64,000 nt of DNA from Eledone cirrhosa (lineage: Eukaryota): contig OZ024742.1 of the NCBI GenBank assembly GCA_964016885.1, positions 319,300,001-319,364,000 of the forward strand, written 5' to 3'. How positions within the stretch are numbered: the stretch's first letter is position 1; every line of letters starts with the position of its first letter. Shown piece by piece: positions 1 to 64,000 of this stretch. The notes under the pieces were generated by a model that was not told the origin of the DNA, searched no databases, and saw nothing but the letters and a program-made list of their open reading frames with translations. The translations under genes were made by a program, and so were the position numbers.

Positions 1-763
1 TTACTTAACATTTACTATTGTTTTTCCATGGTAAAATCTCACATAACACCGAATCTATGAGATTTTGATATTATTTATTTTGAGAACAATACCTTAACGT
101 CGGTATGAGTGGCTGGTTATGGCTGGTTTCAAAGAAAGGAGTGAGAGAATTATGGCCGGTTTAAATGGTAAAGGGTTAAATAAAATCTTAGGATTTCAAT
201 AGAAAGATATTATTAGATGTTAAATATATATGACTTGTGTTGTTAATATAAAAGTTGTTTATATTAACAACTGTTTATCCCAGGTTTGATCCTGCTGCAG
301 AGCATTTTGGGCAAGTGTCTTTGCTATAGCCTCATGTTGACGCAAGCCTTGTGTGTTAAATTAGGTAGACAGAAACTGTATAGAATTCTGTTGGAAGAAT
401 CGTGCCTGTAATTCAAAGGTCACACATTAATTCAAGTTGATTCTGCCTGAAAATTACATTAACGATATACTTGTCTGTGGAATACTCAACTACTTAAATG
501 TTAATCATGTGTTTGACATTCAGCTGAATGCTCATGATCAAAACCGACAGAGAATCCCTCATATTACAGTTTACTTATGGTTGGCACTCATTCCTAAAAA
601 GCTAATTAAAACAGACTGATATGTTGATGGAGGTGTTACAGTTTTCATCCACTTAACTCCAAGACAATTACCACCAGCCCATTGGTCTTATAAATAAAGC
701 CCTGTTTGTGAAATGATTCTGTTACATGTATTTTCATGTTTACTGTATTCTTTTATTCAACAG

Positions 764-912
764 CCAGTTGTCAAGTGACCAGTAGTCAAGGAACTGTCAG
801 TGTTAATCAGCATCCCTCATCTCAACTGCCTCCAATGGGATCACACACTGAGCGACTAACACCCAGTGCAGGAAGTGGAGGAAGATCTCAGCTGATTCCT
901 TTTATGTTTCAG
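764..912 (+). CDS. TPR: TPR coding exon ([10 protein letters not shown]...LIPFMFQ)
   Basis: Acceptor ttttattcaacag, weak donor GTTAAT; phase 0 join to the next exon. Confidence 0.7.
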
Positions 913-3900
913 GTTAATACCCCATCTTCTACTTCTTCAGTTTCTCTTTTTTCATGTTGTATTTTTCATGGCCCGTCTAGTCAAGACAAAGTAATGATTG
1001 AAGAGATTAGTGTGGTTAATGTTAAGTTTGATTTGGAGGCACTCTGTCAGTTACAATGACGAGTGTTCTGAACAACGGAACAGCCTGCTTATGAAATTAA
1101 CGTGAACGTGGCTGAGCATTCCACAGACACATGTACCCTTTACGTAGTTCTCAGGGAGATTCAGTGTGACACAGTGTGTGACAAGGCTGGTCCTTTGAAT
1201 TACAGGTATAACTCATTTTTGCCAGCTGAGAGGACTGGAGCAAAGTGAAATAAAGTGTCTTGCTCAAGGAGACAACGCGCTGCCGGCAATCAAACTCACG
1301 ACCTTACGATTGTGAGCTGAATACCCTAACCACAAAGACACGATCCTTCACTAAGTTTGAATTATTGCAGATTAATTGTTGGAAAAAAACATAGGTGAGA
1401 ATAGAATAAGTTGTTTACAGCAGCTGAGGTACCAAATTATCATCCATTTAAATACTGGCAAAGCTGCACATTGCTTAAATTTGTTTATTGAACCAAAATC
1501 AATGTCCTCAATGTAACATGCTGTACAATATATGTAACATCATACATAAGTATTAATCCACACACATTATTAGCTATTTGAAAAGATGATGGATTTCGCA
1601 ACTGACTGCACCAGGGTTCCTGTTCCTCAGGGAACCACACTATATGGTATACCTGTTGATATAGGTCCAGCCCCTGCTTTCTCGGGTCCTGTTTCTGATC
1701 ATAATGCACCTACAAAGGCATCGAATGATGATGAATCCTCAAATCTCAAGGGACGGGGTTCATCTGATGGAGAAGAAACAGGTCCTAACCAAACAACAAG
1801 CAAATCTCGCCTGGCTAGCTGTAAAAAGCAAATAATAGTTAGCTCCTTGAACACCAGAACCCTCCTTCCAACAGGTAGACTCCAGGAGCTGGCAGAGAAT
1901 GCCAAACTTCAGAACATTGACATCCTTGCAGTCCAAGAACACCGCTTTTTCCACCCAAAGGATGATCTCAAGTATCACACCCTAGGATCCTACCAACTTG
2001 TCACCTCTTCAGCCACCAAGAACCCTGTCAATGCCTCCGTTGGAGGAGTCGGCTGCCTTCTCTCATCTAAAGCCAGCAATAATCTTCTGGGGATTGAAAC
2101 AATCTCTCCCAGAATCTTGGTGCTTACACTAGAGGGCAATCCTAGAACCACTGCGATATGTGTATACAGTCCTCATAACGCCTCTCCTGAGGATGAGGTA
2201 AGAGAATTCTACACAACCCTTCGCACAGTTGTTGAGCAAGTACCCTTACACAACTTTCTTATCATCGCTGGAGACCTCAACGCTCAACTTGGCCCGGATG
2301 AAGTAAAGTTGACATACAATAGGGTTACTAACCGAAACGGGGAATATCTCAAGGACTTCATGGAAGAATTCAGTCTAGTCAGCTCAAACAACAGCTTCAT
2401 GAAGACCAGAGGCCGGCTTTGGACCTTCAAATACCCAAACCAAAAACGAGCTCAGATTGACTATTTGATATTTCGCAAGAAATGGAGAAACTCAATCAAG
2501 GATTCTAGATCTTATTCCTCCTTTAGCTCTGTCGGCTCAGATCATCGAGTCATCTCGGCAACAATCAAACTTAGTCTCAGGATATCCAAGAGGGCTGAAC
2601 CTCATCCCATGAAAAGAATAGACTGGAAAGCCGTTTCTTCCAACAAACAACTATCCAATAGCTTCACGCTTCAAGTCTATAACAGATTTCAATCTCTTTC
2701 AACTTCTGACATCAATGACGATAATATTGAGGATGTGTATGACTGTCTTAAGCAATCAACAGAGGAAGTTGCACTTGCTACCCTACCTAAAAAGAAAAGC
2801 CGAAGGCAAATGAAACCTAGTGCCTCAGAGTGGGTAGTTGAGGCAAGGGCTCATCTTAGGTCAATATCCCAATCTTACCATCAATCACCATCTCAAGGGA
2901 AAAAGATACAGCTTATCATGGCCAAAAAATCACTAGACGACGCTTATCTTAATGCTGAAGCCGACTATATCTCAGGTAGGATTGATCAGCTATCGCAACA
3001 TCACATCAGCAAACACCATCATCTTGCTTGGAAGGTTGTCAAAGATCTTTCAGGCAAAAACTCAAACTCTGCAGTTAGAATCAAAGGAGGCTCTGCCAAA
3101 AAACATCTTGAAAATTGGTCTGCTCATTTTAAAAACCTTCTAGGGAAAAAGGCCAGACTCCCTGATAACTATCAACTGCCATCCGTTCAGGTTTCAGAGC
3201 CTTTAGGAATCAACACCTCTCCTTTCACCATGCCTGAGCTCAAAGAAGCCATCAAACAGCTCAAAGCCTCAAAAGCCTTTGGGCCGGATAATATACCTAC
3301 CCTGATTTGCAAGGATGAGCATTTCCACATCCTTTTGCTCAACCTATGTAACCATACTTTCGAGACCAATAAACCACCTAGCGTCTGGCATGCAGCTCAA
3401 ATTATCCCCATGCCCAAAAAAGGAGATCTTTCTTTAGCCACCAACTATAGAGGAATTTCTCTCATGGCAATTGCTGCAAAAATATACAACAATCTTCTCC
3501 TTAACCGCTTAATTCCATTTCTTGAGCCAATCCTTCGTAACAACCAGAATGGATTTAGGAGAGGTAGATCAACACTTAGCCAGATTCTCTGCCTTCGCCG
3601 ACTTATAGAGGAGTCCCAAAACCGCAATCTAGACCTTGCACTCATCTTTGTTGACTTTTCAAAAGCCTTCGACTCAGTTGACAGGTCGGGGATGTTTGAA
3701 ATTCTACAACTTTATGGGATTCCTGATAAAATCATCGCGGCCATACGTGTAATGTATACAGATACCAAATCAACTGTCCTGACCCCAGATGGGGAAACAC
3801 CACCTTTCTCAATCCTCGCTGGAATTTTACAGGGCGATACCCTTGCTCCGTATCTATTTATCATTGTTGTGGATTATGTTTTGCGCATGTCTGTGGATAG

Positions 3901-6900
3901 GATTCAGGATAGGGGATACCAACTACAGCCTAGGAGAAGCTCACGTTACCCAGCAAAATACTTGACCGACACCGACTTTGCTGACGACATCGCATTGATC
4001 AGTCGGTCACTGGAAAATGCTGAGAGTCTTTTGAAGTCATTAGAGCAAGCGTCCAACTGTGTTGGACTGTACCTCAACGAATCCAAGACTGAGTATGTGA
4101 ACAGATGCGCAAACAGCCCAAAATACCCCATCAGAACCCTTAATGGTACCACCCTTAAGCAGGTGGAAGATTACAAGTATCTTGGCTCATATATCTCCTC
4201 CTCCAGGAAGGGTATGGCATGGTCAACGTACAATGACATGCACGCCATATGGACATCTCAACTTACCAACAAGCTAAAACTGGAAATATTCCAAGCAACC
4301 ATTAAGCCCATATTACTTTATGGATCCGAAACTTGGACACTAACATCACAACTTGAGAGGAGATTGGATGGCACATATACCCGCCTCTTAATGAGTGTGC
4401 AAAACGTATCCTGGAAACGACATCCCACCTTGTCTAAAATCTATGGCAAACTCCCTCGAGCCTCTGCCCTTCTAAAATCCCGGAGAGCTCAATTTGCTGG
4501 CCACTGTCACCGTGCCAGCAATGAAATCATATCCGCTCTCTTGCTCTGGAACCCTGACTCCAGCCTGACTAGGAGTAGGAAGCTGTCATTCCCTGACGTT
4601 ATCTCTAGGGATACGGGAATCAGTAGACGGGACCTGGGGGCAGCGATGGGGGACAGGGAATTCTGGGGCATGAGAGTGAGATCCATCATCTCGACAGTAG
4701 TCAATGAATGATGATGATGATGATGATGATGATGATTAATCCATACAAATAAATTATGGATTTCTCTTCACATGACTGACATAGAATATTTGTTTGTAAT
4801 ATTAAAAATTCATATGCAAAATATGTTTTTGTATCATCTGATTCCAACCAAGTTCACTTTGTCTTGTAACCCTGATAGAATGGTGTCATCAGTGCTATTA
4901 GTATATGTGATGACAAATCAAATAGTTCCTCCAACCTCTTACAAAATAGAGCTTTGTGCTTAAGTGAGGAATCTTATTACTTGATATTCATGTTGTCTAC
5001 TTTACTATGGTTTGAACTTAGAAATGTGTGTGAGGAGATAAAAGAAAAATTTAGGAAACCTGTTTTGTGGCAGTTTGTAATATATAGTATTGATTAGGAT
5101 TAATCATTAACTCACTTTACTTTATTTCTGATGAAATACACTGCTTATGTTTTTCAGTAAATTTTAGAAATAATTAAAAAAAAATTTCATAGGATTTAGT
5201 AATATAACTATTAAGTTGGTGTTTGGAACATGACTTAAGAAAAGCTTCCTACAAAAATTATAATCAAAGTTTTAAATTCAAAGATGAACACTTTAAAATG
5301 CCTGCACTACCACTTTACAAGGTGGACTGGGTGTGTTTTATCGTAGTGCCAACATAGGAAAGGTCGTCCAGACTGAAGAGTCCTTGTAGACACTATATTG
5401 TCTCTGTTCAATCACCAAACACTGTACCCTCTAGTCTCTCACCTCATTCACTTCATTTTTACTGTTGTATTATTATTGAACTCATGTTAGGTCTTTCATG
5501 TGACATCTAATGAAATCTGTTTAATGACTATGAAATAGGGCCCACCTGGACCTTTTGAGGAAGGAGAGGACTGCACTGTTCCAAGCACACCAACACTTTT
5601 TGTTCCTCGTCGTGGTGATGGCTTTGCCGAAGCTGTAAAGTAAGTCACCTATAATACAGTTGTCTAAATGCTGGTGTAACCAGCTAAAGGGTTATGCACA
5701 AAAGACATTGTCTTGTGCTCCAATCAGAACATTGTCATTATCTTTGTTGTCATCATCATCATTTTATGTGTGTTTTCCATGATGGCATGGATTGGGTATT
5801 CACGATTTGTGATTGGACATGTTTGATAGACTGCAAAAATTTTGGAAGTAGGGCAATAGTTGTAGAAAGCTTATGGAGAAGACCTGGCTATCAGCTAGAT
5901 TGCTTTCTGAAATATGTGACAGTGGCTATATCCAATATGTGTGAATAGTACAGACGAACTAGGAAGAGCTGCCACTACGGTCAGCTACTACATTCATCAT
6001 CATCGTTTAACGTCCATCTTCCACGCTAGCATGAGTTTGGACGGGGGTAGTCCCACTTGAGGCAAGATTGGTTGTCTTGCTCGTATAGGACTGTCTAGCG
6101 GGTTTTCTACGGCTGGATGCCCTTCCTAACACCAACCACGTTTACAGTGTGGACTGGGAGGTTTTTACCGTGTTACCTACACAGCCACATTACAGCGTGG
6201 ACTGTGTGTTTTTTTGTCGTGACACCTACACGACCTCATTTATTTAGGACTGGATGTTGTGGTACCAACATAACTTTACATCGGAAGGGGTGGTGTGGAT
6301 GGGGTGGGGGTAATGGGACAGGGGTGTATTTTGTTTAAGAGGTGCCTACTGACTGTAGGTTTCGCTTTGTACTTAGGCAAGGCAGGTCTTCTGTATTTCT
6401 GTGTAGCGCCAAAGATCTTGATCCAGTGACATTGTCTTGGAGAGGTGTGAGGTTGGAATTTATCAAGTCGTCCCAGGTTTTTCTGGGTCTGCCTACTTCG
6501 TGGCCACCGTCTATTTTTATTGCCCTGCACTTTTTTATAGAGCTGTCGTCTTTCATATGCATCACGTGACCATACCAACGTAGCCTTCTCTCTAGTAAAC
6601 AACATCTGATCCCTCTTATTCCTAATTTCTCACTTAGTTCGTTTATGCTTTGCCATTCACGTATATTACTATTACACATCCAGCGGAGCATGCAAGCTTC
6701 ATTCCTCTCCAGTCTGCGTATATCCTCCGCACACAATGCCCATGTCTCACTGCCATGTAACATTGCTGTTCGTATGCAGGCATCATACAGCCTGCCTTTC
6801 ATTTTTAGAGAGAAACCTTTAGCGGCCAATAGTGGTATAAGCTCTCTGAACTTTTTCTATCCCGTTCTGACTCTAGCTACTGTACTTTCAGAGCATCCCT

Positions 6901-9900
6901 CCACCACTGCTGATTTTGTCACCCAGGTAACGGAAGCTGTCCACTATTTCTATAGAACCATCTGTGCAATGGAATGAGCTAGTATTCTGTGGGCACTTGC
7001 TGCTACTTAGTGCACCTGAGCACCAGCCACATATAAAATCTATATTCTTAGTTAGCTTACCTGTGATCCCACTACATCTTTTATGCATCCATACTTTGCA
7101 TTGGGACATAAAATGGAGTTTCTGCCTACTCCTTTTCTACACACTGAGCATGGCCATTTCCCAGATGGGACCAGTGCCCTATTTTCCTTCCTACATACTA
7201 GAACTTTAGTCTTAGACAGGTTAATTTTAAGGCCTTTTGATTCTAGGCCATGCTTCCATGTTTGGAATTTCTTCTCTAGTTCAGCCATTGATTCAGCTAT
7301 GAGCGTTAGAACATCTGCGTATAGGAGTTCCCATGGGCAGCTGGTCTTGAACTCCTCTGTTATAGCCTGAAGGGCAATAATAAATAGGAGGGGGCTAAGG
7401 ACGGAGCCCTGATGAACACCAACTTTTACGCTAAACTCTTCACTATATTCGTTGTTAATTCTAACCTTGCTGACTGTTTCTTTATACATAGCTTGTATAG
7501 CTCTCATAAGCCATTCATCAACACCTAGTTTTCTAAGAGCCCACCAGATAATGGGGCGTGGGACTCTGTCAAAGGCTTTCTCCAAGTCAACAAAAGCTAA
7601 GTATAGGGGTTTACTTTTAGCTAGGTACTTCTCCTGTAGTTGTCGTAGAATGAAAAGAGCATCTGTGGTACTTTTACCTAACACAAACCCGAAGTGCATT
7701 TCATCTAGATCAATTCGCTCTCTGATTAGTTGCGCTATTATTTTTTCTGTGACCTTCATGACCTGGTCAATTAATTTAATGCCTCTATAGTTTCCCCTAT
7801 CTAGGGCATCTCCTTTACCCTTGTAGCAGTTAATGATACTGCTGCTACGCCAGTCCTTTGGTACGATTCCATTCTGTATGACTTGGTTTACTATCCGGGT
7901 GACCATAGTGTGTCCCACCATTCCAGATGCTTTCAGCGTTTCAGCAACTATTTCTGAAGGCCCAGCCGCCTTGCTTGTCTTCATGTCTTTGATTGCCTTA
8001 CTTATTATACTACCTTCAACTTGCACAGCTGGTCCCTCTATTGGATCGATGTGGGGGAGACTGTCTTTCTCCCATTTATTCTCCTCATTTAGTAGCCTTT
8101 CGTAGTGACACTTCCAAGCTACCTTCTTATCAGCGTCAGTGATGGCAAGTACATCATCATCATTAAGGACACACTTCTCCCCGACAATATCACGGTTTTC
8201 CTTGACACATTGCCTAGCAATCCTGAACACCTCACGTTTTTGGTCCTCGCGTTGTAGAACATGCTTGAACTTTCTTTCCTCTGCTTCTCTTTTTGCGAAG
8301 TACACTTGTCTCCTAGCTTCCCTCCTGGCCGCTTGATAGTCTTCTCTACTTCCCCCATCCCGCCATACTTTCCAAGCCTGCTTTTTGGCCTTGATTGACT
8401 CCTCCACCTTACTGTTCCACCACCAAGTTACTCTCCCCCTGACTATAGGGGTGCTCCAGCCACAGATTTCATCTGTCGCCTTCAGCAGGTTAGCTTTCAG
8501 GAATTCTCACTGTTCCTCTATATTGTACGACTCTAATTGCTCTTCCTTACTGTCCAAAGCATCAAGTAATATGCTTTTAAATTTATTACTGGCTGTGGGG
8601 TCCTTTAGCTTCCATATTTTTCTCCTGAGGATAGTCCTCGTCTGTTGTCGAGTATGTCTGGTCCTGACTATGAGTCTATGTTGGGAGGTGCATTCTTCAT
8701 GGGGGAGGGATTTAGTGTTTACAACAGACACTCTGTCACGTCTTCCGGTAAGGATATAATCTATCTGACTGGCGTGTTCCCCTGATCTATAGGTGATCAA
8801 GTGATTGTCACGTTTTTTGAAGTTAGTGTTACAGATAGTTAGGTTATTTGCGTCACAGAATTCCAGGATTCTGGAGCCTTCCTTATTTCTAGTACCAAAC
8901 CCATAGCCTCCATGGATTCCGTCATAGCCGTCACAATGTTGTCCAACGTGACCATTTAGGTCGCCAGCAATAATTATGTCACTGTCGGTTATTTGGAAGG
9001 TAGTGAGCATTAATGACTCATAGAATCTGTCTTTTATAACGCCAGGCAGTCCGGATTGGGGTGCGTACGCAAATATTATTGGCACAGTAGTTCTATTTAG
9101 GACAAGTCTTAATTTAATTATTCTGTCGTTCACTCTATTTACATCTATAATCTTATCTGCCCATTTTTCTGCTAGCATGATTCCTACTCCACCCAGCCCA
9201 TTGTCATTTCCCACCCAGAAATGCTTATAGCATGGTTTTTTTTACCCACAATGAATCTAGCAGACCCACCCCTCCACCTGGTTTCTTGAATACAGCAAAC
9301 ATCAAGCATTTCTACAACCTCGTTAGAGCAACCTTTTAAGGTGCCTACATTCATGGTACCAACTCTGAAGTTTTGGATTGCGTTTGGTGGGTGGGAACGG
9401 TGGGGCGCAGGGAGAGGTGAGGGAGATGGGGTTATGTTAGCCATCCGCTTGCATTCTCGTCCGGCAGCATGAGGTGAATTTGTCTTTATCTTTGGCATTG
9501 TCACTGAGTGTCCAGATTTTTCAGACGCTCCAGAATTCCGTAGTCCATCCATCATATCGAAAGGCAACCAGGTCTAAACTTAAGAAGAGATAGCATAGGT
9601 CGCTGACTTATGATTGGTCCAAGCAATAATGGGGGTGGGTGGGAGGGATATGGGGTAGTTAGCGAGAAAGTTTAAATAAAATCCTCGAATTTGGGCATAA
9701 TTGAACAAGCATATAACAGTAATAAGAGAAGAATTATGGGTTTTTAAAATACAAGAACACTATTCGATAATTCAGACAGAATTATCGAATAGCATTGAAA
9801 AAGCAAAGATTGGATTCTGGACGATATGATACAGATAGATGAATGGACCGGGGAAGATGGAGAGAAGAGAAAAGAAAATAGCATGGAGAGAGAAGAAGGG

Positions 9901-12900
9901 ATTGATAGAGAACCAGCAGGCGCGTATACGATATATGGGGGGGGGGGGGTAAGATGGAGCAGGATGTATGTATAGTACATTGATAAACTAGGAAGAGCTG
10001 ACCATTGTAAAATGTTGGCTTCCATAATAGACATCTGATAATGTAATAAAACAAATGCAAAAAAAGGTAAACAATACAATAATTATTGTTTCTATGACAA
10101 AAGCACTCAGTTCACCCTGTAAGGTCAAGGTGCTGGAGTCACGTTAAAATACCCCACTACAGGCTGTGATGTTGGCATTAGGAAGGGCACCCAGCCAGGG
10201 AAACTGTACAAAAAAAATGTATCATGAGCAAGAGGTAGTAATCTGACTTGTCTAGCCTCAGAACATGACAATATATCGAACACATGCAAGTATGGAAATA
10301 GACGTTAGATGATGATGATTTCTCTCACTCTCTCTCTCTTTCACAGTCTCTACTCTCTCTCTCTCTCACTGTCTCCACACTGTCTCTACTCTTTCTCTCT
10401 CACTGTCTCTACTCTTTCTCTCTCACTGTCTCTACTCTTTCTCTCTCACTGTCTCTACTCTTTCTCTCTCACTGTCTCTACTCTTTCTCTCTCACTGTGT
10501 CTACTCTTTCTCTCTCACTGTGTCTACTCTTTCTCTCTCACTGTGTCTACTCTTTGTCTCGCACTGTCTCTACTCTTTCTCTCTCACTGTCTCTTCTCTT
10601 TCTCTCTCACTGTGTCTACTCTTTCTCTCTCACTGTCTCTACTCTTTCTCTCTCACTGTCTCTACTCTTTCTCTCTCACTGTCTCTACTCTTTCTCTCTC
10701 ACTGTCTCTACTCTTTCTCTCTCACTGTCTCTTCTCTTTCTCTCTCACTGTGTCTACTCTTTCTCTCTCACTGTGTCTACTCTTTGTCTCGCACTGTCTC
10801 TACTCTTTCTCTCTCACTGTCTCTACTCTTTTTCTCTCACTGTCTCTACTCTTTTTCACTGTCTCTACCCTTTCTCTCTCACTGTCGCTACTCCCTCTCT
10901 CGCACTGTCTCTACTCCCTCTCTCTCACTGTCTCTACCCTTTCTCTCTCACTGTCTCTACTCTTTCTCTCTCACTGTCTCTACTCTTTTTCTCTCACTGT
11001 CTCTACTCTTTCTCTCTCACTGTCTCTACTCTTTTTCTCTCACTGTCTCTACTCTTTCACTGTCACTGTCTCTACTCTTTCTCTCTCACTGTCTCTACTC
11101 TTTCTCTCTCACTGTCTCTACTCTTTCTCTCTCACTGTGTCTACTCTTTCTCTCGCACTGTCTCTACTCTTTCTCTCTCACTGTCTCTACTCTTTCTCTC
11201 TCACTGTCTCTACTCTTTCTCTCTCACTGTCTCTACTCTTTCTCTCTCACTGTCTCTACTCTTTCTCTCTCACTGTCTCTACTCTTTCTCTCTCACTGTC
11301 TCTACCCTTTCTCTCTCACTGTCTCTACTCTTTCTCTCTCACTGTCTCTACTCTTTGTCTCTCACTGTCTCTACTCCCTCTCTCTCTCACTGTCTCTACC
11401 CTTTCTCTCTCACTGTCTCTACTCCCTCTCTCGCACTGTCTCTTCTCTTTTTCTCTCACTGTCTCTACTCTTTCTCTCTCACTGTCTCTACTCTTTCTCT
11501 CTCACTCTCTCTACTCTTTCTCTCTCACTCTCTCTACTCTTTCTCTCTCACTGTCTCTACTCCCTCTCTCTCACTGTCTCTACTCTTTCTCTCTCACTGT
11601 CTCTACTCTTTCTCTCTCACTGTCTCTACTCTTTTTCTCTCACTGTCTCTACTCTTTCTCTCTCACTGTCTCTACCCTTTCTCTCTCACTGTCTCTACCC
11701 TTTCTCTCTCACTGTCTCTACTCCCTCTCTCTCACTGTCTCTACCCTTTCTCTCTCACTGTCTCTACCCTTTCTCTCTCACTGTCTCTACTCCCTCTCTC
11801 TCACTGTCTCTACCCTTTCTCTCTCACTGTCTCTACCCTTTCTCTCTCACTGTCTCTACTCCCTCTCTCGCACTGTCTCTACCCTTTCTCTCTCACTGTC
11901 TCTACTCTTTCTCTCTCACTGTCTCTACTCTTTCTCTCTCACTGTCTCTACTCTTTCTCTCTCACTGTCTCTACTCTTTCTCTCTCACTGTCTCTACTCT
12001 TTCTCTCTCACTGTCTCTACTCTTTCTCACTGTCTCTACTCTTTCTCTCTCACTGTCTCTACTCTTTCTCTCTCACTGTCTCTACTCTTTCTCTTTCACT
12101 GTCTCTACTCTTTCTCTCTCACTGTCTCTACTCTTTCTCTCTCACTGTCTCTACTCTTTCTCTCTCACTGTCTCTACTCTTTCTCTCTCAGTCTCTACTC
12201 TTTCTCTCTCACTGTCTCTACTCTTTCTCTCTCACTGTCTCTACTCTTTCTCTCTCACTGTCTCTACTCTTTCTCTCTCACTGTCTCTACTCTTTTTCTC
12301 TCACTGTCTCTACTCTTTCTCTCTCACTGTCTCTACTCTTTCTCTCTCACTGTCTCTACTCTTTCTCTCTCACTGTCTCTACTCTTTTTCTCTCACTGTC
12401 TCTACTCTTTCTCTCTCACTGTCTCTACTCTTTCTCTCTCACTGTCTCTACTCTTTCTCTCTCACTGTCTCTTCTCTTTTTCTCTCACTGTCTCTTCTCT
12501 TTTTCTCTCACTGTCTCTACTCTTTTTCTCTCACTGTCTCTACTCTTTCTCTCTCACTGTCTCTACTCTTTCTCACTGTCTCTACTCTTTCTCTCTCACT
12601 CTCTCTACTCTTTCTCTCTCACTGTCTCTACTCTTTCTCTCTCACTGTCTCTACTCTTTCTCTCTCACTGTCTCTACTCTTTCTCACTGTCTCTACTCTT
12701 TCTCTCTCAGTCTCTACTCTTTCTCTCTCACTGTCTCTACTCTTTCTCTCTCACTGTCTCTACTCTTTCTCTCTCACTGTCTCTACTCTTTCTCACTGTC
12801 TCTACTCTTTCTCTCTCACTGTCTCTACTCTTTCTCTCTCACTGTCTCTACTCTTTCTCACTGTCTCTACTCTTTCTCTCTCACTGTCTCTACTCTTTCT

Positions 12901-15900
12901 CTCTCACTGTCTCTACTCTTTCTCACTGTCTCTACTCTTTCTCTCTCACTGTCTCTACTCTTTCTCTCTCACTGTGTCTACTCTTTGTCTCGCACTGTCT
13001 CTACTCTTTCTCTCTCACTGTCTCTACTCTTTCTCTCTCACTGTCTCTACTCTTTCTCTCTCACTGTCTCTACTCTTTCTCTCTCACTGTCTCTACTCTT
13101 TCTCTCTCACTGTCTCTACTCTTTCTCTCTCACTGTCTCTACTCTTTCTCTCTCACTGTCTCTACTCTTTCTCTCTCACTGTCTCTACTCTTTCACTCTC
13201 ACTGTCTCTACTCTTTCTCTCTCACTGTCTCTACTCTTTCTCTCTCACTGTCTCTACTCTTTCTCTCTCACTGTCTCTACCCTTTCTCTCGCACTGTCTC
13301 TACTCTTTCTCTCTCACTGTCTCTACTCTTTCTCTCTCACTGTCTCTACTCTTTCTCTCTCACTGTCTCTACTCTTTCTGTCTCACTGTCTCTACTCTTT
13401 CTCTTTCACTGTCTCTACTCTTTCTCTCTCACTCTCTCTACTCTTTCTCTTTCACTGTCTCTACTCTTTCTCTCTCACTGTCTCTACTCTTTCTCTCTCA
13501 CTGTCTCTACTCTTTCTCTCTCACTGTCTCTACTCTTTCTCTCTCACTGTCTCTACTCTTTCTCTCTCACTGTCTCTACTCCCTCTCTCGCACTGTCTCC
13601 ACTCTCTCTCTCTCTCTCTCAAACACAAAAATTGTATTCTTTTCTCTTTAACAATTTCTCCTCTTTCAGTTTTCCTTTGCCTCAACGCTTTGTCTTTGGA
13701 ACAGAAGGAGCCAGCCACTCTGAGCTAGAATCACAAGGAGGTAAATGAGTTAATATTCATTGCTTGATTTGGAGGGTTATTTTGTTAACAAAAGTAACAA
13801 TCTATTCTATTTAAAGATATTTTGTAATCCTGTTCAACTGTACTGCAATTGAGGTAGTTGGTCATGAGACATTTGATCCTTGATTCAGCTGATCCGTCAT
13901 TAAAAAATGATCTCGGTGTGACCTATTGTCTTTTTAGCCATAGTATATATATATATACATATATGGGTATGGATTCATTGAAGGTCCGACGTCTGGCAAT
14001 GGAGTTGGTAAACACCCACAAAGTTATTAACCATCTCGCCAACAACAACCCTGAGCACCTTTTTGATCTCCATGTGTCTAACACACGTGGACATGCCTAC
14101 AAAGTCAGAAAACAGCACAGCTCCCATGACTTTCGGAAACATTTTTTCACGCTTAGAGTTGCTGAAGCATGGAACAAACTGCCTGTGTTTGTTAGCTGCC
14201 GAGACACTGCATCCTTTAAAACCCTCATGCTTCTCGAAATTCGCCAAAACTTCACCTGATGTCCCCCTTCCATACACATGCACACATGTGTATATCATGA
14301 CTCATGCTCTGTTGATTTTCCTGACGTTTGTACATTACCCTATGTACTATACATACACTTTTGATGAATTGTAGTGCACCTGAGCACTGTACACAATATT
14401 TTCATTATTATTATTATTATATATCATCATCATATAAGGCTACATTATCCATTATAGTTTTCCTATTTTTTAAAAGGGGGACATGGGGGGTGATTTGGAA
14501 ACTAGTCAACCAACCACGTAAAGGTTCCACTATAAGAATGGTTTATATCAACAATATTTGGATTAAAAATAAAAGGTGTTGTATCTGGTTGTGCTTTGAG
14601 ATGAATATGAGGCTAATGTTTTAGGTAGGCAGCACCATGTTGTAATAAATCTATACTATGGGTGTAAACAATTAATTGTCTAGGAACTTGTTACATCTAA
14701 CTTTACATGGACTGGATTTATGTAAGCATTTCCTGGTTTTGTGTGCAGTGGCAACAAACCAGTTGGATTTATTGATAACACAATGCCATTGGTCTGGGCA
14801 ATATTTATAGATTTTACTGAAGTTGTCTGTTATGTTTAACACCTTTGTATGACAGTTGGTTAGCAGAGTTAGTGAATACTGAGCAATATTCTATGAAAAA
14901 CTGAGTTGTGTTGTGAGGAGTTGCAAACATATCACAGCCTCAGCAATCCAGGATTATGGGATATTATTTTTTTCAATATTTATTTGGAAACTATTTTATG
15001 TCATTAATGCTTTTAAGGGGACGTATACAACACAACCCTTTATTTAACCACTTTTACAGCACAACCCTTTATTCAACCACTTTTAGAGGTATGTGTACAA
15101 CACAACCCTTTATTTAACCATTAATAAATGTTCTTGTTAGTGTATTATTGTATAATAATGATGCAGCTGATAGTAATGAAGGTTGAAATACCTCTGCTAT
15201 TTTTAAAGATAAAACAGTTGTAATTCAATTAATATAATGGGCACCAGCAATGTTTGTCTTCATCTTCATCAGACTGGTTTCTTTCTCTCTCTCACCTGCT
15301 TTTTTCTCTACATTCTCTCTTATCCTCTACTGCCACTTTCCATCACTATTATTCTCTCACTACATAAATTTAAAAAAGGAAAGTTGTTGTATTAAGAGCC
15401 TGAAATTGTTTGTGCATGTATGTGTTTGCGTGTATGTATGAAGTTCTGCATGTTCAGACACCTTACAATATTGATATACTTCTGGTAAGCCGAGTTTAAA
15501 CCTAGTTGTAACCATTTCACTTCATTTATTTGACTGGTGTTACTTTAGAAGAGCCTGAATTTCATAATTTCTAGTTTGCTCATCTATCAATCTGAATCTC
15601 TGTGCCTAGCTACAGATACATATATAAGTACAGTGTCAAAAGTATAAATCAATGACACATTGCTTAAATATATAAATATACATGTATATATTTAATTGAT
15701 CTAACTTTTAGCTTTGGGCATGGACGATACTCGCATGGACCTTTCCCAATTTGATGATGGTCAAGTCCGTAGCTTACCTTTCACATCTCATCAAGTGACT
15801 ACTTCCGGTGAGTTTTATCTTTAAAAAAAATCTCACAGTATTCTGTATTTTTTAGTGTGTGTGTGTGTGTGCATCTGTATGTACTCATGATATTTTTGTT

Positions 15901-18035
15901 TGATACTGATAGACATATAACCTTTTTTGGATACAGAAAAAGTATTATTATCAGACCAATATAGAAATATTTCCTTTTTTCCATAACTAAAGGAAATATT
16001 TTTCATGGGATATTCAACTCTCTACGGCTATCTCAGAGAAATAAGGGTAGATCTGGCTGTTGTTGTTTTTTTTTGTTTTTGTTTGTTTTTTTCTTTTTTA
16101 AATAAAATGACATATCAAAGTTACAATCATAGAACAAATGCTGTTTGGTGTTTTGGCCCAAAATACACATACATATATACACATATGGACCTTTAACTCC
16201 TGATGGAGTTTTAGGAACAGCAGCATGACATATGTGTCTTGGCCATTTAAACCTGGTAGAGCCCATCCTTCTCCGGGTCTCAACAGCTGATTTCTTTCAG
16301 AGAAGAAGGCAAAGTGAAATATAAAGGAAGAATATACTTGTATTGGTACTTTATTTATTGACATTAAAAGGATGAAGTTATAGAGAAAGTATATACAACA
16401 TACTTGTATTGGTCTGGTACTTTATTTATCGACATTGAAAGGATAAAATTATAGAGAAAGTATATACAGTATACTTGTATTGGTTTGATACTTTATTTAT
16501 CAATCTTGAAAGGATGAAAAATAAAGTTGACTTTGGCGAGACTTTGAAATCAAAGTGCAGAGAGCTGCAACCAATACCACAAAGCATTTTATCTGATGTT
16601 CTAATAATGACTTTGCACATTTACTACCTAAAATATACATGTACTGTGTAAATATACATGTACTGCTGTGTAAATATACATGTACTGCTGTGTAAATATA
16701 CATGTACTGTTGTGTAAATATACATGTACTACTGTGTAAATATATATTAGAAAACTAATATTAAGCAGATAATGTATTAACAAATATTTCATATTTTTTC
16801 TTAAGTCTTGGATCAAAATTTCAGATCATAATGATACACAGTTAAATTTTTTTCGTTTCACATTTAAGATGGTAAAATATAGCTGTCAGTGAAATGTGTG
16901 TGACATTTTTGATGTATGAAAAAGCATTTTTTCTTTTTTTTAAATAATTGTTTTAATGACATTCTTGGTAGGTAATTATTAACTGTTTCACTACCATATT
17001 TCTATTAAAATACACTGCCTATGGTTTTTAAACAATTTAAAAAAAAAAAAAAAATGTATTTAGCAGGATTTAGTAATGTAATGTTCTCATTTATTAAGCT
17101 GGTGTTCAGAACATAACACAATAAAGGTTCTTACATAAAATTATGATGGAAGGTTTTTAAATATCTATAAACACTTTAAAATAGCTTTGTATTGTAGAAC
17201 TACGGATGGTTTCAGGCAGTTTGATATCAAGTGTTAATGTTGGTTTGAGAATATATATATATATTCATTTTACTATGTGTATATTTAGTCTAATTAGATG
17301 AGATAGATGGATTTCAGAGGTGAGAGTCTCCTAATGATAATAATAAAGACATGCAGAATTGGAAGCCATCAGCACTCCCTTGGTGTTGTGATGAGATGGA
17401 TTATTTGAGGATTTATGTAGTTTTCTATTTGTGTGTGTGTGTTGTTTTTTTTCTATTGTTGATTATGTCTGTCTGATTTAGAATTTGTACCCGGTATCCC
17501 TGTGTGTTGTATAGGCTGACTAAAGGGGTTGGTGCCAGGAAGGATATCCTGATGTGGATAAAATCTTATCTCACAAAGAACCCCCATTACCATGCAGCCT
17601 GCAAGGCAAACACCTATTTTAGTGGGAAAATTGGCTTTAAAACGTTTGTGGTGTTATTTTTATTTTCATTTTGGATCAACTTATTAAAAATATGTTCTCC
17701 TCTTGAATTCTTTCTGCAGAATCGGTTTTGTCTTTTTTTATCCTAACCCTTCCATCCATAGATTTGTAAATGATGTTAATCCATTTCACTGCAAATAGAT
17801 CAACTTCTTATTTCACCATATTAGAAACTTCAGTTCAAATTGGTCATTACTGACAAAAATTAACCTTTTTATTACTATAGTAACCTTTCTATTACAATAT
17901 TTCTAATGAAAGGCACTGTCTATGTCTTTAATTAACCCTTTCGTTACTTTATTTCTAATGACAGGCACTGCCTGTGTCTTTAACCCTTTCGTTGCTATAT
18001 TTCTAATGAAAGACACTGCCTATATCTTTAACCCT

Positions 18036-18067
<32 letters not shown>

Positions 18068-21000
18068 TTTACGTCCGCTTTTCCCTGCTTGCAAGGGTGG
18101 GATGGGTCCTATTCAGCACAGCATCTCTCCACTTGTCACAGTCCTTTATCATCTCCACCCATGAAAGGCACTGTCTATGTCTTTAATCATTTCATTACAA
18201 TATTTCTAATGAAAGACACTGCCTATGTCTTTAACCCTTTCGTTACTTTATTTCTAATCAATGGCACTACCTGTGTCTAACCTTTTCATTACTATATATC
18301 TAATGAAAGACCCTGCCTATATCTTTAACCCTTTCATTACTTTGTTTCTAATGAAAGACATTACCTATGTCTTTAACCCTTTCATTACAATATTTCTAAT
18401 GAAAGGCACTTTCTATGATTTTTCAATTGTTTTTAAAATAATCGAAATTTTGAGAGGTTTAGTAAAATGACTTTCTCATTGTTAAATTGATGCTTAGAAT
18501 ATAACTTAAGAAAAGGTTCATACATAGTTTATGATAGAAGGTTAAAGTTTAAACATGTACATCATCATTATCACCACCATCTGTCCATTTTCTATGCTAG
18601 CATGAGTTAGACGAGTTGTCCCATTGTGAGACAAGTCAGATCAGGTCACCATACAGATCAGGTCATACAGAACAGTTTCTGGCTTAGTTTCTATGGCTGG
18701 ATGCCCTTCCTAATACCAACCAAATTTATAGTGTGAACTTGAAAACAAATGTTGTTTTTCTTTATAGAACTAGGGACAGTTTTAAGCAGGTTGGTATCAA
18801 AAGTCGTAATGAAAATCTACAAGGGGTGATCGCCATGTCAAAGTTGAAGTGATTACTGTTTTGAATGAAAAAGGTGTGAATGAAGGGAAAAGATTCAAAA
18901 CACTATTGGTCTGTGTGGTATCACTGGAAAGACCTTTCTCATGTCATACATTTAGAACAAGTTAGCCTGCTGGTACCCTCCCTCTCCTTACCCTCCAAGC
19001 AAACCATATAGGAAAATTTTAAAACCAACTCTACAAGCTAGTGTATGTCTAGATTTAGTGTAGATGTTGGAAAAGGTAACAGACGCCATAATTTTTTTTA
19101 ATTCTTCTAAAATTTGCAGATTTTTCATGCCTGTATAAAAAAAACATATATTATTATTAGTAGTAGTAGATTGGCAGAAGTGTTAGAGCAGTGGACAGAA
19201 TGCTTCGTTGTATCTAGTTACAGCTCTTTACATTCTAGGTTCAAATCTAGCTGAGGTCAACTTTGGTACTTTATCAAGCCCAGAAGGATAAATGGCAGTC
19301 AAATGTTGGAGTCGATTTAATTGATATTCTTCTTCCCTAAAATTGTTGGTCTTGTGCCTAATTGGAAACCATTCTTATTATTAGTTATATTAGCACAGTG
19401 GTTTGGTAATATCATTAGAGCTTGAGACAAAATGCTAAATGGCCTTTTATAATCTGTGTTCAAATCCTGCTGAGGTTTGCTTTGCCTTTTGGGCTTGATA
19501 AAATAAAGTACCAGTAACACTCTGGGATTGATTTAATCTACTTTCCCTTCCCCCAAAATTGTTGCCCTTGTGACTAAATCAGAAAGCATTATTATTATTA
19601 TTATTATTATTTCACAGGTGGCTCCGCAACTGTGGTTTTCAGTAATTTTGCTGTAAGCTCTACCCCTCCCCAGCAACTATTACAAGGTGACAATTCAAAT
19701 AAGGAACCACCAGCTGCAAAAGAAGGGACCAGGTAAGATGGATTTTTTTTTCCTGTCTAATTATCTTGATGTATGCTATACACAGGACAAAATTATCTCG
19801 CCCACTACACAAAAGATTGAGCCAACAAAGAAGTTACAAGATGGTTGGTCTATATTCTCGACATAACAGCCAAATCTGCCTCAAATCACAAACTACTATC
19901 TTTAAAAGAAAGGATAGAAACATTCAGTACATGGTCTTGGGTATGTTATGTATGAAACACCTCTAATTATAGGTTTGTGGACCTAGTGATGAATAACAAC
20001 ATACAAAAAGTAACTTTTCTACCAACTCCACTCAAAGATCTCCTTGTTGCCACCCTGCAGAATACGTTTTTCAGTTTATTCAAACAAAGGAGCCTCTATT
20101 TGTTTGTCCACTCTTCTAGAAATAGCAGCCAAACTCTCACAAATATCTATTCTAGAAAAATAATTATTTGGAGTAATGTATTCTTAAATATACAAAAGGA
20201 CCAAATGTTCACAGTTGATATATCTTTGAAAATAGGCCTGCTGAATCAGGGCTTCCCTGGGGGTAAACAAGAGCCTGTGAAAAATTAAGTATTTAGTACA
20301 TATGGCTAGATACAGTATCTTATGTTGGCAGTAGTAAATTTTAAGAAGGGTCTGTAATTGCTTTTAGCTAAAGTAAGATTTTAATAAGAAATCTAACCTC
20401 TTTACTGCAGCATTAGCCAAGTAGTAGATGATTATTCTGGATTTAGTCACCTATGGCTATAGTGAGCTTGTTAGTCTTTTGACAAACCATGTGAGTTCCA
20501 CAAGATGAGTCTTTCAAATTGGCTCCTTTAACATTAATAGGATGTTAGGCAAATCTACTTCTTTATTTTTTGTGGTTTAGTCTGGAGAATGGGGCTATAC
20601 TTATGGCTTTTGTTCCCCTTATGATACCAGTAATATCAACAGGTTGAACATAGCTCTGTAGCAGTTGTAAGTCAACAGCTGCTGGAACTGAAAGTCCAAT
20701 GTTAATAGGGAAACAGTGTTGATGATTGAAATTGTTGTTTCAATACAGTGCTTATTTTATTGACACCTCTCAAACTACTCCTTCCCTTTTCTGAACCCGT
20801 GTGCATGTTTCTGATTATTGTTGTAAATATTTATTATTGATACTAGAGTGATTTGTTCCTTAATTCAGCCATTTTATTTATAGTTCAGCCTCATCAATTG
20901 ACACACCAAAAGAAGATACAGCTACAGAAGATATAGGTAATCTATTTCTCTCTATATATATATATACACACACACACACATATATATGTTTCTAATTTAA

Positions 21001-22724
21001 AATGTTAGAATCCAAACACAGCAATCACTATAAATAACTTTAATAAATCTGAGATAATGGCCTTAGGGACAGAAAAAGGTAGCCAGCAGCCACTACAGAG
21101 AATTGAACTTTGTGTCTTTTGAATTCCAGCTGAATGTGTTTCCACTATGTCAAATGGTGGCTGACAAGTTTCTCCAAATTAGGAACTATATATATAACAG
21201 CTTTGCAGATAGAGGTGGAAGTAAACACATTTTACGATTTATCGAGGTACACATGTGACTTTAATGCAGTTCTCAGTGAGAGTCAACATGTTACAGTGTG
21301 ACAAGGCTGGCCTCTTTGAATTGCATGTACAACTTATTTTTGCCAACTGAGTGGACTGGAGCAATGTGAAATAAAGTGTCTTGCTGAAGGATACAGTGTA
21401 CTGCTGGGAATTGAGCTTACAACCTCATGATGATTATTATCTGAACATCCTAACAACTAAGCCATACCCCTTCACAATATATATATCATAATCATCATTA
21501 GTCTGTTGTTCATTGCTTGCATGGGTTGGACGCATCATTCTAAGTTCAGCATCTAGCCACTTTTAGCGTTCCTCTGTCATCTCTTCTGTGAGCTTTATAT
21601 GTATGTATAAACACACACACTGTTAAATATGCTCTATTGTTTACTTAGCTTCCAGAACAGTGCGTGATGGCCAGGCTGGTTCAACCTCTGGAGAACAAGT
21701 ATTACCACCAGCTTCTGAAGATGATGGTGGCAGTACAGATCCTCAAGGTGAGGAATTTATTTCTATTATATTTCTATTTTTATTTATTTGTTTTTCTCAT
21801 TACTTTAAACTCCAACCATTATTTTGTAGCAATTCACTGAAAGTCTTTTAAGACTGAAAATGTTTAATGAAACACTGTTTTAATTACTTATATGCATTGT
21901 AAGGGCCTCTAATCATATAAAATTATTATTTAGTCACAATGCTTTCAAAAACTGCCTTGAAACTCAATTCATATTTTAGGCATGACTAAATAAGTTTTAA
22001 CCAAATTGATGTCTAAATAAGTTTTAACCAGATAGTATGGTGTTCCATAATAGGACAGCCATAATATAACTGTCACCATGTCAGTGATTTAACCTCTGAT
22101 GAGTGATTTAGTAAGTGAATAAAGGAATTGGAGTGCCAACAACCAGGAGGTCAACTATCAGTAAAGAGAAGATATCTTTGGAATTCATATTTTACCAATA
22201 ACAGATGAAATGGCTAAGCAGAAATGAAACACAGAATTTATGTAGTCTTTAAAACAGCCTAATTTGTGTTTAACTATTTTTTAATTTAATTTATTCTAGG
22301 TTTGCGCAAAAGTAAAATCCAACCAATTGTGTGGGACCAAAGTTCCGGACCAGGTCAACAACACCCAACACCTGCTACATCACTTCAACAAAACCCAACC
22401 CCACCTACTACACTTTCTACACCAAGCACCAGTGCTGTTCTATCATCAGCTAAAGGACGTGGAGGATTTGCTTGGGTTCCTAACCCCACACCTAGTCCTA
22501 GCACTAGTCCAAACCCAACTCCAACAACAACAACTACTCCTCGTGGCGGTATGATATATAATACACGGGGTGTACGCTGTGCTTCGAATATCAGGGGTAG
22601 AGGTACTATAATGCGTGGTCATCCTACCCGAAGTCCAGTAACAAGAGGTCACATAGGAAGAGCCCGAGGACCTGCGTCTCGAACATCTGGAACTCGAGGC
22701 CGGAGTGTTCGACGAAAGAATTAG
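764..22724 (+). CDS. TPR: Nucleoprotein TPR (Megator/Mlp), 3' part; join(764-912,5539-5639,13670-13740,15712-15807,19618-19732,20884-20936,21649-21747,22300-22724)
   Basis: Eight GT-AG exons join in consistent phase. The translation contains [38 protein letters not shown] and [14 protein letters not shown], matching the TPR C-terminal motif (VPSTPTL.VP.R.DGFAEA), and ends in an RG-rich tail. Stop TAG at 22722-22724. The 5' part lies outside the window. Confidence 0.9.
1062..1351 (-). mobile_element. tRNA-headed CORE-like SINE; related copies at 21245-21475(-), 49930-50052(-), partial 400-560(+)
   Basis: A/B-box head (gtggttaggg...gagtttgattgcc) followed by the core ccttgagcaagacactttatttcac. 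Confidence 0.75.
1561..4734 (+). mobile_element. Near-intact RTE-clade non-LTR retrotransposon (single ORF 1586-4711, APE endonuclease + RT)
   Basis: 1041-aa uninterrupted ORF with EN motifs (QEHR, GDLNA, IDY, SDH) and RT motifs (NYRGISL, QNGFR, DFSKAFD, GILQGD, FADD, YLG); (TGA)n tail; TSD ATTAATCCA at 1552-1560 and 4735-4743. Confidence 0.95.
5539..5639 (+). CDS. TPR: TPR coding exon ([33 protein letters not shown])
   Basis: Conserved TPR motif; donor GTAAGT; acceptor has a poor pyrimidine tract. Confidence 0.9.
5994..6260 (-). mobile_element. V-domain-like SINE with RTE tail (family copies: 10090-10319+, 18560-18740-, 23693-23920+, 26307-26662-, 29465-29890+, 31990-32220+, 33893-34155-, 37195-37690-, 39228-39535+, 49470-49695+, 49735-49890-, 53795-54235+)
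   Basis: Shared core gtggttggtgttaggaagggcatccagc.gtagaaa and, in most copies, the tail cccatgctagcatggaaaatggacgttaaatgatgatg. Confidence 0.8.
6270..10075 (-). mobile_element. Near full-length, inactivated RTE LINE (EN-RT-PHD-like finger-thumb)
   Basis: Overlapping ORFs 9567-9184, 9214-8507, 8407-7052, 7109-6888 and 6829-6335 give EN (QETRW, GDLNGH, QIDY) and RT (DLEKAFD, GVHQGS, YADV instead of YADD), with frameshifts; 5' boundary approximate. Confidence 0.9.
10320..13620. repeat. 23-bp pyrimidine-rich minisatellite (CACTGTCTCTACTCTTTCTCTCT)n, about 140 units
   Basis: Direct reading; explains the three spurious >1000-aa ORFs. Confidence 0.97.
13670..13740 (+). CDS. TPR: TPR coding exon ([23 protein letters not shown])
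   Basis: Acceptor ctctttcag, donor GTAAAT, phases match. Confidence 0.88.
13960..14420 (+). mobile_element. 5'-truncated CR1-clade LINE 3' end
   Basis: C-terminal motif TRGH..K......RKHFFT.RV...WNKLP followed by a 3' UTR and (ATT)n tail. Confidence 0.85.
15028..15120. repeat. Short tandem repeat (acaacacaaccctttatttaaccac), 3 copies
   Basis: Direct reading. Confidence 0.7.
15712..15807 (+). CDS. TPR: TPR coding exon ([32 protein letters not shown])
   Basis: Acceptor ctaacttttag, donor GTGAGT. Confidence 0.88.
16632..16745. repeat. 22-bp tandem repeat (gtaaatatacatgtactgctgt), about 5 copies
   Basis: Direct reading. Confidence 0.85.
17860..18420. repeat. About 48-bp tandem array of a MITE terminus
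   Basis: Unit ttaaccctttcattactatatttctaatgaaagacactgcctatgtct, about 9 copies. Confidence 0.85.
18038..18160 (-). mobile_element. About 120-nt 3' tip of the same RTE family as 34484-35312
   Basis: Reverse complement is near-identical to 35208-35312, including the (TGA)n tail. Confidence 0.85.
19618..19732 (+). CDS. TPR: TPR coding exon ([11 protein letters not shown]...AKEGT)
   Basis: Acceptor tttcacag, donor GTAAGA, phases match. Confidence 0.8.
20884..20936 (+). CDS. TPR: TPR coding exon ([17 protein letters not shown])
   Basis: Acceptor ttttatttatag, donor GTAATC, phases match. Confidence 0.78.
21649..21747 (+). CDS. TPR: TPR coding exon ([11 protein letters not shown]...STDPQ)
   Basis: Acceptor tttacttag, donor GTGAGG. 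Confidence 0.82.
22300..22724 (+). CDS. TPR: TPR last coding exon ([13 protein letters not shown]...RG-rich tail)
   Basis: Acceptor ttattctag; open to TAG; AATAAA about 105 nt downstream. Confidence 0.88.
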
Positions 22725-22828
22725 TTAATTAAAGCCAACCATCTCTCAATCCATACAAGTGTCATATGTACATTTCCCCTCCATAAGAAATATTTCTGCT
22801 CAAATGTTCTGTAAGGAAATATTTGTAA

Positions 22829-22834
22829 AATAAA
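22829..22834 (+). terminator. Putative polyadenylation signal of TPR
   Basis: AATAAA followed by T/GT-rich sequence. Confidence 0.65.
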
Positions 22835-23067
22835 CATTTTGTCTTATTAAATTTTAGTTATTTGTCTTATTTTTTAGTATTTTAAGAGCTGATGATAACT
22901 GAGTGAAGATACGAGAAGGTATCAGACTAGCAGCTAATGAATTAATAGTAATCCAGCATTATTATTTTATCTGTTCCAACCAACAGGCCGAGGCCATGCT
23001 AGGGCTCTGCCATAGTAGAATTATGTTATGTTATTTTCTGTTGCTGATTTTAAATCCTTTTATGGGT

Positions 23068-24600
23068 TTGAAGCTCAATCCCAATCGATCACCAGTAATA
23101 ACTATTGTGTCAAAGAGTCTCTGTATATCTTCACTCAATGTGGCAAGAAGGGCCGTATCAAAGATTATTAACCTTTTGACCATTGATGGTAATTCCTTCT
23201 GGACAGTCCTCGAGTTCCCAAAGAATCATCTCTGATACAGATTAAAGAGATCTGGCATACTACCCTCCCAATGTGAAACCAGTTAGTCATTCCCTCCGGC
23301 TGATGAACCGCAACAAGTTAGTCATTGTAGACAGATCTTATTATTCTTGTGTCTTTGTCATCAATTCTGATGTTATCGAGTATTTTAAAAAGCTCAACAT
23401 GTTGAACTTTATCAGAAGCTTTTTGATAATCGATAAACACCAGATAGAGATGTTTTTGGTTATAGGGCTCTTTTGCTCAGCATTCTTAGGACAAAGATCG
23501 TGTTTCTCGTGCCTTGGTCCCTCATGAAACCGAACTGTGATTGTCACCTAATTTTCTGCAGGATAATTTTCAATAGAATTTTAAGTAGATGGGACATTAG
23601 ACTGATTGAATGATGGCACTTTAGGAAGGGCAATGAAAATGATTTAGCCTTTCCTTTGGGAATCTTCCTGTTTCATAAATTTCTGACATCAGCCATTACA
23701 CTATAAGGTGGCTGTGTAGGAGACGCGGTGAAAAGGCTCCCAGTCTACACTGTAAATGTGGTTGGTGTTAGGAAGGGTATCCAGCTGTAAAAAAAATCTG
23801 CCAGAGACGCTTCCGTGCGAGCGAGACATGGTCTCCCGACCATTCCCGCATCAAATGGAACAAAACCGTCTAACCCATGCTAGCGTGGAAGATGGACATT
23901 AAACGATGATGATGATGATGAACCTCCAGATGATCGATTGAGATTGAGCATCAACAGCAAGAAGACAAAAGTAATGGTTATTTATATCAAAGTCTGAAAT
24001 ACTACCAACATCAGCTGTACCACTGCAATACCCGTATTGAACAGGTTTTATCCTTCAATGTCCTGGGTGCACTGGTCACCTCAGACACCAGATGCAAGAA
24101 AGAAATTCAAAGAATAGCTCTTGCAAAAGATGCATTCTCAAGACTCCAGTCCATCTTTGTCGATCGGAATCAAAATTTGTTTACTGAAGACATTTGTCTG
24201 GTCAACGCTTCTTTACGGTTGCGAATCGTGGACTTTCACAAATCAGACACGGAGATACCTCAAGTCTACCGAGATGTATTTCTATCGCAGAATACTCAGG
24301 ATCTCGTACGCCAACCGAATAAATAATGAAGAGAGTGCAGATGGAACGTGAGATACTGCTCACTATTAAAAAGAGATAACTAATGTTCCTAGGACATGCC
24401 ATCAGAAAAAGCATGCTGGAAGACCTTTCCATTAGCAGTAAAATTCCTGGAAAGCATGCTAGAGGTCATCAAAGGAGGTCCTTTTTTTGACAATTTCAAC
24501 ATCGAAGCCACAGAAGTATGGGATCTTGTCTGAGATCGAACAGCGTGGAACATCATGGTTCGTCAAATACTGATACAGTGATGGCACAAGAAGAGAAGAT
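23068..24600. mobile_element. Degraded RTE (Bov-B-like) LINE with inverted 5' part (23068-23692 minus; 23931-24600 plus)
   Basis: Minus part encodes ISLMSHLLKILL, QFGF, FIDYQKA.DKV, GITING.KVNNL; plus part encodes INSKKTKVM, LLYGCESWT, LMFLGH; 24-nt overlap at the breakpoint. Confidence 0.8.
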
Positions 24601-25514
24601 GGCAGCTGAAATCTTTTCTAGTATTCAGAGTCTAACCAAAAAAAAATTGACTGTTATTCTCTGAATTGCATTTTGGCAGTGGTTTTAATTATGGGATGAT
24701 GTGCAGCAATTTCTAACTTTCAACTCCAACAAAGTTAAAAATGTTTGTGTATGGGTCTCAAAAGATAACAATACATTGTCTGCTGTAGAGAAAGACTTGA
24801 ATAGAGCTGATCTCAGGATGCTGAACCTCATAGATGTCGAAGGAACAAAAGTGAAGTGAAGTTATGCTGAAATGAACCTGTCCAACCCTTGGAAAACAGA
24901 CCTAAAAGGATGAGGATTACAATCTATAACCTTTATTGTTTATTCAAAATTTCTAATCCTACTCCTTTACATTCTGCATTCACTACAACCTCTACCAGGT
25001 CTATTTAGCATTTCATTTTATTTTTAACCTAGCAAGTAACTAAACCAATATAGTCGTTCTTCTCTGAGACAAAACTGTTCAATCATAATTTTATGTAAGA
25101 AACTTTGTTACGTTCCTAACTTGAGCTTAATAATAAAAAAATTAATTATGTTATTAAATCCTTCCAAAACCATAGACATTGTCTTTCATTAGAAAGGGTT
25201 GAAAAGGGCAGAATCTAACCCCTTTTTGAATGTCAGTAATCCTAGCACACTTTGATTATTGTAACATCAAGCAGATGATTTAAATCTGTAAATTAGGGCT
25301 GGTCTAACACAATTAACTGTCCTTGCAATAAGAATGGAACTCTGCATAGCAATATCTGTAAAATCAAATGCTGTTTAGTCTTGAACATTCACATACAATA
25401 TAGTGTTAATGGCAGGATAGAAACCCTTGGTCTGTCACCTAATTGTTTAGTACCCTACTGATTCATGGCTAGGAAAGTAGATCAAACAAGAACATTTTTT
25501 TTATATATATAAAG

Positions 25515-25520
25515 TTTATT
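25515..25520 (-). terminator. Putative polyadenylation signal of PPIE
   Basis: AATAAA on the minus strand about 80 nt after the stop. Confidence 0.6.
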
Positions 25521-25601
25521 TACAAAATGAACTGATTGAAAATCATAACAGCCAAAGTGTTCACTCATTCATTTCATTCCAAACTGGTTTCTGGACAGAT
25601 T

Positions 25602-25673
25602 TCATAAACAGAGTTCTCCACAATTTGCTATTGTCACTTTTTCAGAAACTTTCCCAGACTTTGAACCAAAGCT
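25602..25673 (-). CDS. PPIE: PPIE exon 12 (last)
   Basis: [26 protein letters not shown]; acceptor gtcttttag. Confidence 0.93.
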   Translation of the reverse strand, partial: SFGSKSGKVSEKVTIANCGELCL

Positions 25674-28600
25674 CTAAAAGACAAGCAGAATTGTTATTAA
25701 ATAAACGTTTAATTATTGTCATACATTTTGATAGCAGAATAACCTTTTGAACTATTCAGTCAATGTCACTACATATGTTTGGTTTCTCATGATAACCTCA
25801 CATCATTATCATTTAACGTTAGTTTTCCCTGCTAGCAAGTGTTGGTTGCTAAATCTACATAGCTGAAGTAAGACCCATATTGAAATACTGCTTAGATATA
25901 TGAGGCAGTGTTGCTGCTACACACAGAGACTGCAAATAAAAGGCTACCCAAGTGAATGGCAATGAGTTATTCAGCTCATAAGTGTCCAGTTTCTTCCTGT
26001 TTCTTCTAATGCTACTACAATAGACTACACTGTTCTCAACTAGCTAGCTACATACCCTCTCATATTTCTTCCTACTCCTGTTACTTCCAAACATTTGCCC
26101 AGTCCTTACACCCTATAACTGCAACCTAATGGAATTCCCTAACCATCCATGCTTATCATAGAAATATTCAAGGTGAACATAAACCATATCATTTCACTTG
26201 TGTAAGAGGGTCTACAATAGGAACTGCCTTGCTTGTAGTGTAACTTGTATTAGTTATTGGAATTTTTTAAAATCCCTGAGGAGTATTGATTGACCACAGT
26301 TCATGTTCATCATCATCACCGTTTTACGTCCATTCTTCCATGCTAGCATGGGTTAGACGGGTTGTCTTATTGTGGGCAGTGAGCTTGTCTTGCTCATACT
26401 GGAACTGATTTGGGCTTGATTTCTTCAGCTGGATGCCCTTCCTAACACCAACCTCATTTACAGTGTGGGCTGGGTGCTTTTTTTTGTTGTGGCACCTCCA
26501 TGAGCACTTTACAGTGTGCGCTGGGTGCTTTTTTGTTGTGGCACCTCCATGAGCACTTTACAGTGTGCGCTGGGTACTTTTTTGTCGTGGCACCTCCACG
26601 AGTACTCTACAGTGTGGGCTGGGTGCTTTTTTGTCATGGCACCTCCACGAGCACTTTGCAGTGGCTCATAGTTAAAGAAATTCTAATTTTGATCTATGAG
26701 ATTATTTTAAAATTAAAGTTCTCGATTTTATCAATTACTAGCAGTGGTACCCGGCGTTGCACAGGATAAGGTATTTTGGAACGCGGGCCGCCAACAGACC
26801 TAATCGTAGAAAAACTGCATGCCTGGACAATATGTAAAGAAAATAAACCGAATACTCTGATGGCTGGATAATCTTTAGGATTTTCCTCAATGAAGCAGGA
26901 AAAATGCAGGTTTTCACCTAATGCGGGCCCTAGGGGATCAAGAAGATGAATTTTTTTTTACGTGTATAATATGCCTTGAAATTTCGGGAAAATCAGTTAG
27001 ACGTAATGCCTTAAAAAGACCTAAAAAGCTGAAAAAATGAAGTTTTTCACCTAATGCGGGCCCTAGGCCATAAAAAAGTTGGATTTTCTTTGCTCACGGT
27101 ATGAAGAAGAGACTGACTAATACATAGTTACAATTTCAAGGAAATCAGTGTGACGTAACGCCTCAAAAAACCCCTAAAAAGCTGAAAAAACGTAGTTTTT
27201 GACCTAATGCGGGCCCTAGGGCATCAAAAAGTTGAATTTTATGTGCATAACACTCCCTGAAACATAAGTAATACACATGTAAAGTTTGAAAAAAATTGGT
27301 TGGGTACTTCTCAAGTTTTAGGATTCAAACTCACACACACATACACACAGACATCCTCAGTTTTATATATATAGATAACAATATTTGGATTAGTTTAAAA
27401 CCTTGAAAAAATTAACATGGTAGATACAGTCGCTAAAATCTAGATAACACCAAAACCATATCAAAAATATATACATGCCAGGTGATGCTATTAAGTTAGA
27501 CATGGCCTGGGCCAATACCGGCTGAAACCTATTGAAGTTTTTACTTTTTTTTTTATTACTACTAAGCCATAAAGCTGTGATATATATATATATACTAGCT
27601 GGCCCGTCCGGCTACCATTGGCGTGTTCTACGGCATCTAGATATATATGTATTGCTGATGTACCTAGCTTCGCTTGGATAAACAGACGATAAGCCGTCTG
27701 TGTTGTATAGTATGAATGTTGAAAACAGTATAAATTATTGTTGAAAATGTATAGTATAGTATTACTGTTGAAAATATATAGTACAGTATTACTGTTAAAA
27801 ATATATAGTACAGTATTACTGTTGAAAATATATAGTACGGTATTACTGTTGAAAATATATAGTACGGTATTACTGTTGAAAATATATAGTACGGTATTAC
27901 TGTTGAAAATATATAGTACGGTATTACTGTTGAAAATATATAGTACGGTATTACTGTTGAAAATATATAGTACGGTATTACTGTTGAAAATATATAGTAC
28001 GGTATTACTGTTGAAAATATATAGTACAGTATTACTGTTGAAAATATATAGTACAGTATTACTGTTGAAAATATATAGTACGGTATTACTGTTGAAAATA
28101 TATAGTATGGTATTACTGTTGAAAATATATAGTACGGTATTACTGTTGAAAATATATAGTACAGTATTACTGTTGAAAATATATAGTACAGTATTACTGT
28201 TGAAAATATATAGTACGGTATTACTGTTGAAAATATATAGTACGGTATTACTGTTGAAAATATATAGTACAGTATTACTGTTGAAAATATATAGTACGGT
28301 ATTACTGTTGAAAATATATAGTACGGTATTACTGTTGAAAATATATAGTACAGTATTACTGTTGAAAATATATAGTACAGTATTACTGTTGAAAATATAT
28401 AGTACGGTATTACTGTTGAAAATATATAGTACGGTATTACTGTTGAAAATATATAGTACAGTATTACTGTTGAAAATATATAGTACGGTATTACTGTTGA
28501 AAATATATAGTACGGTATTACTGTTGAAAATATATAGTACGGTATTACTGTTGAAAATATGTAGTACGGTATTACTGTTGAAAATATATAGTACAGTATT

Positions 28601-31600
28601 ACTGTTGAAAATATATAGTACGGTATTACTGTTGAAAATATATAGTACAGTATTACTGTTGAAAATATGTACACGAATATATATTTATATATATATATAT
28701 AATTAATGAAAAGTTGATTAGAAGTGAAGTCAATGCAGACATACAGACAGATATTATAAGCGCGCAACATTATAGCTATGTATCTATCTAAAAAGACAAA
28801 GTAAGAAAGAGAGAGGAATGTTGTATTATATATATTATATATAATAAAGTACCAGTAATGTAGTCATCTTTATTAATATAGATAGAGATTGACAATATAC
28901 ACAGAAATTTAATCCATGAAACATTTTTAAAAAAAGATGATATTATATATAAACTGCAAAACATATGAATGTTTATTTAAACGATCGCTAACCGGAAGTG
29001 TTGACATTTGAAAATGTTGTCTTTAGATAAATAATAAAATATCTTTAATCAATAATAACGAAATTTGGTAGACAAGAATGCCCTCACTTTCTTACTTGGA
29101 AAAAGTAACATCTATGGTGCAAATTTGATGTTGTTTGGTCCAGCCGTTTTGCCAAAAGTTTCTTACATACATACAGCTATCAGCTTTATTAATATATATA
29201 TATATTTTTTGAAAATAATATATGTATCCAGCAGTTCATTATCCAATGTGTCCTTGTTTTAAGACTGTAGGATAGGATTTGACTGCTAACTTTAGTATGT
29301 TGAAAGTAAATGTACATTGGTGACAAAATATTAAATCAGCAGTGACCTTAAGCACCATGGTATATACAAATAAACTTCATACTTAAGGTTCAAAACACCA
29401 GTTATCCCTACAAAAATGTACTTTTAAGTAAGTATAAATCCTGTTAATGAGACACAACCTCACTAGTGTTGGTGATCTACATGATAAACGCATCCAAGTA
29501 CACACTGTAAAGTGGTTGGTTTTAGGAAGGACATCCAGCCATAGAAAGTTTGCCAAAGGATTGGGAGGACCCTTTAGTTGTGTCGAGGATATGACAGCCT
29601 CCCTAGTGCTGGTGATCTACACAATAAAAGCACCCAGTACATGCTGTAAAATGGTTGGTTTTAGGAAAGGCATCCAGCTGTAGAAAGCTTGCCAAGCAAG
29701 GGACCCAAGTTAGGAGGACCCTTCAGTTTGTGCCAAAATGACAACTTCTCTGCACTCAATATGTAAGTGGGATACAGACCTACTCGGCCTGTCTGGGAGG
29801 ACAGTAATGTTGCTTCAGTACTGACTTGGTCTATGTAGACCCGTCCAACCCTTGCTAGCAGGGAAAGTTAAAGATGTTAAATGATGATGATTGGGATATT
29901 TTTTCGTTTTATTTAAATAAATGCCCAATAATCATCTTATTGTATGATATGGTTCTTCCTTTTGTTTAAATATCAGAAATTTATAGGTGTATAAATAATC
30001 ATGGTTAGAATGTCTAAGGAAGAAATCACAAGACAGATTTTCTGAATGAAACCAGCAGGTAGGAGACCTCGAGGTAAACTATGAGCAAGATAGCTGCTTC
30101 TGATAGGATTCTATGGAAGATGTGATTAACGATCCTGACCCCACAACCCTCTCAGGAGGAGGATGAAGATAATCAAAACTAAATACAACCAGAAAATACC
30201 AATTTACCTCCATTCTTTGAAGGACATCCATTCCTTCAATGACTTTACCAAATACTACGTGTTTATTGTCCAACCTAGAGAAAAAAAATAAGATTTAAAA
30301 AACCATTTATAAAATTCAGTGAAAATCTATTTTAGAATATTTTAAAAGCAATTTGAAAATTCTTTCTGAAAATTCAGAAAAGTAAGCGGACAAACAATAA
30401 CAAAATGATACAGTTCAATGAAGATATATATTAGTTTAATGCTTGATATAGTAAGTAGGAAAAAAGCCTTAACGTTTCAGACGTTAGTCCTTCATCAGAA
30501 AATAGAATGAAAAATAAAAGAAATAGAAAGATAGAAGAGAGAATACATGTGTTCAGTTAACCAATTTGGCAGCTGGATTTATGGTGTGATGATAAAAGTA
30601 CTTATCATATTTGGTTGTTCTGAGTTCAACACTCATTAAGTTTGGAGAAGAGTAAGGAATTAAACACAAACATTATTGTCTATAACAGATAATATTAACC
30701 CTTTAGCATTTACATTACTCTATATTTACTATTATATTTTCAAGGTAAACACTTTACCTTACATAATTATCTCACATAATACTGAATCTATCAGATTTTG
30801 ATATTATTTATTTTGAAAACAATACCTTAACATCAGTATCAACAGCTGGTTACAGCTGGTTTGAACAGAAAGAAGTGAGAGAATTCTGGCATGATACAGC
30901 TAGTTTAAATGGTAAGAGTTAACTTTGTCTTTAAAACTTTGGAGAAGATGAAGGAATTAAATAAATAGCAGACCTTAAGTACTAGTGTTAATTAATTCAA
31001 TTATATCCCTCCTCTAATTTTGTGGCTAGATATTATTTACCTACAATTAAGTGGTTTTGATGTGGATGATGCTTTGTCTGTCAATTGTGAAAAGGTTAAA
31101 TTCAAATCTCACATAACACAAACATTACTGTCTATAACAGATATTATTAACCCTTTAGCATTTACATTAATCTATATTTACTATTATATTTTCACAGTAA
31201 AAGCTTTATCTTACATAATTATCTCACATAATATCGAATCTACAAGATTTTGATGTTATTTTTTTTAGAACAATACCTTAATGCAGGTATGAACAGCCAG
31301 TTACAGCTGGTTTAAACAGAATGAGGTGAGAGAGTTCTGGTCGGATACAGCCAGTTCAAATGCTAAAGGGTTAAAGACTGTTTTAGATCAACTAAACAGC
31401 AGACATCAAATATATAAGTGCATTTCTTTACATAAGTAACTACAGGGATATTACCATAATAGTTTGCATACTAAATTTCATTTGTAGAATAGTTACATAC
31501 CAATCAGTTTTCTCTGTACATAAGAAAAACTGTGAGCCATTTGTATTCGGTCCACTGTTAGCCATTGATAATATACCTGCAAAGGAGATGTATCCAAAAA

Positions 31601-34600
31601 TTTAACAGGAATTCTGAAGCTTATATACATCACTTGCATAGTTCAATTCTTTTTTAATTACAAGAAAGGAATTTAAAGTAACATTTTAATGTATTAATTA
31701 CTCATGGAGAAATGTTAATAAAATGTTAACAAATTTCAGTTAATTTCCATCATTTTGATATTGTTCCCATGATTCCAAGAGGAATGCTCGTAAAACCATA
31801 TTCAGTATTTCTTGGTTGATAAATATGAAGGAACATCTACATTTATTCTTATTTTATTTCCAAGAATGTAGCTAGCTAAATTAATAACCATTTAGACAAA
31901 AAGGCCTATGATGTTTGTATCCCAACCTGTGTTGCGTTCTTGGGAAAAACGTTTCACTTTCGCTGGCTTGAAAGGGTTGAGAAGACACCTCCCTAGTATT
32001 GGTGCCACAATAAAATTCACCCAGTACACTCTGTAAAGTGGTTGGTGTTAGGAAAGGCTTCCAGCTGTAGAAACAACACGTAAACCAGAATTTAAGTAAG
32101 CAAGGTGTTAGCTCTAGGCCCATCTATGAGAGGGTAGTTACTCTGATTAAGGACTGGCTTAGTCCATGATGACCCATCCAACCTATACAAGCATGGAAAA
32201 ATGGACCTTAAATGATGAAGACTTGTCCACCACACTGTGTGAATGAGTGAGAATATGATTATGGTACTTGAATAGGAATATTTCATTATCTTGCAATGCT
32301 GGGCTCTAAAACTGAACTAAATGATCACTGTACTGTTTCAATTCTGTTTACTGATTGCCAGATTCAAATCAGAAGATATTCTTTAATCCTTTTATTACCA
32401 TATTTCTAATAAAAGACATTGCCTATGATTTCCAAAGAATTTTGAAAATAATTAAGAATTTCAGGGGATTTAATAATATAACTAACTTTTCTCATTATTA
32501 AAAAAAGGTTCTTAGATAAAATTATGATGGGAGATTTTTAGATAATTATAAATCCATTAAAACAATATCATAGAACAATGGGCATCATGTGATTTGGTAT
32601 CAAAAGGGTTAAAGTTCATTAAAATAGGTGACTAAATTGAAACTAGTATTACTAGAGGTATGTGTTCAGATCCTGCAATGGTCGACTTAACCGTTCATCC
32701 TTCCAGAATCAATAAAACAAGTACTGGGAGTTATCTAATCAACTATACTTTCAAACCCAAATCTGTGATCTTGTGTCAATATTAGAATCGTCATTATTAT
32801 TATTTTTATCATTTCCTTTCAGAGAACTCTGCAGCCTGTGCAAGTGCTTCTCTCCAATTCACATTAATTAGATGAGTCAATCTCCTTTGAAAGTATGTCA
32901 GTCAATCACAGGGTCAACTTTTCTACAAAGAAGAAATGAATTGAACACAGAAGTGAAAACCAATGAATCCTTACAGAATTAAACTCCTTTGTTCAAATGG
33001 CTTAGTTTGGAAGAGAAAAAGTAGCACCTGTGACCCTTTCCAGACACCCTGTGATACCTGATCAGAATGCCTGCATGAGAATGGACTTTGCTAAAGGCAC
33101 CCAAGGGTCAAGTAGTAGTCTTAAACCGAGTGACAAAAGCTAAATAGATGTTTTGAGTTGTGTTAGCCACAGCCACATCACATTGCCAATAATAGAATAC
33201 ATGAACCACCAACCTCTTGGTAAGTTATCCAGCACCTCCATTAATTCAGCCATCTATTTTCTCCGTTGGTACAGTCAAATATTTTTCATAGTTCTCCTAT
33301 GTAAAATTTCCCTTATAATATGAAAACACAAACTGGAGGAGGAGGAGGAGGAAATGAAAATGGAACACTATTTACTTACCAGGTCCTGTATGTTTTAAAA
33401 CAAAATTCTCATCATCAAATTTATTTCCATAAATTGATTTTCCTCCTGTTCCATTATGCCTTGTAAAGTCACCCCCTTGACACATCTACTTCAGAGTTAA
33501 GGATATAAATATGTTGCAGCAATACAAATCCTTAATATCATTTAAAGCATTTACAAATAAAAACAAGTTTACAAATAATTTTCATTTTCCATGGTGGTAT
33601 GAAAAAAACATTTTAAAATATAATTTTTTAAAGATTAATTCCTATCTAAACAAATCCGTATAATATAGCATAAATAGAGATACCAGCTCTATAGGCTATT
33701 TTAATAGTGATAAAGAGACAAATGAAGATGATAGATATTACTAAATGATAAAAGGAATCCAGAATCTTGCTGTTCCATCTTCCAAGTAATTTTAAATAAC
33801 TTTACACATTTGATGTCTGACATTGTGATCCCCTACATTATAATGCCACATGTGGCATTATAATGTAGTGCTATCCTCCTTAAGATATTGTCATCATCAT
33901 TACCATTTTACGTCCATTCTTCCATGGTAGCATGGGTTAGACAGGTTATCCTGTTGTGGGCAATGCTAGGTTGGGTGACCATGTCTTGCCCATATGGGAA
34001 CTGATTTTGACTTGATTTCTACAGCTGGATGCCCTTACTAACACCAACCTCATTTACAGTGAGTACTGGGTGCTTTTTTACCGTGGCGCCTACACAACCA
34101 CTTTACAGTGTGGGCTGGGTGCTTTTTTCTCATGACACCTCCACAACCACTTTGAGTGGGAGGGAGTAGGGGCATATTGTCTCCAAGGAAAAAGAATGCT
34201 ATAGTGAATCATCATTAAGCAATGTATTACTGTATTCTAGTTAAAATAAGTAGAATAATAAACTTTACCCAAATACAAAAATAGACACATCTCTCCTCTA
34301 AGTTTAATTATTGTAAAAAATATATTGGTTGTTTGACTCATCAATTTGTATTTGATATCTCATCACAGCTGTTGATTCACTTTGTTTTAAATTTAAAGGA
34401 AAATTATAAATATTATTTAGTGGGGAGGATTTAAAATAAAATCTAAGCCTCCCATTTATCACATTATATAATATAGATAGACAGTGTTGATAAGTAGAAG
34501 AAAGGACAATACTCTGATTCCCTCAGGGAAATGGTCATGTTCGATATGTAGAAAAGGAACTGGCATAAATTCCATAAAATGTATGCAATGCAGATCTTGG

Positions 34601-37600
34601 GTACACAAGAGATGTAGTGGGATAGCAGGCAAACTAACAGATAGGGAAAACTACGTATGCAGTAGATGTACAGGGAAAGTTGGTAGTAGTAATCGCAGGT
34701 GCATTCTATAGAAGTGGTTGATAGCTTCCGGTACCTAGGTGATCAGATTAGCACGGGAAGGGGGTGTCCCGAGGCCATAGTATCTAGAATAAGGAAGAAG
34801 TTTATTCTGTTGACAAAGAAGGGTTTCTCCCTGCGTACGAAAGGATGGTTATATGATGCCTGTGTGAGATGCGCAATGCTGCATGGTAGTGGGACATGGG
34901 CAGCAACTGCAGAGGATATGCGACGGCTGAGAGAAATGAAGCAAGCATGCTCCGTTGGATGTGCAATGTCAATGTGCGTGAACAACCAAGCATGGATGAG
35001 TTGAGAGGGAAACTAGGTATAAGAGGGATAAGTTGTGGTGTGCAGGAAAGAAGACTGAGATGGTATGGACATGTGATGCGCATGGAGGATGACCGCTGGG
35101 TGAAGAGGTGCCAGGAAATCCCAGTAGAAGGAAGACGCAGTAGAGGAAGACCACGAAAAACATGGGCGGAGGTGGTGAGAGCAGACCTCAGATCGCTGAA
35201 ACTCACGGAGGAGATGACGAACGACGGTGACAAGTGGAGAGATGCTGTGCTGAATAGGACCCGTCCCACCCTTGCAAGCAGGGAAAAGCGGACGTAAAAT
35301 GATGATGATGATAATTCTCAAAAAAAAAATCGATATTTCTATATAAAGTTTCAAAAGTAGAGTTCATTTTGAAACTAAATTCCTTACCTACTGCTAATCA
35401 AAAAACCAAAATACAGATGGATTCTATTTCCAGTTATAAAAAATGTTTTTCAATGACTCATTAATAGTTTTAAGGAACAAACTGGAAGATTTTATTTGAA
35501 AGGATACAAACTGAGGAATGATTCGATGGATTGTACTGTCTTTATAACCAAAGCCTTTCTCATGTGTACAAAGATAACGAAAGTTTTCTGCAAAGAAATT
35601 TAAGATTTTCATTATCATTATAATTACAATCATCTTTAACACTTATTTCCATACTGGCACAGGTTGAACAAGTTTTCAATTAAGCATTCTTTTATTATTT
35701 TACTGGTTTCAGTCATTGGGCTGTAGCCTTACATGAGCACCGTTTTCAAGAGTTTTAAGAGTTGTTGTATGTTAGATAACATACTAAATATATTAGATAA
35801 CATATTATACATACACAGATAGGGCTGTAGTTAAGAAGTTTAGTTTACAACCACATGGTTTGGGGTTCAATCCCACTGCATGTTTTCTACTTTAGCTTCA
35901 AACTGTGTCAGTGAATTTCATAAACGGAAACTCCAAAGAAGAGTGTCATATGTGCATGTGTTTGTGTATGTATATGTATCTTCATATCAACACTATTTAA
36001 AGCAAGCAGTGACATTTGTTTAGGCCCCACAAAAACAATATATCCTGGTCAAAGATGTACCATAAAGCATTACTTCCATAAAAGGAAGTATTGCTTAGTA
36101 TCAGAAAAGGCATACAACCATCAAAAAGGTCTTATCCAATCCATGCCAGCTTGGAAAAGTGGAAGTAAAATAGCAGCTGATGATGAACGTAATAAAATGG
36201 CATTTGTTCATGCAACTAACACATTACACATTTTCCTCCTAGAATAAAGATAGAAGAATCTAATCAGCTTCCTTCCACTGTGAATATGAAGTTACATGCT
36301 GAAGGTAACTACGAAATCATGACATAATAAGGATACAAAAGAACGTGATAGAATATAATTTTGCTATATAGCATTAAAAGAACCAAACTTTAAATGCAAA
36401 ATTCTGCAAGGACTTAACCCTTCCACTACCATATTTCAAAGATATTTCAATTTATGAATGGAGAATTTGGAGGGTTACTAAAATCCACACCGTCTGGGCT
36501 TGTATCATTTGGGTAGCGATGGTATTAAGATAGTATTTAAGATAATATTTGTAATGTAACTTAATGAGTTCTTTTATATCAAGGTTTTAATTTAAATAGG
36601 AACCTATTAAGGGGGGGGGGCATAGAATTAGAGCAAGTTTTAGCCTTTTTTAGGGTTAAGAAACTGTAGTTATCTTCTGATTGAACTCCTTCTATATCTA
36701 TCTATATATTTATTACAAATCCATGACAGCTGTTTATCCAGATCCCATCAGGCTACTATTTCCCTCCAGCTTAAATATTTCCATGTAATCGCAGAGATAT
36801 GGCTAGAAATTATCACTTCTTAGTCAGAAATAAAACTTATTCCTACAGATCAGGAAAAAATATTAAGAGGAAGAAAAAGCTAAGAGAAAGTGAGGGAGTA
36901 AAAGAGCATGTTTATTGACATAGAATGACAAAAATGTGTGTTACCTGCAGTTTTGGGGACTATATCACTTCGGAGTTCCATCACTATCCGACCAATATTT
37001 CTGGTGCCAATCCGGATGTCAAAGTAGACTTGTGGATTTACTTTGGCTTTTTTCTTCACTGGTGGTTCATCAGTCTAAAAGACAGAGTTTTGCTTTAATT
37101 AAAAATCAATGGAAATTTCCAACAACAAACATGGGAGAAAAATAGAGCTGTTTCTGTTTTTTAAGAAATACACTTGGAGATATTGTCATAATCTTCATCA
37201 TTTAACCCCCCTCTCAGCTAGCAAGGGTTGGATGGGTCATTACAGACCAAATCAGTACTTAAGCAGAGCTACTGACCACTCACATAGACTGGGAGCCCAC
37301 TTAACACTTGCATACATTCCCGCACTCTACCAAGTTCTCAGATGGGAGCTCACATCACACTTCCTGCACTTAATCAAGTGCTTAGATGGGCTGGGAGCTC
37401 ATATCATGCTTACATACGTTATGGCACTCTACCAACAGCTGAGCTGGGAGCTTGCATCATACTTGCATATGTTCCCGCATTCTACCAAGTGCTCAGATGA
37501 GCTGAGAGCTTGCATCAAGCTTACATATATCCCTACACTCTATCAAGTGCATTTTATCATGGTACTAGCACTAAGGAGATTGTCATGTCCCTATGTTTAG

Positions 37601-40600
37601 CAGGTTTTCTACAGTTGGATGGCCCTCCTACTACCAACCATTTTACAGAGTGTACTGAATACATTTATCATGGAGATCAGCAACACTAGGAGGTTAGTCA
37701 TTATTGTGGACATATTGATTGTCAATAATTAGTCACATCAGTGTTGTACTGGTAACTTCATGCTGATCATAATTATGGTCATAGTTATTCTGTTATTAGT
37801 TGCTGAATAATAGTTATTATTGTTGTTATTGTTGTCACAGGGCAGTGGATTGGCAATATCAGTAGAGTGTCAGACACTATGCTTACGTTCTGAGTTCAAA
37901 TCCCACCGAGGTTAACTTTGCCTTTCATCCTTACGAGATCATTAAAATAAAGCACCAGTAATGCACTGGGGTAATTACTGGCCTTGTGCCAAAACTAGAA
38001 ACAGTTATTGTTATTATAGTAGTTGTGGTCTCAGTGGTTGTTGTTATTTAAGTTCTAGGTTTGCCGTTTGAGCAGAGCTAGGATCAAAGACATTCCAACG
38101 GCAATCACCCATCTATAACTACATTATCTATCTCACTTCTTCTTTAAGTTAGTAGGCATAACTACATTATCCATTTCATTTCTTCTTGATAGTGGTAGGC
38201 TGTAATTTGAAGAAGAGTTGGCTACTATTTCTAGCAGATTGAGCTATGGTGCATAGTCTTCCTGAATCAGGGTTTTGTATGTTGTATGGTTGCTTTCACT
38301 ATGTAGCCATAGTCACTAGGGTCTTGGCTACTGTGTGGTGATCAGCATCATGGTTGTGGTTGTTGTTGTCATTCATATGTAGGTTGGTGGTTTATTGAAA
38401 AAAGTTTGGCTAAATTAAGAAAAGTAAACAATGAAAAAAATCTCAGAACAATGATGATATATATTGGTTTAACACTTGATATTGTAGGAAAAGGATCTTA
38501 ACATTTCATAACGTCAATCCTTCATTGGAAGATGGAATAAGAGAGAAAAGAGAGGATATTTGAGAGAGAGAGAGAGACAAAAGTAAGAAAAGCATGTGTG
38601 TAGTTAATTAGTCATTATTATTAATCTTATTAGAGCGGTGGATTGGCAGTATCGGTAGAGGGTCGGACGCCATGCTTTCCAGCATAGTTACGTCCCTTTA
38701 CAATTTGAGTTCAAATCCCGCCGAGGTTGACTTTGCCTTTCATCCTTACGGGGTCGATAAAATAAAGTACCAGTAATGCACTGGGTATTTGCTGGCCTTG
38801 TGGTTAAAGTAGAAACAATTATTAATCTTATTAAAGTTTGAGGATTTATTTTTAACTTACTGTGTCTGTTTTTTCAACTGTTTGTTCTGTATCATCTACT
38901 GTATCATCTGATTTTGCTACTGTCTCACCAGCATGCTCACGTAACCAGTTGTCATCAGCCCAAACTGAAAAGTAGGAACACAGAATATTACATAAAAAAA
39001 ACTCAACCAATTTTTCAATATATTTTGACTCATCCTTTTAATTGCTATTAGAAATGTTCATACATTTTATTCAAAACTTATTTGTCATCTTACAAAGCAA
39101 CTTTCAAAATGGACATTTAAAAGAGATTTGATATAAATAGTGTATTTTCCCAAGGCAAGGTTCCATATATAACTTGCCTCTGCCAGCTCTGGTAAAATTG
39201 TTATACTATTTCTAGGTCACATGTAAGTGATAAGCCAGTACACTCTGTAAAGTGATAGTGCTGGTGTCACGATAAAACACACGCAGTACATTCTATAAAG
39301 TGATAGTGCTGGTGCCAAAATAAAATACACCCAGTACATGCAGTAAAGTGATAGTGTTGATGACACAATAAAACACACCCAGTAAAGTGATAATGCTGGT
39401 GCAACAATAAAACGCAACCAGTAGACGCTGTACACCCAATACAATCTGTCAAGTAGTAGTGCTGGTGCCGCAATAAAATGCACCCAGTACATACTGTAAA
39501 GTGGTTAACATTAAAAAAGGCACCCAGTGATAGAAACTACATAACAACTAAATTTACATTTTGATAAGACTTGTGAAAAACTAAAATGCTAGTTTCAAAT
39601 AATAAACAATGTTTTATTATTTATTGATATATATGGAAAACAGTGAAGAGTGGATTGAAATACAAGGAAGCTAGAAACATTAGACAGTAGGTGGTGGTGG
39701 TGGCTATATATATTATATCAATAAATAATAAATATAATTTATAATTGAAAACTAATGTTTAGACAATGTCTTTTGATGGAAGGTTTCCAGAAAATTGTCA
39801 TATCAGTATTAGTGATATGCATTGACCAGAGAAGTTGGTTAATGTTTACTTACCTGGTTTCATTGAACCTTCTTTGATTTTCATTGGCTTAGCAAGGTTT
39901 ACACGGATGGTGCGACCAAACAGCTCTGAATCATTCTATATCAGACAATAAAAGGAAATATTTTGACTAAGTACATGTCTGTTGTTTTTGAAAGGAAGGA
40001 GTATAATGAAATAAATCATCCACATGATATTACTGGTATAAAAGGTTCAATAGACCCTAGCAGGATTTGAATTATGAACATAGAAAAACAAACCATTACA
40101 ATTACATGTTATTGATTAGACCTGTTTAGATCAATCTAGAATTTTAGCAAGGTGGCTGGGCCCCCAAGAAATATTTTGCTAGGCAAAACAAGACTGCTCT
40201 CGGCTCCCTCTCAAAATTCAAGGAAGATGGTATTCCTTTCTTTTGGGGAGTAGGCGATGAGAGTCATCGGATATTCACAGCTCCTTCTCCTTAGCTTTCT
40301 TGACTTAAAACCAATGTACCTGCTGAATGAAGAATTAAATATCTAGTGGTGACAAATAGATCCAACAAAGCAGTTAGATCTTTGCTAATTTAGTTTCTAA
40401 AAAGAATTTTACAATAGGCACAGATATGGCTGAGTGCTAAAGAGTTTGTTTTGCAACCACATGGTGTTAGGTTCAGTCCCGCTGTGTGGCACCTTGAGCA
40501 AGAGTGTCTTCTGGTATAGCCTGGACAGAAACTACAGAAGCCTGTTGCATAAATACACAGTTGGTGAAAGTTTGAGTCCCATAGACAATGCTGTCCACTA

Positions 40601-43600
40601 TAGCCTTGACTGAAACTACATTTGCCTAGCAAATGTGAGTTTGAGTCCCATAGGCAACACTGTCTACTTTTTTCTATCTCTAAGGGTTTATATAACCAAC
40701 TTGCTCAACTATTTTTCTTAGTACAGATCCTATGCTGAAGCAGTTAACGTTAAGCTAACATTCTGAAATTCATATTAAACGGTGATGATATGTTTATCCA
40801 TGTCTGTATTTACATCCCCTAACTTAGCGGTTCACCATAAAAGAGAAAAAAGAGAAATAGAAAACACAAGTATTGGACTAATATAATTGACTAAATCCCT
40901 TTAACCTTTTAGCATTTAAACCGGCCATATCCGGCCAACATTCTTTCACCTCTTTCTGTTCAAACTAGTCATAACCGGCTGCTCATACTGATGTTAAGGT
41001 ATTGTTCTCAAAATAAATAATATCAAAATCTCATAGATTTGATATTATGTGAAATAATTCTGCGAGATAAAGCCTTTTAGGTGAAAATACAATAGTACAC
41101 TGTACACAATAATTTCATTATTATTATTTTAAATATAGAGTAATGTGAATGCTAAAGGGTTAAGGCAGTACCTTAGCATGCCTATGGTTAGACTGAAACC
41201 AGTAAAAGAAAGAATAAGAAAGTAAAAAAATAACACATTGTCTCCTACTGTGGTTGATTCTATACAGTTGAGTAATTTGGTTGTCAATTCATATTACAAG
41301 TTCATTTCCCCCTACAGCAATTTTACTATGTTAGAAGTGCATAGTAAATGTTGGATTTTTACAATTTTCTGAGACTAGAATTTTTTCAACATACTGACAT
41401 GTGTGTGCTTGTGTGTATGTGCATATGCATACATTTATATGTATGAGTATATAAATATAAACGCACAAACACTGACACACTTACAAGAATACATTCACAC
41501 AAACACACACACATACATTTACACAGTGTAGCAAATGAACGCCAACCGCTGTTTTGCTGCCGTAGCCATATTAATATAGTATACTAATTGTGTTTACTTG
41601 GGTTGCTTTATTATAAATAGAACTCACCATGTTATCAATTGCTGCAGCTGCATCCTGGAAAGGAAATCAAAAGAGATATTATGTAGGGATACATGTGTGT
41701 CTTATATACATCCACAATTTTTATATTACCTTGTCAAACTCAATTCATTGTGAAATAAAGTATTAGTCTAAGATATTAATTTAATCACTATAAATGACCT
41801 GGTTAGCCTCATAATACAATAACTCATCCAACTCATATAAGCAAAGTGTTGTATTCCACCAATTTATTAGTTTCCTATAAGAGCCGATTGGGTCACAATT
41901 TTGATCCCTCTTACATTCTAGAGATATGGTCAATATTGGGCCTTGAAACCTTAGGTAGTGCTTTTGTTCCTTGTATGAACATAAATAAATAATATTATAT
42001 ATATATGCTCCATCGTCCACTTTTCTAAAAAAAGTATAACATACACAAAATGCCAGCATCAACAGTTTTCCAAGAGATGCCATCTACATTATATACACTC
42101 CATTGTAATGTCATCTACATTATACACACACCATTGTAATGTCATCTACATTATACACACCATTGTAGTGTCATCTACATTATATACACTCCATTGTAGT
42201 GTCATCTACATTATATACACACCATTGTAATGCCATCTACATTATATACACTCCATTGTAGTGTCATCTACATTATATACACTCCATTGTAATGCCATCT
42301 ACATTATATACACTCCATTGTAGTGTCATCTACATTATATACACACCATTATAATGTCATCTACATTATATACACACCATTGTAGTGTCATCTACATTAT
42401 ATACACACCATTGTAGTGTCATCTACATTATATACACACCATTGTAGTGTCATCTACATTATATACACACCATTGTAATGCCATCTACATTATATACACT
42501 CCATTGTAATGTCATCTACATTATATACACACCATTGTAATGTCATCTACATTATACACACACCATTATAATGTCATCTACATTATATACACACCATTGT
42601 AGTGTCATCTACATTATATACACTCCATTGTAGTGTCATCTACATTATATACACTCCATTGTAATGTCATCTACATTATACACACACCATTGTAATGTCA
42701 TCTACATTATATACACACCATTATAATGTCATCTACATTATATACACACCATTATAGTGTCATCTACATTATATACACTCCATTGTAGTGTCATCTACAT
42801 TATATACACACCATTGTAATGTCATCTACATTATATACTCACCATTGTAATGTCATCTACATTATATACACACCATTGTAATGTCATCTACATTATACAC
42901 ACACCATTGTAATGTCATCTTCATTATATACACTCCATTATATACACACCATTATAATGCCATCTATATTATATACACTCCATTGTAATGTCATCTACAT
43001 TATATACACACTATTATAATGCCATCTACATTATATACACACCATTATAATGTCATCTACATTATATACACACCATTGTAGTGTCATCTACATTATATAC
43101 ACTCTATTGTAGTGTCATCTACATTATATACACACCATTGTAGTATCATCTACATTATATACACACCATTGTAGTGTCATCTACATTATATACACTCCAT
43201 TATAGTGTCATCTACATTATATACACACTATTGTAATGCCATCTACATTATATACACTCCATTGTAGTGTCATCTATATTATATACACACCATTGTAGTG
43301 TCATCTACATTATATACACTCCTTTGTAGTGTCATCTACATTATACACACACCATTATAATGTCATCTACATTATATACACACCATTATAGTGTCATCTA
43401 CATTATACACACTCCATTGTAGTGTCATCTACATTATATACACACCATTGTAATGCCATCTACATTATATACACACCATTGTAGTGTCATCTACATTATA
43501 TACACATCATTGTAATGTCATCTACATTATATACACACCATTGTAATGTCATCTACATTATATACACACCATTGTAATGTCATCTACATTATACACACAC

Positions 43601-46600
43601 CATTGTAATGTCATCTTCATTATATACACACTATTATAATGCCATCTATATTATATACACTCCATTGTAATGTCATCTACATTATATACACACTATTATA
43701 ATGCCATCTACATTATATACACACCATTATAATGTCATCTACATTATATACACACCATTGTAGTGTCATCTACATTATATACACTCCATTGTAGTGTCAT
43801 CTACATTATATACACACCATTGTAGTGTCATCTACATTATATACACTCCATTGTAGTGTCATCTACATTATATACACACCATTGTAGTGTCATCTACATT
43901 ATATACACACCATTGTAGTGTCATCTACATTATATACACTCCATTGTAGTGTCATCTACATTATATACACACCATTGTAGTGTCATCTACATTATATACA
44001 CACCATTGTAGTGTCATCTACATTATATACACTCCATTGTAGTGTCATCTACATTATATACACACTATTGTAATGCCATCTACATTATATACACTCCATT
44101 GTAGTGTCATCTATATTATATACACACCATTGTAGTGTCATCTACATTATATACACTCCTTTGTAGTGTTATCTATATTATAAACCCTCCATTGTAATTT
44201 TATACATTACTAGACCACCCGTGACGCGTCGGGTCACGTACACTTCAAAATATCTTTTAAAAATCATGTTCACTTGAAAATAATTTTTAAATAATTAAAA
44301 TATACACAGACTATATATAATGTGAAATGAAACTGGAAGGCCCATATATATATACATGTGTGTATGTATATATATAAATGTGTGTATACATGTGTGCATA
44401 TATATATATATGTGGGTGTCTGTGATCTAGATACACTGGTCAGACACACATACACTCACATATATACACACAACACCACCATCTCTCTTCCATTCTCCTT
44501 CTCTGTCTCCTCTCCCTCTCTCTATGTCTCTCTTTCAATCTACTCTCTCACAACCACTATCTCTTCTCTCTCTCTCTGTTTATGAAGGTACCCAGAAAAC
44601 CCCCATATCTTTGGAACCTGTGTACCAATTTATGCGAAACTTGTTTTATTTCATTTGTATTCCCATTTCAGGGTCAACTTCCTTTCAAAGTATTTTCCCA
44701 TTATGCGCCCTTTTGGCTGTATTATATTACAGACAAGCAAGCAAGCAATCACAGACTTTTAGTATTATATAGATATACATACCATTATAATGTCATCTAC
44801 ATTATAAAACCTCCTTTGTCATTTTATACATTATAAACTATCAGTTTTAGTCACATACTACTTGTATATAATAAATAATATGGTACATTACATAATTGTT
44901 TCTACTTTAGGCACAAGGCCAACAATTACCCAGTACATTACTGGTACTTTATTTTATCGACCCTGTAAGGATGAAAGGCAAAGTTAACCTCGGCGGGATT
45001 TGAACTCAGACTGTAAAGGGACGTAACTATGCTAGAAAACATGGCGTCCAACCCTCTACCGATACTGCCAATTCACCGCCCTGATGGTACATTACATAAT
45101 GAAAGAACATTTGATTTAGATTTTATCACAAACTTCTAACTGAATGATATGGTACATTACATAACAAAAAACACTTGACTTGGGTTTTATCACATAAACT
45201 ACTAAATCAATTAATGTGGGAAATGAAACTTACTTCTGGAGCTTCAAATTCAACAAAAGCAAATCCACGGTGTTTTTCTGTCAAAATAAATTCATAGAGA
45301 AACGTATAGTTAGATTATATACATATAATCCTCATCATTTTAACACTGATTTTACTATATTGACATAGGTTGGACAAGAAATATTATTTCTCCATGTATC
45401 TCATTTGTTGGAGCCAGAATTCTCAATTTTTACAAAATTTCTTTTCTTTGCTCTGCTGCTAATGCACATACCTTCTACAAATTAAGTTACATTTTTTAAA
45501 ATGCGCATATATTATCCATTTGTATAACATCACCATTCTTGAATAACCATATCTCTTACACATAGTAAAACAACTTTATTTGAATTATATTAAAAGTATA
45601 TTGAAATCATTCAAATTACAAAAAAAAAAAGGGTTAATAGGATAAGTTAAAGTTCTAATCTTGGTATACTCACAAATGTGTCACAATCTTATGTTTACAA
45701 TAAATAAAATAGGTGAGTTACTTACCAGTTTCATAATCAAGAGGAATTTGAATATAAACAATATCACCAAATGGAATGAAAGCAGCTTGTAATATCTTTT
45801 CATCTACTTCCTCAGCCAAACCACCTAGAATAGAAAGAGTATTAGAGTAGAGATTGGGTGAAAAGATGGTTTCATTGTTTAGCCCTGTGTCAGTTCTGAT
45901 TGAGCAGACCTATGATTAAAGGTGTTTCAGCTGTGAAAATGTTTTGTTTTTTTTCCTCGCAAGGCATAACTATGTGGTTAAGCAACTTGCTTCACAACAC
46001 TATGGTTCTAAGTCCCATTCCTGTGTATCACCATGGCAAGTGAATTCTGATGCAATTAGAGATTGACTAATGCATTGTCAGTAGAATTTGGTCAACAGAA
46101 ATTATGCAAAAGCCCATCACATATATATAACTGTTAAGTTGTGTTCCTTTATGTCAAAAAGGTAAATTAGTTATTCAACAACAAACAAACGTATTTAGAC
46201 TGGAGAGAGTCTCCAGACATTTTCACCTATACCCTTTATTAACACACATAATTTCACTGTTCCTATATCTGACCATTCTAATCTGGCCAACATTTTAAGT
46301 AAATATGCTTTGCTGAAGAGATCTAATAAGATAGAAATGTGTCAGTTGCATCCACCAAGTTGGCTTATAAATAAGGTGCACTTATTAATAACTGCATTTT
46401 TCTTTCAAGGGATTATATTGAAAAACAAACCTCATTTGGTTATTCCATGAGTATCTTGTTCAGCCGACCATCATATATATATATCTATATATATTTATAG
46501 AAGTAGTTCCACAACAGTTAGTTCACCATACCAAAAACAAATGTTTCACCTTATTCGGATCCTCAGCTCGGTCTAAATATATATATATAGAAATAACTTC

Positions 46601-48344
46601 TACAGGACTAGAAACTGTTTCATTCAAAGGAAATCATCAGGAAAGATGATTTCCTTTGAATGAAACAGTTCTAGTCCTGTAGAAGCCATTTCTATATTAA
46701 ATCTTGTAAATACTCTATGTATTGAGTACCTTACTTACTATGGTTACCCCTGATTGAACCCAGGATTCACACACACATACACATATATATATGAGATGGA
46801 ACACCTTTGATTATAGGTATGCTCAGTCAGCGTTGACCAAGGGCTAAACAACAACACTTGGATATAGTTATTCACCTTATAACAGCGATGCTGCTGCTTT
46901 AACAGAATACGGTTCAAACCCCACATAGTAAAAGATAAGTTTTGAATAGCTAACATGAAATATAATTTACCTGATAAATAGCTGTTTCTAATTTTGGTAC
47001 AAAGCCAGCAATTAATCCAGTGCATTACTGGTGCTCTATTTTATTGACCCCGTAAGGATGAAAGGCAAAGCTAACCTCGGTGGGATTTGAACTCAGACCG
47101 TAAAGGGCTATAACTCGATGCTGCAAAGTATGGTGTCCGACCCTCCATAAGCAAAAACTATAAAAGTATCAACATTTCAAATTCTGTTATATCTTTTACT
47201 GTGGATTGTTTTTGTCCGGTAAGGGTGGGAGTTTTGTCATGGACTTTTTATTAACTGACTGACCATAAATAATAACAAGACGGACAAAATAAGTGCATTT
47301 TTTTTTTATTCACAGAAATAGATATTTAATCACATTTATAAACTAGTTAAATATGTGAAGGAGATTTAAGATATATTTTAATAACTTCCCGCGTAATCCC
47401 TGTTCGACTTTATTATTATGTACTGGCTGATCCTGAATGCTTTTTGTCGTTGGAGGTCGATAAATAAAATACTAATTAAGTATTGCAGTTCAATGTATAT
47501 TTTTATAAGGCATTCTGGATTTAAATAGAGTTATAGTAAAAAAACGGAAACCTGAAAAAGTCCATAATAAAATAAAATCAAACAAAAACAGCTGCCCTAT
47601 TGACGATCGGCGTTGTCATGGGTAGGTAGTAAACAAAACATACCAAATATATCCAAAACAGCTAATTTTTATTCTCTCGAGGAAGATATATACGATTTCT
47701 TCTTCTGAAAACTAGTGCTAATTCAAAAAAAATATATATATAAGACCAGCGGGAGTACAGTAGATAAGGTACAGTTTCAAAAAAAAAAGCACGTGTTGTC
47801 CCAGCTTGACTGCGAAATATTTGTGCAAATAAAATTTTGATATTTTCTTATAGAAATTGTTTAAGCATACTGCACTTAATTTTTTTTTAAGAGAAAAAAA
47901 GAGTGTTCATGAAATCAAATACAATTTTCGGGCGCTTACTTGTAGATGTATAGAATTCGAACCGCTAGAGAACCTTAACATGGTCGCTGCTAGAAGTAGC
48001 AGCCAGATATCCCTCAAACTACACCCTACTAACTTCCAAATAAGAAATGAAATAGACATATGACGTCGGTTTTACATGTCGTATATACTGTTGTCAGGAG
48101 TTCTAGAGTTTTAAGTGAAATGATATGTCAATAACCGGAAAACAAAACTGGATTGTGTACACTCGTATACACGATCGTGTAATTAGGAGTAAAATCTACT
48201 CTAGGGTGCATACGCCACCCAAGTGAAATGGGTAATTATTTTTAGTCATAGCTTCCGAAATGGATTTAATTAGTATTTACTATAACCGATTGCATTGGTA
48301 TTAGAATACTTACCCACATATACAACACGTTTATTTGTCGCCAT
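25602..48344 (-). CDS. PPIE: Peptidyl-prolyl cis-trans isomerase E (cyclophilin-33), 305 aa; complement join(48344-48314,45824-45726,45277-45234,41654-41628,39935-39854,38964-38861,37074-36945,35587-35508,33485-33380,31576-31501,30274-30208,25673-25602)
   Basis: Twelve exons sum to 918 nt with no internal stop. N-terminal RRM ([20 protein letters not shown]...[10 protein letters not shown]...[26 protein letters not shown]) plus cyclophilin domain (NPQVYFDI...PKTAENFR..C..EKGFGY...[15 protein letters not shown]...[15 protein letters not shown]...[10 protein letters not shown]). Confidence 0.97.
26738..27375 (-). mobile_element. Non-autonomous Helitron
   Basis: On minus: A|TCTATATATATAAAA ... 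GC-rich hairpin cctgtgcaacgccgggt ... CTAG|T; three internal repeats anchored on cctaatgcgggccctagg. Confidence 0.8.
27595..28882 (-). mobile_element. Non-autonomous Helitron(s) carrying the 27-bp minisatellite
   Basis: TCTATATTAATAAAG 5' end at 28882; CTAG 3' end at 27595; inner end at ~27651 matches the 50699 element. Confidence 0.6.
27744..28669. repeat. 27-bp minisatellite (GTATTACTGTTGAAAATATATAGTACR)n, about 34 units
   Basis: Direct reading; gives the VLLLKIYST / YYIFSTVIP repeat ORFs. Confidence 0.97.
30208..30274 (-). CDS. PPIE: PPIE exon 11
   Basis: [22 protein letters not shown]; ttctctag / GTAAAT. Confidence 0.95.
30467..30502 (-). ncRNA. Minimal type I hammerhead ribozyme motif (Penelope-like element pLTR type)
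   Basis: UUUU-CUGAUGA-A-GGAC[UAAC]GUCU-GAAA-CG-UU-AAGG; degenerate sister copy at 38495-38533 with homologous flanks. Confidence 0.6.
31147..31374. mobile_element. TTAA-flanked MITE, piggyBac-like (family A); copies at 1-179 (partial), 30695-30922, 40901-41163
   Basis: TIR TTAACCCTTTAGCATTT...AAATGCTAAAGGGTTAA, about 228 bp, non-coding. Confidence 0.85.
31501..31576 (-). CDS. PPIE: PPIE exon 10
   Basis: [26 protein letters not shown]; ctttgcag / GTATGT. Confidence 0.95.
32383..32612. mobile_element. TTAA-flanked MITE (family B); related copies at 16979-17237, 17860-18809, 36414-36659, ~24960-25200, ~5107-5300, ~61430-61600
   Basis: ttaa.cctttt.ttaccatatttc ... ggtatcaaaagggttaa termini. 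Confidence 0.75.
33380..33485 (-). CDS. PPIE: PPIE exon 9
   Basis: [35 protein letters not shown]; donor GTAAGT. Confidence 0.95.
33486..35507 (-). other. U12-type (minor spliceosome) GT-AG intron, PPIE intron 8
   Basis: 5' splice site GTATCCTTTC (35507-35498); branch site TCCTTAAC (33503-33496) about 10 nt before the AG; no pyrimidine tract. Confidence 0.9.
34484..35312 (+). mobile_element. 5'-truncated RTE LINE (PHD-like finger, thumb, (TGA)n tail) inside the U12 intron
   Basis: WSCSICRKG...CMQC...HKRC...[25 protein letters not shown]; tail gacgtaaaatgatgatgatg. Confidence 0.9.
35508..35587 (-). CDS. PPIE: PPIE exon 8
   Basis: [27 protein letters not shown]; U12-type donor GTATCCTTT. Confidence 0.95.
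36945..37074 (-). CDS. PPIE: PPIE exon 7
   Basis: [23 protein letters not shown]...DIVPKTA; cttttag / GTAACA. Confidence 0.95.
37290..37550. repeat. Diverged 50-58-bp tandem repeat in a SINE linker
   Basis: gggagct..catca..cttgcata....cc.cactctaccaagtgctcagatg, about 5 copies. Confidence 0.7.
38633..38817 (+). mobile_element. Young tRNA-headed Meta-domain-like SINE with 16-bp TSD
   Basis: Core gactttgcctttcatccttacggggtcgataaaataaagtaccag; TSD attattaatcttatta at 38617-38632 and 38818-38833. Other copies: 19170-19380, 19395-19610, 37841-38005 (+); 47010-47145, 16200-16620 (-). Confidence 0.85.
38861..38964 (-). CDS. PPIE: PPIE exon 6
   Basis: [15 protein letters not shown]...; ttttcag / GTAAGT. 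Confidence 0.93.
39854..39935 (-). CDS. PPIE: PPIE exon 5
   Basis: [27 protein letters not shown]; tatag / GTAAGT. Confidence 0.95.
40425..40550 (+). mobile_element. OR2-like tRNA/CORE SINE; related copies near 280-400, 35822-35945, 45963-46115, 55975-56090
   Basis: Shared caaccacatgg..ggttcagtccc..ggcaccttg.gcaag.gtcttct.ctatagcc. Confidence 0.65.
41628..41654 (-). CDS. PPIE: PPIE exon 4 (27-nt micro-exon)
   Basis: DAAAAIDNM; cctttccag / GTGAGT. Confidence 0.92.
42077..44200. repeat. 31-bp minisatellite (GTCATCTACATTATATACACWCCATTGTART)n, about 68 units
   Basis: Direct reading; degenerate unit continues at 44774-44835. Confidence 0.97.
44210..44773 (-). mobile_element. Non-autonomous Helitron
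   Basis: A|TCTATATAATACTAAAAG 5' end, acccgacgcgtcacgggt hairpin, CTAG|T 3' end. Confidence 0.8.
44897..45083 (-). mobile_element. Young Meta-domain-like SINE with 17-bp TSD
   Basis: Roughly 90% identical by eye to the reverse complement of 38633-38817; TSD atggtacattacataat at 44880-44896 and 45084-45100. Confidence 0.85.
45234..45277 (-). CDS. PPIE: PPIE exon 3
   Basis: [15 protein letters not shown] (RNP1); tttgacag / GTAAGT. Confidence 0.95.
45726..45824 (-). CDS. PPIE: PPIE exon 2
   Basis: [33 protein letters not shown]; ttctag / GTAAGT. Confidence 0.95.
46585..46697. repeat. Near-perfect ~53-bp inverted repeat with a 6-nt loop
   Basis: Arms 46585-46638 and 46645-46697 differ by two substitutions and one indel. 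Confidence 0.95.
48314..48344 (-). CDS. PPIE: PPIE exon 1 ([10 protein letters not shown])
   Basis: ATG at 48344, donor GTAAGT. Confidence 0.93.
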
Positions 48345-48385
48345 TTTGCTAATCAGATATCACGTGACTTTGTCGCCGGCATTCC
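48337..48385 (-). promoter_or_regulatory. PPIE proximal promoter / 5' UTR motifs (YY1 site over the ATG, E-box)
   Basis: CAAAATGGCGAC (YY1 consensus overlapping the start codon) and GTCACGTGA E-box at 48360-48368; locally CpG-richer. Confidence 0.5.
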
Positions 48386-50698
48386 TTCCTATTTTGTAGA
48401 ATATTTTTTTCTTTTACATCGCTGAACTCATTCAATTAAATAAATTGAAATAAGATAATGGTTTTATAGAGAAAGGGTGCAGCTTAATAAAAAAAAATGT
48501 TTGAATGTATGGATTTCTATTCTGTGCATTATTTCTTTTCTTTTTTTTTATTTGAAAAGAGCTATATAATTTAATTATCAATTATTTGTAAAAAATATGC
48601 AATTATCAAATATGTTCTCTACTCCTTTATATTAGTGACATTACCAGATATGAAGACGTATGATAAACATTTTTATAGAAGAGATAAGTGCTTTGATGTT
48701 ACAAATACTATATTTGAATCTTCAAATACTATATGTATAGTTAGTTATAAAGTGAATTGTTACATTCTGGCCATTAACATTTATCAATTCTCTGGAGACC
48801 TTTTAACTAAAGTTGGGCCTTATATAACATCAGAAAAGTTATAAATTGATTATATCAGACATATAATATAAAATGCCGTTCACCAGGGAAATCTTCAGGA
48901 GTATAAGTATCTTCAACCTTTCCATCAGTGTTATTGGTTTGTCTTTTAATGAAAAATATGAAAGAGATATTACTAGAGAAAAAGATGACAGCTGCCTCAA
49001 TCCAATATTTTGATTAAGAACAAATAGAATATTAATATCACAGCAAAAATATAAACTCTTTTTGTCAGTATCGTAGATTTGCTTGGTTTTTAAATGATTA
49101 AGTCATTCTAATTTATTACTAATTGAATGAATATTAATTACCCTGAGAACCTAAACTCAGAAATATATTTCTAATGCTATATAATGAATGCTTGACAGTA
49201 ATTTTCTTCTAAATTGTTTGTCATAAATTTGGAGGAGATTTATATCTAAAAAAGGCATTGGTATTATTATTATTGTAAGAGTTTATGTGACCAATTCTAC
49301 AGAAAAGTAAGCAACCAGTGTGGTTTGTATTTTGTTATTAATGCTATTGGGAATGCAGAATTTGTAAGGACAGATTCCATTGAAACATGGAAAAACTATT
49401 TTGAATATCCACAACTCTTCCAATATCTTCATTATTGCTATCTTGTTTTAACACAACTTCATGTGGTCGTGCTGGTGAAACGATGAAAATATTCCCAGTA
49501 CAACTTGTCAGATGGTCATTTTGGTGTTACAATCCACACTGTAAATGTGGTTGGCATTAGGAAAGGCATCACACCATAGAAACCAAGCCAGAAATAGTTC
49601 TGAGTAAGACATAATCACCTGTTCTGATTTGTCTCACGAGACAACTCATCTAACCCATGCTAGCATGGAAAATGGACATTAAACAGTGATGATGGTCATC
49701 ATTTATAACACAATTACATTCATTTCATCATTTCATTTTACATCCGCTTTTTCCCTGCTTGCAAGGGTGGGACGGGAACTGATGCTGGCTTGAATTCTAC
49801 AGCTGGATGCCCTTCCTAACACCAATCTCATTTTACAGTGAGTGCTTGGTGCTTTTTTTGCCGTGGCACCTCCACGACCACTTTGCAGTGGAATGATATG
49901 GACCCCAGTCCCTATCATCTCATTTCTACAGTTGAGTAAACTGGAGCAATGTGAAATAAAGTGTCTTGCTCAAGGAAACAACACATCACCCGGTCTGAGA
50001 ATTGAACTCACAACCTTTCGATTGCAAGGCCAATGCTCTAACCACTAAGCCATTGATTGCTGTTGTGATATAACAAAATTATAGGATGTCCTACAAACTA
50101 CCTTGGCCTGTATTGTTATATCTCTTCACATTCTGATCGAAATAAAATTAAAGATTGTATAAAAGTGAAATATAGCTTTTCAAAATTTTTTATTTTGTTT
50201 CAAGATCTCAAAAAACTGGACTAGTCAATGTGAACAAAAACATAGCTATTCATCATTTAATGTCCATTTTTCATAATGGAGTGATTGGACAGGTTTTCAC
50301 AGACAAAGCCAATACTTAATTGAAGATAATCTTCCCAGAGAAGCTGAGGATCACATCTTGCTTACTTATCTTTTGATTTTGGAGAGGATTCTATTGTATG
50401 TCATAAATTATGAACATGTAGACTATTAAAAGCTGATTTAAATAAAACTTCTTGGTAGTAATTTTGGTGGAGCAATATATTAGTAACTCACTTTTAGAAT
50501 AGGTACACCATGTCTTTGTGTACTGTATAAAGTAAAAAGGCTAAGTGACAGGAAGAATACCCAGCTTTAAAATATCTCAGAAAAACCATCCAAAATATTG
50601 GATGTAAAATATTTATACATATTAAATGATTCCATGAAAATTAGAAGCAACTATCAAATATTAAAACCTAATGACCTTTTAAATATTTTATTTATAAA

Positions 50699-51222
50699 CT
50701 AGCTGATGTATCCAGCTTCACCCGGGTAAACAGATGATAAGAGAAAACAGGTAGAAAAGAAAACGACTGTATTGGATGTTTGTCTGGTTTAATGTGAGGC
50801 GAGACCATGGTGTGTGTGTATGTACAAAAAAATAGATAAACAGTAAAACATCTTTGATACACCAGATTCTTCGTTTTACCATTCATGCATAGTATAAGAA
50901 GATTTCTAAGTATTCCCACTCGTGAACAACGTACATATAACTGTCCATGGGTAAAAACTGATTCTCTCATATTCAATCCTACAACTTTAAGACTCTGACC
51001 CTAAGCTTTATTTATGGTCATAGCAAAACTGGCTTGGTAGAGAAACGGATGTGCAGAATCTTGGGAATAAATATATTTTCTCCTTCATGATTGCCTCCAA
51101 GAATAGTGACTTCTAGGAGTTTCATCATCTGCCTGAGAGTTAAGCATGTGCCATCACATAGACAAGGCTGGTCCAGGTTTCTCAAAAGGATGATGGGAAT
51201 TCCAATCTTTTATATATATAAA
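50699..51222 (-). mobile_element. Non-autonomous Helitron
   Basis: CTAG end with adjacent imperfect hairpin; tatatatataaaag other end (TC mutated). Confidence 0.6.
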
Positions 51223-52479
51223 TGTATGTATGTGTGTGTAAACCAGCATTCAAATCGGACACTGGCCACAAAATATGATCATCACTGACAATGAACGTGC
51301 AGAGAGCATCCCTTATGGTTGTCTCCCAACCTGCTAGAAATAGCAGTCAGGTTGGTTAGCATACCTGGGATATTTTTCTTCTTTGATGTTATACAGTTAG
51401 TATCAATAAACCTTCCTGGATATACTCTTATTCCATTGCTGTACTTACTTTTCAATTGTCAGTTGTTTTGGTTTTTGTGTGATGCATGAAGAAACCAACC
51501 AACCAATAAATATCTTTTATATTATGCACACACACACATTACAGTTTTTAATTACATATATACAACACAAAATAAATCTAATGACTGAAATACCAAAATC
51601 GAATACTTTACTGATAATTCAAGGATAAACACATTTTTTTGTAAAATTCCTTCTTTAGTTCTCTCAAACTTTTACAAATGTTTATAGTATCTTTACTAGT
51701 GGACAGAACGTCATAAAAATTTGCAGTAAATTAAAATAAGGACTTTGTTTAATGTGATGCAGTTGTAGTACTGTTTTGTACCTTTCAAGAATGTCTTGTT
51801 AATGTGGTTTCAATGGTACAAGGCATTAAGAGTTAAGGCAACCCAAAACATAACAAGGCTGAAGCTTTGTAAAAGCCTTCATGAGTATCACTTAATACTT
51901 CAGTAAGATGAGACATTAACAATGGCAACCGAGTTACTGTGGTAATCAAAGCAATCAACATTCAGTTGATACATTTCATGAAGACACTCAGAATAGAGGG
52001 CCTTGCCATATTAACTCGATTCCCCCATATGCAGCAGTCCTGACTATAAAAAGCAATGGAATCAGATTCATCTAGACTAAATAAACCAGACAAAGGATCA
52101 ATCCAATCACCAGAAAATTTAACACTCACAGAGATTAAGCAGCACTTTGACTACTGATCAGAAAGAGTTAAAAATGCTTTGACTGGGGTTCCGCCAAAAG
52201 GAGTAAGGCTCTTTTCACAATCTTCATAGTAAAACTGACAAGTTTCATAAAGGTTCATTATTTTTAATTGTTATTTATCATATCAAAATAGTCTATTTCT
52301 TGTCCTGCTTAAAGCAACATAAAACCAGTTTGCTATCCCATGTAGTATGATAATCACCTACCTCATCCTTCCAATCACTATTTGTTGTTTGACAGCCTCC
52401 TGCTTCAACACTATCTCTTTAGCATGATTAATTAAATACATAAGCTAAATTAATATATGCAGATTAATAAATGAAAATG

Positions 52480-52665
52480 AGGCCAAGGAAGATCAGAAAG
52501 GACTTGGATGGATGTCCATCAGGATCAAACTAGGCTTGGCCTGGCCCAAGTGAGACCAGCAGACAGAAACACATGGAGAGGGATGCTAAGGAGCGCTGGC
52601 AGACAGGACCCACCCCTACTTAGAGATTGTGTCCTGCATAATCAAAAACTGGAGGATGATGATGA
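52480..52665 (+). mobile_element. Short degraded LINE 3' fragment
   Basis: GR..RTW.D / DR.TWR C-terminal motif ending in gatgatgatg. Confidence 0.5.
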
Positions 52666-55600
52666 AAGTATAGAAACTGCTATATTTCATGCCCACATAA
52701 ATATACAATACAAATGGTGAAGTAAAATTTAATCACACTGGTATAACCAGTGCTTGATCCTATCAAAAAAATATTGGTAAATTGAAATGCCCATCACATG
52801 CATACTTTTGATTTTGTGTGAAGATATCACATACAATAGTATATATAGAATAATGTAAATGCTAAAGGGTTAGATAACTACTAATTCATGGTTTTATAGT
52901 AGTATTTAAAAATAAATTTCTGATCCAGAAATATTTAATTGTGTGTCTATTCTTGACTACATATTTATTAAATCAAGTTAAGATTAAAATTTGTCCAGTG
53001 ATTCTTTCCTTAGACATTCTGACCACATGTCCATAGTACTGTGCCATGTAGTATTTTCTCTTACCTGTAAATCTGTGTAATTGATATACAAATCAAAATA
53101 AATGATATTCCACCATCTTCAAACAAAATGTTTCTTGCATTCTCACAAGGCCACAAATACAAGCAAATAAATAAATAAATAAAAGACAGAATCAGGTCAT
53201 ATCATTTTTATTAATAAAATGGACAGAGATTTGGAAAATAAATATTTGATAAAAAAATATACATAGCATAGAGTCATCATTTATTAGCACAAAACTGTCA
53301 TTTGTACCAGTGGTTTTAAAATTTGTTTCTCCATATTACAATGGATCAAGGTTGGACTTCTCTGCAATACAGTATCCTAATCCTGTGATATAATGTGAGG
53401 CTCAATATTCTCTAGTCTGATTTAATTACTTTTCTTGAAGATACTTTGTCCATTAATATGTGACCTAATTTATCCCCATGTACCCTCTACCACAAGCACT
53501 CCTTAACTATTCTCCCTATCACTACACCCTCCCTCTAGAACCACTCCTTAGCTACTGCCTCTTCTAAAGCCTTAGATACACTCACTATCGCACTCTTGTA
53601 ACCACTCTCCCTACCCATAATCCCTCTCTCCATTACTATACCTCCCATGCAGTATTGATCACAACATCCACATCTCTCTGTACTATCAGTCACCTCTTCC
53701 CCATTCATCATCAAATCCCACCACACTATCTCCCATCTCCTCTGCAACCCACAGAGCAGAGAGAGCTCTTCAGTTGGGACAATGACTAACCTCTTGTGTT
53801 GGTGCTACAAAAATGCACTTGGTACACATTGTAAAGTGGTTAGCAACAGAAAGGGCACCCTGCTGTAGAAACAATGCTTAAAAGGGTTGAAAGGGCCCTT
53901 TAGTTGTGTCAACAGTGCAGCAACCATGATAAACACATCTAGTACACACTGCAAAGCGGTTGGTGATGGGAAGGGCATCCAGCCATAGAAAGCTTGCCAA
54001 ATAAAAGATTGGGAGGCCTCTTCAGGTGTGTGATGACTTCTCTTGTGCTGGTGCTCCGATAAAATCACTCGGTAGAATGTGGGTCTGTATGTCAGCGTGA
54101 TGCAGAGTCCCCCACCCCAGCCAGTCTGGGAGGTTAGTAGCCCCACTTCAGTATTGGCTTGGTCTGTGAAGATCTGTCCAACCTTTGTCAGCAGAGACAG
54201 CTGACATTAAATGATGATGATGATGATGATGATGGTATAAAGAAAGCATTTTTTGTTATCTTAGGTGTTGACCAGGTCTATAATCTATACTAGTTAAGAT
54301 ACTATTTTAAAACCAGTCTGCTCTAAATGTCATCTCCAGACAATCAGAATTTCTTATCTGGGAATAAGTAGTAATATACTCAAGTTTTTTCTAAAAACAT
54401 TGTAAAACAAAATGTTTAAAAAGCTGGAATTGAAGGTGCTGTAGGTTTGGATTACTTGGAGCTTATTTTCTAATCTCTTTTAGGGTATTAGATATGCAAA
54501 TACAGGTTTTCTTCTTGAGAAAAAATATAACCCAATATAGATTGGAAGTATTATGGAAGTATTGTCAATACAATCAAATACTGTGAATATGATTTCTATA
54601 TTGATCTAAAGATATTAAACTATCAATATTTTATTTTTTGAAAATACATAGCTGAACTGCCACAACTGAGGAAAATTATCACACCTGGCTTGGCTTAATT
54701 TAAGCAAAGCAAAATAGACTTTGTACAGTTGCTTGAAAGAAAAGGCTTTGTGGAAAAAGCTTAGACATATCATGCTACTTTAACCACCTAATAATTGACA
54801 GAGTTAAAATTAACTTCTACAGTTTACTTTAGCATATTTTTTTTTTAAAAGCATGATGCCATCAGAAGTAAAAAATAAATTTTACATACCTTTCAACGTT
54901 GTTCAGTCTATTTTTCTTCTTCAGATAGTATATCTAGAACAACATTATTTGATGTATTCTTCTTTTCTACTGGATGTGCTACAAGGGTGATTTGACATTT
55001 CTACCAGGTCAATTAGTATCCCAATCCAGTTTAACATGCATGTAGTAATTATTCTATAATTTTCTATTTTTTCATTATTTAAATCAAATTTCATCTAACT
55101 AACAATCAAATTTGTCACAAGAGAATCATCTTCAATGCTGGATTTTGAAGGTCTCTAAATGAAACTATGCCATATATTTCTATAAACAAAAATTGAGAAA
55201 AAAAGACTGAAGATGAACAAAGCTTGATTTTTGATAAATGACAAAATTAATTACCTTATTCAGATAAATCTACGGAACAATTGTCAGTATAAGCCTTTTA
55301 TATGTGCTAGACCCCTAGATTCTTTGTAAATATCTGCCTTGGAAGATTACCTGTTATCATAGAAACCAATAAACATGCCAAAAGTCTACCTCCTTCTACG
55401 AGATGTGGTATGATAGCTCGTAACTCCTGAAGGAGTTGCAGGGGCATTGTAGTGACATACAGCATTTCAAGCCCTCTCCAGGTCTGAACACAACAGATTT
55501 CTTCCAGAGGAGGCTTGAGAGAGAGAGGGAAAATAAGAGATATAAACGTCAAAGTTAAGCTCAGAGAGAGAGAAGAGAGCCAGAACGAATACCACAAACA

Positions 55601-56559
55601 TTCTATCTGACACCAAATTGCCTCATGAGAAGCATTGCTAAAAAAAAAAAAACTCTAATAAGATTATTCATTATTTCAATTTCTTAGACCGATATTCAAT
55701 TTTCTTAATTGTTGTTTTTGGCAACGACTTATAAATATTATTGATTTATTAGACCTGTTTCTTGAATGTTCATATTTCTAAATAATTCCTGAACTGAGCA
55801 TGAAACCTAACCACTCTTCAGATATTTCACTTAAGGTTTATGTAACCACTTAAATTATTGTTTTACCAACCCAACTCAAGCCAGCATGGATGGTGGACAT
55901 AAAATGATGTTGATGAATGCCATATTTAAAAAGAAAAACAAGAGAGGGTATACATAAGCACATATGACAGAGTAGTATAGAAGTTTGCTTCAGAATGTCA
56001 TGGTCTTGGTGGCAGCTTGGACAAGTGTTTTCTACTATAGCCCAGGGTTAATCAAATACCTTGTAGTTAATTTGATAAACTGAAACTGTGAGGTCTTGTC
56101 AAACCTATATAAGCATGGAAAAGAGGATGTATAAGTGATAATGATGACTACACACAGTTCATATATATGCTAACAGAGAAAGCAGATGTTAAACAATGAT
56201 GATATGTGTGTGTGTTTTATATCCAGTTTAGAATAGGTACATCTTATCCCTATATGTCATAAGAAGAAACTAAATGGATTAGAGTCAAGAAGGGGCTATA
56301 AAATATTGCCTAAAATTCTCCCATCCAACCCTTGTCATCATGGAAAATTCACTTAAAACGATGATGGTTATATATAATGTGTGTGTCATAGGTAAATAAC
56401 CAGAAATTATAAACTCTGAAATAATGGCTATAAGAAATGAAAGAAAAGTAAAAGACTAACCCAAGTTGAATAGCGGTAAAGGTAACTATTTTTATTTCTG
56501 GTATGGAAACATCAAGAGAGTAAAGGTAACAGATTTTTACTTCTGGTAGAGGAACATCA

Positions 56560-58350
56560 AGGAAGAGAGTTACCAATGTTTTAAAATATCTCCAAAACCC
56601 ATCTGTAAAGAAGTGAAACTATAATAGATTCTATCATCTTTGTGATACAGGTGTAATATCAGGAGAGGAGGCTGTTACACAGTATCATCTAATTGTCTGT
56701 GATGTGAGGGTGAAAGGTGGAAGGAATATAAACCAAGGCTGAAGGTTAAAAGAGGCAACAGTGAGGGAAGCTCTAAAAGAGAAATTGAATATGTTAGAAG
56801 ATGACACAAACCACCTTGAGAGTGTTTGGAAGTCTTTGAAAGATGATAAGTTAGGAACTGTTGGTGATGTGGTAAATGAATAAAAGGATCATAAAGCTAC
56901 ATGGAAACATGGTGATGGAATTATGAGGTTGGAAAGAGGATTGATGAGAAAAAGGAAAGATTCAGAAGATGACAGAGAGCAGGGGTATGATAGTAGAAGG
57001 GGCAGATTGTCAGAATTACAAAACAGTCAATGAGGGGTGCAAAGAAAGAAGCAACAAAAGCACAAGAGGTACGTAGAAGAATGAGGTGTTTAGGATTGTC
57101 AGGCAGTTACCAAGAGAGAGATGTGATGTGACAGAGGTGAACTGGTTGAAAGAAGAAGTGTGAGAAATTGTTGTACACTAGAATGAAATTAAGGAAAGAT
57201 GGACGAGAAATATGGAGAAATTGTTGAAAGTGTAGAACAAATGAGATGGTAACAGAGAGCAATCCAGTTCTTGAACCAGCAAAGAGAAAGTTCGAGGAAA
57301 CATTGAGAAAGGTGGAGAGTGGCAGGACAGAGAGCCAACAAGAGTTGTAAGATATGTTGAAAGTAGCAGAAAGTTGGGGTGCAAAGAGGATGACAAGGTT
57401 GGTGGTGAAAGAAGATTATATCCTAGTGGATTGGGAATTGAGTATTCTCATCCCTGTATACAAGGAGAAAGGTAATCCTCTAGACTGTGACTCATATAGA
57501 ACAATTAAGCTATTGAAGCATGTATTGGAAAGATTGTTAGAGAAGAGGATAAGGAAAAAAGTGAAGATTGATACAATTTTTATTGTGAGGTAGTTTCTAA
57601 AGTACATAAACAAGAGGAAGTTATTTTTTTGAGGGTTTGTTGGCCTGTAAAAATATTTTGATAGTGAAGTAGTGGCATGGGCACAGAGTTAGGAGTAAGA
57701 GGAATGCACAGAGTGGGTACTTTGAAAATGTAGTGGTGTGAAAAGATTATTAAATATTGTGGCAGAAGTGAAAAGTGTATTAAGGGAGCTACACAGAGAG
57801 AGGATGTTGAGTTAAATCTTGGGAAAAGTATCAAAACCTTACCTTAGAAACATTAAATGGAGTGAAAAGATCAGACTCTGGGACAGTATCTAGAGTTGTA
57901 CATTGGAAGAAGTTCCAGGAACAATGTAGTGTGTATGCCAATGAGAATAGTGATGCTGAAACTAAAGGGAAAGGTGTATGCTGACTGTGTAAATAGTAGT
58001 GTTATGATTTTATGGGAGTGAGACATGGGTGATGGACACAGAGCAACAGAGAAGACTCGAAACAATGGAAATGAGAATGGTCCAATGGATGAGTGAAGTA
58101 TCACAGAGAGGAAGACAATGAATTGTAGAGTATGATGGGAAGAAAGCCATTGATAAATATTGTAAAGAGAAATGGAATGAAATAATTGAGTCGTGTGTTG
58201 AAGGATGAAAGGAGTGATGGTAGTTAATGTGGATGGGGAAGGCCAATAAAGACATGGTTAAAAATGGAGGATGGAATTACAGCCAGGAGTTGGTGAGGGG
58301 ACTGCAGAAGCTTATAATGGGGCCGACTTTAGCAGGGAATATGGCCTTAA
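56560..58350 (+). mobile_element. Old, heavily decayed RTE LINE
   Basis: Relics of LIPVYKEKGNPLDCDSYRTIKLL, TW.WN.EV, LKGKVY..CV and GRP.KTW; purine-rich. Confidence 0.75.
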
Positions 58351-61300
58351 AATGCTTGTTGCACGTCCAACACTAACAACTTAATAACTCAACTGTGAAG
58401 TAGAAATGGAACTCTTTTTCTTTGACAGCAGCAGGTCAAGTTAAATGCTTTGCTCTGAACATCTCACAATAGCTGTAATAAATTATAAAATTAGTCTAGA
58501 ATTTTAACCTCACCCACAGATCTAAACCCCATAATATTACTTATCTTTGATATGCTACTGTCAAATCCATTTTTACCTATTTCCAGACTTCATCTCTTCC
58601 CAAACTCAAAAATGTTCAACACCCAAAACATGATGAAGTTGCTTCTACCTTAAAAACTAAAACGTGAATCCTATTTGCTAATATACAATTTACAGACTAA
58701 AATGATTCTTTGTGAAACTGAAATGGTCGGTCTTGAATCTACCTGTCAGAATGATGACAGCTTCTGTAATGGTCTCCTCATATTAAAATATCTTGCATGA
58801 TTACTCATGCACGAAGGACAAATGTACATAATTCCACATGACAGCAACTATGATCCCTCCAGACCTAAAAATAAATAGAAAAGGAGAAAAAATTAAGATG
58901 ATATTAACATTTATTTCTTAAACTGAAGACAAAGTAATTTTCAAATGCTATGAAGTGTCCAAATAAAGAAATACCTTCAATTCATACAAAAAATATTTTT
59001 ATTATGAACCTATAGTTTAGACATTATAGAGGCAAAATTCATAGAAATTAAATTCTGATAACTCTAATGAAGAATATTTAAAACTGAAAAATTTTAATTG
59101 AAAGCATACCAGATGTTTAATGCAATTTTAGATAATTATCTGAGAGATAGAACATTGTCAATATTAACATAGTGCAAGTGCAATCTTATTGGCACAAACT
59201 TTGGTAATAGAAGTCCTGCTAAAGAAAATTTTAATAACCAATAAATATGCATTGATAACCAAAAGATTTCCAGATCGTCTTACACATTCATAGAGCATTA
59301 ATGTTTTTGTGGGGTTTTTTCAACTTAAACTATGAATAGATTTATATGCTGAAGATCTTTTATCATATTTTGTGTCTATTTTCAGTGATGATTAAAACAT
59401 CAGCAAACATTAAATATGTGTTTACATATTTTAGACAATATTTTTGTGTGAGATGTGAGTTAACAAAATTTAAATACTTTTTTCTTCTCAAGAATTTTTC
59501 TACTATAAAGTCAGGAATTATGTTTTTATAGCCGATTCAACAATATAGAATTAATGTAAATGTTTATAGGAAAATGTTCACATTGTTTAATAACCAAAAC
59601 AAGTGTTCTTGAAAACATTTCACATCAGCCCATATTGCCTTAGTAAATTAGCTCAAAATGTAATTTCTGTACTATTATTGTTTGTGGTGTTTTGTTTAAA
59701 AATACTATATTTTCTCTATTGTACAATATGATACTAGAAATCCAAGATTATAATTGTATTTTTAATGTGGTAAAGAAACAATTACTCTAATATGAATAAT
59801 CAGGGAACTAAATGTCATTTTGAGAATAGATAATTTTTGATTTAAGAAATTGCTAAATATTTTATACATTTTGAAGAAATAAACTGACAAGGAGATAATA
59901 TAAAAAAAAGGCGGGAAGGAAATAAGGTAAAAAGGTGATAGTGTGTAGGTCATTAATTAACATAATAGAAATGATTGTAATAAAAGTTGTGGAAAATGAA
60001 AAATACTCAGCAACAGAAAAAGTTTGTAAGCCTGAGAAATACTTATTGTGATATCTAATCAACATTGCCAAATCTAATCCTACCAGTGAAAGAGAAAAAA
60101 AATGTTTCCAATGCCAACAGTAAACCAAATTTAACATTGTCAGAAGTGAATTCTACAACCATGAAGAGAGAATAATCTCATTATTTGTGAGATTATTGAG
60201 TGGCAACAAAGTTTCAAAAACTTTGAAAATAGAATATGAAAAATTAAGAAATATTTAGTAACTATAAACAGGAAGAGAAACCAAAAATAGATAAAAGTGC
60301 ATGATGAGTGAATAAGAAATTGGTTAAATGAAGAATGCAAATTAAATAAGTGACATTATGAGGTTATAGCCAATGTGAATGCATCATTTAGGCATATTCA
60401 GCATGGATTGGAAATATATTTACCCAAGAGAATTCACTGCAGTATTGGTTGAATGACTTGGTAGGTAGCTTAATTGCCATAAGGAAATCTAATGAATCTC
60501 AAAGATCACATTAGAATATTTTTAGTGTCACAAGTTTACAACCACTCTTATGGAATATTTCAGTATTTATAGACATTTTTCCTGAAGTATTTCTAGATGG
60601 TAAAATTTAGAGTCAGGTGCTAGACATGAGCAAATATTTTGCAGAAGCCATTATTTGATGCATGATATTCTGAGAAACCAGGGCAGAGTTAATACGTACA
60701 GTGGAAAATGAGGCACAAGAAGATATCTTCTACTCTTCATACTGCTTCTCCAAGCCCACATGGCAGAATCCAACTTATGTATGCAGATGGCCTGGTTCTC
60801 AATGCTGGAAGTGCTGCAGAAGTTTGAGAGCTGGAAACAGAATCTGGAATCAAAACGTCTACGAAGGAACATGGTAAAGTGACAAAGACCTTCATAGTGC
60901 AACATAAGCGAGGCTCACTTTGCTCGGTATGTTGAAAGAAAAGAAGTCTACTGTAATTTCAATCACTGCTGGAAACACACCTTTTTGGAATGCATACATT
61001 GACAAATTCCTAAATACCAGTCAATGAGTTATGGATATAGTCTGTAAAAAAAGCAATTATTAAGGCTTACTTGATCAAGAGAATATGAACCAGATGACAA
61101 CTAGTTAAGAATACATATAGCAGCTAGAAGAAATTTTAGTGGTGTTCTGTAGTTATTTACAAAAGCAGCCTAAAAAGGATTTCAAGTAATAGAAGTAATG
61201 AAAATGGGAGAGAAAAAACAAAGGAGTTTACAATGATTGGAATAGAAAAAGATTCACTTAGTATATATAGTTAAATGTAATATGAGAAAACTGAGGTTTT

Positions 61301-64000
61301 TCATGAATTGTGAAGTGAGAATTCATAACAGGGCTCAAGTATTTTATAGATATAGTAAAAAAAAATTAAAAAAAAGTGATAGTAAAGGTAGTCCAAGGAA
61401 AATAGTTTGGTTAATTAACTCTTATTTCAGTGATTTTAAGAATAATCAAAAATTTAGTTATATAACTAACTTTCTCATTGTTAAAGTTATTTTGAACCAA
61501 ACTTAAAGGTTTTAATCTAAAATTATGATGGAGTGTTTTTAGATAAATATAAAGTTTAGTATCATAGAAACAGGGGTGGTTTGGCATCAAAAGAGCTAAA
61601 TATATTAGTAGAATAGAGCAGAGCAGAGAACATGAACATACCAGGCTATCCTTGACAAAGAGGCAGCTACAGGAAGCAGGGTAAAATTAATAATAGTGCT
61701 CAATAAATTTAGTCAGTTGTTGATGGGATGCAGTTTAGTTGATAGTGGTGTACAATTAGAAGAAAAAGGATAGTGGTGGTTGAAATGTACTACTGGGAAG
61801 CAAAGGTTTGTCAGGTGGCATATTTGGATTTGTTCCAGAATGTCATGTGAAGACTACTACATTGTAAGATGAAATTGCACTTAGCATAAAGCTGGAATAC
61901 TTTTAAGGCCCCGAAAGTAAACCAAATCTTCACTGTGCTATATATGTCCAATCACATAAAATAGGGGAGTTTGAACATAGAAGAGGACAGAGCAGGGTAC
62001 GGTGATAGTAAGCTGAACATTAACATAAGAGATAGAAATAACCGATTTTTGGTGTTCAATCCATTGAACATTGTTAAATTAGGATGTAAGTACTTAGCAT
62101 TCCACAGGTAGCTGTAGCCTAAACATAATTCTCAGACTATATTTGCATGACAATATATAAGACCAGGCCTCTGAATTACAGGTACAATACCTCCAATAGG
62201 CCTTCATGTATTTTCCATCTGCCCAATTTCACTTGCAAGGCTTGAGTTGATCTGTGGGATTGAACCTAGTAGCTCAATATTGTGAAACTGACTTAAGGTT
62301 TACTGAAGTTGAAAAAGCACCAGCACATGATCTGATGGAACCTGACAAAAAGCTTCTGATCTGTTATTAGGGATAAAACTGTGAAGCCCATTGGCAGATA
62401 GCTTTATCAGAAAAGTTCTCAAGTGTCAGATACAATTGAAAGCTTTGCTAGTTTCAAAAACTAATTTACTTTCAAATTTTTCAAGATAAAAGACCATTGA
62501 ATGTAAGCCATCTCATGGATTTGGCTCTACTCAAACCATATTGCAGATCACTGAAGTGATTTTAGGTGATAAGGTCATATCTATCATGCTAGAAATGTTG
62601 ACTGGCTCAATGGCCTAGCTGCAGAAAGAACGAACTAGTATTTATTAAGGATATGTCAAAATCCAACAGATGTCCAGTACTGCCCTACCTAATGATTGTA
62701 TGCACATCTTGGTATGGAGAGTAGACTGAAGATTTGCTGTGTGCATGAAAGAGAGGTAAAAAATGTGAGTTTCGTCTGCAGGGGTTATTTTCGGCGCCAA
62801 TTGGATTGAGGAGTTTCTTGACAATCATCTTTTGTAGCTAACAGCTTCCTAGTTGACTGATTGCTAACAAATATTGTAGACAGTATTATTTTGTTGATAC
62901 AGCTACTTCTCGTTGCATTGTGGAATTTAACTTATGGAGAGATGTAGTTACAAGAATAGACTTAGCAGAACTGAATCACATTTACGAAACGAGGCAGTCC
63001 AAACCATTTAGCTTATTTGAACTACCAAAAGCTTTAGAGTATTGCTGAAACAGGTCGTGATCAGATAATCCTAGAAGATTGATCACGAATATTTTTATTA
63101 TCTTTTCCTTCAGTTCTATCCTAATTTAGATGAATCTGCAGTATCACATCGACACATTCGAGACATTTTCTCTGGATATCAATTAGAGGACTTGTCTCAT
63201 CATTGATTTTTGAAATAATTCAAGTTAAGCGATGCTCCAGTATGACCATATTCCTATGAAAAAATAGAGATTAAATAATAAACACTAAATATATATAAAG
63301 GGACCAAACATACCAGTTTATTTGCTGCACTTCACATTTATCATAGTAGCAGTTGACATAGCTGAATGGACAAAAAATCCCCTATGGACTGCTTACTTTC
63401 ACAGATAAGGTACTTAACTGCTTGAGTATCTTATTTCCGCAAATTATTACCCGAAAAACATCGGTTACCGTTTTTGCAGCTTCGCTTGCGATATAAAAAG
63501 ACTAACGGAAATTAGGATTTCAGATTTGAAGAGTAAAATCGCTTTCTTCATCTTTATGCTATGATGCAATGTATGAGCATTGTCTTAAAAGTAAAATCTC
63601 CGTACCTGCTCTAATTTTTTTTAGATTAAAAGCTGAAAAAAAAAGAAAAAGAAAGAAATATAATCCATTATATTTCTTGGAGAAAATGTTCTTAAAATTT
63701 TTCGAACAGTTACATACACACATACATACATAAGTTGTAAAGTACGAAGCAATAGGATTAGGCTTAAATTACTTGTAAGTAATTTATCGATAAGATAAAA
63801 TGAAAGAAAATACAAACAATGGAGAAAAATGGAAATTTAATTTAAAACGTTAACACAATAGGAATACAAAATATGAATACCATGAAGAGTTAAAAAAAGT
63901 ACATATAGATTATTGCCTTAAGATTTATTAAATAAAATCTCAAATACATTCTTAAGTAAGTTATTTGAATAACTTTTTTTTTAAATGAAGGTAAAATTTA

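Follow-up and report, generated by a model that had tools for sequence, protein, structure and literature searches.

What is left of a gene, if anything, in the interval 48600–63632 of the minus strand of our window (the whole 64,000-nt stretch of DNA analyzed)? The interval lies upstream of PPIE and holds exon-like blocks with many stops, interleaved with transposon scraps. All 10 exons of the adjoining PPIE are clean, and its exon 2 matches PPIE structures (E 1e-13). The initial annotation read the blocks as a decayed multi-exon coding gene ending about 250 nt from the PPIE start, and we measured 256 nt between 48600 and the PPIE ATG at 48344. In our reading, the locus is likely a pseudogene, old and unprocessed and possibly unitary. 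For blocks A, B, and B', perhaps with b, D, and E, a decayed coding gene is the likeliest reading; these blocks are on balance probably what remains of one protein gene with introns that decayed without selection. The remaining blocks are either doubtful or repetitive. The neighboring exon and the 5' cluster are as follows.

48314..48344, minus strand: first coding exon of PPIE (Cyp33), an intact neighbor gene
63314..63632, minus strand: block A, likely exon relic with four stops in its best frame (acceptor 15.5, donor 9.7)
63254..63313, minus strand: 60-nt intron-like spacer, phase 2 (TG/G), GTATGT...TCATAG, GC 0.22
62689..63253, minus strand: block B, likely exon relic with a frameshift near 63125 and five stops in the chosen frames
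62619..62688, minus strand: 70-nt intron-like spacer, GTAGGG...CTGCAG (donor 6.8, acceptor 10.2)
62470..62618, minus strand: block B', likely exon relic (three stops, donor GTAAAT) continuing the phase of B

The donors listed and the translations quoted in the initial annotation were reproduced from the window, as were its 75-nt intron (55254–55180) and its 60-nt intron (63313–63254) with an in-phase Trp codon; the 70-nt spacer (62688–62619) and block B' are additions to it. The blocks flanking the 60-nt spacer have GC contents of 0.35 and 0.36 versus 0.22 in the spacer, and the 70-nt spacer, at 0.39, therefore lacks an AT-rich step. The chosen frame of B' has its three stops versus five and five in the other two frames, and the frames with the fewest stops are in phase at both the A–B and B–B' joints.

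Splice sites were scored with matrices built from 24 real neighboring exons, and 857 AG and 830 GT sites were ranked. Acceptors at 63632, 58864, 62618, and 63253 ranked 1st, 3rd, 6th, and 8th, and donors at 53064, 61641, and 63313 ranked 1st, 4th, and 5th. The four-site A–B chain (42.0) exceeded every control chain in 229.6 kb (maximum 41.0) and the six-site A–B–B' chain (56.7) exceeded all 49 control tiles (221 kb; maximum 54.5), by a narrow margin in each case. Strong donors were not in excess over the locus as a whole, nor were strong short introns (2 observed vs. 1.7 expected per 15 kb). Each of A, B, and B' matched only its own locus in a protein-level genome search in which only first-look candidates were scored, the next best matches to the 5' blocks having E values of 0.16 and 0.24; no second copy of these blocks was found in this genome.

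Further candidate features lie downstream of the cluster.

61642..61666, minus strand: possible micro-exon b, 25 nt, in phase with B', doubtful (donor 9.7, acceptor 4.0)
59110..59215, minus strand: block D, possible exon relic (acceptor 8.6, donor 8.0)
58743..58864, minus strand: block E, possible exon relic behind a 245-nt AT-rich spacer (acceptor 11.4, donor 7.0)
56574..56602, minus strand: possible micro-exon e, 29 nt, doubtful and chosen after the fact (acceptor 9.9, donor 7.9)
55180..55254, minus strand: 75-nt intron-like spacer, GTAATT...TTATAG (donor 8.3, acceptor 6.9)
53065..53141, minus strand: block H, 25 stop-free codons, with the strongest donor (11.8) and a weak acceptor (under 3)
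52362..52444, minus strand: block I (donor 8.9, weak acceptor 3.7)

The four-site D–E chain scores 35.1, a value reached by controls 0.5 times per 15 kb. The best frame of D is out of phase with b, and phase across all seven blocks, broken at that joint, is no better than 47–70% of scrambled phases. The 75-nt spacer is flanked by two short unique stretches outside the mapped repeats. A candidate first exon upstream, near 64550–64396, was rejected for want of a GT donor and of profile support.

Repeats account for a large part of the interval.

60727..60981, plus strand: decayed scrap of an RTE LINE reverse transcriptase (nhmmer match to an RTE copy, E=1.5e-6)
57074..58353, plus strand: decayed RTE LINE pieces (tblastn E down to 1e-15)
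55356..55659, strand unassigned: high-copy interspersed repeat supplying most of the open frame of block F
54892..55105, strand unassigned: old repeat that reaches the GTATGT "donor" of block G and forms its 3' half (73% match to another locus)

Repeats in all cover 5,580 of 15,033 bases (37%), even with a repeat library of only ~0.48 Mb, and because the library is small and the genome DNA search missed the LINE in block C, more of the blocks may be old repeats. Block C is the antisense strand of the reverse-transcriptase scrap, which matches an intact RTE ORF of 1041 aa (tblastn E=4e-5). The repeat in block F, presumably SINE-like, gave 3687 first-look candidates and 150 scored matches, with 73–89% blastn identity to other copies, and the locus matched by the 3' half of G itself matches eight other loci. 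The claim of at least 10 exons with a largely intact splice skeleton is therefore reduced to three fairly supported blocks and about six doubtful ones, because C, the open frame of F, and the 3' half of G are repeats and H and I have weak acceptors. A transposon match, which the initial annotation had set as grounds for refutation, thus holds for three of its blocks.

These repeats bear on an alternative that we consider unlikely, namely that no gene ever existed here and that what was pattern-matched as protein is old transposon scraps mixed with splice-like sites that arose by chance in AT-rich DNA. Three claimed blocks and over a third of the interval are repetitive, the homology searches described below are all blank, and few of the coding statistics reach significance. 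Motifs like those of c-Maf-inducing protein (CMIP) had been seen in block C too before it proved to be LINE, a caution that scraps of antisense LINE and of SINE can be mistaken for familiar protein sequence. Against this stand the A–B–B' chain above all its controls, its two in-phase joints, and the codon-position bias given below; the lack of a second copy of A, B, and B' at protein level also counts against a mosaic, whereas the same search revealed the repeat in block F at once.

The pseudogene reading draws further on coding signal. The relic has 15 stops in 416 codons and carries at least one to two frameshifts. Codon-position bias was weak, at 0.154; 1000 dinucleotide shuffles gave 0.050 ± 0.045 (p=0.014) and real genes 0.24, and the order GC1>GC3>GC2 is that of real genes. 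Stop depletion along the spliced path was not significant once frameshifts were penalized (p 0.20–0.38), and codon scores did not exceed controls except in block A (p=0.033 vs. introns). A simulated decay of 0.3 gave 14.1 ± 3.2 stops and a bias of 0.154, both matching the relic; we infer a coding past, neutral decay, and an age of ~0.3 substitutions per site. Because 15 stops in 416 codons fit this value, the loss would be old, which contradicts the recent gene loss suggested initially. At the same decay 30% of simulated exons keep both GT and AG; therefore, the survival of about six exons out of 20 can be explained without selection. An ancestral protein gene with introns likely died long ago and would then have decayed without selection, accumulating its stops, frameshifts, and scraps of transposons; no protein would be made from it now. 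As it stands, the dead gene is likely an ordinary old pseudogene candidate.

Cephalopods edit their RNA heavily, and TAG, TGA, and TAA are all editable to TGG, so that a living gene whose stops are A-to-I edited to Trp codons, or are assembly errors, might be imagined. We regard this as highly improbable: editing is unable to mend frameshifts, 15 Trp edits in 416 codons are implausible, and the exons of PPIE next door are error-free. Contigs of four runs (at most two samples, one study) span A, B, and B' without interruption and carry no alternative letter at the stops, those of run X4 showing 0 differences over 62568–63290. This agrees with the view of the initial annotation that the stops are unlikely to be sequencing noise, and on the contig evidence editing rescue and assembly error were rejected as largely refuted.

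Another alternative, improbable in our view, holds that transcription and splicing of the dead gene continue and yield an lncRNA reusing some old exons, with splice sites under selection. The six site pairs have mean scores of 10.0 and 7.6, as high as or higher than in working exons (7.6 and 7.4) despite codons ~0.3 diverged, and 5.7 and 5.5 would be expected after neutral decay; the relic sites were selected for strength, however, and the excess fits either such picking or continued splicing. Run X4 comes from another sample and, with 88 million contig letters versus 1.4 billion for X1–X3, is possibly RNA, but none of the runs is recorded as RNA and the type of X4 is unrecorded. Its contigs cover much of 53.2–63.3 kb, with low cover at 48003–49336 and 59342–60675, and exceed X1 in only one bin of 30 (63344–64000), which holds block A but also a simple repeat, contig depth being in any case a poor measure. 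At the B acceptor and across both the 70-nt and the 75-nt introns, the X4 contigs listed continue without a break, and among the 15 of 1118 joints shown, none falls at a proposed splice site. The spliced lncRNA of the initial annotation thus lacks read support, and strong donors and strong short introns are not enriched over the locus. A snoRNA or miRNA host gene was rejected, no known small RNA being found in the introns; Rfam over 47000–64000 gave one tRNA-like match, below cut-off and inside a repeat.

Returning to the pseudogene reading, the lost gene, called CMIP-like in the initial annotation from protein likeness, may be the CMIP orthologue, a matter on which we are evenly divided. Scored against a PH profile from this genome, block A is weakly PH-like (p=0.098 for the whole block and 0.009 once trimmed by eye). 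In a six-frame scan, PH and ARM profiles likewise taken from this genome, with 30 loci apiece, gave no match at the relic locus, and hhalign gave p=0.11 and 0.053; four weak genome matches were noise when inspected. Pfam yielded nothing relevant on 16 frames (three unrelated matches below cut-off) and no family on 13 further frames and on B'. PF23066 (PH_21), the N-terminal PH domain of CMIP, matched no frame of A or of the upstream candidate, a test whose filters discard weak matches and in which just half of a decayed domain would be present, and had no match over cut-off anywhere in the genome, relic locus included. Word searches returned 110 candidates for B (none E≤1), 139 for A with the start of B (none E≤10), and 23 for F, which is mostly repeat, with no homologue. 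A phmmer search with 146 residues of B against 1.84 billion proteins gave 0 matches at E≤0.001, the PDB gave no match to the relic, and ESM Atlas no usable match to F, and of 168 pattern matches in metagenome contigs none was confirmed; AlphaFold of block A alone was uninformative (pLDDT 39.7). The CMIP identity gained no support from these searches, whose sensitivity at such decay is too low to refute it.

An ARM-like 3' end, and with it the undescribed domain architecture that had been suggested, found no support: ARM (PF00514) was absent in Pfam scans and in the genome profile search at the locus, and the own-genome ARM profile gave p=0.32 for block H and marginal values for block I (p=0.005 and 0.045 among 14 ARM tests). 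No LRR family passed the cut-off in the 3' blocks scanned, where it may have been erased by decay, and one LRR match (E 0.27), lying mostly in intron, was dismissed as chance.

Unitary (unprocessed, single-copy) pseudogenes have reportedly been catalogued as a set in primates. The relic resembles them in its stops and frameshifts, in the lack of a second genomic copy found, and, at A, B, and B', in an exon–intron layout that may have been kept, and differs in its far advanced decay. The class is defined by a working orthologue at the same place in a relative, and the relic is a candidate member. Its weakly PH-like start, with helical-looking text behind it, may follow the order of CMIP. CMIP is described as having an N-terminal PH domain and a C-terminal LRR region, with 21 exons in human (PMC8068179). 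A genome without a PF23066 match is as expected of CMIP loss, whereas the relic itself has no tool match to PF23066 or any protein and no LRR region was found, its 3' blocks being partly repeats. In mammals lncRNAs derived from lost protein genes exist, as at the XIST/JPX locus (PMC5577775, PMC10195156), and share with the relic a dead coding locus, transposon insertions, some strong splice sites, and an active adjoining gene; they differ from it in their spliced transcript, promoter, and cross-species conservation. Most far-reaching, and very doubtful, is the combined proposal that CMIP, conserved from oyster to human, was present in this octopod-like lineage as a single gene lost long ago, and that the relic persists as a spliced noncoding RNA immediately upstream of PPIE, selection holding the splice sites of its first three exons at full strength. 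Our literature search found no co-mention of "c-Maf-inducing" with "octopus" or "cephalopod." If the relic is CMIP, it would record an unrecorded loss of a conserved signaling adaptor, datable by comparing relatives, and if also spliced, an invertebrate example of a protein gene turned lncRNA. A CMIP-like EST is present in oyster (E 2e-62).

Blocks A (63632-63314), B (63253-62689) and B' (62618-62470) on the minus strand are the best supported part of a relic that behaves like, and probably is, an old unprocessed pseudogene; the labels "unitary" and "CMIP" are putative and depend on a relative's genome. The initial annotation argued that its stops are unlikely to be sequencing noise, and contigs of all four sequencing runs agree with the assembly. 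Those of X1-X3, which derive from one sample, possibly the assembly's own, carry 0, 0 and 1 other letters over 61524-64000 without gaps, and those of X4, from another sample of the same study, show 0 differences over 62568-63290, 58902-59171 and 56577-58770. Assembly error and RNA editing are both rejected as source or repair of the stops.

The quoted translations, donors and 60- and 75-nt spacers were all found in the window, and across the 60-nt spacer (63313-63254) the TG|G join connects A to B in the frames with fewest stops. With matrices trained on 24 real neighbouring exons we scored the minus strand's 857 AG and 830 GT sites. Among the AG sites the acceptors of A, E (58864-58743), 62618 and B ranked 1st, 3rd, 6th and 8th, and among the GT sites the donors 53064, 61641 and 63313 ranked 1st, 4th and 5th. 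Acceptor 62618 closes a third small spacer of 70 nt and opens B', whose fewest-stop frame continues that of B. The four-site A-B chain scored 42.0 against a control maximum of 41.0 (229.6 kb of controls), and the six-site A-B-B' chain 56.7 against 54.5 (49 tiles). By the same matrices, neither strong donors on the minus strand of the locus nor strong short introns (2 observed, 1.7 expected) were in excess.

The coding signal is weak. Codon scores exceeded intron controls for A alone (p=0.033) and shuffles for no block. Best-frame stops summed over seven pieces, with B split after the fact, were 12 versus 18.2 (p=0.018); stop depletion along the spliced path, frameshift cost included, gave p 0.20-0.38, and phase over seven blocks was no better than scrambled. 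Across the 416 codons in A, B, B', D (59215-59110) and E, codon-position bias was 0.154 versus 0.050 +/- 0.045 (p=0.014), real genes having 0.24. In simulated decay, 15 stops and this bias match about 0.3 substitutions per site, an estimate that leans low because frames were picked for few stops, and the GC of 0.35 points to 0.4 or more. The proposed recent gene loss thus gives way to an old death.

Part of the claimed exon set proved to be repeats, namely C (60727-60981), most of the open frame of F (55356-55659) and the 3' half of G (54892-55105). As protein queries against the 3.0-Gb genome, A, B and B' returned self matches only among the candidates scored. The DNA of F is a high-copy repeat; used as a protein query, F returned 3687 candidates, and most of the 150 matches that were scored fell on its first 35 residues. 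On the plus strand, block C aligns with RTE LINE copies (E 1.5e-6 and, in a second search, E 4e-5), and the 3' half of G matches an old repeat. Repeats cover 5,580 of the 15,033 bases of the locus, as judged from a library limited to about 0.48 Mb. A genome DNA search with 58720-61080 returned the self match alone despite block C lying within it; since that search missed the LINE, D, E, H (53141-53065) and I (52444-52362) may be older repeats.

No family was named by Pfam, three word searches, or the PDB, Atlas or metagenome searches, and neither phmmer against 1.84 billion proteins nor an AlphaFold model (pLDDT 39.7) gave the relic an identity; at this decay a distant homologue would readily escape such searches. 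A PH profile from the same genome aligns the best frame of A to the domain's second half, with p=0.098 for the whole block and p=0.009 after trimming by eye, a weak PH likeness. The ARM-like reading of the 3' exons was not borne out, an own-genome ARM profile giving p=0.32 for H and a marginal value for I. Blocks A, B, B' and E carry, in succession, motifs that we took to be CMIP-like; C had seemed to carry such motifs as well until it turned out to be a LINE, and this likeness therefore counts for little. No PF23066 (CMIP PH domain) match in the genome passed the cut-off, the 2 matches among 14 candidates being noise. Together with a CMIP-like oyster EST (E 2e-62; PMC3191543), this fits a lost CMIP without proving it. 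The search, which did not extend to supplementary files or to most subscription articles, where such a loss could be listed, found no paper joining "c-Maf-inducing" with either "octopus" or "cephalopod". Some 290 kb away from the relic, a PH domain also sits in an open frame of 875 codons (L052, G000:C3:319074725-319075015), with no link shown.

Relic-derived lncRNAs are known in mammals (PMC5577775, PMC10195156), and a primate set of unitary pseudogenes is listed as PMC2864566. In simulation, both GT and AG survive in 30% of exons at 0.3 decay, and human CMIP has 21 exons (PMC8068179), so six surviving exons of an about 20-exon gene need no selection. The survivors' splice scores are 10.0 and 7.6 against neutral expectations of 5.7 and 5.5, for sites found by being strong. 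None of X1-X4 is recorded as RNA, and the small size of X4 hints at it. The listed X4 contigs run unbroken across the B acceptor and the 70- and 75-nt spacers, and none of the 15 joints listed of 1118 falls at a proposed splice site. Rfam found no small RNA for the relic to host. X4 exceeds X1 in depth in just one bin of 30, 63344-64000 (126.7 vs 76), where both block A and a simple repeat lie; this is a lead only.

Downstream on the same strand lies an intact PPIE (ATG 48344; 10 further exons located), whose exon 2 matches PPIE structures (E 1e-13); the stretch 29000-30130, which follows the exon at 30.2 kb, did not yield its last coding exon. The other features are as follows.

Neighbouring features of the relic locus
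L002:3006-4049 (window-extended 67006-68049), minus: intronless ORF, 348 codons, two RRMs and a G/R/S/Y-rich tail
600-22724 and L071-L073, plus: 3' part of a long coiled-coil gene, generic coiled-coil Pfam matches only
1574-4711, plus: non-LTR retrotransposon copy, 1045-codon open frame, within an intron of the plus-strand gene
6335-9573, minus: non-LTR retrotransposon copy, within an intron of the plus-strand gene
10302-13748: tandem array, about 3.4 kb, opening very long false ORFs
27491-28863: tandem array, about 1.2 kb, opening very long false ORFs
49995-50052, minus: tRNA-like match just below the Rfam cut-off, within a repeat of very high copy number
50902-51215, minus: decayed Pif1-helicase scrap (PF21530, E 5e-6)

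The two-RRM ORF, hnRNP-like and probably a retrogene, lies on the relic's strand 3 kb past the window end, with 3.4 kb between it and block A, and bounds the locus upstream; any RNA over the relic could come from its read-through. The coiled-coil gene, which presumably resembles TPR, meets PPIE tail to tail. The tRNA-like match is likely a SINE head, and the helicase scrap probably a Helitron piece.
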